A stretch of DNA of 64,000 nucleotides, from the NCBI GenBank assembly GCA_011321845.1, contig DROQ01000132.1, forward strand, positions 1,796 to 65,795, in the 5' to 3' direction. Positions within the stretch are counted from its first letter, which is position 1. The number at the start of each line of letters is the position of its first letter. Under the pieces are notes generated by a model. It was not told the origin of the DNA. It searched no databases and saw nothing but the letters and a program-made list of their open reading frames with translations. The stretch is from Planctomycetota bacterium. Its GTDB lineage: Bacteria > Planctomycetota > UBA1135 > GCA-002748355. This document shows, one piece after another, positions 1 through 64,000 of the stretch. A program made the translations under genes and the position numbers.

Positions 1-1
1 C

Positions 2-400
2 GAGAAACTAGGAGTCAAAATCGCCATCGAGAACGTCTGGAATGGCTTTCTCCAGAGCCCCCTGGAATTTCGAAACTACATCGATGAGTTTCGGAGCCCC
101 TGGATCGGGGCCTATCTCGACATCGGGAATATGCGGAAATTCGGCTGGCCCACCCACTGGATTCGCATCCTCGGCAAACGCATCCTCAAAGTGGACATCA
201 AAGGCTGGAGTTTCAAAAAGGGGTTTCGGGTCGGGATCCTCCAAGGAGACATCGACTGGAAGGCCTGCATGCGAGAGCTGGGGAGGGTCGGTTATCAAGG
301 GATCATCACTGCCGAGGTGGGTGGAGGAAAGAAGGAGAGACTCGCCGCCATCGCCAAAGACCTGGACACCCTTCTCTCCTACGCCAAGGAAAGCAGATAG
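2..400 (+). CDS. sugar phosphate isomerase/epimerase (xylose isomerase-like TIM barrel), C-terminal part; 5' end lies outside the window
   Basis: Frame 2 is open from nt 2: EKLGVKIAIENVWNGFLQSPLEFRNYIDEFRSPWIGAYLDIGNMRKFGWP...GYQGIITAEV. This pattern is typical of AP_endonuc_2/xylose-isomerase-like barrels. The ORF track lists only the part after an internal Met (131). Confidence 0.7.
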   Translation, partial: EKLGVKIAIENVWNGFLQSPLEFRNYIDEFRSPWIGAYLDIGNMRKFGWPTHWIRILGKRILKVDIKGWSFKKGFRVGILQGDIDWKACMRELGRVGYQGIITAEVGGGKKERLAAIAKDLDTLLSYAKESR

Positions 401-413
401 TCCCGGGTACTTC

Positions 414-1466
414 CTACTTCCCCTTGGCGGACGCTTTCTTTTCGCTCCTCTTTCCTTCTCCCTGGGAAGCAGGAGTCTTCAGAGGCCGCACGACTCGAAA
501 GCCCACGAAGGGAGCGTCCGTATGGTACCAAACACTCTGCGGAATCTGGGGATCCTGGATCTTCCATTCCGGTTCGGATCCTCTTCGCGCCGCGGAGCGA
601 AGCATAAGAGGGCCGTCCGCCCAGGAACCTCCCCGGACCACCCTGGGATAGAGGGTCTTGGGAGCCACGAAGGGATCCACCAGGACCTCTCCTTTCTTCG
701 CCTTGGGATAGCCCTGGGGTAGATACTGGTCGAGGCACCACTCGGCCACATTTCCGTGCATGTCGTAGAGCCCCCAGGGGTTGGGTTTTTTGAGTCCCCC
801 CTTGTGGTAGGCCTCCTTGCTGTTTCCCTCGAACCATCCATACTCTCCCAGCTTTTTTGGGTCCGAGCCAAAGGAGTAGGCGGTATTCGTGCCCGCGCGA
901 CAGGCATACTCCCACTCGGCCTCCGTCGGAAGGCGGTAGGTTCGCCCCGTCTTTGCGCTCAACCATTGGCAAAAAGTCTTGGCCGCCTTCTGGGTCATGC
1001 AGACCGCGGGGAACCCCTTTTTCCCCATCCCGAAGCTCATGTCCACGTAGGGTTTGCTGGGCCGGGTCACAGCATCCGCTCGTTGATCCGATTTGCTTGT
1101 CTTCGCGCTTTTTTTTCGGTTCTGGCGATCCAGATCCAAGGACCACTGCTCGTAAAGATCCCACGTGACTTCGAGCCGAGCCATCCAAAAGGGCGAGATG
1201 CGAACCCTGCGGACAGGGCCCTCGTCCTTTTTATGGCCCTTTTCGGAAGCAGGGCTTCCCATCTGAAACTCCCCCCCTGGAATCGGAACCATCTCGAAGG
1301 AAAGCCCCGTCCCCGGGACTTCCTGCCGGTACGGGGCAAAGTTTTTCCCGCGATCGGCCTTGGAAGGTTTAGATTCCTGGGGTGCACAGACCAGAGCGGC
1401 CAAACAAAAAAGGACTCCTAGAACCATCATGAAACACCTTTCTCTATTGATCGCAGGGGGAGTCAT
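414..1466 (-). CDS. formylglycine-generating enzyme (SUMF1/FGE-sulfatase domain) family protein, secreted
   Basis: Motifs RLPTEAEWEYACRAG, GLYDMHGNVAEWCLD and RVVRGGSW. Hydrophobic signal MMVLGVLFCLAALVCA. Start is 1466 or an internal Met at 1430/1427. Confidence 0.85.
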   Translation of the reverse strand: MTPPAINRERCFMMVLGVLFCLAALVCAPQESKPSKADRGKNFAPYRQEVPGTGLSFEMVPIPGGEFQMGSPASEKGHKKDEGPVRRVRISPFWMARLEVTWDLYEQWSLDLDRQNRKKSAKTSKSDQRADAVTRPSKPYVDMSFGMGKKGFPAVCMTQKAAKTFCQWLSAKTGRTYRLPTEAEWEYACRAGTNTAYSFGSDPKKLGEYGWFEGNSKEAYHKGGLKKPNPWGLYDMHGNVAEWCLDQYLPQGYPKAKKGEVLVDPFVAPKTLYPRVVRGGSWADGPLMLRSAARRGSEPEWKIQDPQIPQSVWYHTDAPFVGFRVVRPLKTPASQGEGKRSEKKASAKGK

Positions 1467-2553
1467 GACTGCGCTGGTTCCCGCCTGCGTTTACCCAGGA
1501 GAAGCTCCCCCCAAACCCAAACCCCAACGCTATGAGTTTGCCCAAAGATCGATGGGAGTGGAATTCAGGATTCTGATTTATTCCCTGGATCCAGAAAGGG
1601 CTCGGCTCGCCGCCCGGCGGGCCTTCCAAAGAATCCAAGCCCTGGACGACGCCCTGAGCAACTACAAGCCGGACTCGGAGTTGATGAGGCTCTGCCGCCT
1701 GGCGGAGCCCGGCCTGCCGATTCCGGTAAGCGAGGATCTCTTTCGGGTCCTGGCGATCTCCAAGAGACTCCACCGCCTCAGCAACGGAGCCTTCGAGATC
1801 AGCGTAGGCCCCCTCACCCAGCTCTGGCGGCGGAGCCGCAAGCTGCATCGGCTCCCCAAATCCGAGATCCTGGCTGCGGCTAAAAAACGGGTAGGCTCTG
1901 AATGGATCCGCTTGGACCATGCCCGGCACACGGTGGAGTTCCTCAAAAGAGGCATCCTTTTGGACCCTGGAGGGATCGCCAAGGGTTACGCTGTGGATCA
2001 GGCCCTGCTCTCCCTCGAGAAAAATGGAATCCACTCCGCCCTGGTGGACGGAAGCGGAGATATCGCTGCCTCCGATCCACCTCCCGACCTTCCCGGCTGG
2101 AAGATCGCCATTTCTCCCAGCGGGGACAGGGTTCGAACCTGGGTCTATTTGGCTCATGGAGCCATCGCGACTTCGGGAGACCTTTACGGCAGGGTCATCC
2201 TGGGAGGCAAGCGCTACTCCCACATCGTGGACCCGAAAACAGGGCTGGGTCTGGTCGATTCCAAAGCAGTTACCGTTTTTCATCCCAGTTGCACCTACGC
2301 CGACGGCCTCGCGACCGCCCTGAGCGTCCTGAGCCCCGGGAAGGGGATGGCGCTCATCCGGAAGCTCGGCAAGGCGGGAGCCATTCTGGACCTGGGCCCG
2401 AAGGGACTCCTCCAAGAGCCCGCCGATTTGGGCCTTCTCCCCTATATTCAAAAGATTCCTGTGGAAACGATCTCCCCCGGGAAGGATCCTTCCTCGCAAA
2501 ATGGGAAAGAGAAGGGCCCTCCCAAACGGGGGAAAAGCCCCGAAGGAGATTGA
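1429..2553 (+). CDS. apbE: FAD:protein FMN transferase (ApbE family) lipoprotein
   Basis: ApbE motifs GIAKGYAVDQA and SGDLYG...YSHIVDPKTG. Start moved to ATG 1429, giving MKHLSLLIAGGVMTALVPAC (signal peptide plus lipobox). Confidence 0.85.
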   Translation: MKHLSLLIAGGVMTALVPACVYPGEAPPKPKPQRYEFAQRSMGVEFRILIYSLDPERARLAARRAFQRIQALDDALSNYKPDSELMRLCRLAEPGLPIPVSEDLFRVLAISKRLHRLSNGAFEISVGPLTQLWRRSRKLHRLPKSEILAAAKKRVGSEWIRLDHARHTVEFLKRGILLDPGGIAKGYAVDQALLSLEKNGIHSALVDGSGDIAASDPPPDLPGWKIAISPSGDRVRTWVYLAHGAIATSGDLYGRVILGGKRYSHIVDPKTGLGLVDSKAVTVFHPSCTYADGLATALSVLSPGKGMALIRKLGKAGAILDLGPKGLLQEPADLGLLPYIQKIPVETISPGKDPSSQNGKEKGPPKRGKSPEGD

Positions 2554-2554
2554 A

Positions 2555-3586
2555 ATGGGAAAGACCTTGGGTGTCGGCGTGATCGGAACAGGGTGGGTGG
2601 CGGGAGCCCATATCGAGAATTTCAAACAAATCCAGGATTGCGAAGTTCGAGCCGTCCTTTCCCGCTCCAAGGAGCGGGCGCGGGCCAAAATCCAGGAACA
2701 CGGGCTGAAGGAGGCCAAGGCCTTTCAGAACCAAGAGGCCTTTCTCGCCCAGTCCGAGCTGGACATCGTGGTGATTTGCACTCCCCACCCCATGCACCCC
2801 CAAGAAACCATCGCCGCAGCCAAAGCGGGGAAACACATCGTCATCGAGAAACCTGTCGCCCTGGACAGGGAGAGCCTCGAGGAGATGTGCAAGGCCGTAG
2901 AAGAGGCCGGAGTCCAGACCAGTGTCTGCTTCGAACTACGCTGGATCGGCCTCTTCAAGAACATCAAGGCTCTCCTCGCCCAGGGCTTGATCGGAGAAGT
3001 GTTTTACGGAGAGACAAGCTACTTTCACGGGATCGGCCCCTGGTACCCCCAATACCCATGGAACCGGACCAAGGAGATGGGGGGCGACGCCTTTTTGACC
3101 GCTGGTTGCCACGCCTTGGACGGACTCCTCTGGTTCATGGATCAGAAGGTGGTCCGGGTCATGGCCATGTCCAACACCAGCCCCAACAACCCCCTGGATT
3201 ACGAATACGACCCCAACATCGCAGCCCTGCTGGAGTTCGAGAGCGGGGCGATCGGCAAGGTCTCGACCAGCATCGAGTGCAGGCAGCCTTATACGTTTCC
3301 AGTGCTCCTCCAGGGAGAGCGGGGTTCCATCCTGGGAGACAAGGTTTCGAGCCTCGACTGGCCCGGCCTGGAACCGGGAGAGTGGGCGACCATCCCCACC
3401 GCCATGCCCGACTCCGGGGACGTCTCCGACCATCCCTACCTGGGCCAGCTCCAATACTTCGTCGATTGCATCCACAGCGGGGAGCGCCCCCACAACGATC
3501 TAAAGGCCTGCGCCCACGTCCACGAGGTCATGTTCGCCATCCAGGAATCCTTGACCCAACAAAAATCCATCTCCCTTAAAAGCTAG
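2555..3586 (+). CDS. Gfo/Idh/MocA family NAD(P)-dependent oxidoreductase
   Basis: Rossmann motif GVGVIGTGWVAGAH and the HIVIEKPVA motif. ATG 2555 lies 2 nt after the apbE stop, with AAGGAG upstream. Confidence 0.85.
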   Translation: MGKTLGVGVIGTGWVAGAHIENFKQIQDCEVRAVLSRSKERARAKIQEHGLKEAKAFQNQEAFLAQSELDIVVICTPHPMHPQETIAAAKAGKHIVIEKPVALDRESLEEMCKAVEEAGVQTSVCFELRWIGLFKNIKALLAQGLIGEVFYGETSYFHGIGPWYPQYPWNRTKEMGGDAFLTAGCHALDGLLWFMDQKVVRVMAMSNTSPNNPLDYEYDPNIAALLEFESGAIGKVSTSIECRQPYTFPVLLQGERGSILGDKVSSLDWPGLEPGEWATIPTAMPDSGDVSDHPYLGQLQYFVDCIHSGERPHNDLKACAHVHEVMFAIQESLTQQKSISLKS

Positions 3587-4650
3587 GCTTCTTTCCCCCG
3601 GATGCGATGCAGGAACTCCCCGGCCCGCACGGCGGCCTTGGAGAGGAGGCTCCCTCCCCAGTCGAAGGATCCGGGGTAGGTCAGCTCCCTTCCGCGGAAC
3701 CCAGTCTTGAACCGATAGCCTCCTGGATCCTTCTCGGGGTCCACCCCACAGAGGTCGTAAACCGAGAGGCCGCGGTTCTTGCATTCCTCGATCGCTCGCC
3801 AGTGCAAAAGGTTGGAGGCGTTATGGTTGGGCAGCTCCTCCAGGATCCGCGTCGCTCCGAGGAGATAGATGCCCGTGTCCCCCATAGCCGAAAGGACCAG
3901 CCCCCCCAGGTCCTTTCCCTCGTAGGTGGCCAAAAAGACCATCATGCGATCCTTTCCCCTGAGAAAGGACTGCGCCCGGGCAAAGGTCTCGACCCGCACC
4001 TTGGTGTGAAAACCCTTCCGGGCATACATCTCGTCATACAAAACCTGGAAGCGGCGAAAAGCTTCGAGGTCTCCCCCCACCTCGATCCGGACTCCTAGCT
4101 TGGTGGCTTTGTTGATCTTCGTCCGGAATCTGGGACGGAAACTCTTTTTGATCTCCTCGAGCCCAGGCTTCAGGTCCACCAGGATCGTCCGGTAAGGCCT
4201 TTGCTCCAAGGGACAAAAGCCCATCTCCTCCAGGACCCGAGTCACCCCCGGGTACAAATCTTCGGGGAGATGGGAGACCAGGCGAAGAACCAATCCCCGG
4301 GGTTGCACCCAGCCCTCGAGAAGTACCCGCAGAGCAGCCTGGTAACGGTCCAGGACCTCCTGTGGATCGGCATCCTGGCTTGTACGCACAACAGGACCAA
4401 AATAGCAATGAGCGAGGCCCGCCCTGAACCCGGGGATGGTTTTGACCCGTAGCTGAGCGAGCCCCAGCCGGGCTCCTCCCTCGTTCAAGACCAGGCGGAC
4501 CGAAGGCGCTTCTTGGGCCCGACCCACCCCATATCCAAATGACTGATATATGCTGGCGTCCTGGAACCCGGCCAGGAGATCATCCCACTCCTCCGGGTCT
4601 TCGATTGCAATGATCTCGGACAAAGTCCCTCTCTCCAGCTCAGAAAACAA
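3583..4650 (-). CDS. FemAB-family (peptidoglycan/EPS bridge-forming acyltransferase-like) protein
   Basis: 355 aa. TTG start preceded by GGGGAG. FemAB-like region ...NLLHWRAIEECKNRGLSVYDLCGV... Its size and the adjacent deacetylase resemble FemAB-related genes of exopolysaccharide loci. Confidence 0.7.
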   Translation of the reverse strand: MFSELERGTLSEIIAIEDPEEWDDLLAGFQDASIYQSFGYGVGRAQEAPSVRLVLNEGGARLGLAQLRVKTIPGFRAGLAHCYFGPVVRTSQDADPQEVLDRYQAALRVLLEGWVQPRGLVLRLVSHLPEDLYPGVTRVLEEMGFCPLEQRPYRTILVDLKPGLEEIKKSFRPRFRTKINKATKLGVRIEVGGDLEAFRRFQVLYDEMYARKGFHTKVRVETFARAQSFLRGKDRMMVFLATYEGKDLGGLVLSAMGDTGIYLLGATRILEELPNHNASNLLHWRAIEECKNRGLSVYDLCGVDPEKDPGGYRFKTGFRGRELTYPGSFDWGGSLLSKAAVRAGEFLHRIRGKEA

Positions 4651-4873
4651 GGAAACTCCCCAGGCAGGGAAGCATGTTCCCTCTTCGAAAAGGCTCTACA
4701 TTCTCCTCAAGGGATTTCCCGGGGTTCCGGCTGGAGCAGCTCGTTCACGCTGCCTCCCAAGTTGTTCCTTGCCTGGGATCTCCAAAGGGTTAAACGTAAC
4801 CATGGAACAGGGTGGTCCACAATCCAGGTAAATCCCTTCCCACCTTGGTGCCGATGATATTCCCAGATGTTTC

Positions 4874-5632
4874 ATGAAACGCCCGGGTCCCCTCCCACAA
4901 GATCATGGGGAGCAAAAACCCCATTTGGGAGTGTGGGACTGCAAAATTATGAGCAAAACGCCCCAGAAGATCGACATTGTGCTTGTCTTTCACGGCATCG
5001 GCACCCCCCCGGCCGATTGCTTGGAGGCGGATCTTCCCTATTGGGTACAAGAAGAAAAATTCTTGCGGACCCTGGACATCGCGAAGGAGCGTGGGGACAC
5101 CCTCATCACCTTTGATGATGGGCTCCAATCGGACGTCCGCATCGCCATGCCCGCTTTGATCGAGAGAGGGCTTCCCGGAGTTTTTTTCCCCCTGACAGGG
5201 ATGCTGGGGAAACCGGGCTACCTGACCCGCGAAGAGCTCAAATCCCTGGCCGACCATGGGATGGTGGTCGGCACGCATGGCCATATGCACCTGGACTGGG
5301 CCAAGGTTCCCCGAGAACTCCGGGAAAAAGACATCCAGGATTCCTTGGAGATCATCGAGGAGATCTTGGGAACCCCATGCAAGGAGGCCGCCTTTCCCTT
5401 CGGCTCCTTTGATCGTCGGGTCCTCGCTTCCCTCAAGAAATTTGGAATCGAAAAGGCCTATTCTTGCAGCAGGGGCAAGACCAACTTGGCCAACTTTCTC
5501 ATCCACCGGACCTCGATCCGGGAGGTCACCGACCTGGACTGGATGTTTCAAAGCTTGGACAAGGAAAAGGGGATCCAAAAAATCAAACGCGGGGTCAAAC
5601 GCTTCCTCAGGGCCCATCTGCCTCCCTTTTGA
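4874..5632 (+). CDS. polysaccharide deacetylase (NodB homology) family protein
   Basis: Motifs ITFDDG and HGMVVGTHGHMH. Alternative start at ATG 4949. Confidence 0.8.
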   Translation: MKRPGPLPQDHGEQKPHLGVWDCKIMSKTPQKIDIVLVFHGIGTPPADCLEADLPYWVQEEKFLRTLDIAKERGDTLITFDDGLQSDVRIAMPALIERGLPGVFFPLTGMLGKPGYLTREELKSLADHGMVVGTHGHMHLDWAKVPRELREKDIQDSLEIIEEILGTPCKEAAFPFGSFDRRVLASLKKFGIEKAYSCSRGKTNLANFLIHRTSIREVTDLDWMFQSLDKEKGIQKIKRGVKRFLRAHLPPF

Positions 5633-5756
5633 CCGGCGATCCCGGTGTGGATCGGCCGCCCCCCTGCAGACCGGCTGTCCCAGTGTGGACTGGCCGCCCC
5701 CCTGTAGACCGGCTGTCCCGGTGTGGACTGGCCGCCCCCCTATAGACCGGCTTCCT
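5631..5756. repeat. 38-bp tandem repeat, 3 full units plus a partial one
   Basis: Units 5631-5668, 5669-5706 and 5707-5744 plus about 12 nt. Consensus GACCGGCTGTCCCRGTGTGGACTGGCCGCCCCCCTRTA. It starts within the stop codon of the deacetylase gene. Confidence 0.9.
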
Positions 5757-5896
5757 CGTGGAAGGGGTGGAGCGAGGGAGATGGGCGCAAAGCCCCCCGA
5801 GCGATCATCGAGCGACATTCCACCACAGGAATCCCGTTTCGCCTCACTCAGGAGGGTGGCTAAGATCCCAGGGCAGCCCCATCCTGGAGGAGAATC

Positions 5897-7273
5897 ATGG
5901 AAACGATCATCGAGCCATTCCGCATCCGGACCGTCGAAAGACTCCAAATGTCCACCGAGGAAGAAAGGATGGCGGCCCTGGAACGGGCTCATTTCAACCT
6001 CTTCTCCCTGCATTCCAAAGAGGTCTTGATCGACCTGCTGACCGATTCCGGGACCGGGGCCATGAGCACCAAGCAATGGGCAGCTCTGATGATGGGAGAC
6101 GAGAGCTACGCAGGGAGCGAGTCTTTCTTCGACTTGGAAAAGACGGTCCGCAAGCTCACGGGATACAAACACGTCATCCCGGTCCACCAGGGGAGGGCGG
6201 CGGAGCGCATCCTCTTTCAAACGCTCTGCGCCGAAGGAAAAAGGATCCCCAACAACACGCATTTTGATACGACCCGTGCCAACATCGAATTCACAGGAGC
6301 CGAGGCCATCGACCTCCCCGTGGACGGCGCCCTGGACCCGAGCAGGGAGGCCCCCTTCAAGGGCAACATGGATCTGGACAAGCTCGACCGCTTCCTGGAA
6401 GAGACTCCTACAGAGGAAGTTCCCTTTGGGCTGCTCACGATCACCAACAACACCACGGGAGGCCAACCAGTCTCGATGGAAAACATCCGAGAGGTCGCCA
6501 GGAGATACCACGCCAAGGGGATTCCCTTTTTCCTGGATGCAGCCCGCTTCGCGGAGAACGCCTTCTTTATCAAAAAACGGGAGCCGGGATACAAGGACCG
6601 CCCTCTCGACGAAATTGCCCTGGAGATGTTCAGCTACGCGGACGGATGCCTGATCTCCGCCAAAAAAGACGGCCTGGTCAACATCGGGGGACTTCTCGTC
6701 CTCAATGACGACGCACTCGCGGCCCAGGCGAAAAACCTCTTGATCCTGACCGAGGGGTTCCCCACCTACGGAGGCCTGGCCGGGAGGGACATGGCAGCCC
6801 TTGCCCAGGGTCTTCGCGAAGTCCTGGATGTGGACTACCTCGAGTACCGCCTGGCCAGCGCCCAGTACCTGGGTCGGGCGCTGACCTTCCTGGGGGTTCC
6901 CATTGTCAAACCCTGTGGGATCCACGCCATCTATGTCGACGCCCGGGCCTGGCTTCCTCAGATTCCCCCCAAAGAACTCCCCGGACAGTCCCTCTGTTGC
7001 GAACTCTATCTCCGAGGGGGAATCCGAGCTGTCGAGATCGGCACCCTGATGTTTGGAGGGACCGACCCCCAGACGGGGGAGCCGACTCCAGCCGACCTCG
7101 ACCTCGTTCGACTCACTCTCCCCCGGCGCGTTTATACTCAGAGCCATTTCGACTGGGTCATTGAGGTTTTCTCCGGGATCGCCCGAAATCGCGAAAAATT
7201 GAAGGGATACCGCATTCTCGAGGAGGCGCCTTTCCTGCGAGCCTTTACCGCCAAACTCGCCCCCATCCCCTAG
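5897..7273 (+). CDS. beta-eliminating lyase: tryptophanase / tyrosine phenol-lyase family (PLP-dependent)
   Basis: 458 aa. EPFRIRTVE, IDLLTDSGTGAMS, PLP-Lys motif SAKKDGLVNIGG, SYGGLAGRDM and RLTLPRRVYT. SD GGAGGAG upstream. Trp versus Tyr specificity cannot be decided by eye. Confidence 0.9.
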   Translation: METIIEPFRIRTVERLQMSTEEERMAALERAHFNLFSLHSKEVLIDLLTDSGTGAMSTKQWAALMMGDESYAGSESFFDLEKTVRKLTGYKHVIPVHQGRAAERILFQTLCAEGKRIPNNTHFDTTRANIEFTGAEAIDLPVDGALDPSREAPFKGNMDLDKLDRFLEETPTEEVPFGLLTITNNTTGGQPVSMENIREVARRYHAKGIPFFLDAARFAENAFFIKKREPGYKDRPLDEIALEMFSYADGCLISAKKDGLVNIGGLLVLNDDALAAQAKNLLILTEGFPTYGGLAGRDMAALAQGLREVLDVDYLEYRLASAQYLGRALTFLGVPIVKPCGIHAIYVDARAWLPQIPPKELPGQSLCCELYLRGGIRAVEIGTLMFGGTDPQTGEPTPADLDLVRLTLPRRVYTQSHFDWVIEVFSGIARNREKLKGYRILEEAPFLRAFTAKLAPIP

Positions 7274-7317
7274 AAACCCCTGAATAAACTTCCCTCTTGG
7301 GAAATCTTCTCAAATGC

Positions 7318-7345
7318 TTGCAAAGCTAGCTCTCAAAGGTAATTT
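7318..7345 (+). promoter_or_regulatory. possible sigma70-type promoter (TTGCAA-N16-TAATTT)
   Basis: Pattern match only. It lies 45 nt after the lyase stop and about 85 nt before a strong terminator. Confidence 0.25.
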
Positions 7346-7429
7346 CACTTCCAGATTTGACGTGACTTGAGGGTAGTGATCGGGCATTCTGGGGATCCAC
7401 AGAGACACACAACACATCGATATTCCCCT

Positions 7430-7483
7430 GATCCCGCCGGACACTCCCCCCATTCCCCCCCGTTCGGCGGGATCATTTTTTTT
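7430..7483 (+). terminator. intrinsic terminator with C-rich loop
   Basis: 13-bp stem GATCCCGCCGGAC/GTTCGGCGGGATC (one G.U pair), 19-nt loop ACTCCCCCCATTCCCCCCC, then T8. Confidence 0.7.
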
Positions 7484-7670
7484 ATGGATCCCAGCCCGAC
7501 AGCGTTGGACCGAAAGCGACTTGCGTGAGATCCAGCGGTCTACTCTCAAGCTGCGGCAGATCCTTCGGACTGGGCAGAGATGCCTCTAGGCCGGAGAGTT
7601 CATCTCCTCGAACCCTCCGGGCTGGAAAGCAATGTTTTTTCTTTTCATTTCTTCAAAAACAGGAACGACA

Positions 7671-8174
7671 ATGATCCAAATCGGAGAAAAAGGGCCCACC
7701 TTCAAGCTGGAGGACCACCTGGGCCGAACCGTGGACCTCCAGGACCTCCTGGGCAAAGGCCACGTCATGCTTCTTTTCTATCCCCTCGATTTCACTCCTA
7801 CCTGAAGCAAGGAAATCCCCGGAGCGGAAGCGATCAAGGATCGTTTCGCTGCGGCTCACACCTACGTGCTAGGTGTGTCAGTGGATTCCAAGTATTGCCA
7901 CAAGGCCTGGGCGGACAGCTTGGGAGGGGTCAGCTACCCTCTCCTGGCCGATTTCCATCCCAAGGGAGCCGTGGGGAAAGCCTACGGTGTCTATCTGGAA
8001 GACGCGGGGATCGACGACCGAGCGACCGTGATCCTCGATAAGGATGGGATCGTCCGCTACGCAGTTTCCGTCACCCCATCCGGCGAACGGGATATCCCCG
8101 GTCTCGCCGCGGAATGTGAAAAAATCGACCAGGAGTACGGCGCCGGGCTCGGTGATCTGCCTCCGATCGAATGA
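7671..8174 (+). CDS. peroxiredoxin (AhpC/TSA/BCP-like) with in-frame TGA at 7803-7805 at the peroxidatic Cys position; candidate selenoprotein
   Basis: One frame runs from ATG 7671: MIQIGEKGPTFKLEDHLGRTVDLQDLLGKGHVMLLFYPLDFTPT[TGA]SKEIPGAEAIKDRFAAAHTYVLGVSVDSKYCHKAW...RATVILDKDGIVRY. The family motif FYP.DFTP.C..E places Cys where the TGA sits. The track shows only the 3' part (7866..8174). Confidence 0.8.
7822..7856 (+). promoter_or_regulatory. candidate bacterial SECIS hairpin
   Basis: GCGGAAGCGATC-AAG-GATCGTTTCGCTGC forms 9 contiguous pairs (one G.U), extendable to about 12 with one bulge. The apical loop is about 30 nt after the UGA. Confidence 0.4.
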
Positions 8175-8502
8175 TCCAATGAGTACCGCTCGCCTCTTCG
8201 TTTTCGAAGGGCGAGCGGCCTCTGTTGGAACCGGCCCCCAAGCTCTCAAGTCGCTTCTCCAAAATCCAGACAAGGCGGGATCCCGGCCCGAACAGTTCCC
8301 GCGCAGCCTCCCAGACTCTCCGAGAAAAACCCCTTCCACATCGATTCATCCCATCCAATCGAAAACGCAGGAGGGCCAGAGCGACCAGCGCCTTCCACCG
8401 CCGCGAACCCTGCCCCGAAAAAGCCTCGGGAACTCTCCCCTCCGCCAGGTATCGCAGCAGTTCCAATCCCCAAGTCCCCGGGTTTTCTCCTCGTCTTCTC
8501 AT
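8071..8502 (-). CDS. hypothetical protein (doubtful)
   Basis: 143-aa ORF with a strong SD (AAGGAGGTGAG-ATG). However, its third-codon positions are unlike neighbouring genes, no family is recognisable, and it overlaps 104 nt of the Prx gene antisense. Confidence 0.25.
   Translation of the reverse strand: MRRRGENPGTWGLELLRYLAEGRVPEAFSGQGSRRWKALVALALLRFRLDGMNRCGRGFSRRVWEAARELFGPGSRLVWILEKRLESLGAGSNRGRSPFENEEASGTHWIIRSEADHRARRRTPGRFFHIPRRDRGYPVRRMG
8186..8218 (+). terminator. strong hairpin just after the peroxiredoxin stop (possible terminator, no U-tract)
   Basis: CCGCTCGCCTCTTCG-TTTT-CGAAGGGCGAGCGG: 14 bp with one bulged nt. It begins 12 nt after the stop codon. Confidence 0.45.
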
Positions 8503-8557
8503 CTCACCTCCTTGTCCACCACCTTCATAGACAAAGGAATCAGGCGAGAGAATCGTC

Positions 8558-10492
8558 TCAAATTTCTTCGAGATAGGTCTGTTCCTGGAGAGAATCCTTG
8601 AAGAGGCGAAGAAAGGACTGCAACTCGGCTTTTTGGATCCATCCTTTCCTGAGGGCCCCTTCAGCAGCTCTCCGGACTTTGAGCACGAGTTCCTCGGAGT
8701 TGTACTGAACGTAGCTCAAGACTTCGGCCAGGGAATCCCCCTCTACCACCTTTCCCAGGTCCAGCTTTCCCTCTGCATCCATTCGGACATGGACCACATT
8801 GGTGTCCCCGAAGAGGTTGTGAAGGTCTCCCAGGACCTCCTGATAGGCCCCCACCAGAAAGGCTCCCAGGAAATAGGGGTGTCCCTCTTTCTGCTCATGG
8901 ATGGGCAGGCTGTCCACCGCTCCATGCGAACCGATGAAGAGATCGATCTTCCCATCCGAATCGCAGGTCAGGTCGGCCAAAACCACATGCTGGCGGGGCT
9001 CCTCGCAAAGCCTCTGGATGGGCATCAACGGAAAGAGCTGCTTGACCGCCCAATGATCGGGAAGGGATTGAAACATCGAAAAGTTGCCGAAACAGGTTTT
9101 GCCCAGGCTCCGGCGGAGCGGTTCCAACTCTTCGGGCAAGACCTCCTCCTCCTGGGCCCTCTGAAAGACCCGGCGACAAACCGCCCAGAAAAGGTTCTCA
9201 CACTTGGCGCGTCCCTCAAGATCCAGGAAGCCGAGGGCGAACAGGGAGTTCGCCTCTTCCTTGAATTGGACGGCATCGTGGTAATTTTCGATGAAATGCT
9301 CTGAATCCGCTTCGCCCAAGAGTTCGTGAAATTTTCGCAGGATTTCAGGCGCATCCTCCCCGGGGTCGGGACAGGGGTCTTCTCCCAGGCCTCTTGACAT
9401 CCCCACCACATCGAAGATGAGCAGGGCATGATGGGCCACCAGGGCCCTCCCCGACTCGCTCACGATATGGGGATGAGGAACCCCCTCCTTGTCGCAGGCC
9501 TCTTCGATCGAAAACACCACATCGTTCGCATATTCTTGGAGGCTGTAATTCATGGAGGAGTGGGAACTGCTCTTGGATCCATCGTAATCCACCCCCAGTC
9601 CCCCTCCCACGTCGATCCAAGCCAGGGGTGCCCCCAGCTTTCGCAGCTCCACGAAAATCCGGCTCGCCTCCTTGAGCGCGGCTTTGATCGCCCGGATGTC
9701 CGTAATCTGCGATCCGATGTGGAAATGAAGAAGTTGGACCGCGTCCAGGAAACCCTCCGCTCGACAGGTCTCCACCACCTTGAGCAGTTCGCCCGCGGTC
9801 AGCCCGAATTTCGACCGGTCCCCGGAGGATTCATTCCACTTGCCCGCACCCTTGGAAGAGAGCTTGGCGCGAACCCCAAGGAGGGGACGTATCCCAAGCC
9901 TTTTGGCAAGGTCCAGACTGGGGCGCAGCTCCGCGAGCCGATCCAGAACAAGGAAAACCTTCTTTCCAAGTTGCCTCCCTCGGAGGGCCATTTCGATGAA
10001 TCCCGTGTCCTTGAACCCGTTGCAGACAATCAAAGAGTCCGGGTCCTCCTGCATTGCCAGAGCCAGCAGGAGTTCAGGCTTGCTCCCTGCTTCGAGCCCC
10101 AAGCCATGGGAGCGCCCAAAATGCACGATCTCCTCAATGACATGCCGCTGCTGGTTCACCTTGATGGGGAAAACGCCCCGATACCCTCCCCGATAGGAAT
10201 ACTCGGAGATCGCCCTCAAAAAGGCCTGGCTCACCTGACGGATTCGATCCTGGAGAATATCCCCGAACCGCAGCAGGAGGGGTGGTTTGAGACCCCTCTC
10301 CACCAGGTCCATGCTGAGTTCATAGAGGTCGATCGGGCTGGCCCCTTCCCCCCCGACCCGGACTTCGAGAGTCCCCTGCTCCGAGACCCCGAAGTACCCT
10401 TCCCCCCAGTCTGAGACGAGATAGAGTTTCGCGCTGTCCTGGGCCGTCCAGGGGCTCTTGGTAGGGGTCCCGTCCCGGACAGGTCTTTCCAT
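8558..10492 (-). CDS. speA: biosynthetic arginine decarboxylase
   Basis: SpeA-like N-terminus WGEGYFGV, PLLLRFGDIL and the PLP-site region GVFPIKVNQQRHV. Start trimmed to ATG 10492 (AAGGAGAAGAA-ATG), giving 644 aa. Confidence 0.9.
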   Translation of the reverse strand: MERPVRDGTPTKSPWTAQDSAKLYLVSDWGEGYFGVSEQGTLEVRVGGEGASPIDLYELSMDLVERGLKPPLLLRFGDILQDRIRQVSQAFLRAISEYSYRGGYRGVFPIKVNQQRHVIEEIVHFGRSHGLGLEAGSKPELLLALAMQEDPDSLIVCNGFKDTGFIEMALRGRQLGKKVFLVLDRLAELRPSLDLAKRLGIRPLLGVRAKLSSKGAGKWNESSGDRSKFGLTAGELLKVVETCRAEGFLDAVQLLHFHIGSQITDIRAIKAALKEASRIFVELRKLGAPLAWIDVGGGLGVDYDGSKSSSHSSMNYSLQEYANDVVFSIEEACDKEGVPHPHIVSESGRALVAHHALLIFDVVGMSRGLGEDPCPDPGEDAPEILRKFHELLGEADSEHFIENYHDAVQFKEEANSLFALGFLDLEGRAKCENLFWAVCRRVFQRAQEEEVLPEELEPLRRSLGKTCFGNFSMFQSLPDHWAVKQLFPLMPIQRLCEEPRQHVVLADLTCDSDGKIDLFIGSHGAVDSLPIHEQKEGHPYFLGAFLVGAYQEVLGDLHNLFGDTNVVHVRMDAEGKLDLGKVVEGDSLAEVLSYVQYNSEELVLKVRRAAEGALRKGWIQKAELQSFLRLFKDSLQEQTYLEEI

Positions 10493-10537
10493 TTCTTCTC
10501 CTTGCACGAAAAAAGGGCAGGAAAACACTAGCAAGCG

Positions 10538-11335
10538 ATGATGGAAGAAACCATTGGAGAAGCCCTGGTCGAAGTGCTGGTGGAACCCGACATCCACCGC
10601 AAGCTCAAGCTGGCGGAGGAGATCTGCAGGAGCGGGAATTTCCGGGTCAAGGAGATCCAAGGCCCGCCCATCCCCCCCCAGCCCGGAAGACCCAAGGATT
10701 GGAGGGTCCTGCCCACCGAAGAACTCCAAGAACGCCCAAGCTTGACCCAGGCGGATGGACGCCGAGCCCTGCTCCATTCGGTCGCCCATATCGAACTCTC
10801 CGCAGTGGAACTACCCATCCTCGCCATCCTGGAGTTCCCGGGAAGGGAAGCCGAATACTACCGGGACATGCTCTACATCATCGCCGAGGAGGTTCGCCAC
10901 ACGCGCTGGCTGATTCGAAGGCTCGAGGAATTGGGGGAGGAAATGGGATCCAGGTCCGTCCACCTCGGGCTGTGGAACACTGCTCGGGCTTATCCCGATC
11001 TCTGCGACCGCCTTGCGGTCGTCCCCAGGATCCTCGAAGCAAGGGGCCTCGACGTCAGCCACAAGATCCGGAGGCAGCTTGTGGGGGCGGGAGACCGGGA
11101 GTCCGCACGCATCCTCGAAGAGATCTATCTGGACGAAATCAAACACGTCGCCCTCGGGACCAAATGGTTTCGGAGGGTTTGTCGGGAACGGGGCCTTTCC
11201 CCGATCTCCCATTTCCTCTCCATATCCCGTAAATTCCAACCGAGCCGTCCGGTCGCCATCGACCGCGAGGGCCGCCGCCGCGCCGGTTTTTCCGAAGCGG
11301 AACTCGAGTTCGTCAAAGGGAAACATCAAACATGA
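10538..11335 (+). CDS. DUF455 ferritin-like family protein
   Basis: LHSVAHIELSAVEL, IAEEVRHTRW and LDEIKHVALG: paired E..H metal-site-like motifs as in DUF455. Confidence 0.75.
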   Translation: MMEETIGEALVEVLVEPDIHRKLKLAEEICRSGNFRVKEIQGPPIPPQPGRPKDWRVLPTEELQERPSLTQADGRRALLHSVAHIELSAVELPILAILEFPGREAEYYRDMLYIIAEEVRHTRWLIRRLEELGEEMGSRSVHLGLWNTARAYPDLCDRLAVVPRILEARGLDVSHKIRRQLVGAGDRESARILEEIYLDEIKHVALGTKWFRRVCRERGLSPISHFLSISRKFQPSRPVAIDREGRRRAGFSEAELEFVKGKHQT

Positions 11336-12849
11336 ACCACGCTACCTGGCTCTTTCTCGCCCTGCTCCCATCCCTGGCTGCCGCACAGGTCAAGAAACAA
11401 GGCTTCCTCATGGGCGAAGTCCGCTCCGTCGAAGGGCAAAAAATGTCCGGAATCGAGATCAAAGCCACGATCGACCCGAGAAGGGTCGCGAGCTATGAGT
11501 TCTGGAGAGGTTACAAGCTCCCCGAATTCCCTTCATGGAGCACCAAGAGCGACCAGAACGGCAGGTTTCGGATCGAGGTTCCTCGAGGTTGGGAATACAA
11601 GGTCACCGCCCAAGCCAAGGGGTATCTGCCCTTCGAGGCAGTAACCTACGCCAACCGCCCCTTCCTGGTTCAAATGGTCCCGGGAAAAGCCACCCCTCAA
11701 GAGAAACCCAAGCTCCTTCCAGGCAAAGGATCCCTCCTCATCCAAGTTTTGGACGCGAAGGGAAACCCCGTCCCAGGAGTCGCCCTCCGCAAACCATGGG
11801 TCTTCGAAAATCTTGGGAAGACGGATGAGGACGGGAAGATCCGGGTGCCATATCGCAAGGACCTGTCGGAGGCTCCGCTGATCCTCATCAAAAAGGGCTA
11901 CCAGATTGCCGCAACGCCCCGAGGGGCCATGGAGAAGGGCAAGGACCATAAGGCCCAGGTCACCCTACAATCCGGGCGCAAGATCACCGGGCGCATCCTC
12001 GACGCCGAGGGCAAGCCCATGGCCGGCCTTCGGATCCTCTGCGAGACCGACCTCCCGGTCTCCTCGGAGGAAACCTTTGGGGCTCTCCCCTGGGAAACGG
12101 TTACGGACCAGGAAGGGAGATTCCGGATTGCGGAGCTGGGAGACAAATGGCGCTATTGGATCCGAACCATCCTTCCCAATGGAACCCCCGTCGAGATCGC
12201 CCAAGGAATCATGGAGGCAGAAGAACGGGTCGTTCCCGACCTCAGGGCCGGCCCCTTTTCCTCGGTCTCCGGGTTGGTCCGCCTTCGCACGGGGGGAAGC
12301 GCCGCCGAGGGCAGGGTCCACGTTCTTCGCCTGTGGAAGGAAAAGGTTTGGCAGCTTCTGGTCGCCCGGGAGACTCCCTCCTGGCCCATCGACCAGGGAG
12401 GGGAATACCGTATCCCGGCCCTCGTTCCAGGCCGGTATGAACTCTGTTTCGCTTTTCCCGGAATGGAACCCCAGGTCCAGGTGGTGGACATTCCCTCCCA
12501 ACCCAAGGACCTCGAAGTCAACGTGGTCCTCGGACCGGGTCGGGCGATCCACGGCAAAGTGACCGACGAAAAAGGGGAGCCCATCGGAGGAGCCCTTCTT
12601 CGGGGAGTCCCGGACGCCAAGAATGAATTCTTCCCCATCGTTCCCAATGGACAGATGGACCACAACGGGCGTTTCCTGTTCGGCAATGTCCGGGTCCTCA
12701 CGCGGGAAAACGGAACCTATCTCCTGGAGAGGCTAAGAACCAAGATCCCCCTCCTGATTCTGGTCCTCAAGGAGGGGTATAAACCCAAGAAAGTGCGCCT
12801 TGGGGCCAACGACAGCAATCTCCTCAACATCGTCCTGGAGAAGAATTGA
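11332..12849 (+). CDS. secreted protein with repeated carboxypeptidase-regulatory-like beta-sandwich domains
   Basis: Signal peptide MNHATWLFLALLPSLAAAQ. Repeated segments of the type G.V.D..G.P..G. ATGA overlap with the DUF455 gene. Confidence 0.65.
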   Translation: MNHATWLFLALLPSLAAAQVKKQGFLMGEVRSVEGQKMSGIEIKATIDPRRVASYEFWRGYKLPEFPSWSTKSDQNGRFRIEVPRGWEYKVTAQAKGYLPFEAVTYANRPFLVQMVPGKATPQEKPKLLPGKGSLLIQVLDAKGNPVPGVALRKPWVFENLGKTDEDGKIRVPYRKDLSEAPLILIKKGYQIAATPRGAMEKGKDHKAQVTLQSGRKITGRILDAEGKPMAGLRILCETDLPVSSEETFGALPWETVTDQEGRFRIAELGDKWRYWIRTILPNGTPVEIAQGIMEAEERVVPDLRAGPFSSVSGLVRLRTGGSAAEGRVHVLRLWKEKVWQLLVARETPSWPIDQGGEYRIPALVPGRYELCFAFPGMEPQVQVVDIPSQPKDLEVNVVLGPGRAIHGKVTDEKGEPIGGALLRGVPDAKNEFFPIVPNGQMDHNGRFLFGNVRVLTRENGTYLLERLRTKIPLLILVLKEGYKPKKVRLGANDSNLLNIVLEKN

Positions 12850-12867
12850 AGCGACCCGGCACCAGCG

Positions 12868-14049
12868 CTAGCGCGCTAGTTGGAACGCGTCGAGGCGCTC
12901 CCTCCCGATGGAAAAGGCCTGGAAGAAGAAGCTCCGCTCTCCCGCCTCCACGAGCACATAGCTGAAGCAGCGGCAGCTCTTCTCCAACAGGGGATCGGGA
13001 TGGAGCTGGTACAGGTTTTTCCCACCGCCCCCCACCACCGCGTAATGAACTCCATCCTGGGGCTTGTAACGCTCATAGACATGATCATGGCCGGAGAGCA
13101 CCAGGCTCACCCGGTATTTCGCGAACAGGGGATGGACCAGCCTCCGGAGCTGATCGTTCTCCCTGTCCTTCCGGGACCGAGAGGCGGTAAAGAAGGGGCG
13201 GTGTAGAAACACGACCTTCCAGGGCTCTCGGGATTGTGCGAGGGTCCTCTGGATCCAGGCGAATTGAGGACTCTTCTCTCCGATCGGACTGGAAAAGGCG
13301 TCCAGGCAGAGGAACAGAACCGGGCCACGCACAAAAGAGTAATAACGCTGGTCCGCCCGCGGGTACAAAAAGGCCCGGAAGAGCGGCCCCCCCCTGGCCG
13401 TGATCAGGTCATGGTTTCCCAGACTGGGCCGGAAGTCGGCCCGGGCAAGGAGTTCTCGAAAGGGTTCGAAGACCGCAAGGCCGTAATGCTCCCAACGCCC
13501 CCAGGGATAGACCAGGTCCCCAAGATGCAGGACCAGGTCAGGACTCCGCTCCAGGATATGCCGGGCGAGGAGACCCTGGGCACCCTGATCGGGCCAGATC
13601 CTCTGCAGCCAGGGCGCGGGCTGGACTCCTGTGCTGTCGCGGAAATAGGTCCAGCCGGGGATTTTCCCCGAATCCCCGAAGGCGGCAAAACGAACCTTGC
13701 CCCGGCCGGGAAGGGGGGCGGTTCGGAAGACGCCCCCTCCCAACGACTTTCCTTGCTGGGAAAACAAGCGATAGCGATAGCGCGAGTCCGGCATGAGCCC
13801 GCGAATCCGGAACTCCCATCTCCCCCCGAGTCCCTTCCTCGCCCCAAGCTCCTGGAAAGCCCCCCCCATGGGGTCCCCGACTTCCATCCGCGGCCTCCCT
13901 CCGCCCGGCAAATGGAGCAAAACCGTCGCCTCATGAGGTCCCACCCCCTGGAGAATGGGACCCGACTTGGGATCTCGGTCCCCCGGACGCAGTGAAACCA
14001 CCATGGCCACAAGCAGAACAGGGGGGACGATTCGGGAAAGAGGAAGCAT
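12868..14049 (-). CDS. metallophosphoesterase (calcineurin-like / purple-acid-phosphatase-like), secreted
   Basis: Motifs GDSG, GDLVY, GNHD, VFLHRP and GHDHVYER. ATG 14049 is preceded by GGAGG. Confidence 0.8.
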   Translation of the reverse strand: MLPLSRIVPPVLLVAMVVSLRPGDRDPKSGPILQGVGPHEATVLLHLPGGGRPRMEVGDPMGGAFQELGARKGLGGRWEFRIRGLMPDSRYRYRLFSQQGKSLGGGVFRTAPLPGRGKVRFAAFGDSGKIPGWTYFRDSTGVQPAPWLQRIWPDQGAQGLLARHILERSPDLVLHLGDLVYPWGRWEHYGLAVFEPFRELLARADFRPSLGNHDLITARGGPLFRAFLYPRADQRYYSFVRGPVLFLCLDAFSSPIGEKSPQFAWIQRTLAQSREPWKVVFLHRPFFTASRSRKDRENDQLRRLVHPLFAKYRVSLVLSGHDHVYERYKPQDGVHYAVVGGGGKNLYQLHPDPLLEKSCRCFSYVLVEAGERSFFFQAFSIGRERLDAFQLAR

Positions 14050-14135
14050 GAACACATCCTCCCTTCCCTTTCCCCGAGGGCAAGGGGATTTGCTATGCTT
14101 TTACCCTTCCTCCGATCCCCCATCCCTAGGTGTCT

Positions 14136-15851
14136 ATGAAGTCCCCCCTCCGATTCCTTCTTTCAGTCCTTCTTTTCTTTCCTTTCCTGGGAAGGGCCTT
14201 GGAAGCGCAAGGCGTCCCCCTCTCCAAGGACTCCGCCATGGGGGTCTGGCCCTGGCTTTCGGGAAGCAGGAACATCGATGGCTTCGCCGACGAGATCATC
14301 TCCAAAACCCTCAAGGCCGGTTTGGACACGATCTACATCAGTGTCTGGAGTACGACCGGATCCAAGACAGGCATCCTCCGCATCTACGACGAGGTGGGGA
14401 CCTGGAAGACCCAGAATGGGAAGATCGACCCAAGGATCCACCTCCGGGCCTTCATCCAAAAGGCCCACAAAGCCCACCTCCAGGTCATCGGCGTCATCAC
14501 CGTCTTCAACAGCAAAGGCCCCTTGCCCAGCGACCACGGACATCAGGATTTTCTGGCGAACACGGTCCTCCGCTATCTCTTCAACAGCTACGACAATCAG
14601 GGCAAACCCTTTTATGGCCTGGATGGTCTCGCCCTGGATTACATCCGATGGTTCGGAGGCAACCACAACCCCACCGAGATCAATCGCTTCCTCGACCTCG
14701 CCCGCAAGGAGATCGGTCCACGGCAGCTGCACGCCTACCTCTTCGCCGGGGCCTATGCCCTGGACGGAGGAAGCTACAACAACACCTTCCGGACCTATGC
14801 TCAGACCCTTTCCTACCTGAGCACCCACTTTGGACAGAACTGGGAGGACATGGCTAGGCGCCTCGACTGCATGCTTCCCATGACCTACACCGCGAACGGT
14901 CATGTCTATGGAACCAACCTCAAATATATGGAAGGCTATGTCGAGGTCGCCGCTCGGTACGCCGTCCAGGCGGTCAACCGAGTGCGGAGCGCCTGCCGGG
15001 TCATGCCCGCCATCCGCACCTGGAACAGCAGAGGGCAGACCACGACCCGTGCCACCGTGGAGGCATGCGCCCGGGGCGCCATGAAGGGCGGGGCGGATGG
15101 GTACATGGCATTTCGATACTTCACCGCGCGGAGTCATGCGGATTGGTTCCAGGGACTCGCCCGCTATGCCAACAAGGGAGCCGACCTCCCCATCGCGGAC
15201 CTGAGCGGGGGCAGCCAGGGCATGGTCGCCCGGGTGGACTCGAGCGGCTCGGGGCACGCCTCCCTCCCCCCCTCCCAGCTCTTCGCGCGCTATGACCTGG
15301 ATGGAGACGGACGGTTTGAAACCAATTTTTCCTCGCCCGGGATCAAATCCTGGACCCTCAAGAGCCCCAAAAAACGCAGGGTCCATCTTGAGATCCGGGA
15401 CAGCGCGGGGCATATCAACGTCACGGCCCTGGAGTTGGGGGGAGCCCCTACTCTTACACCGACCCAGGCCAGCCTCTCGGCGGCCAGGGGGGGCACCGTT
15501 CGCATGACCTACGGGCCGGGGAGCCCCTTCGCGGGGAGCTTCTACCTGACTTTCATCGGGATGTCGGGAACGAGCCCAGGGACCCCCTTGGGGAACTCGG
15601 TCCTCCTTCCCCTCAACTTGGACCTTCTGAGCAGCCAGGCCCTTGGCCTGGTCAACCAGCCTCCTTTCCTCTCCTTCTTCCACAAGGTAGGCTTCTTCGG
15701 CTTCGCCGCCCCCACGCTCGCCATCCCTGCCGGAATCCTCCCAAAATCCTTTGTGGGAAAGGACCTCAGCATCGCCGTCCTGGATCTCGGAGGAAAGAAC
15801 TTCGGGGTACGCTTCGCGAGCAACCCGATTCAGATCCGCATCCTCCCCTGA
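14136..15851 (+). CDS. secreted glycoside-hydrolase-like TIM-barrel protein with a lineage-specific C-terminal domain
   Basis: Signal MKSPLRFLLSVLLFFPFLGRALEA. Barrel-like segments DTIYISVW, HLQVIGVI and GLDGLALDYIRW. The family call is tentative. Confidence 0.55.
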   Translation: MKSPLRFLLSVLLFFPFLGRALEAQGVPLSKDSAMGVWPWLSGSRNIDGFADEIISKTLKAGLDTIYISVWSTTGSKTGILRIYDEVGTWKTQNGKIDPRIHLRAFIQKAHKAHLQVIGVITVFNSKGPLPSDHGHQDFLANTVLRYLFNSYDNQGKPFYGLDGLALDYIRWFGGNHNPTEINRFLDLARKEIGPRQLHAYLFAGAYALDGGSYNNTFRTYAQTLSYLSTHFGQNWEDMARRLDCMLPMTYTANGHVYGTNLKYMEGYVEVAARYAVQAVNRVRSACRVMPAIRTWNSRGQTTTRATVEACARGAMKGGADGYMAFRYFTARSHADWFQGLARYANKGADLPIADLSGGSQGMVARVDSSGSGHASLPPSQLFARYDLDGDGRFETNFSSPGIKSWTLKSPKKRRVHLEIRDSAGHINVTALELGGAPTLTPTQASLSAARGGTVRMTYGPGSPFAGSFYLTFIGMSGTSPGTPLGNSVLLPLNLDLLSSQALGLVNQPPFLSFFHKVGFFGFAAPTLAIPAGILPKSFVGKDLSIAVLDLGGKNFGVRFASNPIQIRILP

Positions 15852-16003
15852 ATGGGGGAGTAGGGGCCGCATGGGGGCCGTAACAAATCTATGGAATCCC
15901 TAATGTTGCCTTGCCAAGTGAAGTTTTCGGTTACACTAGGAATTCTTCTCATTTCCTTTCCTGAGTCTTTCCCCCTGGAATCCCTCCTCGGAGCCTCGGA
16001 CCA

Positions 16004-16990
16004 ATGCGAAAACCAATGAAATTCATCGCCTCCTCCCTTCTTCTCGTCGGCTTCGGCCTGATCGGCAGCTCCATCCTCTTCGGACGGGGAAAGGGAGTCA
16101 TCGAGGGTGAGTTCCAGATCCCAAAAAATGTCACCAAGGCTTTCCCCGCTTGTGGCCAAGCACAATGCCACGGAACCGGCTTTCCCAATGAGCGGGGAGT
16201 GGTCAAGATCCTGATCAAAACCAGCGCTTCGATCCAGCTCGGCGCGAAGAGTCCACTCACAGCAACCCTCACGGGAGGAGTCAAAAACAGCACCAAGGGT
16301 GGCTTCAGCATGGACACGGATCTGGGAACCTTCACCGCGGGAATCGGAACCAGGACGGGCAATTCCAATCAGTCCATCACCCACAATTCCAGCGCCAGCC
16401 GCACCTGGACCTTCACCTTCAGCTCGACCAAGACGGGCCTCGCCCAACTCACCATGGTAGGCAATACCGTGGATGGGAACGGCCGGAACTCGGGAGACTC
16501 CTGGGCCTGGTACGGCCCCAACAGCAACCTCCCCGGCACCCCCTTCCGGATCTTTGTCAACGACTCCAAGGTCCTCCCCTACGGCAGCGCTTGCGCCGGG
16601 ACCAAGGAATTCGCCCCCCTGATCGGCATTCGCAAGAATGCAGCTCTTGGCCAGACCACCACGGTCGAAGCCTACAATCTTCCCCCCGCCGTCCCCGTCA
16701 TGAACATTCTGGGCTTCTCCAACACCAGCTTCGGAGCCATCCCCCTTCCCCTGGACCTGGGCTTCCTCGGCGCAAAAGGCTGCTCTCTCCGGGCTTCCCT
16801 GGACTTGAACCAGGTCGCCCTCAGCAAGGGGACCGGGGCGGGCAACGGGAGCGCCAGCTTCGCCTGGCCCATTCCCAACCTCAGCTCCCTCCGGGGCCTC
16901 AATCTCTATTTCCAGGCCCTGGTCTTTGACAAAGGGGCCAACGGAGCCGGACTCACCACTACCATGGGGCTCAAGGCCACCATCCAGTAG
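16004..16990 (+). CDS. secreted protein: Cys-X4-Cys-His N-terminal domain plus shared C-terminal beta-rich domain
   Basis: Signal MRKPMKFIASSLLLVGFGLIGSSILFG. PACGQAQCHG motif. C-terminus ...GAKGCSLRASLDL...WPIPNLSSLRGLNLYFQALVFD resembles that of 57517..58623. Confidence 0.6.
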   Translation: MRKPMKFIASSLLLVGFGLIGSSILFGRGKGVIEGEFQIPKNVTKAFPACGQAQCHGTGFPNERGVVKILIKTSASIQLGAKSPLTATLTGGVKNSTKGGFSMDTDLGTFTAGIGTRTGNSNQSITHNSSASRTWTFTFSSTKTGLAQLTMVGNTVDGNGRNSGDSWAWYGPNSNLPGTPFRIFVNDSKVLPYGSACAGTKEFAPLIGIRKNAALGQTTTVEAYNLPPAVPVMNILGFSNTSFGAIPLPLDLGFLGAKGCSLRASLDLNQVALSKGTGAGNGSASFAWPIPNLSSLRGLNLYFQALVFDKGANGAGLTTTMGLKATIQ

Positions 16991-17011
16991 GAGGCCCTTC
17001 GAGACCTCTTC

Positions 17012-17383
17012 TCAGTCGGGGAGAGTCGAAGGGTCGGGGTGGGTTACCCGCACTGTGGTTGTGATCCCTCCTCGGACCAGGAAATGTCCCTCGAGCTGGA
17101 GCCACCGGGGTTCGAGGGCGGCGATGAGGTCATCCGCGATCCGGTTGCAGACCGCTTCGTGAAAGGCTCCCTCGTCCCGGTAGGACCAGAGATAGAGCTT
17201 GAGGCTCTTCAACTCCACGCAGAGTTGATCGGGGATGTAACGGATCTCGATCCTGGCGAAATCGGGTTGGCCGGTCCGAGGACAGAGGCAGGTGAACTCC
17301 GGGCAATCCAGATGGATTTCATAGGAGCGATCTGGATTGGGATTTGGAAAAACCTCCAGTTCCTTGTTAGGTTTCGTCGTCAT
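17012..17383 (-). CDS. queF: NADPH-dependent 7-cyano-7-deazaguanine reductase
   Basis: 123 aa from ATG 17383. Motifs [15 protein letters not shown] and [10 protein letters not shown] are typical of unimodular QueF. The upstream part of the track ORF was discarded. Confidence 0.9.
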
Positions 17384-17419
17384 CGAAGGTAATCTAGCGG
17401 AGCCAAAGAACGGGGAGGA

Positions 17420-17932
17420 ATGGTTTCTCCCGAATCCAACGGAGGAAATGCCATGGGAGTCCTGACAGCTGAGGACTTGATGCAGAAGAATGTCGCTTAT
17501 GTCCGCCCCAATATGACGGTCAAGGACTTGATCCAGTTCCTGAATGACGAAGGGATTCATGGAGCCCCGGTCGTGGACGGAGAAGGAACGGTCGTCGGGG
17601 TCGTTTCTCGCTCGGACATCTTCCAGATCTGGACAGACGAGGATTACGACGTCTGCGCCCCGACCTACCACACCATGACCGATGAAGGGGAATACATCGA
17701 CCTCCCCACCAACCTCCCGGAGGGACACAAGGCCGAAGAGACCGAAGTGATCGAGATCATGAGCAAATCTCCCCTCACCGCCTCCCCGGACACGACGGTG
17801 GGGACTCTCGCGGACCGCATGCTCAAGGAGAAGGTCCACAGGGTGATCATCACCAAGGACAACAAGGTCGTCGGGATCATCACCTCCACCGACCTGCTCA
17901 AGGCTGTCTCTTCCTATGAGAAGGAGCTTTAG
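17420..17932 (+). CDS. CBS domain pair protein
   Basis: Two CBS-like units ([18 protein letters not shown]...[20 protein letters not shown] and ...[22 protein letters not shown]). Possible start at 17453. Confidence 0.8.
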
Positions 17933-17995
17933 CCCCTCCCCGCTTCGAACATGAAGATGCTGGGGGGGTTATGGGGGAGAGCTAGAGAGGGAGAG

Positions 17996-18868
17996 CTATT
18001 GGGGAGAGGTCGGGACGACCAGGACGGGGGCTTCCACCATCCTCAGAGTCTTTTCGGCCACGGACCCCATGAAGAAGCGATCCAGCCCGCGGTACCCATG
18101 CGTCCCCAACACCAACAGGTCCACCTCGTTCTTTTTGATGAAGGATGAAAGGGCGTTCCAAGGCTGCCCGCTCAAGAGTTTCCCCTCGACCCTGACCCGC
18201 TCGGAGCGCAGCCCCTGGACCAGGTCCTCCATTTGGGTTTTGCGGTGCTCTCTGAGCTTCACCCAGTTCTCCTCCACCGTCGCCGTGGGAATGGCGAAGT
18301 CCGCCATCCATGCGGCGTCCTCCAGGACATGGAGGACATAGCCCTTGGCGCCGGATTCGTGAGCGAGGTGCCGAAAGGTTTCAAACGCGATGAAGGAGGC
18401 ATCGGAAAAGTCGGTCGCGAAGGCGATCTTTTTGATCTTGCGACCCTTGGGCAAGGTGGGTTTCACGACACAGACGGGAACAGGCGCACCCCGGACGAGG
18501 CGCTCGGCGACCGAACCGAGGAGCAGGCGCCGGAGGCCCTTTCTCCCGTGGCTCCCTGCCACGCAGAGATCGCAATGGTTTTCGCGGATATCTTTGAAAA
18601 CCGCCTCGTGAACAGCACCCTCCTTGAGAGCGATTTCGATCTTGAGCTTGCCCCGCCCATGCCTCTTCTCCAGCTTTTTCAAGCTGTCCATGGCCGAGGA
18701 CTCGAGGTCTCCCACATCGAGGACTCCATCGAAGGGCAGCACCACCCCCTCGTCCAGGACATAGAGGAGGCGAAGCGTCCCGTTGGGACTCGCCATTCTT
18801 TTGGCAAATTCGATCGCCCGATCTGAACAAGGACCAAAATCCGTTGGAATGAGGATCTTGCGAAACAT
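17996..18868 (-). CDS. tandem universal stress protein (UspA) domain protein
   Basis: MFRKILIPTDFG..., two Usp units each ending in G(S/T)HG..G motifs (VAGSHGRKGLRRLLLGSV, VLGTHGYRGLDRFFMGSV). ATG 18868 is preceded by GGAGGT. Confidence 0.85.
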   Translation of the reverse strand: MFRKILIPTDFGPCSDRAIEFAKRMASPNGTLRLLYVLDEGVVLPFDGVLDVGDLESSAMDSLKKLEKRHGRGKLKIEIALKEGAVHEAVFKDIRENHCDLCVAGSHGRKGLRRLLLGSVAERLVRGAPVPVCVVKPTLPKGRKIKKIAFATDFSDASFIAFETFRHLAHESGAKGYVLHVLEDAAWMADFAIPTATVEENWVKLREHRKTQMEDLVQGLRSERVRVEGKLLSGQPWNALSSFIKKNEVDLLVLGTHGYRGLDRFFMGSVAEKTLRMVEAPVLVVPTSPQ

Positions 18869-19005
18869 CTTTGACCTCCAGGTCGGGACAGTGGTTGCCA
18901 GGCTTGGCCCAGGCGGTTCAGGAGAATCTTTCGAAAAACGAGCCTGCCTCGGCTGGGGAGAGAGATCAAGAATAACCTCTGTCCACAACGGAAGGGAATT
19001 CGAAT

Positions 19006-20019
19006 TCAAAGAAGGTCGGAAGGACTCTCGTGCGCCCTGAGAACATCGAGAACGTCTTCCACCCGAATGGATTCCATGCAGAGAGGTCCTTGGGGAAGCG
19101 AGCAAGAGGGTTTCCGACAAGGTCTGCAGGGAAGAGGGGTCTCCCCCTGGAGAACCCTCCCTCCCCGGGGACCCGTCCTCTCGGGATCCTGGGGGCCGAA
19201 CAGAAAGAGGGTCTCCGCCCCCGCGGCGTCCAGGACATGCATCGCCCCCCCGTCATGGCCGAGAGCCCGCCCTCCCGTTTCGCGGAGATGGGCCCCCAGG
19301 GCAACCAGCTCCTCCAACCCCCCTTCTCCTTCCTGGCGGAGACAGGAAACCCAAGGAGGGAGGACCAAGCTCCTCTCCCTAGGCCCAAGGAGCACCAGGG
19401 CGGGCCCAGGGAGCCTCCGATAAAGTGCGATGATACGCCGCAGGGGCCAAGCCCTTGGATCCGAGGCCGCTCCAGCGACCAGAACATCCAAGGGTGCTTC
19501 CCCGGCGAAGCCCAACTTCTCGAGGGTCTTCCGCAGCCGGACCCGGGCGGCGGAACTCGGAAAGAGATAGGGCGGTGGAGGAAGAGGGGGGAGGGCCTCC
19601 TCCAGGGCGAAGCAGGCCAGTTCCCAGGCACGCTCCGCCATCCCCCTGGTTGCGGAGGGCGCCATGCGCTCCTCCCACAGCAAACCGGCCCATGGCTCCC
19701 TCAGCTCGGGCCGGGCAAAACCCACCACCCGCTTCAAACCGAGGACCTTGGCAAGAAAAGCGCTCTTCCAATTCCCCTGGAGATCCAAACCCAGATCAAA
19801 ACCTTGACGCCCCTTCCCTCGCAACGCCCAAGAGCCCTTCCATCCCCTCCTCCAGATCAGCGGGGAAACCCAAGATCCCAGCAGGGACTCGAGTCCCGCG
19901 AAACGATCCTCCAGGAGCCAGGAGACTCGATGCCCTCCCGCCTCCAAGGAACCCGCCAGCGGAAGAGCCTGCACAATATCCCCCAGGCTCGAAAGGCGAA
20001 GAATGAGGACCCGACTCAC
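19006..20019 (-). CDS. glycosyltransferase family 9 (heptosyltransferase-like)
   Basis: N-terminus VSRVLILRLSSLGDIVQALP is typical of GT9. GTG 20019 overlaps the upstream TGA (GTGA coupling). Confidence 0.75.
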   Translation of the reverse strand: MSRVLILRLSSLGDIVQALPLAGSLEAGGHRVSWLLEDRFAGLESLLGSWVSPLIWRRGWKGSWALRGKGRQGFDLGLDLQGNWKSAFLAKVLGLKRVVGFARPELREPWAGLLWEERMAPSATRGMAERAWELACFALEEALPPLPPPPYLFPSSAARVRLRKTLEKLGFAGEAPLDVLVAGAASDPRAWPLRRIIALYRRLPGPALVLLGPRERSLVLPPWVSCLRQEGEGGLEELVALGAHLRETGGRALGHDGGAMHVLDAAGAETLFLFGPQDPERTGPRGGRVLQGETPLPCRPCRKPSCSLPQGPLCMESIRVEDVLDVLRAHESPSDLL

Positions 20020-21524
20020 TTGGGAGTCCTCTTGGAGAGGACAAGTGTTTTCCTGCCCACCCGAAAGCGCTCCCATTCCTGGGTCTTTGCGGGAAAGGGA
20101 TGCTCCCCCGGCACGCCTTCCTCCCAAAGGATCCAAGGCTCTCCCCTGTAAGGAGATTGGAAAAACTCGCTTTGCCGGATCTGGGGTCCCAGCTTCCAGA
20201 GGAGGTAGGGGGGAACATGCCCCCAGGCGAACACAGGCTGCTTGCCCACAATGCCGGCGAGATGACGCAGCCCTCCCACGGGACTCCTTTTGGGGACGGC
20301 ATTCCAGGCCTTACGATCCACGCCCAGAAACAGGACACCGCAGACTCCCAGCGCCAAGACAATGGGGCGAGGCCCACGAAGAAGGGCAGCGAGGGGGAGC
20401 AAGAGCAAGGCCCAGGGGAGGACACGCATCCAGGATGGGTGCTGGAACAGGAGAACGACCCCAGCCACGAGTCCCAGCCCTCCGAGGACCCGCCGGAGGA
20501 AGAAGGCTGGATCGTGTTTCCCCGGCGGGAAGGCCCCGCGGCGCCAAAGGTCGTAGAGCACCAAAAGCCCTGGGAGCAGGGCGGGAAGCACGTAACGGGT
20601 AGGGCGATGGGGCGTGAAGAGAAGGGCCAGAACCCCCAGGGCAAAAGAGAATCCCAGCGCGCGAAGGCCAGGCTCAGGAGGCTCCTTGGGGCGCCTCCAA
20701 CCCCCGAGAAAAAGAAGAAGGGGAGGGAGCCCCATCGCGCAAACCGAGAGGAGGAAGAGCGGAGCGCTCTTGAAAAAATGCCAGAGGGGGAAACCGCTGT
20801 TCCTTCCCACCGTCTCCCGTTCCCAAATGGTGAGGAGCTGCCCCCAGTCGAGCCCATGGGAGAAAAGGAGCGCCAACCATAGGGCGGAAGGAAGCAGAAG
20901 CCCCAGTCCCCAGGCGCCGATCCCCACCCACCGCTTGCTCCGCAGCAAAAACCAGAGGGGGCCGGCAAAAAGGATGGGTGCCATTGGCCCTTTGATCGCG
21001 ACAGCGAGGCCCCCGACCAGCCCCGCCCCGAAGAAGACGCCCCAGCTCCTCCCCGGAGCCCGAAGCAGGGAAGCGAGCAGGAGGAGGGCGCTCCCAGTGA
21101 GGGCGGCGAACCCCCCATCCATCTCGGCCGAGGTCCCGAATTTGAAAAGAAGGGGATGGGTGAGAAAGAGGGCGAAGCAAAACCAGCGGTCCTTCCCGGG
21201 CCATCCCTGCTGCGCGAGGAAACGCGAAAGAAGAGCAAAGAAGAGAGCGAAAAGGAGCAGGGAAGGCAAGCGAGCGGCGAAGCGGTTCTTGCCGAAAACC
21301 AGCATGGAGAGGGCTCCAAGCTGGTAATGGAGGGGAGGCTTGGTCAGGGTCGCCTCGCCCCCCAAGCGAGGGAGGACATAGTCTCCCGATTCGACCATGT
21401 TCCGGGCAATCACCGCCCGGCGGGCTTCGGTGCCTTCGAACTCCCCGATTGGGAGAAAGGGTCCCCAGGCGAGGAGTGTCAGTAGAAAAAAGAGAAGGCC
21501 CTCGAACCGTGCCCGGCCCATCAA
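20016..21524 (-). CDS. ArnT/PMT-like glycosyltransferase family 39 (GT-C) membrane protein
   Basis: EARRAVIARNMVESGDYVLPRLGGEATLTKPPLHY followed by about 12 hydrophobic helices. Confidence 0.8.
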   Translation of the reverse strand: MMGRARFEGLLFFLLTLLAWGPFLPIGEFEGTEARRAVIARNMVESGDYVLPRLGGEATLTKPPLHYQLGALSMLVFGKNRFAARLPSLLLFALFFALLSRFLAQQGWPGKDRWFCFALFLTHPLLFKFGTSAEMDGGFAALTGSALLLLASLLRAPGRSWGVFFGAGLVGGLAVAIKGPMAPILFAGPLWFLLRSKRWVGIGAWGLGLLLPSALWLALLFSHGLDWGQLLTIWERETVGRNSGFPLWHFFKSAPLFLLSVCAMGLPPLLLFLGGWRRPKEPPEPGLRALGFSFALGVLALLFTPHRPTRYVLPALLPGLLVLYDLWRRGAFPPGKHDPAFFLRRVLGGLGLVAGVVLLFQHPSWMRVLPWALLLLPLAALLRGPRPIVLALGVCGVLFLGVDRKAWNAVPKRSPVGGLRHLAGIVGKQPVFAWGHVPPYLLWKLGPQIRQSEFFQSPYRGEPWILWEEGVPGEHPFPAKTQEWERFRVGRKTLVLSKRTPK

Positions 21525-21862
21525 GTCCCCGGAGTTTTTTCTTTTTGAATCAGGAGGAGGTTACGGATGTAGATCAGGAACCCGGAAACCTGGCCAATGA
21601 TGAAAATAGGATCTTTTCGAAAGATCGCATAGGCAAGAAGGATCGAAGCGCCCAGAAGAGAGAGCCACCAAAAGGCCGTTGGAATGACGCTGCGTTTTTT
21701 GGACTCGCTGACGATCCACTGGACAAGGAAGCGGGAGAAAAAGACTGCCTGCCCGATCCCCCCAATCACCAACCAGGTCGTTGGAATGCGGGGTGCTTCT
21801 TCCACGAGACTCGCCAAACTCGCCAGTAAGGGATCAGCCCCTGAAATCCACGCATTCAACAT
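21521..21862 (-). CDS. lipid-A-biosynthesis N-terminal (LAB_N) domain membrane protein
   Basis: IGQAVFFSRFLVQWIVSESKKRSVIPTAFWWLSLLGASILLAYAI matches the LAB_N pattern from memory. ATGA overlap with the GT39 gene. Confidence 0.75.
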   Translation of the reverse strand: MLNAWISGADPLLASLASLVEEAPRIPTTWLVIGGIGQAVFFSRFLVQWIVSESKKRSVIPTAFWWLSLLGASILLAYAIFRKDPIFIIGQVSGFLIYIRNLLLIQKEKTPGT

Positions 21863-22644
21863 GCTTTATCCCTCTCTTTTGGTGCTTCTTCCCGATCCTC
21901 GATCAGAAGCTCGCACTCATACAGAATCAGGCGTGATTTGAGCCAGCGGACCCCCAACAGGTCCCGAAAAGCCCGGAAAGCCCGATTCCCCACTCCGTAC
22001 TTGGCCGTCCCCGCGTGCCGCTCCCGATGGTTCACGGGGACCTCCACCACCTTCCCTCCCACCATGCGCACCAGGGTGGGAAGGAAGCGGTGCATCCCAT
22101 TGAAACGCGGAATCTTGCTCAAGACTTCCTTTCGAAAACCCTTGATCCCGGACGCCGAATCGATCACATGGTCCCCCGAGAGCTTGTTGCGGATGAAGTT
22201 GGCCACCTTGGAGGAGATCCTGCGGATCCAGGGATCCTTGCGATGAATCCGGGCCCCCGAAACCCCATCCGCTTCCTTCAGAGCCTCCAGGATTTTGGGA
22301 AAATCGTGGGGATCATTTTGCAGATCCCCATCCATCATCAAGACAATATCGGCCCGAGCCTGATCGAACCCAGCGCAGACGGCAGTGCTCTGGCCCGAGT
22401 TCTTCGCCAACTTGACGATCCGAAGCTGGGGAAAGGTTTTCTGCCGTTTCAACAGGAGAGAAAGGGTGCGGTCCGTGCTTCCATCGTCCACGGCAAGAAC
22501 CTCGAAGGCCCCAAGAGGGATCAACACCTCTTCGAGTTCATCGACCAGGGCGTCCACGTTCTCTTCCTCGTTGTACAAGGGGACGACAAGGCTGAAATCG
22601 GGCCTTGGGGACGACGGAGGTCGGAAACCGGAACCCGGCATCAA
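21856..22644 (-). CDS. glycosyltransferase family 2 (polyprenyl-phosphate sugar synthase, ArnC/DPM1-like)
   Basis: SLVVPLYNEEENV, LAVDDGSTDRT and MMDGDLQNDP motifs. Confidence 0.85.
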   Translation of the reverse strand: MMPGSGFRPPSSPRPDFSLVVPLYNEEENVDALVDELEEVLIPLGAFEVLAVDDGSTDRTLSLLLKRQKTFPQLRIVKLAKNSGQSTAVCAGFDQARADIVLMMDGDLQNDPHDFPKILEALKEADGVSGARIHRKDPWIRRISSKVANFIRNKLSGDHVIDSASGIKGFRKEVLSKIPRFNGMHRFLPTLVRMVGGKVVEVPVNHRERHAGTAKYGVGNRAFRAFRDLLGVRWLKSRLILYECELLIEDREEAPKERDKAC

Positions 22645-23291
22645 GCAGCCCCTATCCGCTCAAGGAGCGCGAAACGATGCCCGGACCCCAACTTGGAAAG
22701 TGTCGGGGCCATCACCAGGCGAAAACCCTGCTCGGCGGCCAGTTCCCGGACCCGCCCGAGAGAGAGGGTGCGCTTGGGCCGTTTCTTGTTGAAGGGCCGC
22801 CTCGCCCTCCTCCAGAGGTTTTTCAACGAGTAATAAGAGAAGAAGGTAAAGATCACATAGCGGTCGGCCACCCGGAGCAGCTCCCGCACATGCCTCTCCC
22901 GCTCCTCCACATCGTCGATGTGATGGTTGAGGCGAATACTGGCGACGCAATCGAAGCTCCGATCCCCGAGGGGCAGATGGAGGGCGGAGGCACGAAAATA
23001 GGGTGTGCGTCCATCCCCACCCAGTTCCCTCCGATTCCCTTCGAGCATGTGGAAGGACCAATCCCCCTCCACCACCCACTCCGCGTTCTCCAGAAAGATC
23101 TCTCGGAGCCTCCCCCTTCCACAAGGGATGTCCACCAGGGAGGAGACTTTGCCGGTCCTCGCGAAAATCTTTTTGAACAGCTTCTGCTCCAGTTTATGGG
23201 AGAGCTTGCGATGAAGCTTCGTCTCATACTCGGCGCGGTAACTCTCCGCCCCTTCCACCGAGTTGTACCTCGCCAATACCTTTGGATCCAA
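22641..23291 (-). CDS. class I SAM-dependent methyltransferase
   Basis: Motif I-like VDIPCGRGRL and the SFDCVASIRLNHH region. 4-nt overlap with the GT2 gene. Confidence 0.7.
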   Translation of the reverse strand: MDPKVLARYNSVEGAESYRAEYETKLHRKLSHKLEQKLFKKIFARTGKVSSLVDIPCGRGRLREIFLENAEWVVEGDWSFHMLEGNRRELGGDGRTPYFRASALHLPLGDRSFDCVASIRLNHHIDDVEERERHVRELLRVADRYVIFTFFSYYSLKNLWRRARRPFNKKRPKRTLSLGRVRELAAEQGFRLVMAPTLSKLGSGHRFALLERIGAA

Positions 23292-23361
23292 GTTTGCCTC
23301 CAGCTACGAACAGGCCCGATGGGCCATTTTTACCGCGCCTCTATGACTTTCCCAGGCCCCT

Positions 23362-25548
23362 TTAGGGGGATTGGACCCGAATGCGGGCATCGACGGCCAC
23401 CGTGGGAACACCTTTTTCTCCGGCGATCAGAGGATTCAGTTCGCACTCCTGGACCTCGGGGAAATCCAAGGCCAACTGGTTCAAACGAAGCAAAACCTCC
23501 TGCACCTTGGCCTTGTCCACCCCTGGCGCTCCCCGGTAGGGAGCCAAGAGCGCCCGTCCGCGGAGCCCGTCCATCATCTGGAGGGGGTCCACGTCCCGCA
23601 GCGGCCCCAACCGGACGACCACGTCCTTGAGAACCTCGACATGGACGCCTCCCAGTCCCAGGGCGAAGAGAGGTCCGAAGTAAGGATCCCTCGTAAAGCC
23701 CAAAAGGAGTTCCCGATGTCCCTTCGCCATGGCCTGGACTTCGAATTGCAGACCCGGATGCCTTCTGCCCAGGCGGCGGCGCATGTTTTGGATGGTTTCA
23801 TAGACCTCGTCTCCATTGAGGAGGCCCACGACGACCGCTCCCTGGTCGGTCTTGTGCACCAGACCCGCTCCCGTCGCCTTGACCGCAACGGGGAACCCGA
23901 CCCGGTGCGCGGCCGCCACCCCCTCCTCCGGAGAAGAGACCTGCACCGTGGAGACAAAGGGGATGCCATACTCCGCGAGAATCCCCCTCACGGCGCTCCC
24001 CTCGAGCCATCCCTCGGAATCCACCGCGGCCTTCCCAAGCAGCCTCCGAGCCTTCCTGGTCTGGACCCGATAGGTCTTGGGCACCCCGGTCTCCCGGGCG
24101 CACATTTGCCGGTAACGGATGAGGCCCGAGATCGTGTCGGCAGCCTCCTCCGGGAAGCTGAACACAGGAATCCCCGCGTTCTTCAGAAGTTCCACGGCCT
24201 CGTCCCCCCGCTGCTTCCCCATGATGCAGGTCACGACCGGCTTCCCATGCCCCTGCGTCTCCTCGAGAATGGTTCGAGCCACGGCCTCCGCATCGATCAT
24301 CACGGGAGAGACAAAGAGGACGAGCAGGGAGTCCACTCCAGGATCTCGCACCACCGTCCGAAGAACCTTGCGATATCGTTCGGGACCCGCGGAAGCGATC
24401 AAGTCAATGGGGTTCTGGATGCTGGCTTCGGGAGGAAGGACCGCGGCCAGCCGTTTCCGTGTCGAAGCCTGGAAGGTGGCGAGGGGAATCCGCCGCCCCT
24501 CCAGCGCGTCCGTTGCGAGGATCCCCGGCCCCCCCGCGTTGGTCACGACCGCCACCCGGTCCCCCTGGGGGATGGGTTGGTGCAGGAGAGCCCCTGCCAT
24601 GTTGAACATCTCCCGCAAACTCTCCGCCCGCAAAACCCCGGTCTGGAAGAGGAAGGTCTCCACCGCCTTGTCCTCCCCCGCGATGCTCCCCGTGTGGGAC
24701 CCGGCCGCCCGTGCGCCCGAGACCGTTCTCCCGGACTTCACGGCGATGATCGGCTTTTTGCATTTCAACTCTTCGGCAATCCGGCGAAAACGCTCGGCCT
24801 CCCCAAAAGACTCGAGATAGAGGAGGATCAACCGCACATTGGGGTCGTTGGCCCAGTACTCGCAGAGGTCGTCCGCGCCCACGTCGGCTCGGTTTCCCAC
24901 GCTGGCGAACATCCGAATCCCCAGCCCGATTTCCCGGGCATCCGAAAGGATGGCCTCCCCCAAAGCTCCCGACTGGGAAACGAAACCGATGTTCCCTGGG
25001 ATCGGCACCGAGGCGGCGAAGGAAGCATTCATCCGGACCTCAGGCTCCGTGTTCAGGATCCCCATGCAGTTGGGACCGATCATTCGAATCCCCGCCTTCT
25101 TGCAGATCCGGACCACCTCCTCCTCCAGGGCGGTTCCCTTGCCGCCAATCTCCCGGAACCCCGCGGAAATAATGACGATCCCTTTCACCCCCTTTTTGGC
25201 ACAGGAACGCACGACCTTGGGAACCAGGAGAGAGGGCACCACGATGATGGCCAGGTCGATGGGTTCCGGGATGGCCTCGAGGGAGGGATAGCAGGGAATG
25301 GAATGGACCACCTTGGCCTTGGGGTTGACCGGAAAGACCGGCCCCGCGAAACCTTGCCCCACCAGGTTGGCCACGATCTCGTAGCCAATGGACTGGGGAT
25401 TCCGCGAGGCACCCAGGACGGCGATCGAACGGGGCCTGAAGAGGCAGTCGAGATTGGTCGCCCCCCCTCCCCTCTTCCTGGAAGGCTTCCTCTTGGAAGC
25501 CGATGTTTTCGAAGCCCCTGCTCCGGGGTCCCTCTTTCGCGTGGCCAC
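23362..25548 (-). CDS. acetate--CoA ligase (ADP-forming) family protein, fused CoA-binding/ligase-CoA/ATP-grasp domains
   Basis: FRPRSIAVLGASRNPQSIGY, VFPVNPK, GPNCMGI, HTGS(I)AG and a C-terminal ATP-grasp. GTG start with a basic 35-aa N-terminal extension, so the true start may lie further downstream. Confidence 0.85.
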   Translation of the reverse strand: MATRKRDPGAGASKTSASKRKPSRKRGGGATNLDCLFRPRSIAVLGASRNPQSIGYEIVANLVGQGFAGPVFPVNPKAKVVHSIPCYPSLEAIPEPIDLAIIVVPSLLVPKVVRSCAKKGVKGIVIISAGFREIGGKGTALEEEVVRICKKAGIRMIGPNCMGILNTEPEVRMNASFAASVPIPGNIGFVSQSGALGEAILSDAREIGLGIRMFASVGNRADVGADDLCEYWANDPNVRLILLYLESFGEAERFRRIAEELKCKKPIIAVKSGRTVSGARAAGSHTGSIAGEDKAVETFLFQTGVLRAESLREMFNMAGALLHQPIPQGDRVAVVTNAGGPGILATDALEGRRIPLATFQASTRKRLAAVLPPEASIQNPIDLIASAGPERYRKVLRTVVRDPGVDSLLVLFVSPVMIDAEAVARTILEETQGHGKPVVTCIMGKQRGDEAVELLKNAGIPVFSFPEEAADTISGLIRYRQMCARETGVPKTYRVQTRKARRLLGKAAVDSEGWLEGSAVRGILAEYGIPFVSTVQVSSPEEGVAAAHRVGFPVAVKATGAGLVHKTDQGAVVVGLLNGDEVYETIQNMRRRLGRRHPGLQFEVQAMAKGHRELLLGFTRDPYFGPLFALGLGGVHVEVLKDVVVRLGPLRDVDPLQMMDGLRGRALLAPYRGAPGVDKAKVQEVLLRLNQLALDFPEVQECELNPLIAGEKGVPTVAVDARIRVQSP

Positions 25549-25637
25549 GGCCTTCTCCCTTGGTGAAAAAGGCGAAGACTATAGCGCCCCCAAGGAGGGG
25601 ACGGAAGGAGGAGCCCCCGGAAGGGGGGGCCATGTCC

Positions 25638-26519
25638 TCAGAAAGAGACGCCGAGTCCCAGGATGAAGCGGTGGTCCAGGCGGTCCTTGCCGTTCCCCGG
25701 GGTGTTGTCGTAGTCAAACTCGTAGCGGAACGAGCCCTTGACCCCCTTCCCGAGGTTCATCTCGAGGAGGTTCTTGCCGTAGAGGAGTTGGTCATTCATG
25801 TCCTCCAGGCTGGGGAGCCATTCCAGCTCCAAACGATAGGTGAAATCGGCGCTCAACTTCCGCATGTACTTGGTGGCCACGCGAGCGGAGATGTAGTCAT
25901 CCGAGGGTTGGGCCTTGAAATCCTCATAGGTGTGAGCAAGGCCGGCCTCGATCGACCACTCCATCACTTCGGTCTTGTCGATCTGGAGACCGCCACCAAC
26001 GCCTGAGATGAGACGGAGGCTGAGGGTCTGCTTGGCGTCCCCGGAGGCGTCCACGCGGGCATATCCATAAGCTTTCTTGGAAAAGAAGTGGTCATACTGG
26101 GCGGCTCCGCGAACACGCCGCTGGTTGAGGGTCGTGATCCCCGTGGTCTGGTTCTTTTCCTGGGAATAGTACCAATCGAAGAGCCCGGAGAGACGATCGG
26201 TTTCCGAGAAACGGTACTTGCCCTCAGCCGCGAGAGAGATCGTGCTGAGTTCGGTGTTGCCATAGGACTGGGAAGCGCCCAGGGCGACGGAAGCGTCCCA
26301 GTTGCGCTTGGCCTCCTTGGTGTCCTGCAAGGCGGCGGGAAGGGATTTGAGAGAGATCAACTCCCTGGTTCCGTCCGCGAAACGGATGGCGACATCCGAG
26401 ACGACATTCGGAGTTTCAGAGGTCGATTTGGGGGAAGGGGCGGCCTCGACGGCCAGATCCTTCACAAGGGGAAGCCCGGAAAAAAGAGCCGAGAGCAGAC
26501 AGACGCTTGCTCCAATCAT
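25638..26519 (-). CDS. DUF481 family outer-membrane beta-barrel protein
   Basis: Alternating beta-strand pattern ending in ...RFILGLGVSF (C-terminal Phe). Signal MIGASVCLLSALFSG. ATG 26519 is preceded by GGAGG. Confidence 0.7.
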   Translation of the reverse strand: MIGASVCLLSALFSGLPLVKDLAVEAAPSPKSTSETPNVVSDVAIRFADGTRELISLKSLPAALQDTKEAKRNWDASVALGASQSYGNTELSTISLAAEGKYRFSETDRLSGLFDWYYSQEKNQTTGITTLNQRRVRGAAQYDHFFSKKAYGYARVDASGDAKQTLSLRLISGVGGGLQIDKTEVMEWSIEAGLAHTYEDFKAQPSDDYISARVATKYMRKLSADFTYRLELEWLPSLEDMNDQLLYGKNLLEMNLGKGVKGSFRYEFDYDNTPGNGKDRLDHRFILGLGVSF

Positions 26520-26580
26520 TGTGTAAATCCTCCATTTGGAATCAGAAAGGCGGAGGATCATACCGGGAGAAATCCCCTTG

Positions 26581-28212
26581 TCATCCCCCCTTTGGAGACG
26601 CCGGAGGCAGGGCGAGACCATGCAAAGCGGCACGCCGGATCCGGAGGACGGTGGTGAGGCCGGGATCGCCCTTCTCCCTCCGAAGGCGTCGGAAGAGGAC
26701 CTGGGTCTGACGAAAGAGCCCGTCCTCGATCACATGGCTAACCCCCTGGCTCCTTAGGGTTTCGACCCAATTCCGCCCTTCCTTGTAGGCTGGCAGGGGC
26801 AGACAGGGGATGCCCGTCATCCAAGCGACCAGCCTGGGTTTTCGGGCGGCGAGCAGAGTGGGCCTGGGCAAAACCTTTCCTCGGCGCAGGGCCTGGAGCA
26901 AAAGGAGAAAATCGCCGTAGGCCTCGCGAACCGCGGAGCCCCTGGGACCCGACAGGAGAAGACCCTCCTCCCAGTGGTTCATGCGCACTTTTTCCAAGCC
27001 CAGGATCACCGCCTCATTCGGGAGCACGTCCCGATCCTTCCAACGGTCTCGATAGAGATCGGTGGAGGCATAGAAATGGAAGAGGGCGAGCGCGAGGGCC
27101 GAAACCGTGAGTGCCTGCCCCTCCTGGGAACTGCGCGGCAGGGGGGCCTTGGACCAGAGGAAGGAGAGGCCCCTCAGAAAATAGGCCGAGAGGAGAGGAA
27201 AGACCGGAATCAGGTAGCGGAGGGAGCGCATGGGAGCCAGGAGGGCCAGGAGAAGGCTGAACAACAGGACCGAATCCATGAGTCTCCAGCCCTGGGATCG
27301 AATGGCGACACCCCAACCGAAGAGAACCAGGAGGGTGAGGCCCCCAGTCAGGAAAACACTCGCGGCGACCTGGGGGCTACCCCCGATGCTGGCTCCGATG
27401 GCTTGGAAATAGAACGACGCGGACCCGAGAAGCTCCGAGATTCGCCCCCCCTGGAGGGCCGCCCATTCGCGTCCATAGCTCCAGGTCCCACCACCGGAGG
27501 TTTCGGCCACAAGGAACCAGCCAAGGACGGGCAGGGCTCCAGCCAGTCCCCAGACCAGAGGACCGCGCTGCCGGGTCTGGCGCCAGACCCGGAGAGCCGA
27601 GAGCCCGAGGGCGAGGAAGAGCACCATCCCCCCCACCCTCATGGAAAACCCCAGGAGGGCGAACACGAAGAGCGCCGGCCAGGGAATGCCGCGGGCGGCG
27701 CAAGGCTGTCCTCCTTTTTCCTTTCCCGCCTCCTCGGTCCCGAACCAAAGGAACAGCCCCAAGAAGAGCAGATAGGGTCCCTCGGATTGGATCCGCACCG
27801 ACTGCAGCAGGAAGGGAGTGAGCCCGAGGCTCATTCCGACGGCCCCGAGCCCAATCCTTCTCCCGAACCTGGCAGAGAGCGCTCGTCCCATTCCATAGAG
27901 CCCGAGGGCGGAGCAGAGGAGCACCAGGATTTTGAAGGGGATGTAACTGCCACCCCCGAACACCAGCCATACCCCCGCGAGGAGCAGAGGGAAACCGGGA
28001 GGGTAGTGCAGGTGGATGGGAGTCGTGGGGAGATGGGTGTCCCGGTATCCCACCCCCTCGGCCAGGGCGCGGCCGAGGCTCAGGTACTGGGCGCTGTCTC
28101 CTCCCATATCCCCAAGGGAGGGAGAAATCAGGAGCAGGCCGAGGATCAGGGTCAGGGAGGCCAGACCAAGGCTCGGACCATCCAGGGGGAACCGTCGGAA
28201 AATTGAGGACAT
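26581..28212 (-). CDS. GT-C fold (family 39/83-like) membrane glycosyltransferase
   Basis: GGDSAQYLSLGRALAEGVGYRD...YPPGFPLL N-terminal loop followed by many transmembrane helices. Confidence 0.6.
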   Translation of the reverse strand: MSSIFRRFPLDGPSLGLASLTLILGLLLISPSLGDMGGDSAQYLSLGRALAEGVGYRDTHLPTTPIHLHYPPGFPLLLAGVWLVFGGGSYIPFKILVLLCSALGLYGMGRALSARFGRRIGLGAVGMSLGLTPFLLQSVRIQSEGPYLLFLGLFLWFGTEEAGKEKGGQPCAARGIPWPALFVFALLGFSMRVGGMVLFLALGLSALRVWRQTRQRGPLVWGLAGALPVLGWFLVAETSGGGTWSYGREWAALQGGRISELLGSASFYFQAIGASIGGSPQVAASVFLTGGLTLLVLFGWGVAIRSQGWRLMDSVLLFSLLLALLAPMRSLRYLIPVFPLLSAYFLRGLSFLWSKAPLPRSSQEGQALTVSALALALFHFYASTDLYRDRWKDRDVLPNEAVILGLEKVRMNHWEEGLLLSGPRGSAVREAYGDFLLLLQALRRGKVLPRPTLLAARKPRLVAWMTGIPCLPLPAYKEGRNWVETLRSQGVSHVIEDGLFRQTQVLFRRLRREKGDPGLTTVLRIRRAALHGLALPPASPKGG

Positions 28213-28248
28213 CTAGTCTTGATCGGGTCGTAGAGCCTCGGGACTGGA

Positions 28249-29529
28249 ATGGCTATAATCCTTCCCCTTTTCCGAGAGGGACTTACGACGAAGAACATCA
28301 AAGCGAATCAAACCAAGGGTCGCCTGGGGCTCTGGCTCATCGGCGCACGGGGGGGCCTGGGGACGACGACCATGCTCGGGGCCCTGGCGATTTCCAAGGG
28401 TTACTCCCCGACGACCGGCCTCCTTACCGAAACCAAGCTCTTTGAGCCTCTCGCCCTCAGACCCTTCGAAGAGCTTGTCTTCGGGGGCTATGACATCCGG
28501 CGGATCCGCACCGAGGATGCCGTCCGGGAGACCTTCGAGGAAACGCAAGCCTGCCTTCCCCCCTGGCTCCCCAAACTCAGGGAAGAGTTTTCCCGAATCG
28601 ATCGCGAGGTGCGCCTCGGAACTCTTCGCAACTGCGGAGCCGCCATCAGGAACCTGGACCTGGAGCCGCGACTCCTCCGGGACAAGCGACGCCTTCCGGA
28701 ACTCGTCACCGCGCTCCAGAAGGACCTCCGCTCCTTTCGAAGGCGCAACAAACTGGACCGCGTGATCGTCGTGAACCTCGGCTCCACCGAACCACCGCTG
28801 GACCTGGACGACACGCACCGGAGCCCCCAGGCCCTGGAAGCTGCCATTCGTCGTAACGCCGTCCGCAAGATCCGCCCCTCCCTGCTCTACAGTTACGCGG
28901 CGGCCCTGGAGGGCTGCCCCTTTTTGCACTTTACGCCGAGCAACGCGACCCTCGTCCCCGCGATCCAGGAGCTGTTCCTCCAAAGGGGTCTCCCCTTCGC
29001 GGGCAAGGACGGGAAAACGGGCGAGACCCTCGTCAAGAGCGCCCTCGCTCCCATGTTCAAATACCGAAACCTCCGGGTCCTCTCCTGGCAAGGCTATAAC
29101 ATTCTTGGCGACAGGGACGGCCGGATCCTTCACAACAAGGAGAACCTCCGGTCCAAAGTCAAAACCAAAGACGCCGTCCTCTCCAGCATCCTCGGCTACC
29201 CTCTCCACACCCACGTCGGAATCGACTACGTTCCTTCCCTGGGAGACCGAAAAACAGCCTGGGACTTCATCCACTTCGAGGGTTTCCTGGGACAGAAGAT
29301 GCGGATGCAATTCACCTGGGAGGGGATCGACTCCATTCTGGCTGCGCCCCTGGTCTTGGACCTGTGCAGGCTGATCGATCACGCAGCTCGCAGGGGTGAG
29401 AAGGGGGCCCTCGCCTACCTGGCCTGCTTTTTCAAAGCTCCCCTCGGTGGCGGGACCGGGGACCTTCACGCCCAGTGGCATCGTTTGGAGCACTATGCTC
29501 GCGAAGCTTCCGGCTCAGTTCGGGGATGA
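28249..29529 (+). CDS. ino1: myo-inositol-1-phosphate (inositol-3-phosphate) synthase
   Basis: N-terminal Rossmann region LGLWLIGARGGLGTT. Core FTPSNATL...LPFAGKDGKTGETL...SWQGYNILGDRDG is typical of the family. Confidence 0.8.
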   Translation: MAIILPLFREGLTTKNIKANQTKGRLGLWLIGARGGLGTTTMLGALAISKGYSPTTGLLTETKLFEPLALRPFEELVFGGYDIRRIRTEDAVRETFEETQACLPPWLPKLREEFSRIDREVRLGTLRNCGAAIRNLDLEPRLLRDKRRLPELVTALQKDLRSFRRRNKLDRVIVVNLGSTEPPLDLDDTHRSPQALEAAIRRNAVRKIRPSLLYSYAAALEGCPFLHFTPSNATLVPAIQELFLQRGLPFAGKDGKTGETLVKSALAPMFKYRNLRVLSWQGYNILGDRDGRILHNKENLRSKVKTKDAVLSSILGYPLHTHVGIDYVPSLGDRKTAWDFIHFEGFLGQKMRMQFTWEGIDSILAAPLVLDLCRLIDHAARRGEKGALAYLACFFKAPLGGGTGDLHAQWHRLEHYAREASGSVRG

Positions 29530-30244
29530 GACCCGCCGCGGCGGGGACTCTCCTTAGCTTTTCCAGGAGTTTCCGCGCTTCCTCCCGCCGCCCTGTGCCG
29601 AGCTGCAGGGCGAAGAGGTCCAGCAGGCGCCCGGGTGCGGGGTCGCCACCTTCCAGCCAACGCTTGTGCAGGAGATAGGAGCGCTCGAGATCCGCGACCA
29701 GGACCACCCCCTTCTTCCCGCGCCTCTTCAGGGGAGGATGCCAGGAGGGGAGGGGGAGTTCGATCCCAGTCAATTCCTGGAGTCCCTCCAGACATTTCGT
29801 GAGGGAGGGGAGGACCTTGCCCCTCGCAACCACCTGGTGGAAGCGGGAACCGATTTGCACCCTGAGGAGCAGAGCCTCTCCCTTTCCTTCGTCGGAAACC
29901 TCCAGAACAGGGGGCAGGGAAAAGAAATCCACCTGGTCCAGGAGCCCCAGGAAACGGCGGACCTTGGTCGCGGAGAGGGGAGCGAGGTAGGCCGCGTCCC
30001 AGAGAGGAAGCCAGGTGTTTTTCCCTTGAGAGCTTCGAAAAAAGACTCGGTACCCCCCCTCCGGCCCCGGCTGAACCCAGACTTCGGCCCGTTTCCCCGG
30101 ACCTTCTTCGGGTCCCCAGACGTAGTAGACATGGAGATTTACCCGTTCGAAGGGCTCAGGAGCCTGCTGAGGGCGACCCAGAAAGCAGGAAGACCAAAGA
30201 AAAAGGAGTACAAAGCCCCAAAAACGGCAAAAGCGCCTCAGCAT
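29432..30244 (-). CDS. hypothetical secreted protein
   Basis: From ATG 30244: MLRRFCRFWGFVLLFLWSSCFLG (signal). No family recognised. The 3' end overlaps ino1 by 98 nt, convergent. Confidence 0.45.
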   Translation of the reverse strand: MLRRFCRFWGFVLLFLWSSCFLGRPQQAPEPFERVNLHVYYVWGPEEGPGKRAEVWVQPGPEGGYRVFFRSSQGKNTWLPLWDAAYLAPLSATKVRRFLGLLDQVDFFSLPPVLEVSDEGKGEALLLRVQIGSRFHQVVARGKVLPSLTKCLEGLQELTGIELPLPSWHPPLKRRGKKGVVLVADLERSYLLHKRWLEGGDPAPGRLLDLFALQLGTGRREEARKLLEKLRRVPAAAGLIPELSRKLREHSAPNDATGREGPRSRHRGEL

Positions 30245-30308
30245 GGGCGCAATCCCTCCTCCTCGACCCGGAAAAACCGTGGGAAGAGCGGGGTCTTTTG
30301 CTCGCCTT

Positions 30309-30336
30309 TTGGCAACTGTTCTCATTTTGGGATAAA
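30309..30336 (+). promoter_or_regulatory. possible sigma70-type promoter (TTGGCA-N16-GATAAA)
   Basis: Pattern only. It would give a near-leaderless transcript for the XRE gene (ATG 30347). Confidence 0.3.
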
Positions 30337-30346
30337 CTTCCGTCAA

Positions 30347-30850
30347 ATGCTCTATCCGATCCATGAAAAAATCCAACACCTGCTGAGGAAGCGAAAAATC
30401 CGCAAAAAGGATCTCGCCTCCCACTTGGGGATCGCCCCTCAAACCATGACCGATATTTGTCAAGGGCGGTCTTCGGTCACCTTGAAACACCTCCGGGGTC
30501 TCGTTTCCTTTTTTGGGATCCGGGCCGATTATTGGATCGACGATTTCAGGCTGGAACCGGAACCCCGAGATTACTTTAAGGTTCTTCCGGACGAAGATCT
30601 CCAACAAATGGAGGCCCTGGGAATCATCGGGTCCCCGAACTGGAAAAGCACACTCGCCAGGGTGCAATACTTTATCGGCATGAATCGCGAACTCTGGGAG
30701 AGCCATTTCGGAAAGGTCTCCGTCGAAGACTCAAGACTCCTCGGCCTCCCCCTGGTCGAGAAGGATCTCCTCTCTTCCGAAGACCTCCAGAAAAACCCCT
30801 TCCCCTTTTTGGAGGAGGACAGGGGCAACGCCGAAAACGCCGAGGGCTGA
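30347..30850 (+). CDS. XRE-family helix-turn-helix transcriptional regulator
   Basis: IRKKDLASHLGIAPQTMTDICQGRSSVTLKHLRGL is a Cro/C1-type HTH. The upstream part of the 394-aa track ORF is antisense to the neighbouring gene. Confidence 0.75.
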   Translation: MLYPIHEKIQHLLRKRKIRKKDLASHLGIAPQTMTDICQGRSSVTLKHLRGLVSFFGIRADYWIDDFRLEPEPRDYFKVLPDEDLQQMEALGIIGSPNWKSTLARVQYFIGMNRELWESHFGKVSVEDSRLLGLPLVEKDLLSSEDLQKNPFPFLEEDRGNAENAEG

Positions 30851-30903
30851 GAAGCTCTAAGGAATGGTGGCAATCTGGAATCGGGGACCATAGATTTGCC
30901 TCG

Positions 30904-32067
30904 ATGATGGCACGCACTCTTCTCCAACTCTCTACCGCAACGGCGACCGCCGGAGTGGCCCTCGTTCTCCTTCTGCCCCTCGGTTCTTGTGAGGGAACCC
31001 AGCATGGGGGAACAAGCTCCAGGAGTCATCCCACCAGCCACCCACAAGGGAACCACCCGGGAGGAGGCTACGGTAAAGCCTGGAAACCGGCACCTCTGAG
31101 AGACCCAAGGGAAAAACACTTCCGAAACATCCGCCAGTTGACCTTTGGGGGGGAAAACGCCGAAGCCTACTTCAACGAGGAAGGAACCAAGTTCACCTTC
31201 CAAAAACGAAAAGGCGGGACAGGCTTCGATTGCGACCAGATCTTCGAATTCGATCTCAAGACTGGCAAGACCCGCCTGGTCAGCACAGGGAAGGGGAGAT
31301 GCACCTGCGCGTATTACACCAAGGGTGGCAAGCGCATCCTTTTTTCGAGCACCCACCTCGCGGGCAGCGACTGCCCCCCGGAACCCGACCACTCCCAAGG
31401 ATATGTCTGGCCCCTTTACCCCAGCTATGACATCTTTTCGGTTGCCGTGGACAATCCCGGGGACCTGGTCCGCATCACCAGGAATCCCCGTTATGACGCC
31501 GAGGCCACAGTTTGCTACGCCACCGGCAAGGTGCTCTTCACCTCCCTCCGCAACGGGGACCTGGACCTCTATGTCATGAATCCCGATGGAAGCGGGCTCG
31601 AGAGGATCACCCACGAACTGGGCTACGACGGGGGAGGGTTTTTCTCCCCCAGCGGCAAATGGATCGTCTGGCGTGGGCACCACCCCAAAGAGACCAAGGA
31701 CAAGCGCGACTACCTTTCCCTCCTGGCGAAAAACCTGGTGCGTCCCACGCGCATGGACATTTTCGTCTCCGACTCCAAGGGAAGGAATGTCCGCCAGTTG
31801 ACCGACAACGGCAAAGCCAATTTCGCCCCGTATTTCCATCCGGACGAAAAGCGGATCATCTTTGCTTCCAACATCGAGTCCCCGCGGGAGTTCCACCTCT
31901 ATTCCATCGAGATCGCCACGAAAAAGATCGAGCGCATCACCTACAGCTCCAGATTCAACTCCTTTCCCATGTTCTCTCCCGACGGGAAGTACTTGATCTT
32001 TTCGAGCAACAGGAACAACGCGAAGCCGGGGGACACCAACCTCTTTCTGGCGGAGTGGAGAGACTAG
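30904..32067 (+). CDS. TolB-like WD40/PD40 beta-propeller lipoprotein
   Basis: Lipobox LLLPLGSC. Repeated PD40-like units (FSPSGKWIVW, FSPDGKYLIFSSNR, LYVMNPDGSGLERIT). Confidence 0.8.
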   Translation: MMARTLLQLSTATATAGVALVLLLPLGSCEGTQHGGTSSRSHPTSHPQGNHPGGGYGKAWKPAPLRDPREKHFRNIRQLTFGGENAEAYFNEEGTKFTFQKRKGGTGFDCDQIFEFDLKTGKTRLVSTGKGRCTCAYYTKGGKRILFSSTHLAGSDCPPEPDHSQGYVWPLYPSYDIFSVAVDNPGDLVRITRNPRYDAEATVCYATGKVLFTSLRNGDLDLYVMNPDGSGLERITHELGYDGGGFFSPSGKWIVWRGHHPKETKDKRDYLSLLAKNLVRPTRMDIFVSDSKGRNVRQLTDNGKANFAPYFHPDEKRIIFASNIESPREFHLYSIEIATKKIERITYSSRFNSFPMFSPDGKYLIFSSNRNNAKPGDTNLFLAEWRD

Positions 32068-34358
32068 TCGGCCTTGGCTCTGTCGGCCTTGGTTCCAATG
32101 TGTTTTTGGACCAGCTCGAGGAGTCGTAAGGAACCGATGGGCTTGGTCTCGTAGTCGTCGCAGCCCACCTCGAGACACCTCTCCCTGTCCCCCTCCATGG
32201 AGTGGGCGGTGAGGGCGACAATCACCCCCTTGTAGCCCTCTTCTCGGAGCTTTCGTGTCGCCTCGTACCCGTCCATTTCGGGCATCTGGATGTCCATCAG
32301 GACAAGGTCGAAGGGCCGCTTCTGCTCGAAGGCTTCATGGATCTTGTCCATGCCGATGCGGCCGTTGTTGGCTGTGGCCACCTGGATCCCGCACTTCCGG
32401 AGGAAGAAGGTAAAGAGCCTCTGGTTGTCCATGCAGTCGTCCACAATGAGAATACGCCCCTTCATGGAAGGCTTGGCCACCCTCTTGCGTTTGGGCGAGG
32501 GCTTGGGCGTTTCCTCGACAGGGGCCCGATTCTTCGGCTTCGGGTCAGCCGCTCTACCTTCCGCGGGAGCCGGAGCGGGATGAGAGGCCACCGAGGAGAG
32601 GTTCTCCCCATGGGGCAGATCCAGGACAAAGCAAGAACCGATCCCGTCCTCCCCAGGACCTCCATAGGAAACCCTCCCCCCCAGCATTTCGGCCAAACCC
32701 TGGGCAAGGCTCAGCCCCACCCCATTGCCGCCATATTCCCTCCGGAGATGATGCTCCGCCTGGAAGAAGGGCAGGAAGATCTTGGCCCGGGCTTCGGGGG
32801 GAACCCCGCAACCCGTGTCGAGGACTTCCAAGCGAAGCCCATAATCCTCCCCTTCGAAGGGAAGGACCCGGACCTGGATCCCGCCGTTCTCCGTAAACTT
32901 GTACGCGTTCTCCAGGAGGCAAACCAGGATCTGCCGGATCCGGTGATAATCCGAGCGCAGCTCGAGTTTGGGGTCCAACAAGTTTTCCACCCGAAAGGCG
33001 AGTCCCTTGCTCAGGAACTTCTTTTCGAAAACCTCCCGGAGATCCTCCAAGAGCCTTTGGAGGGGGAACCTGGTCTCTGCGATTCGGGTTTTTCCCGAAG
33101 CCAGGCGAGCGAAATCCATCAGCCCCTGGAAGACCTTTTCGAGGCCCATGCCCGCTTCCTGGAGCTTCTCCAGGGATTTCCGAGCGCTCGGAGGAAGGTC
33201 TTCCTCGCCCAGGATCTCCAATTCCCCCAAGAGGTGGTTGAGGGGGGTCCTTACCTCGTGGCAAAGATTGGAAAAGAAGGCGGCCTTCGCCCGGTCCGCT
33301 TCCAGGGCCTTTTCCTTCTCCTCCTCCAGGACGGCCTGGGCCCTGCAGAGTTCCTCCACCTGAGCCCGCGCCTGTTCCTTCATGATCTCATAGTCTTCAA
33401 AGGCCAGGAGGATGGGTCCGAAATCCCGGAAATGCATCAGGTAGCCGCTACGTGTCCAGGATCCTCCAGCATCCCGGGTCGCCTGGGGAAAGGCTTGGAT
33501 CCTCCAATGGTTGGTGGATCCACATGGAAAGCTGGGAGGGAAAATGGAGGGGTGGAGGAAGGGAGTGAAAATGGCGGGGACTCCAAGCCGGGCGGACCGC
33601 TCCAAGGTTTCCCTCACTTCGCTCCGGTGGAGCCAGTGGAACCAGTTCTCCGTAGCCTCCTCCACCGCTTCCTCCTGGCCGAGTCCCGTCCACTCTTTGA
33701 GTTTGGGGTTCCAAGCTGTGATCCGAAGATCCTTGGAAAGACCCAGCCAACCATCCTCCGAATACCGGAAGCTGGTCTTTTCTTGCCCCCCCCAATTCCG
33801 AGGGTAGTAGAGAAACTCCGCTTCCTCTCTCCCCCCCATGGCAATGGAGAGAAGGACAGGGATCTTCTGCTCCCCAAAATCCTTGACGGCCGAAGCCTGG
33901 ATCCCCACCCCGAGGTCCACCGAAGGAGAGCGTGGCCCCAACTCGACAGGCTGAAAGGCCCCGAACTCGGCGGACTGGAGGTCCAAGGAACCACAATGCT
34001 CCAGGAGCTTGGAGAGTAGAAAATTGCTCAGCTCCAAGAGTCCAAGAGATTCGAGGGGGCTGAAGACAGGAGAATCTTTGGGGCAATCCAGTTCGATCCT
34101 GAGAAAATCCAAAACTTTGGATTGGTCAAAGAGGAGGGAGATCCGCCCTTCGCCCGCCTCGGTTCGGAAGGGGAGTCGATACCCCTTCCACAGAGGCCCT
34201 CCCTGGGAAGGAAGGCGGCCAAGGGGTTCTACATGAAAGGGGGATGTCGAACGACTCCACTTTCCTCCCAGCAGGTCTCCAATTTCTCGAAGCCCCACTG
34301 AGAATCCAGAGTCAAGGGTCTTTCCATCCACTTCTAAGAGATCAAAGCACTTCGTCAT
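32064..34358 (-). CDS. hybrid sensor histidine kinase / response regulator
   Basis: H-box FFSNLCHEVRTPLN, HATPase N/G boxes, and a C-terminal receiver ILIVDDCMDN...DLVLMDIQMPEMDG. ATG 34358 is preceded by GAGGTG. Confidence 0.85.
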   Translation of the reverse strand: MTKCFDLLEVDGKTLDSGFSVGLREIGDLLGGKWSRSTSPFHVEPLGRLPSQGGPLWKGYRLPFRTEAGEGRISLLFDQSKVLDFLRIELDCPKDSPVFSPLESLGLLELSNFLLSKLLEHCGSLDLQSAEFGAFQPVELGPRSPSVDLGVGIQASAVKDFGEQKIPVLLSIAMGGREEAEFLYYPRNWGGQEKTSFRYSEDGWLGLSKDLRITAWNPKLKEWTGLGQEEAVEEATENWFHWLHRSEVRETLERSARLGVPAIFTPFLHPSIFPPSFPCGSTNHWRIQAFPQATRDAGGSWTRSGYLMHFRDFGPILLAFEDYEIMKEQARAQVEELCRAQAVLEEEKEKALEADRAKAAFFSNLCHEVRTPLNHLLGELEILGEEDLPPSARKSLEKLQEAGMGLEKVFQGLMDFARLASGKTRIAETRFPLQRLLEDLREVFEKKFLSKGLAFRVENLLDPKLELRSDYHRIRQILVCLLENAYKFTENGGIQVRVLPFEGEDYGLRLEVLDTGCGVPPEARAKIFLPFFQAEHHLRREYGGNGVGLSLAQGLAEMLGGRVSYGGPGEDGIGSCFVLDLPHGENLSSVASHPAPAPAEGRAADPKPKNRAPVEETPKPSPKRKRVAKPSMKGRILIVDDCMDNQRLFTFFLRKCGIQVATANNGRIGMDKIHEAFEQKRPFDLVLMDIQMPEMDGYEATRKLREEGYKGVIVALTAHSMEGDRERCLEVGCDDYETKPIGSLRLLELVQKHIGTKADRAKAD

Positions 34359-34493
34359 GGGTCGCACCTCTTTCCCTTTGCTTCGGCCAGGAGTGGAAGG
34401 AGCCTTGAGAGAAGGGAAAAAGATTACAAAAGGTGGACCTTCCGGCGGCAGGGAAGGCTGGAAGGCAGCAAGGGAAGGGGCGACCCCCAGCCT

Positions 34494-35294
34494 CTACCAC
34501 ATTGCGGAGCCACCCGAGAGGTTGATCGCCTGCCCCGTCATCCCCCCGGCCTCCTCGGAGGCGAGCCAGGCGAGGAGGCCGGCGACCTCCTCGGGCTCCA
34601 GGATGCGGCCGAGGGGTACTTGGGCAAGAGCCTGCGCCCTGGCAGTCTGATAATCTTCACCCGTCGCCTCGGCGATCCCCTCCATTCCCTCACGAGCCAT
34701 GGAGGTCTCGACCCAACCGGGACAGACTGCGTTCACGGTGATCCCTCTGCCTGCACATTCCAGGGCAAGGGCCTTGGTAAAGCCGATGACTCCGTGCTTG
34801 CTCGCACAGTACGCCGTGTAGCCGGGGACACCAAACTTCCCCAGAACCGAGGAGACATTGAGGATGCGCCCTCCCGCTCCCATCGGCTCCCCCGGAGAAC
34901 CCCTGAGAACCGCCCGGGAAAGCAGGAACACCCCGTCCAGGTTGACAGCGATGATCTCCGACCAGCGATCCTCCCCTTCTTCGGAGCAGGCGTTGGGCCC
35001 CCCGATTCCTGCGTTGTTGACAAGAATATCGATCCCGCCCAGCTCATGGGAAACGCCTGCCATTCCCTCTTGGACGGAATCGGGAGAGGCCACGTCCATC
35101 GTCTGGACAAAGATGCGGCCCGAGCCCAGAGAAGCGGTCTCCTCGAGGGTTGCCCTCCTTCGGCCACAGATCGCGACCCTCGCCCCTTCTTCTTCGAACC
35201 GCAGGGCAGTGGCGCGGCCGATCCCGGATCCCCCGCCGGAGACCAGGACCCGCTTTCCTTCGAAACGACGCATCGGCTGGAACTGGGGCCTCAT
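34494..35294 (-). CDS. SDR family oxidoreductase (FabG-like)
   Basis: VLVSGGGSGIG, NNAG and YCASKHG motifs. Confidence 0.85.
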   Translation of the reverse strand: MRPQFQPMRRFEGKRVLVSGGGSGIGRATALRFEEEGARVAICGRRRATLEETASLGSGRIFVQTMDVASPDSVQEGMAGVSHELGGIDILVNNAGIGGPNACSEEGEDRWSEIIAVNLDGVFLLSRAVLRGSPGEPMGAGGRILNVSSVLGKFGVPGYTAYCASKHGVIGFTKALALECAGRGITVNAVCPGWVETSMAREGMEGIAEATGEDYQTARAQALAQVPLGRILEPEEVAGLLAWLASEEAGGMTGQAINLSGGSAMW

Positions 35295-35299
35295 CCGAC

Positions 35300-37105
35300 C
35301 TATCTCCTCCCCACGGTCAGTGGGAGGGGAACCCTCTTTCCTTTGCGAAGGACCACAAGGACCAGCTTCTGCCCTGGCCGAAGGTCCTGGAGCGCGTAAG
35401 AGAAGTCATAGATATTGTCGATGTCCTTGTCCCCCAGTTTGACGAGGATGTCCCCCTTTTGGATACCGGCTTTTTCGGCGGGGCTTCCGGGGGTAGCGCC
35501 GGTCAGCTTGACACCGCCCTTTCCTTCGGCGTAGTCGGGGATCGTCCCGAGGTAGGGACGGGCTCCGCTGGTTCGGGCTTTTTTGGGGGGAGCCTTGGTC
35601 ACAGGCTTCTTGAATGGGATCGCCCCCTCGTGGCGGCTCAGGAAAACCATGAGGTCTGCCACCGTCCCAGCGATCCAGGACATGGGCTCCGCGGTGATCT
35701 TGTTCCAGTCGTCGCTCGGACGATGGTAGTCCCCGTGGGTTCCGGTAAAGAAATGGACAGCTGGGATTCCGACCTGGTGAAAGCTCTGGTGATCGCTTCC
35801 GCCGAAGCTGGAGTCGTTGAGGCGGACCGAAGCGCCTCCCTTGGCCCGTTCCTGGAAAAACAGTGGAAAGGCGGGAGAGGTCCCCGCCCCGATCACCGCG
35901 CAGTAGCCTTCATGGCTGCGCCCCACCATGTCCAGGTTGACCATGGCGACCATGGATTTGAGGGGGAGAGGCGGGTTCTCGACGAAAGCCTTGCTACCAA
36001 GGAGACCTTTTTCCTCTCCCGAGAAGGCGACGAGCAGAACGGAGCGGCGAAGATCCTGTGGATGTTTGGCAAGCCACTTCCCCACCTCGATCAGCATCGA
36101 GACACCCGAAGCATTGTCGTCGGCTCCGTTGTGGATCTGACCGAGCCCCCCTCCACGGGCGAGACTGCTGGGACCTCCAAGCCCCAGGTGATCGAAGTGT
36201 GCCCCCAGGACCACGTATTCCTGGGCAAGCTTGGGATCCTTTCCGGGGATCACTCCCACAACATTCCGCGCCTTTTTCCGAACCGAGACCAGTTCGAGTT
36301 CGAGTTCGGCGCTCCCCCGGAGGGACTGGGACTCCTCGCCCCCCTCGAAGTCGGCGGCCTCGGGCCAGACCCTGGATGCCGAGGACCGAAGGACCTGAAA
36401 ACCAGGAAGACCGGAGGAATCCGAGGAAGGAGGGAAGGCCTTGAGCTTGTCCACAATCAAAAGAACTCCCGAAGCCCCCTTGGACTTGGCGGTATAGATC
36501 TTCCGGCTGAGTGGGGCCCGAAGAAGAACGCCCCCCACCTCGGGGCTCCCCTCGAGAAGGACCGCGATCTTCCCCTTGAGGTCCTTGCCTTTGTAGTCGT
36601 CGTAGGAGAGTCCCCCATGGCTTTCGGGGAGGGAAACCCCGTAACCGCAGAAAACGGCTTCTCCTTCAAGGGAGCCGGAGCCCGTATGGGGGAGGGCTCC
36701 AAAATCTTTGCCAAAGACCAAGACCTCCTCGGTCTTTCCTTGCAGTTTCAGCCGCGGCTTTCCCTGAACCGCCCAAACCGAGGGGAGAAAGAAATCATGA
36801 AACCAGGAGGCACCTCCCACGGGCTTGAGACCCCCCTTCTGAAACTGGAGGGCGATGTACTCCGCAGCGAGTTTTGAAAAGGGAGTTCCGGCTTCACGAC
36901 CAAAGAGGCCATCCGCGGCGAGCACCTGGATATGGCCCAAAAACGCTTGAGAAGGGAACCTCGGGTCCAGCTGGGACTTTGCTTCCCGAGAAGGCTGGGA
37001 AGCGGGACGACTCGAAGCGGGACGACTCTGGGAGAAGCCCGTCCCCCCAAGCAGGGAAGCCGAGAGGATGAGGGGGAGAAGAACATTCTGGGACATCGAT
37101 TTCAC
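35300..37105 (-). CDS. M28 family metallopeptidase with PA and C-terminal PDZ domains, secreted
   Basis: NVVGVIPG, GAHFDHLG, GADDNASG and FSGEEKGLLGS. PDZ region GVKLTGATPGSPAEKAGIQKGDILVKLG. GTGA overlap with elbB (alternative ATG 37096). Confidence 0.85.
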   Translation of the reverse strand: MKSMSQNVLLPLILSASLLGGTGFSQSRPASSRPASQPSREAKSQLDPRFPSQAFLGHIQVLAADGLFGREAGTPFSKLAAEYIALQFQKGGLKPVGGASWFHDFFLPSVWAVQGKPRLKLQGKTEEVLVFGKDFGALPHTGSGSLEGEAVFCGYGVSLPESHGGLSYDDYKGKDLKGKIAVLLEGSPEVGGVLLRAPLSRKIYTAKSKGASGVLLIVDKLKAFPPSSDSSGLPGFQVLRSSASRVWPEAADFEGGEESQSLRGSAELELELVSVRKKARNVVGVIPGKDPKLAQEYVVLGAHFDHLGLGGPSSLARGGGLGQIHNGADDNASGVSMLIEVGKWLAKHPQDLRRSVLLVAFSGEEKGLLGSKAFVENPPLPLKSMVAMVNLDMVGRSHEGYCAVIGAGTSPAFPLFFQERAKGGASVRLNDSSFGGSDHQSFHQVGIPAVHFFTGTHGDYHRPSDDWNKITAEPMSWIAGTVADLMVFLSRHEGAIPFKKPVTKAPPKKARTSGARPYLGTIPDYAEGKGGVKLTGATPGSPAEKAGIQKGDILVKLGDKDIDNIYDFSYALQDLRPGQKLVLVVLRKGKRVPLPLTVGRR

Positions 37106-37770
37106 CCTTGAGTTAAGGCTAGGACTTGGTCGACGAGCTTGCCGATTCCTACAGCAACCTCGCTAATTCTGGCGTCATACATGTAAGCGGGCGTGGAAAC
37201 GATCCGATTCTCGGAATCCAGGGCGATTTCTTCGACTCCCCGGACCATGTGCCGCCCTCCAAGGGCCTCGATGGCCTGGGCGGTGGAGGGATCCTCTCCA
37301 ATGGTGAGGAGGGGTGCGACCTCCGTTCCCCGGAAGGCCATCGCTACCAGGACGGGCGAGATGCAGATGGCGCCAATGGGTTTTGCAGCCGAATGGAGTT
37401 CCCGCAGAATCTGTTGGAGTTCGGGGAGAACCTCCCCCTCCACCCCCTTCTCGGCGAAACCGCAGAGGTTCTTGGCCACCCCATATCCACCGGGAAGGAT
37501 CAGCCCATCCAACTCTTGGGTCCTGAGAGCGGAGAGGGGTTCGATGACCCCCCTCGCGATTCTCGCCCCTTCGGAGAGGACATTTCGGCTCTCCCCCGGG
37601 ACCGCCTGACCCGTCCTGTGATCCACCACATCCTTCTGAGGCTTGTCAGGAGCGAAAACATGAGTCTCGACTCCATGGCGGTCGAGATGGTACAAGGAAA
37701 GGGTCGCTTCGTGGATCTCACTACCATCCAAGAAACCGCAACCAGAAAGGCAGACTCCGATTTTGACCAT
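37102..37770 (-). CDS. elbB: isoprenoid biosynthesis glyoxalase ElbB (DJ-1/PfpI superfamily)
   Basis: MVKIGVCLSGCGFLDGSEIHE...PIGAICISP is typical of ElbB. ATG 37770 is preceded by GGAGG. Confidence 0.85.
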   Translation of the reverse strand: MVKIGVCLSGCGFLDGSEIHEATLSLYHLDRHGVETHVFAPDKPQKDVVDHRTGQAVPGESRNVLSEGARIARGVIEPLSALRTQELDGLILPGGYGVAKNLCGFAEKGVEGEVLPELQQILRELHSAAKPIGAICISPVLVAMAFRGTEVAPLLTIGEDPSTAQAIEALGGRHMVRGVEEIALDSENRIVSTPAYMYDARISEVAVGIGKLVDQVLALTQG

Positions 37771-38662
37771 TTCAAACCTCCATCCCAAAGAAGACAGCCA
37801 AGTTCCAATCGGGAGGCAGTATAGCCTCCCCGCGCTCTTCTTCGCCCTCCTTTGGCCCCTTACAACCCTTACAAGTTGCCACACCTTCTCCAAGCCACCC
37901 CATACATCTTCCTCCCCCAAAAACTCCAGGCAACTGCGGAAGTACAAGCAGGAGCATTACCGCTCCCTTCTTGGCCTAAGGAGCACTCCTGCCGGCATGG
38001 GGGAACTCCTGTCCCAGGTGCGAGCCAGGCGCCTCGTACTCATCGGGGACATCCATGACAATCAGGCACTTCATCGCAAAATCCTGGTCTTTTTGGAGAG
38101 CTGGGCGAGACTCCCTGGAACACGCAACCTCTTCGTAGAGTTCCTCGGATTGGAGGATCAAGGCTACCTGGATCGCTTCAACCGGGGAGAAATCTCCGCC
38201 TCGGCCCTGATTCAGGCCAATTGCAACCGCTGGCCCGATTCCTGGCTGCGCCTCGAGGAATTCGACCCATCGTTCTACCGGGATCTCCTCCGACTTTGTC
38301 GCTCCATGGGCATTCTCCTTCGCCCCATGGAACCCATTCCGAGGCTCCCGCTGGAGGCAAGGGACACCCAAATGGCCAAGACCCTCCTCCAATTCAGGCG
38401 AAAACACCCCGATGCCCAAATCGCGGTCCTTGTCGGGCACACCCACCTTTTGGGGAAGGGACATCTGGTTTCCCTCCTCCAGGGCCGGTTCGGGTTTCCT
38501 CCCGAAGGGAAGATCCCCCTACTTCTCCCCCCTCCCCAAGGGGGTTCGAGTGGGACGGGCAAGGATCTTCTCAAACGAGGAAACTCTTATTTCCTCTGGA
38601 ACCCAGGCGGATGGGCCAAGGCTTCCGGGCTGGGGGGGAGATCCGAAACCAAAGCCCGATAA
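37763..38662 (+). CDS. ChaN-like (haem-binding uptake/Tiki superfamily) lipoprotein
   Basis: LVLIGDIHDNQALHRKIL...FVEFLGLEDQGYLDRF pattern and lipobox LTSC. The only upstream start is TTG 37763, which overlaps the elbB start. Confidence 0.6.
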   Translation: MTISNLHPKEDSQVPIGRQYSLPALFFALLWPLTTLTSCHTFSKPPHTSSSPKNSRQLRKYKQEHYRSLLGLRSTPAGMGELLSQVRARRLVLIGDIHDNQALHRKILVFLESWARLPGTRNLFVEFLGLEDQGYLDRFNRGEISASALIQANCNRWPDSWLRLEEFDPSFYRDLLRLCRSMGILLRPMEPIPRLPLEARDTQMAKTLLQFRRKHPDAQIAVLVGHTHLLGKGHLVSLLQGRFGFPPEGKIPLLLPPPQGGSSGTGKDLLKRGNSYFLWNPGGWAKASGLGGRSETKAR

Positions 38663-38688
38663 CCCACATTTGCCAGGGTCTACAAGGC

Positions 38689-39120
38689 TCAGCGTTCCGT
38701 GTGCCGGTAAAGCCTCAAGACTTTGGCCTTTCCGGCCCGCCGGACGCGGGTTTTCACCGTCCTCCCCGTCCTGGGACTCTTCCAGGAGAGGACGACAGAC
38801 CGGGTCCTCCCCTCCTTCCTGGGAGCCTTCCAAAGATCCCTTCCGATGAGATCGACCAGGCGGTTCAGTTCGATGGAGGCCTTGGGATAGATCTTGGCCT
38901 GGATCTCGGCCCCACCCTCGGGATCCACCTCTTGATAGATCCTCGGCCTCTTCTCGAAGGACTCGGGAAAACGCTGCATAATGAAATTTTCCAAGTCCAC
39001 ATCCCGCTTCTTATCGGGAGTCATGGCCAAAAGATGGTTCATCATCATGGCCATCGCCACCATCCCAAGGATTCCGGTGGCAATCAGGATCAGGAAGGAT
39101 TTGCGCATCCTCCCATCCAT
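38689..39120 (-). CDS. hypothetical small membrane-anchored protein
   Basis: N-terminal transmembrane segment FLILIATGILGMVAMAMMM. Start ambiguous (39120 or 39108). No family recognised. Confidence 0.35.
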   Translation of the reverse strand: MDGRMRKSFLILIATGILGMVAMAMMMNHLLAMTPDKKRDVDLENFIMQRFPESFEKRPRIYQEVDPEGGAEIQAKIYPKASIELNRLVDLIGRDLWKAPRKEGRTRSVVLSWKSPRTGRTVKTRVRRAGKAKVLRLYRHTER

Positions 39121-39448
39121 CGGCTGAATCGCCGGCCTTCTTGAATCTTTTTCCCTTGAGATGGTTCTCCATGGCATTGGGAGTTGAAGAGCACTGGGAG
39201 AAAGAAACGCGACGAATCTCTGCCAAGGACCTTTTCGATGAGTATACTTCGAGCTGGAATCGGGGAGTTCCAAGGGTTTCCGTCTTCGATGATCCCAAGC
39301 ACGGGGGATCCCATGAGCGTCGCCAAAAGGAGTCCAAGCCTATGGTGACTGAGATCAGGGGGAAAGGTCTCAATTCGAAGGCAACAGTTTTCCCTTGGTC
39401 CATGACGAAAAAAGGGACAGATCCAAAGAACGGATTTGGGGGGAAGCC

Positions 39449-39814
39449 ATGGAAGCAAAAAAGATCATGGAACCGAAGTGGATGGCCATCGGCCTGACAG
39501 TTCTGGTTTTAGTGGGGGGAGCATGGAAAGTCATCGCCTCCATGAGTGGAGCGCCGGAGCAAGAGATCGCTCCGAGCAAAACTGAAGTGGTGGCCCCGAT
39601 TCCCGAGGATGGCTCGTACTGCGTCTTCGAAACAAGCTGGGAACAAAGTCCCAGCGTGCAAGCTGGCGGACAATGGGAAGGGACAGAAGTAGAGGCCGAT
39701 CCCAAGGACCCCAACCACATGCCCTACGACCTCAGCGATGAGGACAGGGCTTTTGCCCTCAAGGCCGCCAAGACCTGGAAGGGGCTTCCGATCGCGATCG
39801 AGGGGAGGGAATAA
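39449..39814 (+). CDS. hypothetical membrane-anchored protein, first gene of the pseudopilin cluster
   Basis: Transmembrane segment WMAIGLTVLVLVGGAW. Its stop is 1 nt before the next ATG. Alternative start at 39395. Confidence 0.45.
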   Translation: MEAKKIMEPKWMAIGLTVLVLVGGAWKVIASMSGAPEQEIAPSKTEVVAPIPEDGSYCVFETSWEQSPSVQAGGQWEGTEVEADPKDPNHMPYDLSDEDRAFALKAAKTWKGLPIAIEGRE

Positions 39815-39815
39815 A

Positions 39816-40565
39816 ATGCGAGAGCAAACGAGCGGCCAAGAAGGGTTTACTTTAATCGACGCGACGATCACTCTCTTGGTGAGCGTCCTGATGCTTTACA
39901 CCCTTCACTCGGGAACCCAGACATCCATGAGTGCACGGAGGGCTTCGGAACGCATCTACGCTGCCCACTTGCAGGGAATGGATTTCATGGAACGAGTCCG
40001 GAAGATTCCCTTCGGACAAGCATCGGACCCGACTCCCACAGCAGCCCAGCTCCAGGAGTTTTTCGACGATGATGACGATCTGGGTTCCATCACCCTCACC
40101 CAGCTCAAGGTGAGTCCGACCGCTTCGGGCTATCAGTTCAAGATGGCAAGCAAGGGGCTTATCGGGACCTGGGAACTCAAGGTCACAGATGACCTGGATG
40201 GAGACGGAAACAATACCGGGCCAAGAGAAGGCCGTTCCGACCTTCTGAAGATCGAAATCTACTTCGAAGGCAAGATCATGTTCCAAAGCCTTCGCACTTC
40301 GGATCCGAGCTTCACCATTGTCGACACGACCGCGGACTACCTCAACGCCGTTCCGGCTCCACCCACGCCGCCCGTGGGTGGTGGAAGCGGAGGAAGCGGA
40401 AACGGGGGCAATTCCGGTGGAAGCGGAGGAAGCGGAAGCAATGGAGGAAGCCGGACTCTCCCCCCAGGGGGCGGAGGAGGTGGAAACGGAAGCAACAATG
40501 GCGGAAGCGGAGGTTCCGGAGGGGGCGCCGGTGCCGACCGAGCGCCCGGAAGGGGTGGAGAATAA
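39816..40565 (+). CDS. prepilin-type N-terminal domain protein (pseudopilin) with Gly/Ser/Asn-rich C-terminal tail
   Basis: MREQTSGQEG|FTLIDATITLLVSVLMLYTL is a class III signal with Asp at +5. SD GAGGGGAGGG upstream. Confidence 0.7.
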   Translation: MREQTSGQEGFTLIDATITLLVSVLMLYTLHSGTQTSMSARRASERIYAAHLQGMDFMERVRKIPFGQASDPTPTAAQLQEFFDDDDDLGSITLTQLKVSPTASGYQFKMASKGLIGTWELKVTDDLDGDGNNTGPREGRSDLLKIEIYFEGKIMFQSLRTSDPSFTIVDTTADYLNAVPAPPTPPVGGGSGGSGNGGNSGGSGGSGSNGGSRTLPPGGGGGGNGSNNGGSGGSGGGAGADRAPGRGGE

Positions 40566-40629
40566 CAAGGGGATGCACCCAAATCAGGCATAGCCAAGGA
40601 CAGGAAGGATCTTTCAAGGGGGGAAGAGT

Positions 40630-42690
40630 ATGAAAAAAACGCTTGGAAAAAGGAACGAGGGGGGATTCACCCTGGTCATCCTTTTGGTCGTCATGGTGAC
40701 GATCGGGGGATTGGTCACGGCCCACCTCGGCGAGGTCCGTTCGGACCAACGAAAAATCATGACGAGGATCTACGCTTCGAGAGCCCAGGAGAGAGCCTTT
40801 GGGGAACTGGAAAGAGCCAAGAACATCGTAAACGCGGCTCCCTATCTGAATGATCAGAACACAGCTCTCAAGGCTGCGGTCCAGTCCTCCCCTCCCTACA
40901 TCCCTGGAACAGAAGTCGAGGTCGAAAAAGTGGGCGGACCCTCGAGCGAGTGGTACACCCTGAAGGCCACCGGAGAGTTCATGGGGATCACCCGTAGAGC
41001 GCAGATCTTCGTTCGCCAACGGTCTCCCGTTTCCGCCTACAACTTTTTCGTTGTCGACCACCCCCTGGGGATCTCAGGGGCTCCCCGCGGGGCCATCCAC
41101 AGCAACAAGACCGTGGACTTCTATTTCCCCTGGGGAACCTACCGGGACCAGGTCACAGCGAGCCAGGGTTTCTCGTACAAAGCCGGGGCGACTCCCGAAA
41201 ACACCCGGCTCTGGGGACAACACGACTCCCACGCGCCCACCCAGAACATCATGAACGGGATCGCGGTTACGGATCTCAAAAGCAAGCCGACCACACTGAA
41301 AGTCGTGGACAACTTGCTTGCCGAAATCCGGTTCCTTGGAAAAAACACCCAGGTCAAACTCTTTCAACCAGCTTTCCGAACCCAGGTTCAAAAAACGGGA
41401 CAAAGGTGGGTCTTTGACCGGATGGTCACCGAGACCTGGACCGAGCAGAAAAAGGTCTACCGGACCGAATTCTACGATGCGACCGAGGACGTCTACCAAG
41501 ACCAGGTCCAGACCTGGACGGAGCAAAAGAAGGTCTATCGCGACGTGCAGCAGACCTATCAGGTAACCGAGGATGTTTACACCGACGTCCCCGAGAACTA
41601 CACCGTCATGGAGCCGATCTACGAGAAGAAATGGGTGACCATCCAGCAAATCGAAAAAGTCTGGGTGGAAAACCCGCCCCCGAGTCTCAAAGACATCGAA
41701 GGGGGGTTCTCGGTGGGAGGCCAGCAAGCGGCCTCGGGTCACTGGGAAAACATCACCAAAGACACCCAAGTGCTCAGGGATGTCCTTGTCGGGCACAAAC
41801 CCGTGACCCGCACGAGGATGAAGCGGGTCAAGACAGGCACCCGCGTGGTCACGAAGACGAAAACCGTCCAAGTCTTCGATCACTACGAAAACGTGCAAAA
41901 GTCCAAGACCGTTCGCGTCAAAACCGGCACAAGGATCGTTCGCAAGTCCCGCAAGGTTTTCGACCACTACACCACCGTGACGAAGTCGAGGGATGTTCCC
42001 AAGTACCGCATGGAGACCTACCAGTACATGGACTGGGTCAACGTCGCCGAACGCCTCGCAAGAACGGACGTCGTCCCCACCAAGGGGATCCTCTACTTCG
42101 AAAAGAAGATTCGAAAAATCGAGGGCAAGGTCCAAGGCCAGGTCTCCGTGGCTTCCAATGACCGGGTCAAGATCACGGGATCCATCCAATACATCGACGC
42201 CAACAACAACACCAGGATGCTCAACGGTCTCGACAAAACCCAGCGCTACAAGTTCAACCCGGCCTACAGGGGGAAATCGGTCCTCGGCATCATGAGCCGG
42301 GGGGATATCACCTACTCCAGGGACATTCCCGCCAGCATCGAGATCAACGCTTCCCTCATCTCGACCCAAGGAAAGGTCGCGATGGAAGGGATCTCGGTAA
42401 ACGCGGACGGGACCCAGGTGGGGATCACCAACGACGCCGCCGCCCACCCCAACCTCTATGTCAAAGATTCCATTCGAAGGCTCGGAGGGATCGTCAGCCG
42501 GAAACGGCCCGTCGCGACCTATGTCGACAGCTCCAACAATGTGGGCTGCGGGTTCCGAGAGGGAGTCTCCATCATGGACCGGAACATGATCCTGAAGAAC
42601 GGCGGAAACATCTCTCCGCCCTACGTCTTCCAGATGAACCGGCCCACTTGGACCCTCAATAACACCGGCCCGAGCATCTCACCCAACTGA
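40630..42690 (+). CDS. large pseudopilin-like / PilX_N-like protein lacking the +5 acidic residue, with internal repeat module
   Basis: MKKTLGKRNEGG|FTLVILLVVMVTIGGLV. 686 aa. Duplicated TWTEQKKVYR and VKTGTR.V.K...VFDHY segments. Confidence 0.7.
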   Translation: MKKTLGKRNEGGFTLVILLVVMVTIGGLVTAHLGEVRSDQRKIMTRIYASRAQERAFGELERAKNIVNAAPYLNDQNTALKAAVQSSPPYIPGTEVEVEKVGGPSSEWYTLKATGEFMGITRRAQIFVRQRSPVSAYNFFVVDHPLGISGAPRGAIHSNKTVDFYFPWGTYRDQVTASQGFSYKAGATPENTRLWGQHDSHAPTQNIMNGIAVTDLKSKPTTLKVVDNLLAEIRFLGKNTQVKLFQPAFRTQVQKTGQRWVFDRMVTETWTEQKKVYRTEFYDATEDVYQDQVQTWTEQKKVYRDVQQTYQVTEDVYTDVPENYTVMEPIYEKKWVTIQQIEKVWVENPPPSLKDIEGGFSVGGQQAASGHWENITKDTQVLRDVLVGHKPVTRTRMKRVKTGTRVVTKTKTVQVFDHYENVQKSKTVRVKTGTRIVRKSRKVFDHYTTVTKSRDVPKYRMETYQYMDWVNVAERLARTDVVPTKGILYFEKKIRKIEGKVQGQVSVASNDRVKITGSIQYIDANNNTRMLNGLDKTQRYKFNPAYRGKSVLGIMSRGDITYSRDIPASIEINASLISTQGKVAMEGISVNADGTQVGITNDAAAHPNLYVKDSIRRLGGIVSRKRPVATYVDSSNNVGCGFREGVSIMDRNMILKNGGNISPPYVFQMNRPTWTLNNTGPSISPN

Positions 42691-42709
42691 TCGAGGAGAA
42701 GCGCAACCG

Positions 42710-43306
42710 ATGACTGCATCCATGAAGAAGAACGGGAAGACGATCGGGGAGCCCACTCGGGTTCCCCGGGAAGGAGAGCGCGGGATGGGCCTTGTCGAAA
42801 TGGCCATCTCCGTCTCCCTGACCGTCGCCATCCTGGGAGTCACTTATACGGCGGCCGACGTGGTCCACAGCGTCAACCGTTGGGACCAGGCCAAGCTGAA
42901 ACAGGATGTGGCCTTTCGGGATGCGCTTCGGCTCCTTCGAAAGGAGCTGAAGATGGCCTCAGTGGAAAGGGACCCCAAGACCAACCAATCCCGCTATCGC
43001 ATCTATACCAACGCCAAGGGGCAAATGGTCCTGAGGATCCAAACGGTCAGCGGAGCGAAGATCGTTTCCGGAGAATTGGAGCCCAACTGGTCCTCGGATA
43101 TCAGCTTCCATGTCGACGCAAAGGGTCGCCTCGTCCGAACTCAGGACGGAGAGGCAAGAATCATGGGGTCGGGATTCAAAGGTATGTATTTCGAAGTCAC
43201 CGACAAAGGGTTCTTTCGCATCACGGCGGAGATGGAAATCCTTCACCCAAAAACACACAAGCCCATGCTCATCACCAAAGTCTTCGATGTCAAGCCATTG
43301 AACTAA
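42710..43306 (+). CDS. prepilin-type N-terminal cleavage/methylation domain protein (pseudopilin)
   Basis: ...GERG|MGLVEMAISVSLTVAILGV has the canonical Glu at +5. SD GAGGAG upstream. Confidence 0.7.
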   Translation: MTASMKKNGKTIGEPTRVPREGERGMGLVEMAISVSLTVAILGVTYTAADVVHSVNRWDQAKLKQDVAFRDALRLLRKELKMASVERDPKTNQSRYRIYTNAKGQMVLRIQTVSGAKIVSGELEPNWSSDISFHVDAKGRLVRTQDGEARIMGSGFKGMYFEVTDKGFFRITAEMEILHPKTHKPMLITKVFDVKPLN

Positions 43307-43310
43307 CGCC

Positions 43311-44183
43311 ATGAAACGAAAACGCCTGCAAATCCTAGGAATCCTCATCGGGCTTGGCCTCGCCAGCGGAATCAAGGCACAGGCGGGAGAGGAGCCCGAA
43401 ACCCAAGGACCCTACACCGACCTGGTCAAAGCGAGTCAACTCCTGACCGGGAAACGCCTGAAAGAGGCCGAATCCCTCCTCATGACGGTCGTAGCCAGGA
43501 TTCCAAAAAACAGCTCCGCATGGTTCCTCCTCGCGAACTGTCTCAGCCTGGAGGGAAAGAAAGAAGAAGCGCTCCCCTATGCCGAGAAAGCGGTCAAGCT
43601 GGATCCCCAACACGCCGAGAGCAGGGTCCTCCTTGTGGAGTTGCTGCAGCCCCTTGCCAAACAACGCAAGCGCTGCTTCGATCTCGCGCGTTCCACCGCA
43701 AAACTCTGCAAGGGGAATCCCCTGCTCTTAGGACGCCTTGCCAGGGTCCTTCTCACCATCCATCAACCGAGCGAAGCCAAGCCCCTGATCGAAGAGGTGC
43801 TCTCCCTCCAGCCCAAGAACACCGACTTCCTTTCGCTCCTGGCCCAGGTCTCCCTTTCCCTCCACAAATACAAAGCCGCTGAGAAAGCTTATGCCAAGCT
43901 GATAAAGCTCCGGCCGCTCGACCCCTGGCCCGCTGAGAGCCGCGCCAACCTTCTTGTCATGCTGGGCAGGAAGAAGGAAGCCGTAGAGTCCTACAAACAG
44001 AGCCTGAAGATCCGCCCCTCTAATCTTCACGCCCGCCACCGCCTCCTCGCCCTCCTCAAGGAAATGGGAGCCTCCCAGGCCGAAATCCACGCACAAAAGC
44101 TCTACCTCAAGTACTACAAAGAGGTGGCAAGGGTTCGAAAGGAGCTGGAAAAGAAAAGAAAGGTGGCGAAGCCGGGGAAATAG
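43311..44183 (+). CDS. secreted tetratricopeptide-repeat protein
   Basis: Signal MKRKRLQILGILIGLGLASGIKAQA, followed by about 6 TPR-like 34-aa units. Confidence 0.8.
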   Translation: MKRKRLQILGILIGLGLASGIKAQAGEEPETQGPYTDLVKASQLLTGKRLKEAESLLMTVVARIPKNSSAWFLLANCLSLEGKKEEALPYAEKAVKLDPQHAESRVLLVELLQPLAKQRKRCFDLARSTAKLCKGNPLLLGRLARVLLTIHQPSEAKPLIEEVLSLQPKNTDFLSLLAQVSLSLHKYKAAEKAYAKLIKLRPLDPWPAESRANLLVMLGRKKEAVESYKQSLKIRPSNLHARHRLLALLKEMGASQAEIHAQKLYLKYYKEVARVRKELEKKRKVAKPGK

Positions 44184-44330
44184 CCGCTTCCCTGGGGACA
44201 ACTGCCCTCGATGGACTTCGCTTTAGCGGTGGCGAAGGGGGGGAGATAACCACTTCCCTGGGGTATCTTGCGGCCACCCAGGCTGCCAAGATGGGTGGCG
44301 AAGGCGGGGAAAGAACCACTTCCCTAGGGG
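44162..44330. repeat. three degenerate 36-37-bp repeats at exact 66-bp spacing, separated by unrelated 30-bp segments
   Basis: R1 44162-44197, R2 44228-44263, R3 44294-44330. Consensus GGTGGCGAAGSCGGGGAAAKAACCRCTTCCCTGGGG. R1 overlaps the TPR gene stop. Confidence 0.85.
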
Positions 44331-44339
44331 AGTCGGGGA

Positions 44340-44387
44340 GGACAAGCTGTCAGCCTCGGCTCCTTCACCCTCCGGACAATCTGTCAG
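44340..44387 (+). promoter_or_regulatory. two copies of GGACAAKCTGTCAG (GACA-N3-TGTC inverted cores), 34 bp apart; possible enhancer/UAS
   Basis: Copies at 44340-44353 and 44374-44387, centred about 115 and 81 bp upstream of the -24 element at 44462. Confidence 0.4.
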
Positions 44388-44460
44388 ATCCGCCCCTCCT
44401 AGGCCTAGGACTAAAAACCTTTCTCTTTGCAAACAAAGAACTTAGACAAAAGGCTTGCCG

Positions 44461-44476
44461 CGGCACATTCCTTGCA
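44461..44476 (+). promoter_or_regulatory. sigma54 (-24/-12) promoter candidate CGGCAC-ATTCC-TTGCA
   Basis: Matches TGGCAC-N5-TTGCA at 10 of 11 defined positions, with correct GG-N10-GC spacing. It lies directly upstream of the response regulator ATG (44491). Confidence 0.5.
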
Positions 44477-44490
44477 TCTGCCCGCCGACG

Positions 44491-45123
44491 ATGTTGTGGA
44501 ATGGCCAAAAAATCCTGATTGCGGACGACAACGAACTTCTCAGGCAGACCCTGGGAGAGTTCTTTTCGTTGTATGGCTTCCAGGTCCTCGAAGCCCCGGA
44601 CGGGGACACCGCCTTGGATCTCGCCCTCCACAACCATCCCTTCTTTTCCATCCTGGATTTCCACATGCCCGGTATGGACGGCCGGCAGGTTCTCTCCGCC
44701 CTCCTGAACCACGGTTTCCCCTGCCTCCAGGATGAGGGGCGCCCCGTCCTTCCCTGCATCCTGATTTCGGCGGCCGCCACTCCCGAGGAAATCAAAAGCG
44801 CCTTCGACAAAGGAGCGTTCCGGTTCCTGAATAAACCCCTGAGCCCCAAGGACCTCCTGACCGCCGTTCAGGCGCTCGAGCAGAGGTTCCAGGCGGAGCA
44901 AAGCGCTGAAGAGCCCCAGGCCCTCCTCCCTCCCTTCCAAGGTTGGGGCGGCTGCTCGGGCCTACCCGTTCCGGCCCTCGGCCCTCAGCTCCCCATCCCC
45001 TCCCCCTCCAGCTTCCCCGAAGCCAACTTCGAAGAGCTCATCGCTCTTTTGAGAAAATGCAGAAAAGCTGGAGAGCGAAAGGAAGAAGAGGGAAAAGAAG
45101 GGAAGCAAAGAGACAAAAGATGA
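44491..45123 (+). CDS. response regulator receiver protein with Pro/acidic-rich C-terminal tail (no recognisable output domain)
   Basis: KILIADDNELL, phospho-acceptor in SILDFHMPGMDG and conserved Lys in FLNKPL. Confidence 0.8.
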   Translation: MLWNGQKILIADDNELLRQTLGEFFSLYGFQVLEAPDGDTALDLALHNHPFFSILDFHMPGMDGRQVLSALLNHGFPCLQDEGRPVLPCILISAAATPEEIKSAFDKGAFRFLNKPLSPKDLLTAVQALEQRFQAEQSAEEPQALLPPFQGWGGCSGLPVPALGPQLPIPSPSSFPEANFEELIALLRKCRKAGERKEEEGKEGKQRDKR

Positions 45124-45220
45124 ACTCGCAAGGCAGATTCTTTCAAACAAGTTTCTTTCCAACAAACAGATTCAATCCAACGATTTGATCCTTATCCCCC
45201 TGATTCAAGGAGAACGAAAA

Positions 45221-45526
45221 ATGGCAAAGACGAAGAGCCCGACCATCACACCTCTTGGAGACCGTGTCCTGATCGAGCGCGTCGCGGCGGAAAACAAAAC
45301 CAAGGGAGGACTCGTCCTTCCCGACACCGCCAAGGAAAAACCCCGCGAAGGCATCGTCGTCGCGACAGGTAAGGGTCGCCTCTTGGACAACGGTGAGCGC
45401 CAGCCTTTCTCCATCCAGAAAGGCGACCATGTCCTCTTCTCCTCCTACGCCGGGACGGAGATCAAGGTGGATGGTAAAGAATATCTAGTCATGGGGGAGG
45501 ACGAGGTCCTCGCGGTCATCGGCTGA
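45221..45526 (+). CDS. groES: co-chaperonin GroES
   Basis: ITPLGDRVLIERV...TKGGLVLPDTAKEKP..G.VVA.G and its position directly upstream of groEL. Confidence 0.95.
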   Translation: MAKTKSPTITPLGDRVLIERVAAENKTKGGLVLPDTAKEKPREGIVVATGKGRLLDNGERQPFSIQKGDHVLFSSYAGTEIKVDGKEYLVMGEDEVLAVIG

Positions 45527-45641
45527 GTGGCCCCTTTCGATCGATTTGCTTTCGACCGATTGGATCGAGGCCCCGAAAGCTCCCTCTCTTCACTGCCGGT
45601 AAAAGACCGCAAAGAAACGAAATTCATTTAGGAGGATTACA

Positions 45642-47303
45642 ATGGCTGTAAAACGCATCGCCTATGATCAGGATGCCCGCGAGAAAATTCGCGAAGGGAT
45701 CCATAAACTCGCCCGCGTCGTCAAGGTGACCCTTGGTCCCAGAGGACGCAATGTCATCATCGAAAAATCCTTCGGCTCCCCGACCGTCACCAAAGACGGT
45801 GTTACCGTCGCCAAGGAGGTGGAGCTCGAAGACCGTTACCAGAACATGGGAGCGCAACTCGTCAAGGAAGTCTCCACCAAGACTTCCGAAGTCGCTGGAG
45901 ACGGGACCACAACCGCTACGGTTCTGGCCGAAGCGATCTTTGACGAGGGACTCCGCCATGTCACCGCGGGAGCCAATCCCATCGCTCTCAAGAGAGGGAT
46001 GGAAGCCGCTGTGGAGGCCGCTGTGGAATGGATCCAATCCCAGGCCAAAAAGATCAAGGGCCGGGAAGAGCAGGAGCAGATCGCGACCATCGCCTCCAAC
46101 AACGACAAGGAAATCGGCAAAATGATCGCCGATGCCTTCCAGCAAGTGGGCGAGGATGGAGTGATCACCGTCGAAGAGGGTCAGTCCCTCGAGTCGAGCG
46201 TGGACCTCGTCGAGGGAATGCACTTTGACAAGGGTTATATCAGCCCCCACTTTGTCACCAACCTCGAGAAGATGGAGACCGTCCTCGAAAAACCCTACAT
46301 CCTTGTCTACGAGAAGAAACTCAGCTCCATCAAGGATATGCTCCCTCTCCTCGAGTCCGTGGCAAAATCGGGACGCCCGCTCCTGATCATTGCGGAAGAC
46401 ATCGAGGGAGAGGCCTTGGCCACCCTCGTCGTCAACAAGATCCGAGGCATGCTCAAATGCGCCGCTGTCAAGGCGCCGGGTTTCGGTGACCGCCGCAAAG
46501 CCATGCTCCAGGACATTGCCATCCTTACAGGAGCCAAGGCTGTCTTCGAAGAACTGGGGATCTCCCTGGATTCTCTGACCCTCGCTGATCTCGGAACCGC
46601 CAAAAAGGTCATCATCACCAAGGACGGAACCACCATCATCGAAGGCGGAGGGAAGAACAAGGACATCCAGGCCCGCATCTCCCAGATCAAGGCTGAAATC
46701 GAAAAGACGAGTTCCGACTACGACAAGGAGAAGCTCCAGGAGCGGCTCGCCAAACTCTCCGGAGGAGTCGCCCAGATCAACGTAGGGGCGGCGACCGAGG
46801 CCGAGATGAAGGAGAAGAAGGATCGCATCGACGACGCGATTCACGCGACTCGCGCCGCCATCGAAGAGGGGATCCTTCCCGGCGGAGGTCTCGCTCTCCT
46901 CAAAGCCCAAAAGGCCATTCTGGACCTCGATCTGAGCGGAGACGAGGACCTCGGTCGGAAAATCGTCGCCCGGGCCATCGAAGCTCCGATGCGCACCATC
47001 GCGAACAACGCCGGAGTCGACGGGAACGTCATCATCCAGAAGGTGAAGGACTCCAAGGGCGCGAACGTGGGCTACAACGCCGCCAAGGACTGCTTCGAAG
47101 ACCTGGTCAAGGCTGGAATCATCGATCCGGCCAAAGTCACCCGGACCGCCCTTCAAAACGCCGTCTCTGTCTCCAGCCTCCTTTTGACCACCGATGCCGT
47201 GGTCTCAGAGGTCCCCGAAGACAAACCTCCCATGCCCGGCGGTGGCGGTATGGGGGGTGGAATGGGCGGCATGGGGGGAATGGGAGGCATGGGCGGCTTC
47301 TAA
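45642..47303 (+). CDS. groEL: chaperonin GroEL
   Basis: 553 aa. [35 protein letters not shown] and a C-terminal GGM repeat. Confidence 0.97.
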
Positions 47304-47321
47304 ACCCCTCTCCACCATCCA

Positions 47322-48854
47322 CTATCGCCTGAGAACCCGCACGCGGAACGCCGCCTGCGGGTTCTTTGTTTGTACCCAAGGGCCGATCCCCGGAAGCACC
47401 CTGGACAACAGTTCCACCCCCTTCCCCTGGATGCCAAAACGGGGAAAGGGAGGGGAGAACCAGGACCCGGACAGGGAGCCGAGGACATGTTTGCTCGGAA
47501 CGAAGACCTCCCTCTTTCCCGCCAGGAGGGCCAAAGCGAAGGGTGCGCTTTCTCCCGTTCCGAGCAGCCGGACCCTCGCCTCGCTTTCCTTCCAATCCAC
47601 TTCGACTCTCTCCCCCGAGAATCCATTCCCTCCTGACTTTCGCATGCGAATCATCGCGAAGGGAGTCCTCGCAAAGCTCCCCGTCCACACCAAGGGAAAG
47701 GGAGGAAGGAGGAGAAGCTCTTCAAACCGGGTGGCGACCATCCCCTCGGGGGTCCATCGGAGAACCGGAGTGGTTTCATAATCATTCCAGCTTTCCGGGA
47801 TGTGGACTTCGCCCCCCAGATCCCAGGTTTGGACCAAAAGGAATTGAGCGGAAGACCCCAGGGTTTGCACCGCGAATTCCGCTCGTAAAAAGGAAGGGAG
47901 ATTCCAAACAAGCACCCTACCCAGGGAAGGAATCTTGGAAAGGGAGGAAGACAAGGCCTCTCTTTCTTTCTCCAACTGGGCCGAAACCTTTTTCCAACGA
48001 GCCACATTTCCAAAACCCAGGATGAGGAGCAACAACAACCCCCCATGGAGAGGAACCCGGAGAACAGGCAGCAAGCGATCCCCTTTCTCCAGAAGAAAAC
48101 GGAGTCCCAAGCCCGCCGAAAAAAGCTGCCATAAGAGCCCGCTCCAGGCTGGCGCAGCCCCCAGGAGGTCCACCAAACTTGCCCGGGGGTCCAGGACGGG
48201 ACTCCAGGAAAGGACCTTCCCCAAACCCAGCGTAAAGACCAGGAAAACGCCCCCCGCCACCCAGGCTCCCCAACCCGAATGCCAGGCCCAAACGAGGGAG
48301 AAGAGAAGAAGGGTTTCCCCCCAAGGGAAATGCACTCCAAGGAAAAAGAGAGAAACCAGGCCGGCACCTAAGCCTCCAAGGAGGGATCCTGCCAGGATGC
48401 CTCCGGATGAGGGTTTCCTTCCTCTGTGGAGAGCCATGAGCACCAAGGGGGGAAGGAAGACCAAAGGGAGGAGCAAGTTCTGGTTTCCCAGGATTGCGGG
48501 ACCCTGGGGAGCGATGAGCAAAGACCCCCCGGCGAAGAGTCCCCACAAGAGGGCCTCCCATACTCTCCACTCCCTTAGAGGAGCCAGGAGAAAAACAAGG
48601 ATCCAGCCCCCACCAAAAAACAAAAGAAGCAAGCTTCGAGCCCCCTCGGCAGAGAGGAGTGGTAGGTCCAAGAGACGAAACAGGGCCAACCCCCAGGGCC
48701 CTGCCCCGGCTTGGGGCGGCTGCTTGGATTGCTCCAAAAAAAGAAGCCAGTCGCTGGGCCAACGGACGAGATCTCGAAAGAGGACCCATGTCAAACCAAG
48801 GCCCAACACCACCCCAAGCAAGGCGAATACCCTGCATTTCCAAGGACCACGCAT
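47322..48854 (-). CDS. polytopic membrane protein with C-terminal soluble domain, unknown function
   Basis: From ATG 48854 (MRGPWKCRVFALLGVVLGL...), about 9 hydrophobic helices then about 170 non-membrane residues. Immediately downstream of the histidine kinase. Confidence 0.55.
   Translation of the reverse strand: MRGPWKCRVFALLGVVLGLGLTWVLFRDLVRWPSDWLLFLEQSKQPPQAGAGPWGLALFRLLDLPLLSAEGARSLLLLFFGGGWILVFLLAPLREWRVWEALLWGLFAGGSLLIAPQGPAILGNQNLLLPLVFLPPLVLMALHRGRKPSSGGILAGSLLGGLGAGLVSLFFLGVHFPWGETLLLFSLVWAWHSGWGAWVAGGVFLVFTLGLGKVLSWSPVLDPRASLVDLLGAAPAWSGLLWQLFSAGLGLRFLLEKGDRLLPVLRVPLHGGLLLLLILGFGNVARWKKVSAQLEKEREALSSSLSKIPSLGRVLVWNLPSFLRAEFAVQTLGSSAQFLLVQTWDLGGEVHIPESWNDYETTPVLRWTPEGMVATRFEELLLLPPFPLVWTGSFARTPFAMIRMRKSGGNGFSGERVEVDWKESEARVRLLGTGESAPFALALLAGKREVFVPSKHVLGSLSGSWFSPPFPRFGIQGKGVELLSRVLPGIGPWVQTKNPQAAFRVRVLRR
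47333..47373 (+). terminator. intrinsic terminator after groEL
   Basis: GAACCCGCA-N14-TGCGGGTTC followed by TTTGTTTGT. It overlaps the last codons of the convergent gene. Confidence 0.6.
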
Positions 48855-48909
48855 GGGGGGATCATATCGACCTTTGCTGGAAAAAGCCCCCTGGCTTTCC
48901 TCGGCCGGT

Positions 48910-50601
48910 CTACCAGTGGGCGACTCTCTCCTCGCTCTTGGCCAGACTGAAGGAGAAACAAGCCCCGCCCAATTCCTTGGAGCGTTCGCACCAGATCCGT
49001 CCCCCATGTTGGGCCACGATCTCCCGGCAGATCGGAAGACCCAAACCCGTCCCCTTGGGTTTTTCGGTCAGGGTATCGCCGACTTGCTTGAACTTTTCGA
49101 AGATCAACTCCCAATCCGCCTCGGGAATCCCCGGCCCATTGTCTTCGATACAAAAGAGAATGTTGTCTCCTTCTTCCCGGGCGGAGATCCGAACGACGCC
49201 GTGATCCTGGGGCAGAAACTTGACGGCGTTTCCGATCAAGTTCGTCAAAACCTGGTGCAAGCGGTCTCGATCCGCATGGATGGGAGGAAGGTTCTCCTCG
49301 ACCACCAATTGAATCTCCGCCCCCTTTTCCTGGAGAAGGGGTTGAAACACCTGACTCACACCCCGAAGCATGACCGTGGAATCCAGAGCGTCCGCCCGCA
49401 ACACCATCTCCCCCGCTTCGATCCGGGCTAGATCCAGAATGTCATCGACCAGGCGTGCCAGCCGCTCGCATTCCGAGATCACAACCCCCAAAAACTCTAC
49501 CCGCGTTTCTTCGTCCTCGGGAGCCATGTGCAAAAGGATCTCGGAATAGGACCGAATGGAAGTAAGGGGAGTCCGGAGTTCGTGGGAAACCGAAGACAAA
49601 AAATCTTCCTTCATTCGGTTCAACTCAAACACCGAGGTCATATCCACGAAGACGATCGCCACGCCTTGGACCTCGCCTTGCGATCGCCGCCCCCCCATCA
49701 GGATGGGAGCGATCGATAGGTTGAAGATCGCTCCGGAGAACACCAGGGATTCGAGAATCACCGTCCGGCGGGTCCGATTCGCGGTCTTTACCGCCGCTTC
49801 GATCCGAGGCCGAATGCGTTGGGGAAAGAGTTCCTCGAGCCGCGCCCCCTTCCAGCCACCGTCGGAACAACCGAGGACCTCCTGAGCCACAGGGTTGGCG
49901 AGTACCAGGTCCCCCCCACCATCCGCCACCACGACTCCCTCACCGAGGCTCTGGAGAACCGAGCGAATCTTCTCGAAGGCCATCTCCAAAGCCATGAAGT
50001 TGGCCTGGGAGGTTCGGGCCCGTTCGGAGAAATGCGCCACGAGGCTCCGGATTCCCCTGCCCAAATCCTCGAACTCCCGGATCCCCAAAGCTGGAAGGGG
50101 CTCGCCGTTTTCGAATCCTCCCCCCCCCAGGAAGTCATGGAACTTGGTCCACTTGGCCTCCATGGAACGGAAAAGGAACCAGAGCGCTCCCATGGAACCA
50201 GCGAAGAGGGCGGCAACGCTGAGAATCCAGACCCAGGCAACAGGAGAGGCGCGGCTCAGGCCCTCCATGACCAGACCACCCTCAAGGGTTTGGCTCCAAC
50301 GCTCGCCTTCCCCCTCCAAGCTCCCCAAGTCAAGGAGGGGGCGACCCTCCTCCGATCGCACTTTGAGCCCCCGAAGGGAATGCTCCGCTCCCACGGAGCC
50401 TTCCAAGCTTTCTGCAAGGATCCCCCATTCCCCCCTTCGCCCCAGGGTCTGCACGAGTTCCCCCAAAATACGTCGAGACTCCTCCGATCCCCTGGTTCCG
50501 GGCAAAAACCATAGCGCGAAGAAAACCACCCCTCCAAAAATGGGTAGGAGGATCAGCAATCCCCTGACCATGTTCGCATGGACAAGTCCAGGTGTTTTCA
50601 T
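48910..50601 (-). CDS. sensor histidine kinase (TM-sensor-TM, PAS-like, HisKA, HATPase)
   Basis: H-box LSSVSHELRTPLTSI, N box LTNLIGNAVKF, and G boxes IEDNGPGIP and GTGLGL. Confidence 0.85.
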   Translation of the reverse strand: MKTPGLVHANMVRGLLILLPIFGGVVFFALWFLPGTRGSEESRRILGELVQTLGRRGEWGILAESLEGSVGAEHSLRGLKVRSEEGRPLLDLGSLEGEGERWSQTLEGGLVMEGLSRASPVAWVWILSVAALFAGSMGALWFLFRSMEAKWTKFHDFLGGGGFENGEPLPALGIREFEDLGRGIRSLVAHFSERARTSQANFMALEMAFEKIRSVLQSLGEGVVVADGGGDLVLANPVAQEVLGCSDGGWKGARLEELFPQRIRPRIEAAVKTANRTRRTVILESLVFSGAIFNLSIAPILMGGRRSQGEVQGVAIVFVDMTSVFELNRMKEDFLSSVSHELRTPLTSIRSYSEILLHMAPEDEETRVEFLGVVISECERLARLVDDILDLARIEAGEMVLRADALDSTVMLRGVSQVFQPLLQEKGAEIQLVVEENLPPIHADRDRLHQVLTNLIGNAVKFLPQDHGVVRISAREEGDNILFCIEDNGPGIPEADWELIFEKFKQVGDTLTEKPKGTGLGLPICREIVAQHGGRIWCERSKELGGACFSFSLAKSEERVAHW

Positions 50602-50660
50602 CCGGAGTTCATCGGTTGGCAGTGGAACTTGGAGCCTGCGTTCCCCTCCTCCTTGAAGAA

Positions 50661-53411
50661 ATGCGGGTGATAAGAAGAGGAATCCCAGAGTATGATCTTA
50701 GAATAACTATCTCTATTTCGGCATTGGATTTAGCCCACTTGAAACCCAAAAAAAAACTCAGCCCCCGCGAACGCGACTCGGCCCTGGCCCAAGCTCGGGA
50801 GTATTGGGACAAGGGTCAAAAGGAAGAAGCGTGGGAGATCATCCAAAACCAGGGGCTCTTCCGCTGCAGAACCCTCCCCGTCCGTCGCTTTCTCGCCCAA
50901 GTTTACATGGAAAAAGGGCTGGCAAAGCGCTGCCTCCAACAGACGAGCATCCTCATCCGCAAGGACAAGAGCCTGGAGGTTTCCTATCTCCATGCCACCA
51001 GCCTCCGGGACCTGGGCCGCAACCAGGAAGCCCTCCGCTTCCTCACACCCCTGATTCGCGAACCCGGCCCCCAGGCGACCCCTCTCGAGCTGAGGTTCTA
51101 TCTGCTCTATTTCCTCGCTCTCTTCGACCATTCCCGAAAAGAAGCGATGAGCATTTTCAGCAAGGTGGAAAAGGTCATCGACGAGGCCGAACGGCGGGGA
51201 CAGGAGGAGCTCTTGGCCGAAGCCACCTTCTCCCTAGGCACCTCTCTCCGCAATACCAACCCCGAGCGGGCCATCCAGCTACTCGAGAAGGCGGGAGAAG
51301 CCTATAAAAACCAGGGAAACCTGAAGGCATGGACCAAGGCCTTGAACCACAAGGCCTACACCCTCTACCTGGCTCGGCGCTTGGAAGAAGCTCTTCGTTG
51401 CTACAAACAAGAGGCCAGGATCAAGCGGAGGTTGCGGGATTCCCCGGGCTTCGCAAATACCCTCCTTTCCATCGCCGACCTCCAAATGGAGCTTCTCCAT
51501 TTTCAACGGGCAGCCCTTGTCCTCGGCAAGGCCCTCTCCCTCCTCCCAACCCAGGACCTTTCCTGCATCCTCATGCTGGTCGAATGCGAGTTTCATCTCG
51601 GAGCCGATCCCGAACTCCTCCTGGACTTTCTCGAAAACCATGTGGAACCCCACTGCCACCAGGATTCCCCTTCCCCCAGATCCTACTTCTTTGACCTCCT
51701 CTCCAAGGTTCTCTGGGATCTCGGCCGGAAAAAGGAAGCAAGGGAGGCCCTGCAAAACGCCATCGATCTCAAGACACAACAAGCGGATGCCTCCTTCGCC
51801 TCGCATTTCCTCGCCTACCTGGCTTCCATGCAGAGCAACCGCAGGGAGGTCCGCCGAATCCTGGCCCAGGCCCAATGGAGTTCCCGAAGAGAGCCGGATT
51901 TCACCTGCGACCAGCTTCGACGCTGGATCACGGGCAAACCCGAATCCCCCTTGCCTCACACTCCCTATGAAAGACAAGAGGCCCAGAAACTGAGATCCCG
52001 CCTCGGATGGCTCCTGGGCCCTCCCAAGGAGGAGTCGAAAAAAGACGCATGGGGCGAGGAGCTTGCCAAGGCCCTCTCCCGCTGCGCCCAAGAAGGCCCC
52101 CAGGGAGTCCTCCCTTTTCTCCGGAAGTTCTACGGTGGCCCCCCCCTGGCCCTCCTCACCCTCCTCCCGGGGGGAGACTGGAAGCCCCTCCTCCTCAAGG
52201 GGATGCGGCTCCAGGAAGCCCTCAGCTTCGAGGAGGGAATTGGGAAAAGGGGCCCTCTCGCCCCCAAAAAAACCTGGAAGAGCCACGTGCGGGTCGCTTC
52301 CCCGGATCGAGGACTTCTGCTCTGCATCGGCTCCAAGAGGCGCTTCTTCCGCTTCGGCCCAAAAGACGTCCGAAGCCTTGAGACCTTCTTGGAACTCCTG
52401 CAACCTGTTCTCCGCTCCTGGGAGGGATTTGGTCCACCCCGAAGCGAAAGCCCCTCCTCCCTTGCGCCCAAGGAGAGTCGCCCCTCCTGCCCCCTCCTCC
52501 TGGGGAGCAGCTCGGCCATCCAAAAGCTCAGGGATCTCACCCACCGCTTCGCCTCCTCCGAGCTGCCTCTCTGCCTCCAGGGAGAGACGGGAACGGGCAA
52601 GAAGACCCTCGCGACCTACCTCCACAAGCTCTCCACCCATGGCCAGGGCCCCCTCGTCTTTGTGGATTGCGCCTCCCTCCAAGAGGGCCTCATCGAATCG
52701 GAACTCCTGGGTCACGTCAAAGGAGCCTTCACCGGCGCCCTCAAGGACCGCCCCGGCCTCTTCCAGCAGGCGACGGGGGGGAGTCTCGTTCTTGTGAACC
52801 CTATGGCCCTCTCGCAGCGGGGCCAAAGGCTCCTCCTGGGCGCCATCGAATCGGGGGGATTCCGCCCCCTCGGAGGGACACGAGTGTTCCCCCTCAACGC
52901 CCGCCTCCTCTGCACCACCAGTAAGAGCCTGGAGCGGGGTCTGGAGGATGGAAGCATCCAAGCGGATCTCTATTACCGCTTGTCGGGGATGACCCTCGAA
53001 CTTCCCCCGCTCCGGAATCGGGTCAGTGACCTTCCCCTGCTCGTCCAGGCCATGCTCCAGGAAGAGCGATTCCCGGGCCCAGCCCCCCTCCCCAGCTCCA
53101 TTCTCGCGCAGCTTCAAATGGAATCCTGGCCAGGCAACCTCCGTGAGTTGAGGAACCGGGTCCGCAAGGCCCTCATCCTCTCGGGAGGAGAACGCTGGGT
53201 CCCCCGTTTCCTCCTCCCCTCAGACTCCAACCCCAGCACCCGCCCCTCCTCCGAGGAGCTTTTGGACCTGAAATCCTCCCTCCGGGACTTCGAGCGCAAG
53301 CGCCTCTTGGGGGCTCTCGCTCGGTTCAACGGGCACCGGGAACGCACGGCGAGGGCTCTAGGGATCTCCCGGCGATGGCTCCAAAAACGGATCCGGGACC
53401 TGGGTCTCTGA
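50661..53411 (+). CDS. sigma54-dependent enhancer-binding protein with a long TPR-like N-terminal region and Fis-type HTH; Walker B degenerate
   Basis: Walker A GETGTGKK, GAFTGA loop (GHVKGAFTGA), ESWPGNLRELRN and C-terminal ARALGISRRWLQKRI. The N-terminal roughly 560 aa is TPR-like. Start is ATG 50661 or GTG 50592. Confidence 0.85.
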   Translation: MRVIRRGIPEYDLRITISISALDLAHLKPKKKLSPRERDSALAQAREYWDKGQKEEAWEIIQNQGLFRCRTLPVRRFLAQVYMEKGLAKRCLQQTSILIRKDKSLEVSYLHATSLRDLGRNQEALRFLTPLIREPGPQATPLELRFYLLYFLALFDHSRKEAMSIFSKVEKVIDEAERRGQEELLAEATFSLGTSLRNTNPERAIQLLEKAGEAYKNQGNLKAWTKALNHKAYTLYLARRLEEALRCYKQEARIKRRLRDSPGFANTLLSIADLQMELLHFQRAALVLGKALSLLPTQDLSCILMLVECEFHLGADPELLLDFLENHVEPHCHQDSPSPRSYFFDLLSKVLWDLGRKKEAREALQNAIDLKTQQADASFASHFLAYLASMQSNRREVRRILAQAQWSSRREPDFTCDQLRRWITGKPESPLPHTPYERQEAQKLRSRLGWLLGPPKEESKKDAWGEELAKALSRCAQEGPQGVLPFLRKFYGGPPLALLTLLPGGDWKPLLLKGMRLQEALSFEEGIGKRGPLAPKKTWKSHVRVASPDRGLLLCIGSKRRFFRFGPKDVRSLETFLELLQPVLRSWEGFGPPRSESPSSLAPKESRPSCPLLLGSSSAIQKLRDLTHRFASSELPLCLQGETGTGKKTLATYLHKLSTHGQGPLVFVDCASLQEGLIESELLGHVKGAFTGALKDRPGLFQQATGGSLVLVNPMALSQRGQRLLLGAIESGGFRPLGGTRVFPLNARLLCTTSKSLERGLEDGSIQADLYYRLSGMTLELPPLRNRVSDLPLLVQAMLQEERFPGPAPLPSSILAQLQMESWPGNLRELRNRVRKALILSGGERWVPRFLLPSDSNPSTRPSSEELLDLKSSLRDFERKRLLGALARFNGHRERTARALGISRRWLQKRIRDLGL

Positions 53412-53561
53412 GCTTCCCCCTCCCCTACGCCCCCCCTCAGCTCTTCCCCCAACCCGGATCCACCCCCTCCAAAACACCCGTAAAAGGAAAAAGGGCTAAA
53501 GTCATGTCTCTGAAACTCCGATGTCATGGGAACTTCATTCCAATTCAGACAAAGGAGACAC

Positions 53562-54125
53562 ATGCGAAACATCCTCTTAACCCTCCCCCTTCTTCTTCTC
53601 AGCGCGGGCTTCGTCCTGATCACCGAGACCTTCGACAATCTGAGCGACATCAACAACGCTGCCTTGCCGGACATGAGCGTCACGACGGGGCTCAGCCTGG
53701 TCGCGGACAGCCAAGGGGGAAAACGAGGCGAATTGGCCGAAGATGGCCAGGCCTTTTTCCACGATAGCCTGCCAGCCAGCCTTTCCTTTGAGTTGGAGCT
53801 GGAGAGTGGTGGCCGCTGCTCCCTCCGACCGGGAACTCGCACTGGACCACAACCCAGTTACGTCATTGCGGTTTTCGACACCTCCAGCAACCCCCAGGGG
53901 AACCCCACCCCCATTCAATTGGCCGCTGGGACACGCTACGAGATCTTCATGACCTTTGGACTGGATGGTTCGGGCCAGCCCCAGGACGACCTCTACTGGC
54001 GGGTTGCTGGCACCACCACCTGGAACCACCAGGACATCGATGTACCTCTCAGCGAACGCAGTGGGCTCTGGGAAGTCCAGGAAACCAACAAGAGCTGGAT
54101 GGACAACATCGAACTCTGCCCCTAA
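53562..54125 (+). CDS. hypothetical secreted beta-rich protein
   Basis: AAGGAGA SD. Signal MRNILLTLPLLLLSAGF. No family recognised. Confidence 0.55.
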   Translation: MRNILLTLPLLLLSAGFVLITETFDNLSDINNAALPDMSVTTGLSLVADSQGGKRGELAEDGQAFFHDSLPASLSFELELESGGRCSLRPGTRTGPQPSYVIAVFDTSSNPQGNPTPIQLAAGTRYEIFMTFGLDGSGQPQDDLYWRVAGTTTWNHQDIDVPLSERSGLWEVQETNKSWMDNIELCP

Positions 54126-54184
54126 GCCCCTTGTTCCTCGACCTGGAGTCCAGGGACCGTGGGGAAACAACCATCGCGGCTCTC

Positions 54185-54222
54185 CTGCCACATATGTGAA
54201 CATTCGTTCACATATGTGGCAG
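54185..54222. promoter_or_regulatory. 38-bp perfect hyphenated palindrome containing two CACATATGTG sites
   Basis: CTGCCACATATGTGAAC-ATTC-GTTCACATATGTGGCAG. The 10-bp palindromes sit at 54189-54198 and 54209-54218 (20 bp centre to centre). It could be a UAS/operator or an RNA hairpin terminator. Confidence 0.6.
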
Positions 54223-54250
54223 TTATACTCTTCCCGGAGTTGAGACACCC

Positions 54251-54285
54251 AAGCCTAAGTTTCCCTTTTTAAGCAACTTAGGCTT
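54251..54285. other. second hairpin (11-bp stem, 13-nt loop)
   Basis: AAGCCTAAGTT-N13-AACTTAGGCTT followed by AATCCAAAAAAATTTT. Confidence 0.3.
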
Positions 54286-54307
54286 AATCCAAAAAAATTT
54301 TACTCCT

Positions 54308-54323
54308 GGGCACATGCCTTGCA
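54308..54323 (+). promoter_or_regulatory. sigma54 (-24/-12) promoter candidate GGGCAC-ATGCC-TTGCA
   Basis: Matches TGGCAC-N5-TTGCA at 10 of 11 defined positions with GG-N10-GC spacing. About 105 bp downstream of the palindrome and about 420 nt upstream of the HEAT-repeat gene. Confidence 0.5.
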
Positions 54324-54742
54324 CTTCCCCAAACAGTTCCTTGGCAACGGCCAGGGAATGATTGGATTGACAAAATGGGAAGTCCAAAAGAGATCGACCC
54401 CGCCGTTCCCCTTCCTCCCACCCGAGGAAGAGGTGGGGCAGCTCGACGGCAGGCGCTGCGCACCACCCCATAGAGGCACGCAGGACCCCTTCAAGTTTGG
54501 ATGAAGGCTTGGAGGGCCGGTGGTTCGGATCGCTTCCCTTAGATGCTGTCATGGATTTCCCCGGGAGGGCAGGGTTGGAAGCCCGAGGCAAGCTTCCTTT
54601 CATCCCCCTGGCCCTCCGCCTTTTTTTTGGGGGGAACTCGGCTGCCCGCCCCTCAGGTCCGTTCCAAGCAAGCCTTCCTCCTCCAAGGCGCGGCCCCTTC
54701 CCTCCCACCTTTCTTCAGCTCATCCCCACCCCCATCCGATAG

Positions 54743-57430
54743 ATGCCCTGGATCCGAAACCTGGGATTGGTGGAGAAAAACATGCTGGAGAATCGACCTG
54801 GAGCTTCCCTCGCCCTGCGCCGCGCGGGAAAACCCCGCAACCTTGCCTTGACGAGAGGACTTCTCGCACAGAGCCTTCTCTTCGCCTGCTTCCTCCTCGC
54901 TCCCCTCGGAGCCCAGGCCGGCTCGAGCAAGGCTCCCTCGACACAAGGGAAAAGCCCTACCACCCCCCTGCTCATGGCACCCGAAAACGCCTGGCTCTTC
55001 GTCCGCGTCCCACTCGAAGACGGCAAGATCCCCGCTCTCCTCCGGGGACTTCCGGGAAACCTCCCTCAACTCTCCTCCTCCTGGCGAACCTGGGCCCGCA
55101 AGGCCTTTGGCGCCAAACCCGAAGACTGGAAGGCAGTGGAGATCTCCCTCCTTCACGCATCTGAAGGCGAGTACCCCGAGGGAACCATTCTCTTCTCCTT
55201 TCAAGAGGAAGGCGCTTCCCCGACTGCGCGCGAAGAGCGCCCCCCTTCCACCCGGATCCAAAAGATCCCCGCCCCCTTCTCCGGCCAGGCCCAATGGGCC
55301 ATGGCAAAGAGAGGAGGGAGAGTCTGGATCTCCAACCATCCCACGGCCGTTCGAAACGCACTGCGCCTCCAGGAGGGCGAGACGGGCAGCCTCTTCCAGG
55401 ATCCAGCCCTCGCCTCCCTTTGGAAAAACGCTCCCGCCCCATCGGGAGAGATCACCCTGTTTCTACGCTCTCTGGGAGTCCGAAACCGTCTCCGGCAGGC
55501 ACCCCTAGGGGCCAGCCTCCGGCGCCTGCTCAAATCCCCTTTGGGCCGCAGGAGCGGAATCCTGCTTCGTAAGAGCGTTCAGGATGGGCATGAAGAATGG
55601 ACCCTCCTCGGAGATTCCACCACTCCCCGGGACGAGGCGGATTCCCCTGGAGCGCCCCCCCACAAGGCACCCAACATCCCCCAGATCGAAGAAAGGTCCT
55701 GGCTTTGGATTTCACAGACCTGGACCCAGGGCCTTAAAGATCTCGAGGCCTGGGGACAAATCCCCGCACCTCTTCCTCTCCTCCCCTCCCTTGCCGAGAC
55801 CATCCGGGGAGCCTTGGGAGACCAGGAGAGACGAGCATGGGAAGAGGCTCTCGGCGAGGGGCTCCTCTGGCTCGGCCCTCTCCCGGAACAAAAGGGAAGC
55901 GGAGTCCTCGTCCCCGCACAAGATCCCAAGGCCATCCGAAAAGCCTTGCGGGCCGCAGGGGCCCGGCCTGCCGGCCCAAAGGCAGGCTCAGGCTCCTCAA
56001 GCCACTTCCTCTGGGAAAGCGGCAAAGGCAAGCTCCAGATCGAGATCCTGGATCGCTTCCTCCTCTTAGCGACCCCCGGATTTGACCTCGGAGGTCTGGA
56101 CCTGGAGGGCAATACTCAAGACCTGCCCGGAAACACCTTTGCGGCCGGGAGCCTCTCCGGAACCGCATGGAGCATCCATGGCCTCCCCAACTCCATGGAT
56201 TTCCAGGCGGAGAGGGACCCACAAGGAACCATCAAGATCCTGCTGAAGAACAGCGATGGGACCCTCCCCCTCTGGGCAAACCTCAGCAGGGCGCTGGGGA
56301 AGAAAACCGCGCGGGACCAACTCGAGCTGGCAGGCCAAGAGGACCCTGAACTGCTCGAGGCCATCCTGGGGACCCTCCGCCTGGAGACCGACCCGAAGAA
56401 AGCCCTGGCCGCCATCACTACAGCAGAAAAAGCCAAAGACCTCGAAACTCTCCGCGCCTACGCTCAGAGCGCACAAGCCAAAATCTCTTCAAGAGCCATC
56501 GAGGCCTTGGGAACCTTGAAGGACCAGGGCTCCGCGGGGCTTTTCGAAAAAGGAGTCGCCCAAGACCAACCTCAGCTCCTCCGCAAAGCCGCCGCCTACG
56601 GACTCTCCCGCATGGGGACACCCAAGGCGAGGGCCCTCCTCCGGGACTTCATTCTGGACTCCGACCTCCATGTCCGGCTCTATGCCCTCAAAGCCCAGAG
56701 CCCCAAGGACCTGGATGCGAAGACCAAGGACAAGCTCCTTCGGCTCGTAGATACCTGGACCAAGGACCAGGTCGCGGATCGGAGCCAGGCCCTCCTTCTT
56801 CTGCATGATCACGGGGACCCAAGCTGCTTGAACGCTCTCGCTCTCACTCCAGCGGGGGGGAGCCGTTTCCAGCAGGCCTTGGTCTATACCTTTCAAGACC
56901 TCTCCCCCAAGCTTTCCAAGAGGGAGGAGGTCCAGGTCCTCCGCAAGGCCATGCGCTCCCGTAACATGGCCCTCCAACGCTACGCGATCCAGCGCCTCGG
57001 GGCTCTTGGAACCCCCGAAGCGATCGCAACACTCAGGGAAGAATCCAAACGGCTGACCGGCACCCCTCTCGCTCCGGTCCTCCAGACTTCCCTCGAAGCC
57101 AATTCCGCCGGCCCCGACCTCGGAGCTTGGGTCCGCGACGCCAAAGCGAAAGCCCAGTTCTGGTTCCTCTCCGCCAAAAGCTGGCTTCGAAGGCAGAGCC
57201 CCACCACTCAGAAAATCCTCGCTCTCAGCCCCTTGGGACTCCTGCTCCTCTTTGGAGCCTTTTGGATGATGCGGCGAAGGAGGCGCAAAAGGTTGGCGGA
57301 GGAGGAGATCCAGGAACTCCTTCGCCCCTCCAACGATGCAGGGGAACCACCCCTCGATTCGGAGCCCGCAGGCAGCCTCCAAATAGAAGAGGAAGAGGAA
57401 TACGCCACATCCCTTTACGACCGGGAATAG
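54743..57430 (+). CDS. large signal-peptide protein with C-terminal HEAT/PBS-lyase-like repeats and a C-terminal TM anchor
   Basis: Signal LLAQSLLFACFLLAPLGAQA. HEAT-like units (AIEALGTLKD..., AAYGLSRMGTPKA..., AIQRLGALGTPEA...). TM segment ILALSPLGLLLLFGAFWMM followed by RRRRRKR. Confidence 0.7.
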   Translation: MPWIRNLGLVEKNMLENRPGASLALRRAGKPRNLALTRGLLAQSLLFACFLLAPLGAQAGSSKAPSTQGKSPTTPLLMAPENAWLFVRVPLEDGKIPALLRGLPGNLPQLSSSWRTWARKAFGAKPEDWKAVEISLLHASEGEYPEGTILFSFQEEGASPTAREERPPSTRIQKIPAPFSGQAQWAMAKRGGRVWISNHPTAVRNALRLQEGETGSLFQDPALASLWKNAPAPSGEITLFLRSLGVRNRLRQAPLGASLRRLLKSPLGRRSGILLRKSVQDGHEEWTLLGDSTTPRDEADSPGAPPHKAPNIPQIEERSWLWISQTWTQGLKDLEAWGQIPAPLPLLPSLAETIRGALGDQERRAWEEALGEGLLWLGPLPEQKGSGVLVPAQDPKAIRKALRAAGARPAGPKAGSGSSSHFLWESGKGKLQIEILDRFLLLATPGFDLGGLDLEGNTQDLPGNTFAAGSLSGTAWSIHGLPNSMDFQAERDPQGTIKILLKNSDGTLPLWANLSRALGKKTARDQLELAGQEDPELLEAILGTLRLETDPKKALAAITTAEKAKDLETLRAYAQSAQAKISSRAIEALGTLKDQGSAGLFEKGVAQDQPQLLRKAAAYGLSRMGTPKARALLRDFILDSDLHVRLYALKAQSPKDLDAKTKDKLLRLVDTWTKDQVADRSQALLLLHDHGDPSCLNALALTPAGGSRFQQALVYTFQDLSPKLSKREEVQVLRKAMRSRNMALQRYAIQRLGALGTPEAIATLREESKRLTGTPLAPVLQTSLEANSAGPDLGAWVRDAKAKAQFWFLSAKSWLRRQSPTTQKILALSPLGLLLLFGAFWMMRRRRRKRLAEEEIQELLRPSNDAGEPPLDSEPAGSLQIEEEEEYATSLYDRE

Positions 57431-57460
57431 GCGAGCTGGCACTCCCCTTCTCTTTCCAGA

Positions 57461-57494
57461 AACGAGCCCGACCTTCGACATGGCCGGGCTCGTT
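57461..57494. terminator. hairpin between convergent genes (possible bidirectional terminator, no U-tract)
   Basis: AACGAGCCCG-N14-CGGGCTCGTT. Confidence 0.4.
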
Positions 57495-57516
57495 CAAGAA
57501 TGCGTGAGGAGGAGGA

Positions 57517-58623
57517 TCAGTTATGGAATTGCGTAATCAGTCCATATCCGGTCGAAGCCCCCGTGGCCACCTTGTACTGGTCCGGGGTCTTCGTCTTTCC
57601 ATCCCCGATGGTCACCATCAAACCCCTGGATGCGTAGAAATAGGGACCACTGCTCGTCAACTGGGCAAACCAAAGTTGGGAATAGAACTTGGCGTTGGCC
57701 AGGGAGGGAAGATTGGGAATCGGAAGATTGAAGCGGACATAGCCCAGAGAATTGTTTTGGGCGACCCCTGTAAAGACCAGAACGAGGTCATTCTTCAAGA
57801 AACAGCCCTTCCCGAAAATGGGAACATTCAAGCTTTTCACTCCGAGGACAAGAAAGCTCGGAGCCTTGGCCAACCTCGAATACCCATAGAGGTAATACCC
57901 GGCTCCCCCCACCTTGAGGTCAGTCAAATTGGAGTAGTGGGAAGGAAGCCCGTTCTTCAAGTTGCGGCAACCTGAGAAGGTCCCATTCGTCCGATAGCTC
58001 CCCGACCCCTGGTTGAAATTGTAGGCGTAGAGTCTTGAAGTCTCCCTCTTGGTGGAGGAAGCCACCCTCATGGCAACCAAGGGGTAGGTAAAGAAGCGAT
58101 TGGAATTGTTGTTTCCCCAGTTAATGACCTCTTGAACCAGCGCAATTTTTTTGGTGGGAATGAAGACAAAAGCGGAACCGGAATCGAAGGGAATTTTGAT
58201 GTCGAAATTCTGATTGCTCAACTTGGGCATCAAAAAAGCCTTCTTCTTGATGACCATCTTTTTCGTTGTTTGATTGATGTTCGAATCGAAAGTGCGGGAA
58301 AAACTCGCAGCGGTCACTCCCTTGGCGGCATCCCCCAGCCACATGGAGAGCGTAACCGTCTTTCCACCATACCGCCCATTGGCAAAGGACTTGTTCATCC
58401 GATAGCGAACCCCCTTCATGACGAAGGGCTGGTTGCCATGGGTGAAAGAATCGTAATCAAAAATCTGCTGGTAACGGGTGGGGACCCAGGAATAAGGAAA
58501 GTTGTTGTTGGAATTCCCGATGGTGGCCCCGGACTTCGGAGAGATCGTCGTAGCGGTTTGGGCGGACAGACCAAGCCCAAGAAACCCGATGGAAATCGCG
58601 GAAAAAAGAAGAGATGGTCTCAT
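57517..58623 (-). CDS. secreted protein with shared C-terminal beta-rich domain (PIPNLPSL...Q motif)
   Basis: Signal MRPSLLFSAISIGFLGLGLSAQT. The C-terminal GKGCFLKNDL...LPIPNLPSLANAKFYSQLWF parallels 16004..16990. Confidence 0.65.
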   Translation of the reverse strand: MRPSLLFSAISIGFLGLGLSAQTATTISPKSGATIGNSNNNFPYSWVPTRYQQIFDYDSFTHGNQPFVMKGVRYRMNKSFANGRYGGKTVTLSMWLGDAAKGVTAASFSRTFDSNINQTTKKMVIKKKAFLMPKLSNQNFDIKIPFDSGSAFVFIPTKKIALVQEVINWGNNNSNRFFTYPLVAMRVASSTKRETSRLYAYNFNQGSGSYRTNGTFSGCRNLKNGLPSHYSNLTDLKVGGAGYYLYGYSRLAKAPSFLVLGVKSLNVPIFGKGCFLKNDLVLVFTGVAQNNSLGYVRFNLPIPNLPSLANAKFYSQLWFAQLTSSGPYFYASRGLMVTIGDGKTKTPDQYKVATGASTGYGLITQFHN

Positions 58624-59024
58624 AGAAAACTCCTAAATGGTTGAGAAAGATTGAGCCTGAAAATTTCTAGGCCCAAGCTCCAAAGCAAAACCCTGAAATG
58701 GGGAGAAAAGAACGCAAGAAATTGCAGAAAAAGGAGAGGAAACTGAAAAAGGATTTTAAATCCATTTTCCGTGAAACAAAACCACCATCTTTAAATCCCC
58801 AATCGACCTGAAAGCGGGAACGTACGAAGAAAAGGGGGACACCGAGATGTGGAAACATGGGAGAAAAGAGGAGATGAGGTCGTGGATCCGGCCGACCACC
58901 TGGAGCGGAACCTGGAAATTCCCAAGAAAGGGGGCAAAGTTCAGCCATTCCCCCTCGATGAAATCGTGGGCCAGCCTTGTATTCATGCAACACCAACACG
59001 GGATTTCCCGAGGAAACGTCGTCG

Positions 59025-60635
59025 ATGAGCGCACGCTTGCAGAGTCAGGTCCGATCCAACAGTCCGGAGTTCCAGGAGAACGCCGCATTCCATCGTGGTC
59101 TCGCGGAGGAGTTGAAACAAAAGGCAGCGCAGGTCCGGCGAGGAGGCTCCGAGAGAGCCGTCAAGCTCCACCACTCCCGGGGTAAGCTCCTTGCCCGAGA
59201 ACGCATCGATCGGATCATCGACCCAGGGAGCCCCTTTTTGGAACTCTCCCCCCTTGCCGCCTGGGGTCTCTATGACAACAAGGCCCCCTCGGCCGGGGTC
59301 GTGACGGGGATCGGGCGGATCCACGGGCACGAGGTCATGTTCGTAGCCAACGACGCAACCGTGAAGGGGGGCTCCTATCTCCCCATGACAGTCAAGAAAC
59401 ACATCCGCGCCCAGGAAATCGCTCTGGAGAACCACCTCCCCTGCCTCTATCTCGTGGACTCGGGCGGCGCCTTCCTCCCCCTTCAGGCTGAGGTCTTCCC
59501 CGACCGGGACCACTTTGGGCGGATTTTTTACAACCAGGCGCGCATGTCGGCCCTCGGCATCCGGCAAATCGCCTGCGTCCTGGGCTCCTGCACGGCGGGC
59601 GGAGCCTATGTCCCGGCGATGAGCGACGAGACCATCATTGTGCAAAAGCAGGGGACCATCTTTTTGGGGGGGCCTCCCCTGGTCAAGGCAGCCACCGGGG
59701 AGGAGGTCAGCGCGGAGGAACTGGGAGGGGGGGATCTCCATGCGCGCACCTCCGGGGTCGTGGACCATCTCGCCCCGGACGAGGAGAGCGCCCTCGAGCT
59801 TTGCCGGGACATCTTCGCCCACATCAACCTTCGGAAGACGGTTCCGGTGCAAACCCAGGCTCCCGAACCTCCCGCTTTCGACCCCGAGGACCTCTACGGA
59901 ATCATCCCCAAGAATCCGAGGCAACCCTACGACGTCCGCGAAGTCATCGCCCGCCTGGTGGATGGGAGCGTCTTCCACGAGTTCAAAAGCCTCTATGGAA
60001 CCACTCTGGTGACCGGCTTCGCTCACATCCACGGGTACCCGGTCGGGATCGTGGCCAACAATGGAATCCTCTTTTCCGAGAGTGCCCAAAAAGCCGCCCA
60101 CTTCGTCGAACTCTGCTCCCAGCGCAAAACCCCCCTGGTCTTCCTGCAAAACATCACAGGGTTCATGGTGGGCAGCAAATACGAAGCAGGAGGTATCGCC
60201 AAGGACGGAGCCAAGATGGTCCAGGCCGTTGCGACCGCTCCTGTCCCCCGTTTCACGATCATCATCGGGGGATCCTTCGGGGCAGGGAACTACGGGATGT
60301 GCGGCAGAGCCTACCAGCCTCGGCTCCTCTTCATGTGGCCCAACGCCCGGATCTCGGTCATGGGCGGCGAACAGGCCGCCGGGGTGCTTCTCACCGTCAA
60401 AAAGGACCAGCTCGCCCGCGAGGGCAAGAGCATGACTCCCGAGGAAGAGGAGCAGCTCAAGGCCCCCATCCTCGAAAAATACGAGCAGGAAGGGAGCCCC
60501 TATTACTCCACAGCCAGGCTCTGGGATGACGGTATCCTGGACCCCGTGGACACCCGCAAGGTCCTGGGGCTCAGCCTCTCTATGGCCTTCAACGCCGGCA
60601 TTCCCGACTGGCAGGCACCGGTTTTCCGGATGTAG
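59025..60635 (+). CDS. liuB: methylcrotonoyl-CoA carboxylase beta subunit (carboxyltransferase)
   Basis: 536 aa. [50 protein letters not shown] and [16 protein letters not shown]. The context includes a hydratase and biotin carboxylase. Confidence 0.9.
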
Positions 60636-60692
60636 GGGGGAGAGCTTGGAATTGAGAGGGAAGAGTCGGAACCGTTGCATCAGGAGCCAAGG

Positions 60693-61496
60693 ATGAGCGA
60701 AACAAGTTACGAGACCTTATTGCTGGAGCGAGACCCCAAGGGCGTCCTGGAGATCCGCCTGAACCGGCCCGAAAAGCACAACGCCTTCAACGCCACGGTC
60801 ATCGAGGAGCTGAAAAGGGCATTTGAGGAGGCTTCGGAAGAAGAGGGAGTGCGGGTTGTTCTGCTGACAGGATCGGGCAAGAGCTTCTCCGCCGGAGCCG
60901 ACATCGACTGGATGCGGGACCAGGGCCGGGAAAGCGAAGCCGCCAATGTCCAATCCGCCCTCCGGATGTCGGAGATGTTCTACGCGGTTTACGCCTGCAA
61001 AAAACCTGTCCTCGCCAAGGTGGGTGGAGCGGCCCTCGGAGGAGGAACCGGCCTGGTCGCCGCAGTGGATATCGCAATCGCATCCCAGGACGCCATCTTC
61101 GGCTTTACCGAGGTCCGCCTCGGCATCATCCCCGCAGTGATCTCTCCCTTCGCCGTTGAGAAGCTGGGCCCTGCGACCGCGCGCTCCCTGTTTTTGCTGG
61201 GGAAACGCTTCAACGGCATCGAGGCCGAACGCCTGGGCCTCGTCTTCCGCTCCGTCCCGGCGGCGGAACTCGACGCCGAAGTGGAGAACTGCCTGGCCGA
61301 TCTGTTGCGGGGCAGCCCCAAAGCCCTGGAGGAAGCCAAGGCCCTCGCACAATCCCTGAATCCCATCCCTCCGCTCCGCGAGATCCCCCGCTGTGCGGAG
61401 GCCATCGCCAAAATCCGAGGGACTCCCGAGGCCCAGGAAGGGCTCTCCGCCTTCCTCGAACGCCGTAGACCGTCATGGTTCCCGGAGAACAAATGA
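60693..61496 (+). CDS. liuC: enoyl-CoA hydratase/isomerase family (probable methylglutaconyl-CoA hydratase)
   Basis: RPEKHNAFN and FSAGADIDWM crotonase motifs. Positioned between the two carboxylase subunits. Confidence 0.8.
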   Translation: MSETSYETLLLERDPKGVLEIRLNRPEKHNAFNATVIEELKRAFEEASEEEGVRVVLLTGSGKSFSAGADIDWMRDQGRESEAANVQSALRMSEMFYAVYACKKPVLAKVGGAALGGGTGLVAAVDIAIASQDAIFGFTEVRLGIIPAVISPFAVEKLGPATARSLFLLGKRFNGIEAERLGLVFRSVPAAELDAEVENCLADLLRGSPKALEEAKALAQSLNPIPPLREIPRCAEAIAKIRGTPEAQEGLSAFLERRRPSWFPENK

Positions 61497-63031
61497 AACC
61501 AAGCCCCTTTGAGCGCATCCTCGTGGCCAACCGAGGCGAGATCGCGGTCCGCATCCTCCGTGCCATCCAGGAAGCCGGCGCGGAGGCCATCGCCGTCTTC
61601 AGCGAGGCCGACCGCCTCTCCAAGCACACCTTGATCGCCGACCGCGCACTTCCCATCGGGCCTGCGGACCCCCGGGAAAGCTACCTGGTCATCGACAAGA
61701 TCCTCGACGCCGCAAAGGAGGCCGGAGCCCAGGCCATCCATCCGGGTTATGGCTTCCTCGCGGAGAATGCGGACTTCGCCCGGCGCTGCGCGGAAAGGGG
61801 GATCTGCTTCATCGGCCCCAGCCCCTCCTCCATGGAACTCCTCGGCTCCAAGAGGGCGGCGCGCCAAAAAGCGGTGGAGGCCGGCGTCCCGGTGGTGCCA
61901 GGTTACGAAGGGGAGAGCAGCGACGAAGAGGCTTTTGTCCGAGCTGCCCGGGAGATCGGTTTCCCCCTCCTCGTCAAGGCCTCGGCAGGAGGTGGCGGTC
62001 GCGGTATGCGCCTCATCCACGAAGAGGGAGAGTTCCTCGCGGGCCTTCGTGCAGGCAAACTCGAAGCGGAACAGGCCTTCGGGGACGGAACCATGCTCCT
62101 CGAGAAATACATCCACCCTTCCCGTCACATCGAGATCCAAGTCCTCGGGGATGGCAAGGGAAAAGCCGTCGCCTTCCCCGAGCGCGAATGCTCCGTCCAG
62201 AGGCGCCACCAGAAAATCATCGAAGAATCACCCTCTCCTGCTGTGCCCCCCGAGACACGCCTAGCCCTCCAGGAAGCCGCCCTCGCCCTCGTCGAGGCCG
62301 TTTCCTACCTGGGGGCCGGGACCGTCGAATTCCTGATGGATGAGCAGGGAGCCTTCTATTTTCTCGAAGTCAACACCCGCCTCCAGGTCGAGCATCCTGT
62401 TACGGAATTCGTCTCGGGGATCGACCTCGTTCAGGCCCAGATCCAACTCGCGGGAGGAGTAGCGCTGGAGGACCTGGTCCCCCAGCGCATCGTCCCGCCC
62501 CTTGGACACGCCTTCGAGGCCCGGGTCTGCGCGGAGGACCCCATGGAGGGTTTCCTGCCCTCCGGAGGCCTGCTCTCGGTCTGCGCGGAAGTGGACGCAC
62601 CCGGAGTCCGCATCGACAGCGGGGTCTACCCTGGGATGAACATCCCCGTGGAATACGATTCCCTGCTGGCCAAGGTGATCACTCACGCCGAGGACCGGGA
62701 CCGGGCGCTTTCGCGCCTCGATTTCGCCCTCTCCCGCTGCGCCTGGTTGGGCCTCCCCTCCAACGTCGACTTCCTCCTCTCCCTGGTCCGCCACCCCGCG
62801 TTTCGCAGCGGCGACCTTCGCACGGATTTCCTCGAGCTGCACGCGGAACTGCTCCAGCCCGCGGACGACCAGGAGCCTCCCGAGGAGGTCCTCATCGCCG
62901 CGGCCCTTGGCGGTCTCCTCTGCAGAGGCAATCACGCGAACGCCGGAAGCTCCGGGCCCGAAGGAGTGGACAGGAACTCGCCCTGGGACCAGGGTGACGG
63001 CTTTCGCATTCTCCAAGGAGGTGCTTCATGA
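61493..63031 (+). CDS. biotin carboxylase (acyl-CoA carboxylase alpha subunit lacking the BCCP domain)
   Basis: ILVANRGEIAVRILRA, HPGYGFLAEN, ATP-grasp GGGGRGMR and EVNTRLQVEHPVTE. ATGA overlap with the hydratase gene. Confidence 0.9.
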   Translation: MKPSPFERILVANRGEIAVRILRAIQEAGAEAIAVFSEADRLSKHTLIADRALPIGPADPRESYLVIDKILDAAKEAGAQAIHPGYGFLAENADFARRCAERGICFIGPSPSSMELLGSKRAARQKAVEAGVPVVPGYEGESSDEEAFVRAAREIGFPLLVKASAGGGGRGMRLIHEEGEFLAGLRAGKLEAEQAFGDGTMLLEKYIHPSRHIEIQVLGDGKGKAVAFPERECSVQRRHQKIIEESPSPAVPPETRLALQEAALALVEAVSYLGAGTVEFLMDEQGAFYFLEVNTRLQVEHPVTEFVSGIDLVQAQIQLAGGVALEDLVPQRIVPPLGHAFEARVCAEDPMEGFLPSGGLLSVCAEVDAPGVRIDSGVYPGMNIPVEYDSLLAKVITHAEDRDRALSRLDFALSRCAWLGLPSNVDFLLSLVRHPAFRSGDLRTDFLELHAELLQPADDQEPPEEVLIAAALGGLLCRGNHANAGSSGPEGVDRNSPWDQGDGFRILQGGAS

Positions 63032-63543
63032 ACCCTTATCCCGATCGCGTCCTGGCCGGCAAGAAAGAGGTCCGCCTCTCCGCCCGGCCCCTTGGGGAAC
63101 ACCGCTTCCAGATTCAGATCGAAGCCAAAGGGATCGAAGTCCGCGCCTTCCCCATGCAGTGCGGCGGGGATGTCCTGGAAACCCCTGACGGGAAGCGCGT
63201 TCGCTTCTTCGCCACCGCCACCCCCAAGGGCATCCAGGTACGCATCCATGGGCGCACCTGGATGCTCCCCTCCGTCGCCTCCATCCGGGAAAGAGAAGGG
63301 GCGCAATTGGACCCCCACAAACTCGAAGCTCCCCTTACAGGGACCATCCTCGCCCTCCTCGTCCAGGAAGGACAGGAGGTGGAAGAGGGCGAAGAACTCC
63401 TCCTCCTGAGCGCAATGAAGATGGAACACAAACTGAGGTCCCAAGCGAGCGGCAAAGTCAAGACCATTCACGTCCAGGTAGGCGACACGGTGGACGCCGG
63501 CTCCCTGCTCCTGGAAATGGAGGATGAGACGGACCCTCAATAA
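63028..63543 (+). CDS. biotin carboxyl carrier (biotinyl/lipoyl attachment) protein, separate polypeptide
   Basis: APLTGTILALLVQEGQEVEEGEELLLLSAMKMEHKL contains the AMKM biotinylation motif. AAGGAGG lies 7 nt upstream, with ATGA overlap with the biotin carboxylase. Confidence 0.85.
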   Translation: MNPYPDRVLAGKKEVRLSARPLGEHRFQIQIEAKGIEVRAFPMQCGGDVLETPDGKRVRFFATATPKGIQVRIHGRTWMLPSVASIREREGAQLDPHKLEAPLTGTILALLVQEGQEVEEGEELLLLSAMKMEHKLRSQASGKVKTIHVQVGDTVDAGSLLLEMEDETDPQ

Positions 63544-63586
63544 ATTCGACAAGAACAAGTTCGACAAGAACAAGTTCGACAAGAAC
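63542..63586. repeat. 15-bp tandem repeat x3 (AAGTTCGACAAGAAC)
   Basis: Units 63542-63556, 63557-63571 and 63572-63586. Starts within the stop codon of the BCCP gene. Confidence 0.85.
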
Positions 63587-63595
63587 TAGAAAAGT

Positions 63596-63627
63596 CCCGC
63601 AGGGAGGGCTCCCCGCAGGGAGGGCTC
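63596..63627. repeat. 16-bp tandem repeat x2 (CCCGCAGGGAGGGCTC) plus a partial third
   Basis: Exact copies at 63596-63611 and 63612-63627. Confidence 0.8.
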
Positions 63628-63649
63628 GCAGAGAGGGGCTGAAAGGAAG

Positions 63650-63690
63650 AAAAAAAAACGCCCCCAGCCGGATGAGCGGCTTGGGGCGTT
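63650..63690 (-). terminator. intrinsic terminator of the small basic protein gene
   Basis: Minus strand: AACGCCCCAAGCCG-CTCATC-CGGCTGGGGGCGTT (13 bp, one mismatch) followed by T9. Confidence 0.7.
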
Positions 63691-63715
63691 CCTTGACTGA
63701 AAACCGTGGCGATCT

Positions 63716-63958
63716 CTACAGATCCTGGGGACGCAGGGTCGCGCGCTTGTTCGCAGCGGCGCGAGCCTCGGCGTTGGCGAGAAGATCACGAACCTTGGCC
63801 TCCAAGGCGCCATAGAAATCCGAGGAAACTTTCATATCGACGGCTCTCTTGGTCCTGCTCTTGGAGATAATCATCTCGGCGGGAACGGCTTTCTTGCTGC
63901 CGCGCTTGGCGGTTTTCTTCTTCTTTGCGGTCTTTTTGGCTTTCTTTTTTGCTGCCAT
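63716..63958 (-). CDS. small DNA-binding-type protein: Lys-rich N-terminal tail plus histone-fold-like (DUF1931/HMf-like) core
   Basis: MAAKKKAKKTAKKKKTAKRGSKKA + MIISKSRTKRAVDMKVSSDFYGALEAKVRDLLANAEARAAANKRATLRPQDL. It has its own terminator and an AAGGA SD-like sequence. Confidence 0.6.
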   Translation of the reverse strand: MAAKKKAKKTAKKKKTAKRGSKKAVPAEMIISKSRTKRAVDMKVSSDFYGALEAKVRDLLANAEARAAANKRATLRPQDL

Positions 63959-64000
63959 GATCTTTGTCCTTTTGTTTGAATCGAACGTGTTTGGATTGAA

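Follow-up and report, generated by a model that had tools for sequence, protein, structure and literature searches.

A Predicted Selenocysteine-Containing AhpE-Type Peroxiredoxin from Planctomycetota and the Two Hairpins That Follow Its In-Frame UGA

Introduction

When the codon for a catalytic residue is replaced by a stop, either the gene has been broken or the stop codon is read as an amino acid. The question arises at positions 7671–8174 of a 64-kb stretch of Planctomycetota DNA (the whole stretch that was analysed, here called the window; all features described lie on its forward, or plus, strand), where a peroxiredoxin frame carries TGA at the position of its peroxidatic cysteine. A preliminary description of the locus proposed a selenoprotein missed by gene calling. 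The analysis presented here supports that proposal, corrects it in part, and raises a further question, namely, which of two RNA hairpins downstream of the UGA directs the insertion of selenocysteine (Sec).

Sec-containing peroxiredoxins with a TxxU active site have been catalogued since 2004–2005 (PMC1088965, PMC2398784, PMC5029168, PMC13188914). They ranked second in abundance among the selenoprotein families of the Sargasso Sea, where 43 genes were counted (PMC1088965), contributed 253 sequences in GOS (PMC2398784), had reached 91 genes, from 78 genomes, by 2016 (PMC5029168), and stand among the established families in a 2026 review (PMC13188914). Sec peroxiredoxins are therefore not rare, as had been supposed in the preliminary description, but belong to the commonest bacterial selenoproteins (PMC1088965, PMC2398784, PMC5029168). 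One TxxU peroxiredoxin has been characterised biochemically (Sohling et al. 2001, as cited in PMC13188914). Sec use is documented in Acidobacteria and in the Planctomycetes Gemmata obscuriglobus, Isosphaera pallida, and planctomycete KSU-1 (PMC5029168 Table S2).

Results

An Intact Frame with a Single Internal Stop

Translation from the ATG at 7671 to the true stop, a TGA at 8172–8174, gives one complete frame of 167 codons (7671–8174, terminal stop included), corresponding to 166 residues plus a predicted Sec45. The sole internal stop is codon 45 (TGA, 7803–7805), which lies in the context FYPLDFTPT*SKEIPG. The sequence and coordinates in the preliminary description, in which the frame was open from 7671 and broken only at 7803–7805, are thus correct, as is its observation that the list of open reading frames holds only the last 102 aa: the single entry in this frame is 7866–8174, with a GTG start. 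The orthologues described below all start at an M-I-x-x-G equivalent to 7671. GC content at third codon positions (GC3) is 0.73 upstream of the UGA and 0.69 downstream of it; the value for other genes is 0.70. A scan of the window for other TGA-split frames with high GC3 retained 27 of 318 candidates and is too noisy for interpretation in DNA of 60% GC.

Two other features flank the gene. A further in-frame ATG lies upstream, at 7632, and a 9-bp inverted repeat, read from the sequence, follows the stop at 8186–8218. The repeat has no T-run and was not called by a terminator scan; it may be a structure at the 3' end of the transcript.

Relationship to AhpE

For protein searches, Cys was placed at the internal stop (residue 45). 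The product matches the AhpC-TSA profile PF00578 with 111.5 bits (cut-off 26; E = 3e-32), and residues 4–130 align with profile positions 1–123 of 124. The best sequence matches in the PDB are entries for Mycobacterium tuberculosis AhpE (Rv2238c), which fill the top seven places (E = 4e-25, residues 1–141), and Cys45 of AhpE aligns exactly with residue 45 of the window protein. The AlphaFold model of a Cys-containing homologue (P0012, 57% identical to the window protein; pLDDT 96) matches AhpE in Foldseek with TM scores of 0.93–0.95, a comparison that concerns the homologue and not the window protein itself. The universal peroxiredoxin features are present. In peroxiredoxins at large the active site has the form Pxxx(T/S)xxC, with the peroxidatic residue opening helix 2. 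The active-site motif P38-L-D-F-T42-P-T-U45 (7782–7805), seen in translation and alignment, has the form PxxxTxxU that is named for Sec peroxiredoxins (PMC13188914, PMC1088965), and the conserved catalytic Arg117 (codon 8019–8021) is invariant in alignments A1 and A4. Cys stands in the Sec column in homologues P0001, P0003, P0004, P0008, P0009, P0011, and P0012 as well as in AhpE. The alignment with Cys-containing peroxiredoxins, which the preliminary description had advised, thus puts Cys in the UGA column and bears out its contention that the stop exactly replaces the catalytic cysteine.

The top NCBIfam match is to the model of the PrxU selenoprotein (NF040737), at 89 bits, well short of its 270-bit cut-off. 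This score, taken together with AhpE as the best relative, indicates that the gene is an AhpE-type peroxiredoxin and not a PrxU equivalog; peroxidase activity is predicted. Eubacterium acidaminophilum PrxU is likewise a peroxiredoxin with a peroxidatic Sec, but its model spans 233 profile positions, whereas the window protein is of the 167-residue AhpE type. AhpE (PDB 1XXU, 1XVW, 4X0X) shares with the window protein the length class and the peroxidatic position 45; it differs in having Cys instead of Sec, is about 35% identical, and lacks the Cys76 and Cys149 of the window protein. The titles of PDB entries 1XXU and 1XVW describe it as a 1-Cys enzyme.

Cys149 (codon 8115–8117), in the last helix, may serve as a resolving or partner thiol. 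It is found in 57 of 81 orthologues and Cys76 in 56; the window protein has both, and L080 is among the members that have neither. Since the two cysteines are common but not universal, a resolving-Cys step appears possible but would not define the group.

AhpE is reduced by the glutaredoxin-like partner mycoredoxin-1. In many of the orthologues, which are about 250 aa long, a glutaredoxin-like domain with a CGFS or CPFC motif is fused to the C-terminus, and in one Cys form a separate glutaredoxin gene overlaps the stop of the peroxiredoxin gene. These fusions and the overlapping gene point to a reductant of the glutaredoxin type. Compared with such peroxiredoxin–glutaredoxin hybrids, the window gene is of the stand-alone type: its product lacks a C-terminal extension, as expected of AhpE-type enzymes, which have about 150–165 residues. 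A glutaredoxin gene is not found 3' of it either, and 8175–8557 contains no credible open reading frame. An open reading frame at 8044–8601 was considered as a degenerate glutaredoxin domain and rejected, its translation being rich in Ser, Pro, and Arg and devoid of a CxxC/S motif.

Conservation of the UGA and Selection on Both Sides

The protein search returned 4,415 relatives, of which the 80 best in species-representative genomes were combined with the window gene to give a set of 81 genes for comparison at the DNA level. The aligned codon is TGA in 79 of the 80 best relatives, and in 80 of 81 genes when the window is included; the sole exception, L039, has GGA. The orthologues are labelled as Planctomycetota, Acidobacteriota, Myxococcota/Polyangia, Binatia, Verrucomicrobiia, SAR324, Bdellovibrionota, and others. 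No second stop occurs within 150 codons in any of the 81. The base that follows the UGA is invariably A (81/81), and Ser46, AGC in the window (7806–7808), is encoded by AGC or AGT in 74 of 74 cases and never by TCN.

The nearest relative, from a Planctomycetota metagenome-assembled genome (L001), is 87% identical in DNA, with 63 codons that differ from those of the window. Nine of the differences upstream of the TGA are synonymous and one is non-synonymous; downstream, the corresponding numbers are 47 and six. This pattern indicates that both halves of the gene are under purifying selection. Two further sequences, L089 (GCA_027003555.1) and L090 (an ENA metagenome), are 99.6–99.9% identical to the window and have the same TGA. 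Decayed copies in close relatives, which the preliminary description had held would tell against a selenoprotein, were not found; selection is purifying on both sides of the codon and extra stops are absent.

A reassigned genetic code does not account for these observations. TGA is the commonest stop in the window, where it ends 16 of 34 long open reading frames, and the gene's own terminal TGA is replaced by TAA in L001. Thus the organism uses the standard code, and this single UGA is special.

RNA Structure Downstream of the UGA

The preliminary description had placed a stable hairpin at 7822–7856, with its apical loop about 30 nt past the UGA. Folding yields essentially that structure, here called H1, at 7819–7854. 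It comprises 15 pairs with a bulged G7827, a G-G mismatch, and an AAG loop (7836–7838) 30 nt past the UGA, and has a free energy of -21.2 kcal/mol (z = -3.6 against dinucleotide shuffles). Past it lies a second conserved hairpin, H2 (7857–7877), which that description had missed. H2 has 8 pairs and a CGUGC loop (7865–7869) 59 nt past the UGA; it folds at -10.5 kcal/mol (z = -2.9), and folding, covariation, and codon constraint all contribute to its definition. Its consensus in the family reads GAYACCCA-GGUYC-UGGGURUC. Taken as a whole, the 90 nt past the UGA fold at -37 kcal/mol (z = -3.3), compared with z = -0.8, -1.0, and +0.9 for three 90-nt segments elsewhere in the gene. The minimum-energy fold of the window sequence also contains a possible, weakly supported closing helix around H1 and H2 (7811–7818 with 7883–7889), and 69% of its cells pair in a subgroup alignment of 25 Planctomycetota-type sequences.

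RNAalifold applied to all 81 sequences gave no consensus structure, because the register of H1 shifts between lineages. Folding of individual sequences, permutation of synonymous codons, and counts for named structures were used in its place. When synonymous codons were permuted within each of the 81 genes and 45-nt windows were folded along the gene, the H1 window gave the lowest mean z (-1.71), and 54% of the genes fell below -1.64. The H2 windows came second, with a mean z down to -1.17, and the remainder of the gene lay between -0.8 and +0.5. H1 and H2 are thus the most structure-selected stretches of the gene.

The sequence of H1 varies freely while its pairing is kept: between the window and L001, the four substitutions in the H1 region are a compensatory change of a G-C to an A-U pair (two substitutions), a change to a G-U wobble, and a change in the loop. 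A count of pairs in fixed register, 58% of cells in the 25-sequence subgroup, is uninformative on covariation in H1. H2 is conserved at the nucleotide level and nevertheless covaries. One pair is C-G in 45 genes, U-A in 15, and G-C in three, and at another (70–78) the window and L001 display a double change of C-G to U-A. In H2, 84% of cells pair, a share that drops to 49% or less if the partner strand is shifted, and the covariation score was reached by none of 500 shuffles. Codon choice is constrained as well: Gly68 is GGT in 62 of 79 sequences, although other conserved glycine columns have only 6–20 GGT among 55–81 sequences, Thr64 is ACC in 73 of 80, and Val66 is GTY in 61 of 71.

Rfam gave no match at gathering thresholds in the whole window and none at E ≤ 10 in 7760–7920. 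Elsewhere in the fetched loci, the H2 core CCCAGGTNCTGGG occurs at one extra site, at the end of an unrelated gene in L064, which has no in-frame TGA upstream and is taken as chance.

Discussion

A Probable Selenoprotein and Its Proposed Mechanism

Taken together, the data make it very probable that 7671–8174 encodes one functional AhpE-type peroxiredoxin with Sec at peroxidatic residue 45. The UGA at 7803–7805 would be decoded by Sec-tRNASec delivered by SelB, with SelB tethered to structured mRNA that starts 13 nt past the UGA. H1 would stand at the mRNA entrance when the UGA occupies the A site, and H2 would present a G-U loop typical of SelB-binding hairpins. In the folded protein, the U45 selenolate, accompanied by Thr42 and Arg117 in the PxxxTxxU pocket, would attack the peroxide to give a selenenic acid. 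An external thiol partner, perhaps a glutaredoxin-like protein of the kind fused in many relatives, would then regenerate U45, or Cys149 may act before it does.

Which Hairpin Is the SECIS Element?

In the published model of the bacterial SECIS element (bSECIS), a hairpin with a minimum free energy of -7.5 kcal/mol or lower carries, 16–37 nt from the UGA, an apical loop of 3–9 nt whose first two positions include a G, in the pattern N1-G-[G|U]-N-N2 (PMC13188914). The Escherichia coli element begins 11 nt past the UGA and has conserved loop bases G23 and U24; the contact sites of SelB are given as U17 and G23 (PMC8659212). The distance modelled for SelB on the ribosome is about 13 nt (PMC4605307). 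Many predicted bacterial elements are mutually dissimilar, and some fall outside the model (PMC13188914).

Neither hairpin of the window satisfies these constraints alone. H1 has the right distance and lacks the required loop G; H2 has the G and the energy, but its loop is 59 nt away. The suggestion of the preliminary description that H1 lies where bacterial SECIS elements sit therefore holds for distance and fails for the loop, in which the model requires a G (PMC13188914). The discrepancy extends to the family, as H1 fits the full rule in 34 of the 81 genes and has 51 different loops.

The distribution of hairpins among the 81 genes bears directly on their roles. In 56 genes H2 is intact and a short hairpin nearer the UGA, with a GGA-type loop at a distance of about 20 nt, is lacking; in 16 this proximal hairpin is present and H2 absent; three genes have both, and six have neither. 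Most genes of the last class fall one pair short of the threshold or have some other proximal hairpin with a G in its loop, as does L052, with a GUC loop at 23 nt. The inverse pattern gives a Fisher p of 5e-7, as obtained with a simpler classifier and uncorrected for phylogeny. In a rough tree built by neighbour joining, about five separate lineages show the proximal-only state. The peptide T-Q-V-L-G, which H2 encodes, is variable both in these lineages and in the Cys homologues, being replaced by Q-P-L-G, L-A-C-G, L-V-C-A, or Q-V-A-A; H2 is intact in one of the six Cys homologues examined.

These observations suggest, tentatively, that the recoding signal may be a composite SECIS element of two hairpins, in which the loop of distal H2 binds SelB and H1 serves as a folded spacer. 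The SelB-binding loop, G-G-U-Y-C in the family and C-G-U-G-C in the window, would then lie on a hairpin 59–60 nt past the UGA, and the variable H1 would fold at the mRNA entrance and bring H2 within reach. Once H1 is folded, the base of H2 is only about 15 unpaired nucleotides away from the UGA, a distance compatible with the 13 nt or so of the ribosome model (PMC4605307). Lineages that gain a proximal hairpin with a GGA-type loop would subsequently lose H2.

It may equally be supposed that H1 alone is the SECIS element, read by a SelB with relaxed loop needs, and that H2 is accessory or unrelated; this, too, is a serious possibility. H1 shows the strongest selection for structure, lies at the canonical 16–37 nt, and has been kept through compensatory change between the window and L001, and the frequent unlikeness of predicted bacterial elements to one another (PMC13188914) would accommodate its loop. 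[quoted passage not shown] It also counts against this view that H2 is lost almost exclusively in lineages whose proximal hairpin, some 20 nt past the UGA, has a GGA-type loop, and that H2 is intact in only one of six Cys homologues.

A composite element, if real, would constitute a distinct bacterial class beyond the reach of single-hairpin search tools. The 81-gene alignment amounts to a natural experiment in the requirements of a bacterial SECIS element, and the two selected hairpins seem to be partly interchangeable across lineages.

Other Explanations of the UGA

The UGA might instead be recoded by something other than Sec, either as Trp or Cys by a near-cognate tRNA or as Cys through tRNASec, with the hairpins acting as stimulators of read-through or as pause sites. 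The lack of a G in the H1 loop of the window, where a SelB site would have one, is consistent with this idea, as is the failure to find Sec machinery in the 64-kb window. Searches by tblastn with E. coli SelA, SelB, and SelD detected none of the corresponding genes, either in the window or across about 1.2 Mb of DNA flanking the genes of the relatives, the one match being a weak, GTPase-like one in L037; Pfam scans of 30 large open reading frames of the window revealed no sel domains, and no tRNA was found in its 64 kb. The sel genes are not to be expected in a 64-kb piece of a multi-megabase genome, however, and their absence there is uninformative. Against recoding without Sec stands the chemistry of the enzyme, which would be dead with a peroxidatic residue other than Cys or Sec, such as Trp. 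Moreover, the H2 loop fits the G-[G|U] pattern of SelB-type loops (PMC13188914), the status of TxxU peroxiredoxins as selenoproteins is accepted, and Sec users are known among the phyla in question. This explanation is accordingly judged improbable.

A pseudogene or an assembly error, in which a Cys codon (TGY) has become TGA through a nonsense change or faulty base calling, would account for the splitting and truncation of the gene by gene callers, and the GGA of L039 could be cited in its favour. It is nonetheless highly improbable. The TGA recurs at this codon in 80 of the 81 orthologues, which come from several phyla, and is shared by three independent assemblies; purifying selection is strong on both sides of it; frameshifts and extra stops are absent; and a selected RNA structure follows it directly. 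In our view the comparative data already refute this explanation, and a pseudogene, a sequencing error, and a reassigned code can each be regarded as excluded for practical purposes.

Gene calling presents the locus as two products, with a peptide of 44 aa that stops at the UGA and a separate 102-aa protein initiated at GTG 7866. This reading is scarcely credible. It would break the thioredoxin fold in two and deprive the enzyme of its active-site motif; GTG 7866 falls within the H2 loop and is the codon of the conserved Val66; and the 20 codons from the UGA to the GTG are conserved as protein while varying through compensatory changes in the RNA.

Relation to Known Systems

The Sec-containing enzyme predicted here differs in no essential way from the Prx (TxxU) family catalogued by Kryukov, Zhang, and Gladyshev, with which it shares the PF00578 domain, Sec in a PxxxTxxU motif, bacterial origin, Cys-containing homologues, and abundance in environmental assemblies. 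As that family has been known since 2004–2005, the window gene is a new, unannotated member of a known selenoprotein family. The description of its branch as AhpE-type may be new.

The more interesting novelty may be a two-hairpin recoding element that breaks the distance rule for single hairpins; no description of such an arrangement was found in a limited search of the literature. The downstream RNA resembles a canonical bSECIS, as exemplified by E. coli fdhF and the consensus of Zhang and Gladyshev, in being a structure within the coding sequence directly past the UGA, and the family H2 loop G-G-U-Y-C fits N1-G-[G|U]-N-N2. In contrast to the consensus of one hairpin with its loop at 16–37 nt, H1 of the window has no loop G, and the G-U loop is found on a hairpin 59 nt away, with H1 in between. 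To specialists the selenoprotein itself will be ordinary; the misannotation of the whole branch and the idea of a composite SECIS element merit a short follow-up.

Annotation of the Gene in Public Data

This branch of Sec peroxiredoxins spans many uncultured phyla and is miscalled throughout public data. Since NCBIfam has no model that captures it, both the antioxidant capacity and the selenium dependence of these organisms are under-counted. A large share of the 4,415 relatives are proteins of 100–120 aa or 200–205 aa that start just past the Sec column, and are truncated gene calls. Others are full length with Trp in the Sec column, one such cluster having 551 members; the Trp is attributed to TGA being read with translation table 4. 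The expectation in the preliminary description that standard pipelines would truncate the gene is confirmed by public calls, which take the form of the 102-aa fragment, of a full-length protein with Trp, or, as in the near-identical L089, of a 44-aa open reading frame followed by one of 102 aa.

Conservation around the Predicted Sec Codon

The predicted Sec codon of the AhpE-type peroxiredoxin gene (TGA 7803–7805) is followed by A in the window gene and in all of its 80 best relatives (81 of 81 sequences; window 7806–7808, column 13 of alignment A2). The codon for Ser46 that begins with this base is AGC or AGT in 74 of 74 sequences, and TCN is never used. The UGA-A context is conserved in a way not accounted for by the protein sequence. 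Farther downstream, the GTG at 7866–7868, adopted by gene finders as the start of a 102-aa fragment, encodes the conserved Val66 and lies within the apical loop of H2, the second of the two hairpins that follow the UGA.

The sole orthologue without TGA among the 81 sequences encodes protein P0006, from a Planctomycetota MAG (JAWKUH010000009.1, locus L039), where GGA (Gly) replaces the Sec codon at L039:10133–10135. Both H1 and H2 are intact in this locus despite the substitution. The GGA reflects either a base-call error or a mutation, inactivating or recoding, that arose very recently.

Public Protein Calls and Domain Fusions

Full-length public calls from nine protein clusters (P0005, P0007, P0010, P0013, P0014, P0021, P0022, P0030, and P0078) carry Trp at the Sec column, as in DWTPTWSKE; 551 member sequences stand behind P0078 and 108 behind P0030. 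We take the Trp to be the product of gene callers reading TGA under translation table 4.

In most non-Planctomycetota orthologues the Sec-peroxiredoxin is fused to a C-terminal glutaredoxin-like domain bearing a CGFS, CGHS, or CPFC motif. Examples are L002–L019 and further loci with a length near 250 codons, and proteins P0017, P0025, P0046, and P0116. At L085, which encodes a form with Cys at the Sec column, the glutaredoxin has a gene of its own, which overlaps the stop codon of the peroxiredoxin gene. Another Cys form, P0003 on the Armatimonadota contig L082, retains both hairpins; immediately downstream of it, on the opposite strand, is a second AhpC-TSA gene of 152 aa (L082:1774–2232, minus strand).

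Surroundings of the Gene in the Window

Seven long ORFs of the window (507–785 aa) match no Pfam family at E ≤ 1e-5: 4790–7147, 14163–15872, 19796–21319, 26581–28212, and 58983–60680 on the minus strand, and 23371–25566 and 40630–42690 on the plus strand. Given the 60% GC of this DNA, some of them may represent the wrong strand or frame.

Twelve nucleotides past the peroxiredoxin stop codon lies a 9-bp inverted repeat with a 15-nt loop (CCGCTCGCC ... GGCGAGCGG, 8186–8218). It lacks a T-run, and the terminator scan gave no call there; the repeat may form a structure at the 3′ end of the transcript. A 185-aa, S/P/R-rich ORF (8044–8601, plus strand) that overlaps the 3′ end of the gene looks non-coding, and the intergenic stretch 8175–8557 contains no glutaredoxin remnant. 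The next gene, convergent with that of the peroxiredoxin, encodes a biosynthetic arginine decarboxylase (8558–10789, minus strand; Orn_Arg_deC_N, Arg_decarb_HB, and Arg_decarbox_C). The same neighbor accompanies the peroxiredoxin of L089, the near-identical locus of assembly GCA_027003555.1.

Follow-up and report, generated by a model that had tools for sequence, protein, structure and literature searches.

The window, by which we mean the whole 64,000-nt stretch of planctomycete DNA that was analyzed, contains the following genes and features around a 38-bp palindrome.

48910..50601, minus strand: PAS histidine kinase gene (Pfam PAS_4/HisKA/HATPase_c), divergent from the EBP gene
50592..53411, plus strand: gene of a TPR-type sigma54 enhancer-binding protein (EBP) of 939 aa (Pfam Sigma54_activat 1.7e-43, AAA_lid_14, HTH_8)
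53562..54125, plus strand: small secreted protein gene, 187 aa from an ATG behind AAGGAG, the last gene before the palindrome
54185..54222, no strand: 38-bp perfect palindrome CTGCCACATATGTGAAC-ATTC-GTTCACATATGTGGCAG, from direct sequence inspection
54194..54213, no strand: core dyad ATGTGAAC-ATTC-GTTCACAT, proposed EBP binding site (upstream activating sequence, UAS), from invariant alignment columns
54251..54285, no strand: second inverted repeat AAGCCTAAGTT-N13-AACTTAGGCTT, in the A/T-rich spacer between dyad and promoter
54308..54323, plus strand: sigma54 -24/-12 promoter GGGCAC-ATGCC-TTGCA, from pattern match and conservation
54334..54628, plus strand: conserved structured RNA of about 295 nt, from alignment and consensus fold
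54443..54617, plus strand: family-wide 3' domain of the RNA, from search with covariance model R2
54563..54628, plus strand: terminal hairpin GGGAGGGCAGGG ... CCCCCUGGCCCUCC followed by U8 (54621-54628), an intrinsic terminator in this genus
54743..57430, plus strand: HEAT-repeat protein gene, 895 aa (Pfam HEAT_2), about 115 bp past the terminator of the RNA

The comparison set consisted of nine orthologous loci from four genera (this genus, g1, and g4, g5 and g8). The PAS kinase gene was syntenic in all related loci, with orthologues in genomes G001 and G004. The 187-aa protein, which gave no Pfam match, had orthologues of 79-99% identity. Weak but significant homologues were found at the same position in g5 and g8, and none in g4.

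The EBP is composed of a TPR N-terminus, an AAA+ domain and a C-terminal Fis-type HTH_8, which aligned to the DNA-binding domains of NtrX, NtrC4, NtrC, ZraR and Fis. Walker A (GETGTGKK), the GAFTGA loop and the C-terminal HTH are retained. The Walker B DE is replaced by VN (GGSLVLVNPM in place of GGTxFLDEIG), and the first arginine finger by Q (IQADLYYRL in place of FRxDLxxRL). Alignment with the canonical EBPs of the same genome, which carry DE, showed that the Walker B glutamate was missing in all orthologues (VN, QN, IQ, IN or IT in g1, DN in g4, DD in g5 and DH in g8). The g1 proteins also lacked the Walker B aspartate and the first arginine finger. The neighboring EBP is apparently ATPase-defective, as judged from these replacements. 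The 'split' EBP gene in loci L017 and L018 was explained by an N10 scaffold gap.

PspF E108Q engages and remodels the sigma54 holoenzyme upon ATP binding, bubble formation needs hydrolysis, and rings tolerate defective alternate subunits (PMC4132715). Going by PspF, the EBP here should not melt DNA by itself.

The palindrome was as originally predicted: two 17-nt arms, 100% complementary, with 4 nt between them (17+4+17). The EBP gene, said to end 770 bp upstream, ends 774 bp before it, at 53411. The palindrome occurs once in the 4.16-Mb genome and ranks 7th among the longest perfect hairpins genome-wide; about 0.002 perfect hairpins with a stem of at least 17 bp would be expected in random sequence of this size (4.16e6 x 9 loop sizes x 4^-17). 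The stem is 47% GC. The two copies of CACATATGTG, at 54189 and 54209, were indeed 20 bp apart (0.23 expected by chance in the window), and no further copies were found elsewhere in the window or in the 4.16-Mb genome. A REP-like repeat element was ruled out, as the palindrome and its core are each unique in the genome. This genome's own terminators are of the AAAAGCC...GGCTTTT type.

In an alignment of the intergenic regions of five loci of this genus (58% mean column identity), only two blocks were fully conserved. These islands were the dyad, and the promoter together with the transcript start. The second inverted repeat (54251..54285) was found in this genome only and was unconserved in the alignment. 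The conserved unit was a single central dyad, GAAC-NNTC-GTTC, extended to ATGTGAAC-N4-GTTCACAT in this genus.

The dyad was also recognizable outside the genus. GAAC-GATC-GTTC was present within otherwise unalignable intergenic DNA of g5 and g8; by arithmetic, 10 bases would match by chance within a stretch of about 250 bp at roughly 2e-4 per genome. G005, G008 and G010 had the same core and G004 the variant GAAG-GATC-CTTC. GAAC-NNTC-GTTC held in three genera, with diverging flanks, and GAA-N6-TTC was invariant family-wide. The conservation was that of a specific sequence, as opposed to that of a structure only.

The original prediction had two EBP dimers bound to the twin CACATATGTG sites. 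In close relatives this 10-bp sub-palindrome was broken (CAGATATGTG/CACATATCTG, CAGAAATGTG and CACAATGTG), and another genus had CATGACGTG in its place, with the central dyad kept throughout. Therefore the conserved unit has the size of a single dimer site, and the two-dimer arrangement was rejected. In many EBP enhancers there are at least two sites; this locus has one dyad, not tandem sites for oligomerization.

The distance from the dyad center to the GG of the -24 element was 105.5 bp here and 102.5-117.5 bp in all nine loci (102.5-105.5 bp in g1, 113.5 in g5, 116.5-117.5 in g8 and 117.5 in g4). These distances fall in the classical range of a UAS, a dyad-symmetric site at 80-150 bp upstream of the -24 element. 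Not every difference among genera (~103, 113.5 and 117 bp) amounts to a whole number of helical turns.

The near-consensus sigma54 promoter at 54308-54323 was borne out. It departs from TGGCAC-N5-TTGCW at one position, keeps GG and GC at the correct spacing (GG-N10-GC), and predicts a transcription start near 54334, about 12 bp past the GC. As a bare pattern it was insignificant, as two sites with at most one mismatch occurred in the window and 1.08 were expected. The GG-N10-GC promoter was, on the other hand, kept in all nine EBP-linked loci of four genera (with TTGG at -12 in G010), and because of this conservation we held it to be real. No sigma70-like promoter was found in 53300-55000. The sigma factor presupposed by the original prediction is encoded, as the genome has two rpoN loci (Sigma54_DBD). 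There were 26 Sigma54_activat matches, about 19 of them strong.

The dyad always lay downstream of the same TPR/AAA+/HTH_8 activator gene. EBP, dyad and sigma54 promoter were found together in six genomes of four genera. In G007 and G002, from two genera, the RNA directly adjoins the kinase gene, and no EBP at the locus, dyad or canonical promoter was found. G004 does not have the 187-aa gene and yet keeps the dyad. This showed that the dyad goes with the EBP and the promoter.

The stretch downstream of the promoter aligned as a structured RNA with three parts: a 5' hairpin, a genus-specific 5' domain and the family-wide 3' domain. It has nine helices. Covariation was seen on 31 of the 77 pairs, and 95.6% of cells were paired, as against at most 57.7% in slid controls. 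In the 3' domain, AGGCACGCAGG (54474-54484) is unpaired and invariant, an apical loop reads GGAUGA and a further loop AGGCA. A loop-loop complementarity covaried in all 10 sequences. Model R2, which covers the 3' domain and not the full-length RNA, had matches in eight of the 11 family genomes and in none of the 140 genomes that represented nine other families of the order; the RNA was found solely within the family of the source organism. The terminal U7-U8 was present in g1 loci alone, and other genera had ACCUUUUCUC, ACCUUCC and similar sequences.

Known RNA families were ruled out. An Rfam 15 search of 53000-55500 gave nothing at E <= 1 except one spurious match, a microRNA family (E = 0.93) on the palindrome itself. 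No tRNA or tmRNA was detected. A small ORF in 54334-54742 was rejected: the only ATG, at 54360, reads ATC in relatives, and the frame is interrupted by indels of 8 and 9 nt. A CsrA- or Hfq-sponge role for the GGA-rich loops was likewise rejected, as neither protein was found in the genome. A simple leader of the HEAT gene was weakened as an explanation: the gene that follows the RNA is not the same in all genera, and a full terminator is present in g1. Such a leader may still apply in the genera without the U-tract. Most likely, this is a previously undescribed RNA made from the sigma54 promoter.

We interpreted the central 20 bp of the palindrome (ATGTGAAC-N4-GTTCACAT; minimally GAAC-NNTC-GTTC) as a UAS of this promoter. 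A dimer of the neighboring TPR-type EBP would bind it through the Fis-type HTH and reach the sigma54-RNA polymerase about 105 bp away, over the A/T-rich spacer. The GGGCAC-N5-TTGCA promoter would then fire at about 54334 and transcribe the structured RNA to 54628, where, in this genus, its own intrinsic terminator would stop it ahead of the HEAT-repeat gene. The outer 9 bp of each arm would lie outside the protein site and extend the dyad to a 17-bp hairpin. For activation, the EBP may depend on a partner EBP with active catalysis within a mixed ring, or it may work through ATP binding alone. We consider this reading, with the dyad as the activating site and the outer arms as a hairpin, moderately probable.

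The enhancer of the original prediction, about 105 bp upstream of the promoter and served by the neighboring EBP, gained support in this way. The dyad and the promoter were the only conserved islands, and the core recurred in three more genera at 113.5-117.5 bp, always behind the same EBP gene. The GATC centers (six of 10 sequences, in four genera) are self-complementary, which would fit a double-stranded DNA site and be meaningless for an RNA loop. The paired change of dyad and EBP recognition helix in G004, a single event, also speaks for the EBP as the reader of the dyad. TGTGAA-N6-TTCACA occurred once in the genome, as would be expected for a dedicated local regulator. GAAC-N4-GTTC alone gave 72 genomic sites, about the chance level. 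Near-matches to the dyad at C65:2492 and C166:2122 were set aside, as they lie in dense, apparently coding sequence with no good sigma54-like site nearby; the site flagged near the C166 match (TGGATCTCCCCTTGCT) has a poor -24 element. A metagenome pattern scan for further loci returned only the G000, G001 and G004 contigs and 19 chance hits.

A protein site leaves the compensatory changes in the outer arms unexplained. Among the g1 loci, at least 4-5 compensatory double changes or symmetric indels were counted in these arms and no one-sided change, and in one lineage (L017 and L019) the palindrome is flanked by AAAAAGC...GCTTTT, like this genome's terminators. As the outer arms change only by compensation and one lineage has A5/T4 flanks, selection for the hairpin (or a template-switch bias) was indicated. 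The palindrome could then be a transcript-level hairpin only, which ends or stabilizes the mRNA of the 187-aa gene or the EBP operon and has no role at the sigma54 promoter. Its location agrees with this: it starts 60 nt past the stop codon of the 187-aa protein gene, on the coding strand, and in every locus the element lies just past the last gene of a co-oriented unit, the position of a terminator (5 nt past the EBP stop codon in G004). The fold is strong, at -29.6 kcal/mol (z = -5.55 for 54120-54260), and the G-T opposition in G008 is a potential G-U pair on the plus strand.

The details of the element, on the other hand, spoke against a hairpin alone. G001, G005, G008, G010 and G004 have no U-tract, T-rich tails being present in L015 and L017/L019. 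Terminator prediction did not call the G000 palindrome, which has the tail TTATACTC and is unlike the genome's own terminators. It is not a GC-rich hairpin directly followed by a U-tract. The stem length varied (17-22 bp in g1, 12 in g5 and 9 with a mismatch in g8) and the inner sequence was invariant across genera, the opposite of what a purely structural hairpin would show, with a self-complementary loop in most sequences. L017-L019 have a separate hairpin with a 15-bp stem between the stop codon and the palindrome. The element was absent exactly where the EBP and the sigma54 promoter were absent.

We regard a hairpin without any promoter role as unlikely. The original prediction had offered a very strong terminating hairpin as its alternative. 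What held of this was the compensation in the outer arms and the A5/T4 flanks of one lineage, and what failed was the U-tract, which was unconserved, and the stem, which shrank to 9-12 bp in other genera. In this genus the hairpin probably doubles as a 3'-end or insulating hairpin of the upstream EBP/187-aa-protein unit.

The half-sites of the dyad also resemble operators of other regulators. TGTGAAC/GTTCACA equals the half-sites of the Streptomyces Rex operator TGTGAACGCGTTCACA, GAAC-N4-GTTC equals the Gram-positive LexA (Cheo) box, and TGTGA...TCACA is reminiscent of CRP sites. Such a regulator would act on the RNA promoter or on the upstream gene. The spacing was wrong for two of these, N6 as against N4 of Rex (TGTGAA to TTCACA) and N8 as against N6 of CRP. 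In the genome, which is 92.6% complete, neither a Rex DNA-binding domain (Put_DNA-bind_N) nor a LexA_DNA_bind domain was found. Canonical Rex sites (TTGTGAA-N4-TTCACAA) were absent from the genome, and GAAC-N4-GTTC stood at chance frequency. A Rex operator was rejected on the spacing and because no Rex and no canonical sites were found; a Cheo-type SOS box was rejected, since the motif is present but no lexA was found, the 72 sites match chance, and 105 bp upstream of a sigma54 promoter is no operator position. The strict co-occurrence of the element with the EBP gene also spoke against any such operator, which we consider very improbable.

The residues lost from the EBP raised another reading of the same site. 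The EBP might bind the dyad and hold or block the sigma54-polymerase, for poising or repression, and another, active EBP would fire the promoter. Replacement of the Walker B DE in all genera and loss of the first arginine finger in g1, with GAFTGA and Walker A kept and DE present in canonical EBPs of the same genome, are consistent with this. So are the remodeling by PspF E108Q on ATP binding without a bubble and the tolerance of rings for defective subunits (PMC4132715), and the genome encodes about 19 other EBPs. A near-consensus promoter conserved together with the dyad fits activation equally well, however, and DD in g5 might retain some activity. The EBP-less genera are also without the canonical promoter, which is easier to understand if the EBP is needed for expression. 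An EBP that binds the dyad but does not activate appears improbable to us. In a broader and rather doubtful version, the hydrolysis-dead EBP would serve clade-wide as a DNA-tethered gate of the sigma54-polymerase (poising it, blocking it or forming half of a mixed ring) over a new pseudoknotted RNA that is perhaps riboswitch-like. The terminal hairpin and the competing loop pairing of the RNA may then switch downstream genes for secreted proteins.

The arrangement favored here, a UAS bound by the neighboring EBP, has parallels. In Pseudomonas, the cbrA-cbrB-crcZ locus is said, in work of Sonnleitner and colleagues from 2009 and in later work, to encode a sigma54-dependent non-coding RNA just downstream of an EBP gene. 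The order of sensor kinase, EBP and non-coding RNA is the same, as are the sigma54 promoter and EBP site between the EBP gene and the RNA and the terminator belonging to the RNA. Unlike CbrB, which is of NtrC type with a receiver domain and an intact ATPase, the EBP here carries TPRs at its N-terminus and lacks both a receiver domain and the Walker B glutamate. A small secreted-protein gene separates the EBP gene and the RNA here. This RNA and CrcZ have neither sequence nor structure in common, and A-rich Hfq/Crc motifs are absent from the RNA here; Hfq was not found in this genome.

GlrR-GlmY of enterobacteria likewise comprises a sigma54-dependent small RNA beside an EBP gene. The same holds for LuxO/SypG-Qrr1 of Vibrio (PMC10162802). 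Both resemble the present locus in the sigma54 promoter of a small RNA, the upstream EBP sites and the linked EBP gene. Their RNAs, however, are short and Hfq-dependent, act by base pairing or as decoys and have known targets, in contrast to the length of about 295 nt, the nine helices and the conserved loop-loop interaction of the RNA here. GlrR has three TGTC-N10-GACA sites, as against one dyad here.

As an enhancer, the dyad may be compared with those of NtrC (TGCACC-N5-GGTGCA) and NifA (TGT-N10-ACA). The dyad repeats of PexR are also an EBP enhancer of dyad-symmetric sites (PMC12754779). In common with these are a dyad of 16-20 bp at 100-120 bp upstream of the -24 element, a Fis-type HTH as its reader and an A/T-rich spacer. 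The differences are the motif (TGT-N12-ACA or GAAC-N4-GTTC), its occurrence as one site, its place inside a much longer perfect palindrome and an EBP without catalytic residues. Intrinsic terminators share with the palindrome the perfect hairpin soon after a stop codon and, in one lineage, the A- and T-tract flanks; they differ from it in that here no U-tract is conserved, the GC content is moderate, and the inner stem and loop are conserved across genera while the stem length is not.

Hardly any work, to our knowledge, has dealt with sigma54 regulation or regulatory RNAs in Planctomycetota. The palindrome and the sigma54 promoter, as aligned, are conserved in related vent planctomycetes. The locus would form a compact module in which a kinase and a TPR-type EBP are combined with a single enhancer dyad, a single promoter and a single structured RNA; the enhancer sits within a hairpin that may at the same time be the 3' end of the upstream gene. 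It adds a strongly covarying RNA family absent from Rfam, and poses the mechanistic question of a near-consensus sigma54 promoter served by an activator without the Walker B catalytic pair.

Natural variants are on hand, among them the two EBP-less genera. The other is the dyad of G004, in which GAAG-GATC-CTTC represents a symmetric change of C to G and G to C at +/-3. It is paired, as a single event of co-variation, with a K-to-E change in the recognition helix of the EBP, which reads RRWLQER in G004 in place of RRWLQKR.

The 38-bp perfect palindrome was present at 54185-54222, as originally predicted. Sequence inspection and an inverted-repeat search gave fully complementary 17-nt arms around a 4-nt centre, with twin copies of the 10-bp sub-palindrome CACATATGTG at 54189 and 54209. 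Pattern search found no other copy in the window, and the genome-wide scan that the prediction had proposed found none outside these two positions (4.16 Mb, 60.7% GC, 268 contigs). The features of the region are as follows.

Minus strand, divergent from the EBP gene: PAS kinase gene
50592-53411, plus strand: gene for a sigma54 enhancer-binding protein (EBP)
53562-54125: gene for a small secreted protein (187 aa)
54185-54222: palindrome, with the conserved dyad at its centre
54308-54323: sigma54 promoter (-24/-12)
54334-54628: predicted structured RNA
54743: ATG of a HEAT-repeat gene

The twin copies had been taken as sites for two EBP dimers. Nine orthologous loci from four genera were compared: g1, the genus of the window (the window genome G000, G001, L015, L016 and L017/L019), g5 (G005), g8 (G008 and G010) and g4 (G004). 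A tenth, near-identical dyad sequence came from contigs L017 and L018, both of which stop before the promoter. All compared sequences are metagenome-assembled genomes of one family.

Palindromes at the orthologous loci
g1, window: CTGCCACATATGTGAAC-ATTC-GTTCACATATGTGGCAG
g1, further locus: GCCACAATGTGAAC-GTTC-GTTCACATTGTGGC
g1, further locus: CTGCCAGATATGTGAAC-GTTC-ATTCACATATCTGGCAG
g1, further locus: GCCAGAAATGTGAAC-ATTC-GTTCACATTTCTGGC
g1, further locus: AAAAGC(T/C)GCCAGGAATGTGAAC-GATC-GTTCACATTCCTGGC(A/G)GCTTTT
g5: CATGACGTGAAC-GATC-GTTCACGTCATG
g8, two: GATGAGAAC-GATC-GTTCACATC; CATGGGAAC-GATC-GTTCTCATG
g4: ATCGGAAG-GATC-CTTCCGAT

CACATATGTG was not conserved among these loci, and the two-dimer reading therefore fails: the sub-palindrome varies while the inner dyad stays. 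In the g1 alignment the inner dyad, ATGTGAAC...GTTCACAT, was without variation. GAAC-NNTC-GTTC was common to g1, g5 and g8, and GAA-N6-TTC to all loci. The g4 element matched the left arm of G008 at 8/10 half-site positions, and its core differed from that of g5 and g8 solely by a symmetric change at +/-3 (C to G and G to C). Across the g1 intergenic alignment (mean column identity 58%), conservation was confined to two islands: the dyad, and the promoter together with the start of its transcript. The A/T-rich spacer that separates them holds, in this genome only, another perfect inverted repeat, AAGCCTAAGTT-N13-AACTTAGGCTT (54251-54285).

The near-consensus promoter GGGCAC-ATGCC-TTGCA was confirmed at 54308-54323 with correct GG-N10-GC spacing. 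The bare pattern did not exceed chance (2 sites with one mismatch or fewer in the window, 1.08 expected). The GG-N10-GC promoter was kept in all nine orthologous loci.

The -24/-12 promoters at the other loci
L015: TGGCAC-AACCC-TTGCT
L016: CGGCAC-ACCCC-TTGCT
L019: CGGCAC-ACCCC-TTGCA
G001: AGGCAT-GCCCC-TTGCT
G005: TGGCAC-GCCTC-TTGCG
G008: TGGCAC-AGCCC-TTGCT
G010: TGGCAC-GCCAT-TTGGT
G004: TGGCAC-ATCCT-TTGCT

Measured to the first G of the -24 GG, the dyad centre lay 105.5, 102.5, 103.5, 103.5 and 104.5 bp upstream in g1, 113.5 bp in g5, 116.5 and 117.5 bp in g8, and 117.5 bp in g4. A search for rpoN, on which the prediction depended, found two separate Sigma54_DBD loci in the G000 genome (L001, C3:10376-10852, 206 bits; L002, C52:19104-19583, 186 bits), together with about 19 strong EBP domains. 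Another near-consensus promoter, CGGCAC-ATTCC-TTGCA, occurs at 44461-44476, about 15 bp before a response-regulator gene start, with different upstream elements.

The EBP (939 aa) has TPR, Sigma54_activat, AAA_lid_14 and HTH_8 domains in Pfam, and its gene ends 774 bp upstream of the palindrome, close to the 770 bp predicted. In g1, g5 and g8 the gene order was kinase (minus strand), EBP, small secreted protein, dyad, promoter and RNA. Pfam gave no match for the small protein. Distant homologues occupy its position between EBP gene and dyad in three genera, which makes it a likely part of the module. In g4 its gene is missing and the dyad is retained 5 nt past the EBP stop codon. At the RNA locus of g7 and g2 (contiguous; genomes 84% and 70% complete), EBP orthologue, GAAC dyad and canonical sigma54 promoter were all absent, and the RNA directly adjoins the divergent PAS kinase gene. 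Genome G007 has the palindrome ATCGGA-T-TCCGAT (L040 1326-1338), which matches the dyad of G004 in its outer arms, and 129 bp further downstream a weak GG-N10-GC site (AGGACC-TTTGG-TTGCT). The palindrome may be a decayed enhancer remnant.

The HTH domain of the EBP aligns to the DNA-binding domains of NtrX, NtrC4, NtrC, ZraR and Fis. Its recognition helix was RRWLQKR in g1, g5 and G010, RRWLHKR in G008 and RRWLQER in g4, the genus with both a changed helix and a changed dyad. The Lys replaced by Glu in g4 presumably aligns to the DNA-contact positions K90 of Fis and R461 of NtrC.

The alternative originally offered, an RNA hairpin terminating the small-protein gene, appears to be partly true. 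The outer arms are free to vary, almost always symmetrically (substitutions, and one-base deletions in both arms), and such strict compensatory change favours a stem. At every locus the element follows the final gene of a co-oriented unit, and in L017/L019 the arms gained terminator-like A5 and T4 flanks resembling the AAAAGCC...GGCTTTT terminators typical of the G000 genome. Template-switch correction of quasi-palindromes can keep perfect symmetry without selection, and could be behind that of the palindrome. Against the hairpin, there was no conserved U-tract, and the core was conserved as sequence across genera while the stem fell from 17-22 to 9-12 bp. Its centre was the self-complementary GATC in 6/10 sequences from four genera. 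The distance to the promoter was fixed within the classical range, and the element is single in the genome and remains where the 187-aa gene is missing. It also co-occurs and co-varies with the EBP, in changes and losses that amount to few independent events. These observations argue for a protein site, an upstream activating sequence, and the predicted enhancer appears upheld by its core conservation, promoter spacing and EBP co-occurrence. We interpreted the element as a composite, a single EBP dimer site lengthened in g1 into a hairpin that probably has a further role in ending or insulating the upstream transcript. One g1 lineage has an extra perfect hairpin with a 15-bp stem, CCATCAGCTGATTCG...CGAATCAGCTGATGG (L017 4598-4640 and L019 3185-3227), between the small-protein stop codon and the palindrome, which is there not the first hairpin after the gene.

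The dyad half-site corresponds to that of the Streptomyces Rex operator, and GAAC-N4-GTTC to the Cheo box of LexA. Rex was rejected on spacing (N6, not N4), and neither a Rex domain nor canonical Rex sites were found in the genome. LexA was rejected likewise: its domain was not found in the genome, and GAAC-N4-GTTC occurred at chance frequency.

The closest analogues are cbrB-crcZ, glrR-glmY and luxO-qrr1 (PMC10162802), in each of which, as apparently here, an RNA gene driven by a sigma54 promoter with upstream dyads stands beside the gene of its EBP. Dyad repeats are also read by the EBP PexR (PMC12754779). Unlike the three analogues, the present system, from a different phylum, has one site embedded in a long palindrome, an unrelated RNA that is large and apparently pseudoknotted, and an EBP with a TPR N-terminus and neither receiver domain nor Walker B.

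The Walker B glutamate was missing in every EBP orthologue (window 52700-52830; L013, L014, L015, L016, L019 and L025-L030). DE was replaced by VN, QN, IQ, IN or IT in g1, DN in g4, DD in g5 and DH in g8, and in g1 the Walker B aspartate was gone as well, along with the first arginine finger. The orthologues retained Walker A, GAFTGA and the HTH, and DE and FRxD are present in the canonical EBPs that the G000 genome encodes. On binding ATP, the PspF variant E108Q makes contact with the holoenzyme and remodels it, bubble formation needs hydrolysis, and rings tolerate defective alternate subunits (PMC4132715). Together with the loss of Walker B, this suggested that the EBP may need an active partner, or may act as a gate instead of a motor.

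G001, of the same genus, aligned over the palindrome, the promoter and then about 295 nt that begin at the predicted transcription start (near 54334) and end in a hairpin with a U-run at 54621-54628. From there to the HEAT-repeat gene no alignment was obtained. A coding reading was rejected: the ATG of the sole ATG-initiated ORF is ATC in relatives, with indels of 8 and 9 nt.

The consensus fold of the RNA had nine helices. Among six sequences, compensatory double changes fell on 31/77 pairs, and 95.6% of cells were paired against at most 57.7% with slid partners, in an alignment fitted to the model and so favouring structure. In 10/10 sequences, with covariation, the terminal hairpin has a 3' internal loop complementary to the apical loop of one helix, which indicates a pseudoknot or alternative pairing.

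Loop-loop pairs
g1: GGAUGA/UCAUCC
g4: GAUGGA/UCCAUC
g5, g7, g2: CGGAUGGAGG/CCUCCAUCCG
g8: CGAAUGGAGG/CCUCCAUUCG

The RNA also has an unpaired AGGCACGCAGG that does not vary, and a second loop, AGGCA. It had no match in Rfam 15, and ARAGORN found nothing in the region. A covariance model of the 3' domain detected it in 8/11 genomes of the family and in none of a sample of 140 genomes drawn from nine further families of the order; a metagenome pattern scan gave no further lineages. We take 54334-54628 to be a new structured RNA family, found in this one family of the order. CsrA and Hfq were searched for in the G000 genome and neither was found.

The gene 3' of the RNA varies by genus and the U-tract is confined to g1, which suggested that the RNA is an independent unit in g1. 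Outside g1, transcription may continue through it, making it a leader. In g1, g4, g8 and g2 a short CCGATA(R) motif recurs between the RNA and the next gene, 60-110 nt past the RNA (window 54700-54712; equivalent sites in L004, L011, L029, L030 and L043), and may belong to the promoter of that gene itself.

Follow-up and report, generated by a model that had tools for sequence, protein, structure and literature searches.

A planctomycetal histone, probably of the face-to-face class, with a lysine-rich N-terminal tail under purifying selection

Introduction

Bacterial histones were recognised as major chromatin proteins only in 2023–2025. Schwab et al. 2024 (PMC11390915) define the α3-truncated histones, in which helix α3 is cut to three or four residues and helix α2 is shorter than in nucleosomal histones, and distinguish the face-to-face (FtF) class within them. 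The strongest positions of the FtF HMM are R48, N52, R54, T56, and D61, of which R48 and N52 make the dimer–dimer contacts and are missing from 'bacterial dimer' histones such as HBb (PMC11390915).

The one characterised bacterial FtF histone is HLp from Leptospira perolatii (PDB 9QT0–9QT2; Hu et al. 2025, PMC12701072), an α3-truncated singlet histone whose tetramer wraps about 60 bp of DNA and reorganises the Escherichia coli nucleoid. Residues R49, N53, and R55 of HLp mediate tetramerisation, R55 forms a clamp with D62, and the DNA phosphates are contacted by A13/S14/K15, K17, K21, T27/G29, and T56/T57 (PMC12701072). HTkC (TK1040) from the archaeon Thermococcus kodakarensis (PDB 9F2C) is a tail-less FtF histone that coexists with hypernucleosome-forming histones and, like HLp, binds DNA non-specifically with about 60 bp per tetramer. 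Residue R45 of HTkC makes a salt bridge with the C-terminal carboxylate of the opposing dimer; the R45A substitution abolishes the tetramer, and a C-terminal extension is expected to destroy it in the same way (bioRxiv 10.64898/2025.12.06.692711).

Two further groups are more distant. HBb (Bd0055) of Bdellovibrio bacteriovorus (PDB 8FVX, 9EZZ, and 9F0E) is an abundant nucleoid protein that has the bacterial α3-truncated fold and the RxTxxxxD motif, but it is without the R/N tetramerisation pair, acts as a dimer, and carries no long basic tail. Pfam family DUF1931 (PF09123) belongs to the histone-fold superfamily and comprises pseudodimeric doublets such as Aquifex Aq_328.

Lysine- and alanine-rich disordered segments, whose likely role is neutralisation of the DNA charge, are found in the C-terminal domain of eukaryotic H1 and in chlamydial Hc1 and Hc2. 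Mycobacterial HupB has an 'H1-like' Lys/Ala-rich C-terminal part with PAKKA repeats. In the protein described here, a segment of this kind precedes an α3-truncated histone core.

Results

A stand-alone transcription unit

The window is the whole 64,000-nucleotide stretch of DNA that was analysed. Its source organism is a planctomycete from a hydrothermal vent. One open reading frame on the reverse strand encodes a protein of 80 residues, followed by a stop codon (Table 1), with the translation MAAKKKAKKTAKKKKTAKRGSKKAVPAEMIISKSRTKRAVDMKVSSDFYGALEAKVRDLLANAEARAAANKRATLRPQDL. Its first 24 residues comprise 12 Lys and 1 Arg, the 13 basic residues that the original prediction had counted, and its C-terminus reads ...RPQDL, directly before the stop codon.

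The gene is a stand-alone transcription unit with its own Shine-Dalgarno-like motif and terminator. The motif is common to loci L001 and L007. The terminator hairpin begins 28 nt past the stop codon and is followed by nine T residues; the folding energy of the 86-nt region is -33.7 kcal/mol (z = -3.45 relative to shuffled sequences), in agreement with the strong terminator predicted for the gene. A scan for consensus promoters and terminators did not flag this hairpin because its stem has an internal mismatch, and folding was needed to reveal it. The hairpin is identical in L003, while a different GC-rich hairpin lies 3' of the histone gene in L007, a relative with 89% identity. The 3' intergenic region of L003 is longer, which we considered as a repeat expansion and rejected, the extra length being a scaffold gap of Ns. 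On the 5' side, a simple scan of the window and of the fuller upstream region of L001 yielded no sigma-70-like promoter.

The histone gene is flanked upstream by a divergent gene and downstream by a convergent operon for a biotin-carboxyl carrier, biotin carboxylase, enoyl-CoA hydratase, and carboxyltransferase, and is therefore monocistronic. An Rfam scan of the whole window gave no match. Within the 64-kb window, which is a part of the genome, we found no second histone and no HU homologue (query, E. coli HupA).

Table 1 Features of the histone gene and its product in the window.
Feature	Coordinates	Strand	Basis
Complete CDS of the tailed histone, 80 codons plus stop	63716..63958	-	ORF list, sequence, homologues
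Shine-Dalgarno-like AAGGA, 8 nt 5' of the ATG	63967..63971	-	Sequence
Lys/Ala-rich tail, predicted disordered, residues 1-27, 13 K/R, no acidic residue	63878..63958	-	Model pLDDT, charge
Predicted helix α1, residues 33-39 (K-S-R-T-K-R-A)	63842..63862	-	DSSP on model
Predicted helix α2, residues 46-69; R66 near its C-terminal end, N70 just past it	63752..63823	-	Model
Predicted loop L2 and one-turn α3, residues 72-80 (R72-A-T74-L-R-P-Q-D79-L80-COOH)	63719..63745	-	Model
Intrinsic terminator: GC-rich stem-loop (core stem 63659-63688), then T9 (63650-63658)	63650..63694	-	RNA folding

A large and mostly planctomycetal family

The open reading frame is a real gene, far beyond chance. Six independent metagenome or MAG contigs encode exactly this protein, among them a 212-kb contig from a hydrothermal-vent metagenome and one from a Planctomycetota MAG assembly. 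When 5.8 billion proteins were searched, 608 homologues were returned at E <= 1e-3. The best 120 of these, all of 62–129 residues, come from Planctomycetota MAGs and are labelled in their sources, where a label is given, as 'histone H3/H4' (JGI), 'DUF1931 domain-containing', or hypothetical. In a filter-free phmmer search of 1.84 billion cluster representatives with the 54-residue core, 92 clusters match at E <= 1e-3; in nearly all of them, the core forms the very C-terminal end of the protein and is preceded by 0 to about 85 residues. A six-repeat match in the representative search (P0158, 533 residues) was discarded as a false positive; it is a TPR-like repeat protein.

In a scan of one genome per species, relatives were present in 472 genomes, mainly Planctomycetota MAGs; the other hosts are bins of Methylomirabilota (NC10), Eisenbacteria, Latescibacterota, Krumholzibacteriia, and Acidobacteriota. 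One cultured host has a complete genome, namely Saltatorellus ferox Poly30, which encodes a 93-residue tailed orthologue near 2.4538 Mb of NZ_CP036434.1. The 7.06-Mb contig JADKAF010000001.1 carries the gene as well. This strain is axenic (bioRxiv 10.1101/817700), and our literature search found no paper linking it to histones. Only Leptospira are named as culturable hosts of bacterial FtF histones by Hu et al. 2025 (PMC12701072).

The core has a histone fold

We predicted the structure of the monomer with AlphaFold2 from an alignment of 51 family sequences (A1). Residues 31-80 are modelled with a pLDDT of 91-95. According to DSSP, the model consists of α1, an α2 of 24 residues, and a single helical turn at residues 77-79.

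When the model is compared with the PDB by Foldseek, the top 50 matches listed are all histones or histone-fold proteins (HTkC, HLp, HBb, H2B, H3, NF-Y, and TAF4/12). HTkC (9F2C) ranks first, with a TM-score of 0.79-0.81, an rmsd of 1.4-1.6 Å, and 40% sequence identity. It is followed by HLp (9QT0/9QT1; TM-score 0.79-0.84, rmsd 1.3-1.9 Å, 30% identity) and by HBb (TM-score 0.72-0.77, rmsd 1.6-2.3 Å, 21-23% identity); eukaryotic H2B and H3 and the NF-Y and TAF histone folds rank below HBb. The E-values are modest (4e-3, at a probability of 1.00) because the domain has only about 55 residues.

A profile of the family matches 9F2C with E = 1.6e-9 and 9QT0 with E = 4.5e-6, and no other solved structure significantly; HBb is not recovered at E <= 1. 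The single sequence from the window, used alone, matches 9F2C with 2.7e-4. Weak profile matches to eukaryotic H2B that include the tail (E 0.2-0.5) were discounted, being non-significant and in part due to composition.

These results confirm that residues 28-80 adopt a histone fold, composed of α1, L1, a long α2, L2, and a one-turn α3. The original prediction had proposed this fold from sequence motifs. The motifs, ISK..K in α1, the long α2, and R-x-T-x4-D, are real and conserved, and the comparison of an AlphaFold model by Foldseek that it had suggested puts HTkC and HLp on top, followed by HBb. The search of the Pfam histone-fold families that it had also suggested was less informative. DUF1931 matches residues 47-80, the α2–L2 part, over 34 of its 138 model positions with 17.7 bits (E = 0.0042), below the curated cut-off of 21.8 bits, and just 6 of the 51 relatives match it at E < 0.01. 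CBFD_NFYB_HMF matches neither the window protein at E <= 10 nor any of the 51 relatives at E <= 0.01. The comparison with DUF1931 holds at the level of the superfamily, but the window protein is a singlet, not a doublet, and its correct home is the FtF class, for which the Pfam and NCBIfam libraries hold no model. Other matches from these libraries to the protein and its 51 relatives (ATR HEAT, FlgH, Cse1, Secretin_N_2, HC2, and Rv3852) are composition-driven noise.

The C-terminus carries the complete face-to-face signature

The protein ends with R66-x3-N70-x-R72-x-T74-x4-D79-L80-COOH, which is the complete published FtF set. Residues R66, N70, R72, T74, and D79 have the same spacing as positions 48, 52, 54, 56, and 61 of the FtF HMM, and none of the five varies in the 51-sequence alignment. 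R72 and D79, with T74 of L2 between them, make up the RxTxxxxD motif. Among the 120 best homologues, 119 have R-x3-N-x-R-x-T-x4-D-x at the exact C-terminus, one residue past the clamp Asp, and 108 end with PQDL.

The same residues can be placed on the two solved relatives. R66, N70, R72, and D79 have the spacing of R49, N53, R55, and D62 of HLp, so the R55–D62 clamp corresponds to R72–D79, and R66 corresponds to the toroid-forming R45 of HTkC; the clamp Asp is replaced by His in HTkC. In a profile alignment, the DNA-contacting residues of HLp fall on K33/S34/R35, K37, D41 (K in the family consensus), V44/S46, and A73/T74, which preserves the S-K/R and K contacts in α1 and the Thr in L2. The α1 motif I31-S32-K33-x-R35-x-K37 is invariant, and the full I-S-K-S-R-T-K is invariant or nearly so. 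Four interface or contact positions of HLp differ in the window protein (S52 to A69, T61 to Q78, F63 to L80, and K21 to D41).

The protein stops three residues past P77, and the stop codon directly follows L80, which leaves a free C-terminal carboxylate. As originally predicted, the chain ends right after PQDL; α3 is not absent, however, but cut to the single turn seen in the model, as in HTkC and the published α3-truncated family.

A 'bacterial dimer' histone like HBb, which would act as a dimer that bends DNA, or coats straight DNA, and form no wrapping tetramer, shares several of these properties. HBb has the same α3-truncated fold and superposes well on the model, Planctomycetota are also among the phyla with bacterial-dimer histones (Schwab et al., PMC11390915), and the S-K motif of bacterial singlet histones (Hocher et al. 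2023) is present as S32-K33. However, the dimer class is defined by the absence of R48 and N52, whose counterparts here, R66 and N70, do not vary within the family. In addition, the window protein is nearer to HTkC and HLp in sequence and structure than to HBb, which lies outside the family profile. A dimer of the HBb type is therefore unlikely. We assign the protein to the FtF class because all five signature residues are present at the exact spacing and the chain stops one residue past D79. Probably, it is a nucleoid-associated α3-truncated FtF histone of the same class as HTkC and HLp, and like these relatives it would form a tetramer.

The tail is translated, disordered, and under purifying selection

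In HLp, the N-terminal extension is short and non-basic (about ten residues, …NAEKDT…), whereas the window protein has a tail of 27 residues with a charge of about +12.5; the core contributes about +3.8, and the whole protein has a pI of 10.8. Lys makes up 50% and Ala 25% of the first 24 residues. Residues 1-20 have a pLDDT below 50.

It was necessary to check that the tail is translated, because the longer database form of HLp is a mis-called start (Hu et al. 2025, PMC12701072) and an in-frame ATG is present here at codon 29, directly 5' of the core. If Met29 were the true start, the product would be a tail-less histone of 52 residues, and tail-less relatives of 52-56 residues do exist. The family argues strongly against such an annotation artefact. 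Position 29 is Leu in 101 of the 120 homologues, which are without an internal Met, and the MA.. start (MA(A/K)KK..) is kept in 119. The AAGGA motif precedes codon 1, while no Shine-Dalgarno motif lies 5' of codon 29, and similar motifs precede the MA.KK start in many relatives, including the GTG-started short-tail versions of Methylomirabilota. The A/K-rich stretch that encodes the tail has 52% GC in a genome of 60% GC, unlike what would be expected of non-coding sequence.

The composition of the tail is conserved as well. The tails of the 120 homologues have 10-60 residues (median 24.5) and a median K+R content of 43%, and exactly one acidic residue, the D/E at the junction between tail and core, is present in 119 of them. 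The pooled composition of the family tails is K 34%, A 24%, R 10%, T 7%, G 6%, and P 5%, with slight contamination by four mis-called starts. In 19 pairs of related loci, the pooled pN/pS is 0.32 for the tail and 0.13 for the core, and the length differences, 34 gapped codons in all and never a broken codon, are confined to the tail. With these observations, a start at Met29 is extremely improbable. They confirm that the tail is translated, disordered, and under purifying selection, and that it is conserved in kind, not in length. The planctomycetal branch is uniformly tailed.

In long-tailed relatives, the tails consist of AKKA/TKKA/PKKA-type repeats, and the DNA encoding the window tail contains a 12-nt near-repeat. 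Because of these short repeats, the sequences suggest that tail length may change by slippage.

The original prediction had likened the tail to H1 and Hc1. It was right that a basic tail exists, but the likeness is compositional (K/A-rich) and not one of homology. Models of Hc1, Hc2, and linker histones do not match the window protein at E <= 10; one of the 51 relatives touches the HC2 model (E = 4.4e-4), through its low-complexity tail. Unlike the segments of H1, Hc1, Hc2, and HupB, moreover, this one sits at the N-terminal side of a histone fold rather than on a winged helix or HU fold.

The neighbourhood probably reflects lineage synteny

The gene that divergently adjoins the histone gene in 58 of 79 loci, as determined by ORF clustering, encodes a protein of about 1200 residues with an N-terminal transmembrane helix and a weak match to DUF748 (AsmA/TamB-like). 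In Leptospira, hlp adjoins smc and map. We considered whether the 1200-residue protein is an SMC and rejected this, because it starts with a transmembrane helix and matches only DUF748 weakly. Downstream, most loci have tsaB-like, glmM, cdaA, and folP genes, with alr nearby in some, and ruvX is also among the housekeeping genes of the neighbourhood. In the window's own lineage, the acyl-CoA carboxylase operon takes the place of the tsaB-like/glmM/cdaA/folP block. Because the neighbours are housekeeping genes, we read the pattern as conserved lineage synteny rather than as a functional module. It differs from the smc–map surroundings of Leptospira hlp.

This arrangement bears on whether the histone fold serves a job other than general packaging, for instance in specific transcriptional regulation, as a basic protein associated with RNA or ribosomes, or together with the membrane protein. 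Schwab et al. caution that prokaryotic 'histones' need not all be global organisers, Lys-rich disordered tails are typical of ribosomal proteins too, and the divergent membrane-protein gene recurs across the loci. On the other hand, the histone gene shares no operon with a ribosomal or regulatory gene, the neighbourhood looks like ordinary synteny, and the window's own lineage has another downstream block. The conserved residues are those that make non-specific phosphate contacts and the tetramer in HLp and HTkC, and no sequence-specific recognition element is present in the window protein. A specialised role of this kind is quite improbable, and a nucleoid-associated FtF histone is the preferred reading.

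Discussion

The solved structures of HLp and HTkC provide a model for how the protein may act. Two chains would form a handshake dimer, and two such dimers would join face to face in a closed toroidal tetramer. At the interface, each dimer would contribute R66, salt-bridged to the free L80 carboxylate of its partner, and N70, hydrogen-bonded to the partner's R72. This interface would explain why no residue can follow PQDL. Around the ring, about 60 bp of DNA would be wrapped non-specifically, with putative contacts from K33, S34, R35, and K37 at the start of α1, from the L1 serines S45 and S46, and from T74 of L2, which would be shaped by the R72–D79 clamp.

By analogy, the tetramer would have four tails with a total charge of about +50, which would exit beside the DNA-binding ends of α1. 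They would most likely raise the affinity for DNA and neutralise flanking or neighbouring DNA, leading to compaction or bridging, in a role akin to that of the tails of eukaryotic core histones, the C-terminal domain of H1, and the Lys/Ala-rich extensions of bacterial nucleoid proteins. A tail of +12 could also change the stoichiometry or the binding mode of the FtF tetramer. A search of the literature returned no experiment on any tailed FtF histone.

The histone and the basic tail are both already described at the family level. Schwab et al. 2024 reported FtF histones in Planctomycetota and found that tails are common on bacterial FtF histones and mostly positively charged (PMC11390915). The original prediction overstated the case in calling the combination unusual, and the existence of the gene is no discovery, because the FtF family and its basic tails are published. 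What is added here is the precise assignment to the FtF class, not to the DUF1931 or HBb type, and the finding that the tail truly belongs to the protein and is subject to purifying selection while its length varies freely. A cultured host, Saltatorellus ferox Poly30, is added as well.

In a large and mostly planctomycetal branch of bacterial histones, a strongly basic, disordered, and selected tail is the rule. A bolder proposal, which we hold only tentatively and consider rather unlikely, is that the planctomycetal FtF histones are functionally tailed bacterial mini-nucleosomes, in which a closed tetramer would wrap about 60 bp and its four tails, like those of eukaryotic histones or the C-terminal domain of H1, would drive higher-order compaction through linker or neighbouring DNA, possibly tuned by lysine acetylation. 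If this proposal were true, tail-based chromatin regulation would have arisen independently, or anciently, outside the Asgard–eukaryote line.

A cultured host of the histone

The only culturable organisms that Hu et al. 2025 (PMC12701072) name as carriers of bacterial face-to-face (FtF) histones are Leptospira species. An orthologue of the present alpha3-truncated, Lys-tailed protein is encoded in the complete genome of Saltatorellus ferox Poly30, a planctomycete in axenic culture. The basic tail of the orthologue comprises 41 residues, and its FtF signature is complete. The literature searched yielded no link between Saltatorellus and a histone.

Similarity to eukaryotic H2B

When the profile of the 51-sequence family alignment is compared with PDB sequences, the matches that follow the solved FtF histones HTkC (archaeal) and HLp (Leptospira) are all eukaryotic histone H2B, which is consistently favoured above H3, H4, and H2A. 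The alignments span the Lys-rich N-terminal tail and alpha1-alpha2, up to ...NKRSTI versus ...NKRATL. These matches (E 0.2-0.5) are not significant and are in part compositional.

Genomic surroundings of the histone gene

The most conserved neighbour of the histone gene is the divergent gene for a ~1200-residue protein, equivalents of which are present in 58 of the 79 related loci. This protein is not SMC. It has an N-terminal transmembrane helix and only a weak match to DUF748 (AsmA/TamB-like). Its adjacency to the histone gene is probably lineage synteny.

The 5' region of the histone gene, mostly beyond the window, was compared between two loci carrying the gene, L001 (5130-5348) and the 89%-identity relative L007 (2220-2473). 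Two near-identical blocks are separated by diverged sequence. The T-rich block may be a promoter, despite the lack of a match to the sigma-70 consensus. This block and the small hairpin could jointly represent a promoter and a conserved element of the 5'-UTR.

On the downstream side, two perfect tandem repeats lie between the histone gene and the convergent acyl-CoA carboxylase operon. On the - strand, the 16-nt repeat can also be read as another hairpin resembling a terminator, the second one here. Both repeats are missing in L007.

Features of the histone gene surroundings and the cultured orthologue
Feature	Position	Strand	Remarks
Perfect tandem repeat, 15-nt unit TTCGACAAGAACAAG x2.8	window 63545-63586		intergenic; begins exactly at stop codon of + strand gene
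Perfect tandem repeat, 16-nt unit CCCGCAGGGAGGGCTC x2	window 63596-63627		intergenic, carboxylase operon/histone gene
T-rich block ...GGTTTTTGCTGTTGCTTGCATTCG..TTTTCCGTATTTACCAAGCCTC	5' region of histone gene		near-identical in L001 and L007
Small hairpin AAGGAAACACCTTTCCTTTTCCCCCAGTTTCA	~50 nt upstream of start codon		near-identical in L001 and L007
~1200-aa protein	L001:1532-5137	-	divergent to histone gene; directly past right end of window
S. ferox Poly30 orthologue	L034:6001-6162 = NZ_CP036434.1 ~2,453,785-2,453,946		full ORF 93 aa

Variants of the C-terminus and the tail

Five distant relatives (P0125, P0148, P0176, P0200, and P0157) are tandem doublets with two alpha3-truncated histone folds per chain, and ...R.T..P.D(L/I/V) closes each copy. 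The internal copy is non-terminal and thus offers no free carboxylate to the conserved Arg; therefore, the doublets may assemble differently. A tailed relative of 160 residues, P0139, continues for ~80 residues beyond ...RPFDL. This extension is acidic and partly helical-looking, and would be expected to prevent the Arg-carboxylate contact of FtF histones. Either true variation or a read-through or assembly error could account for it.

In seven loci from Methylomirabilota (NC10) bins (L015, L030, L049, L064, L065, L079, and L084), the histone gene has a GTG start preceded by a strong AAAGGAGGG Shine-Dalgarno site, and the tail is just 8-9 residues long (M-AKKGKPAE). The core shares ~65% identity with its planctomycetal counterparts, pointing either to transfer between phyla or to a short tail as the ancestral state.
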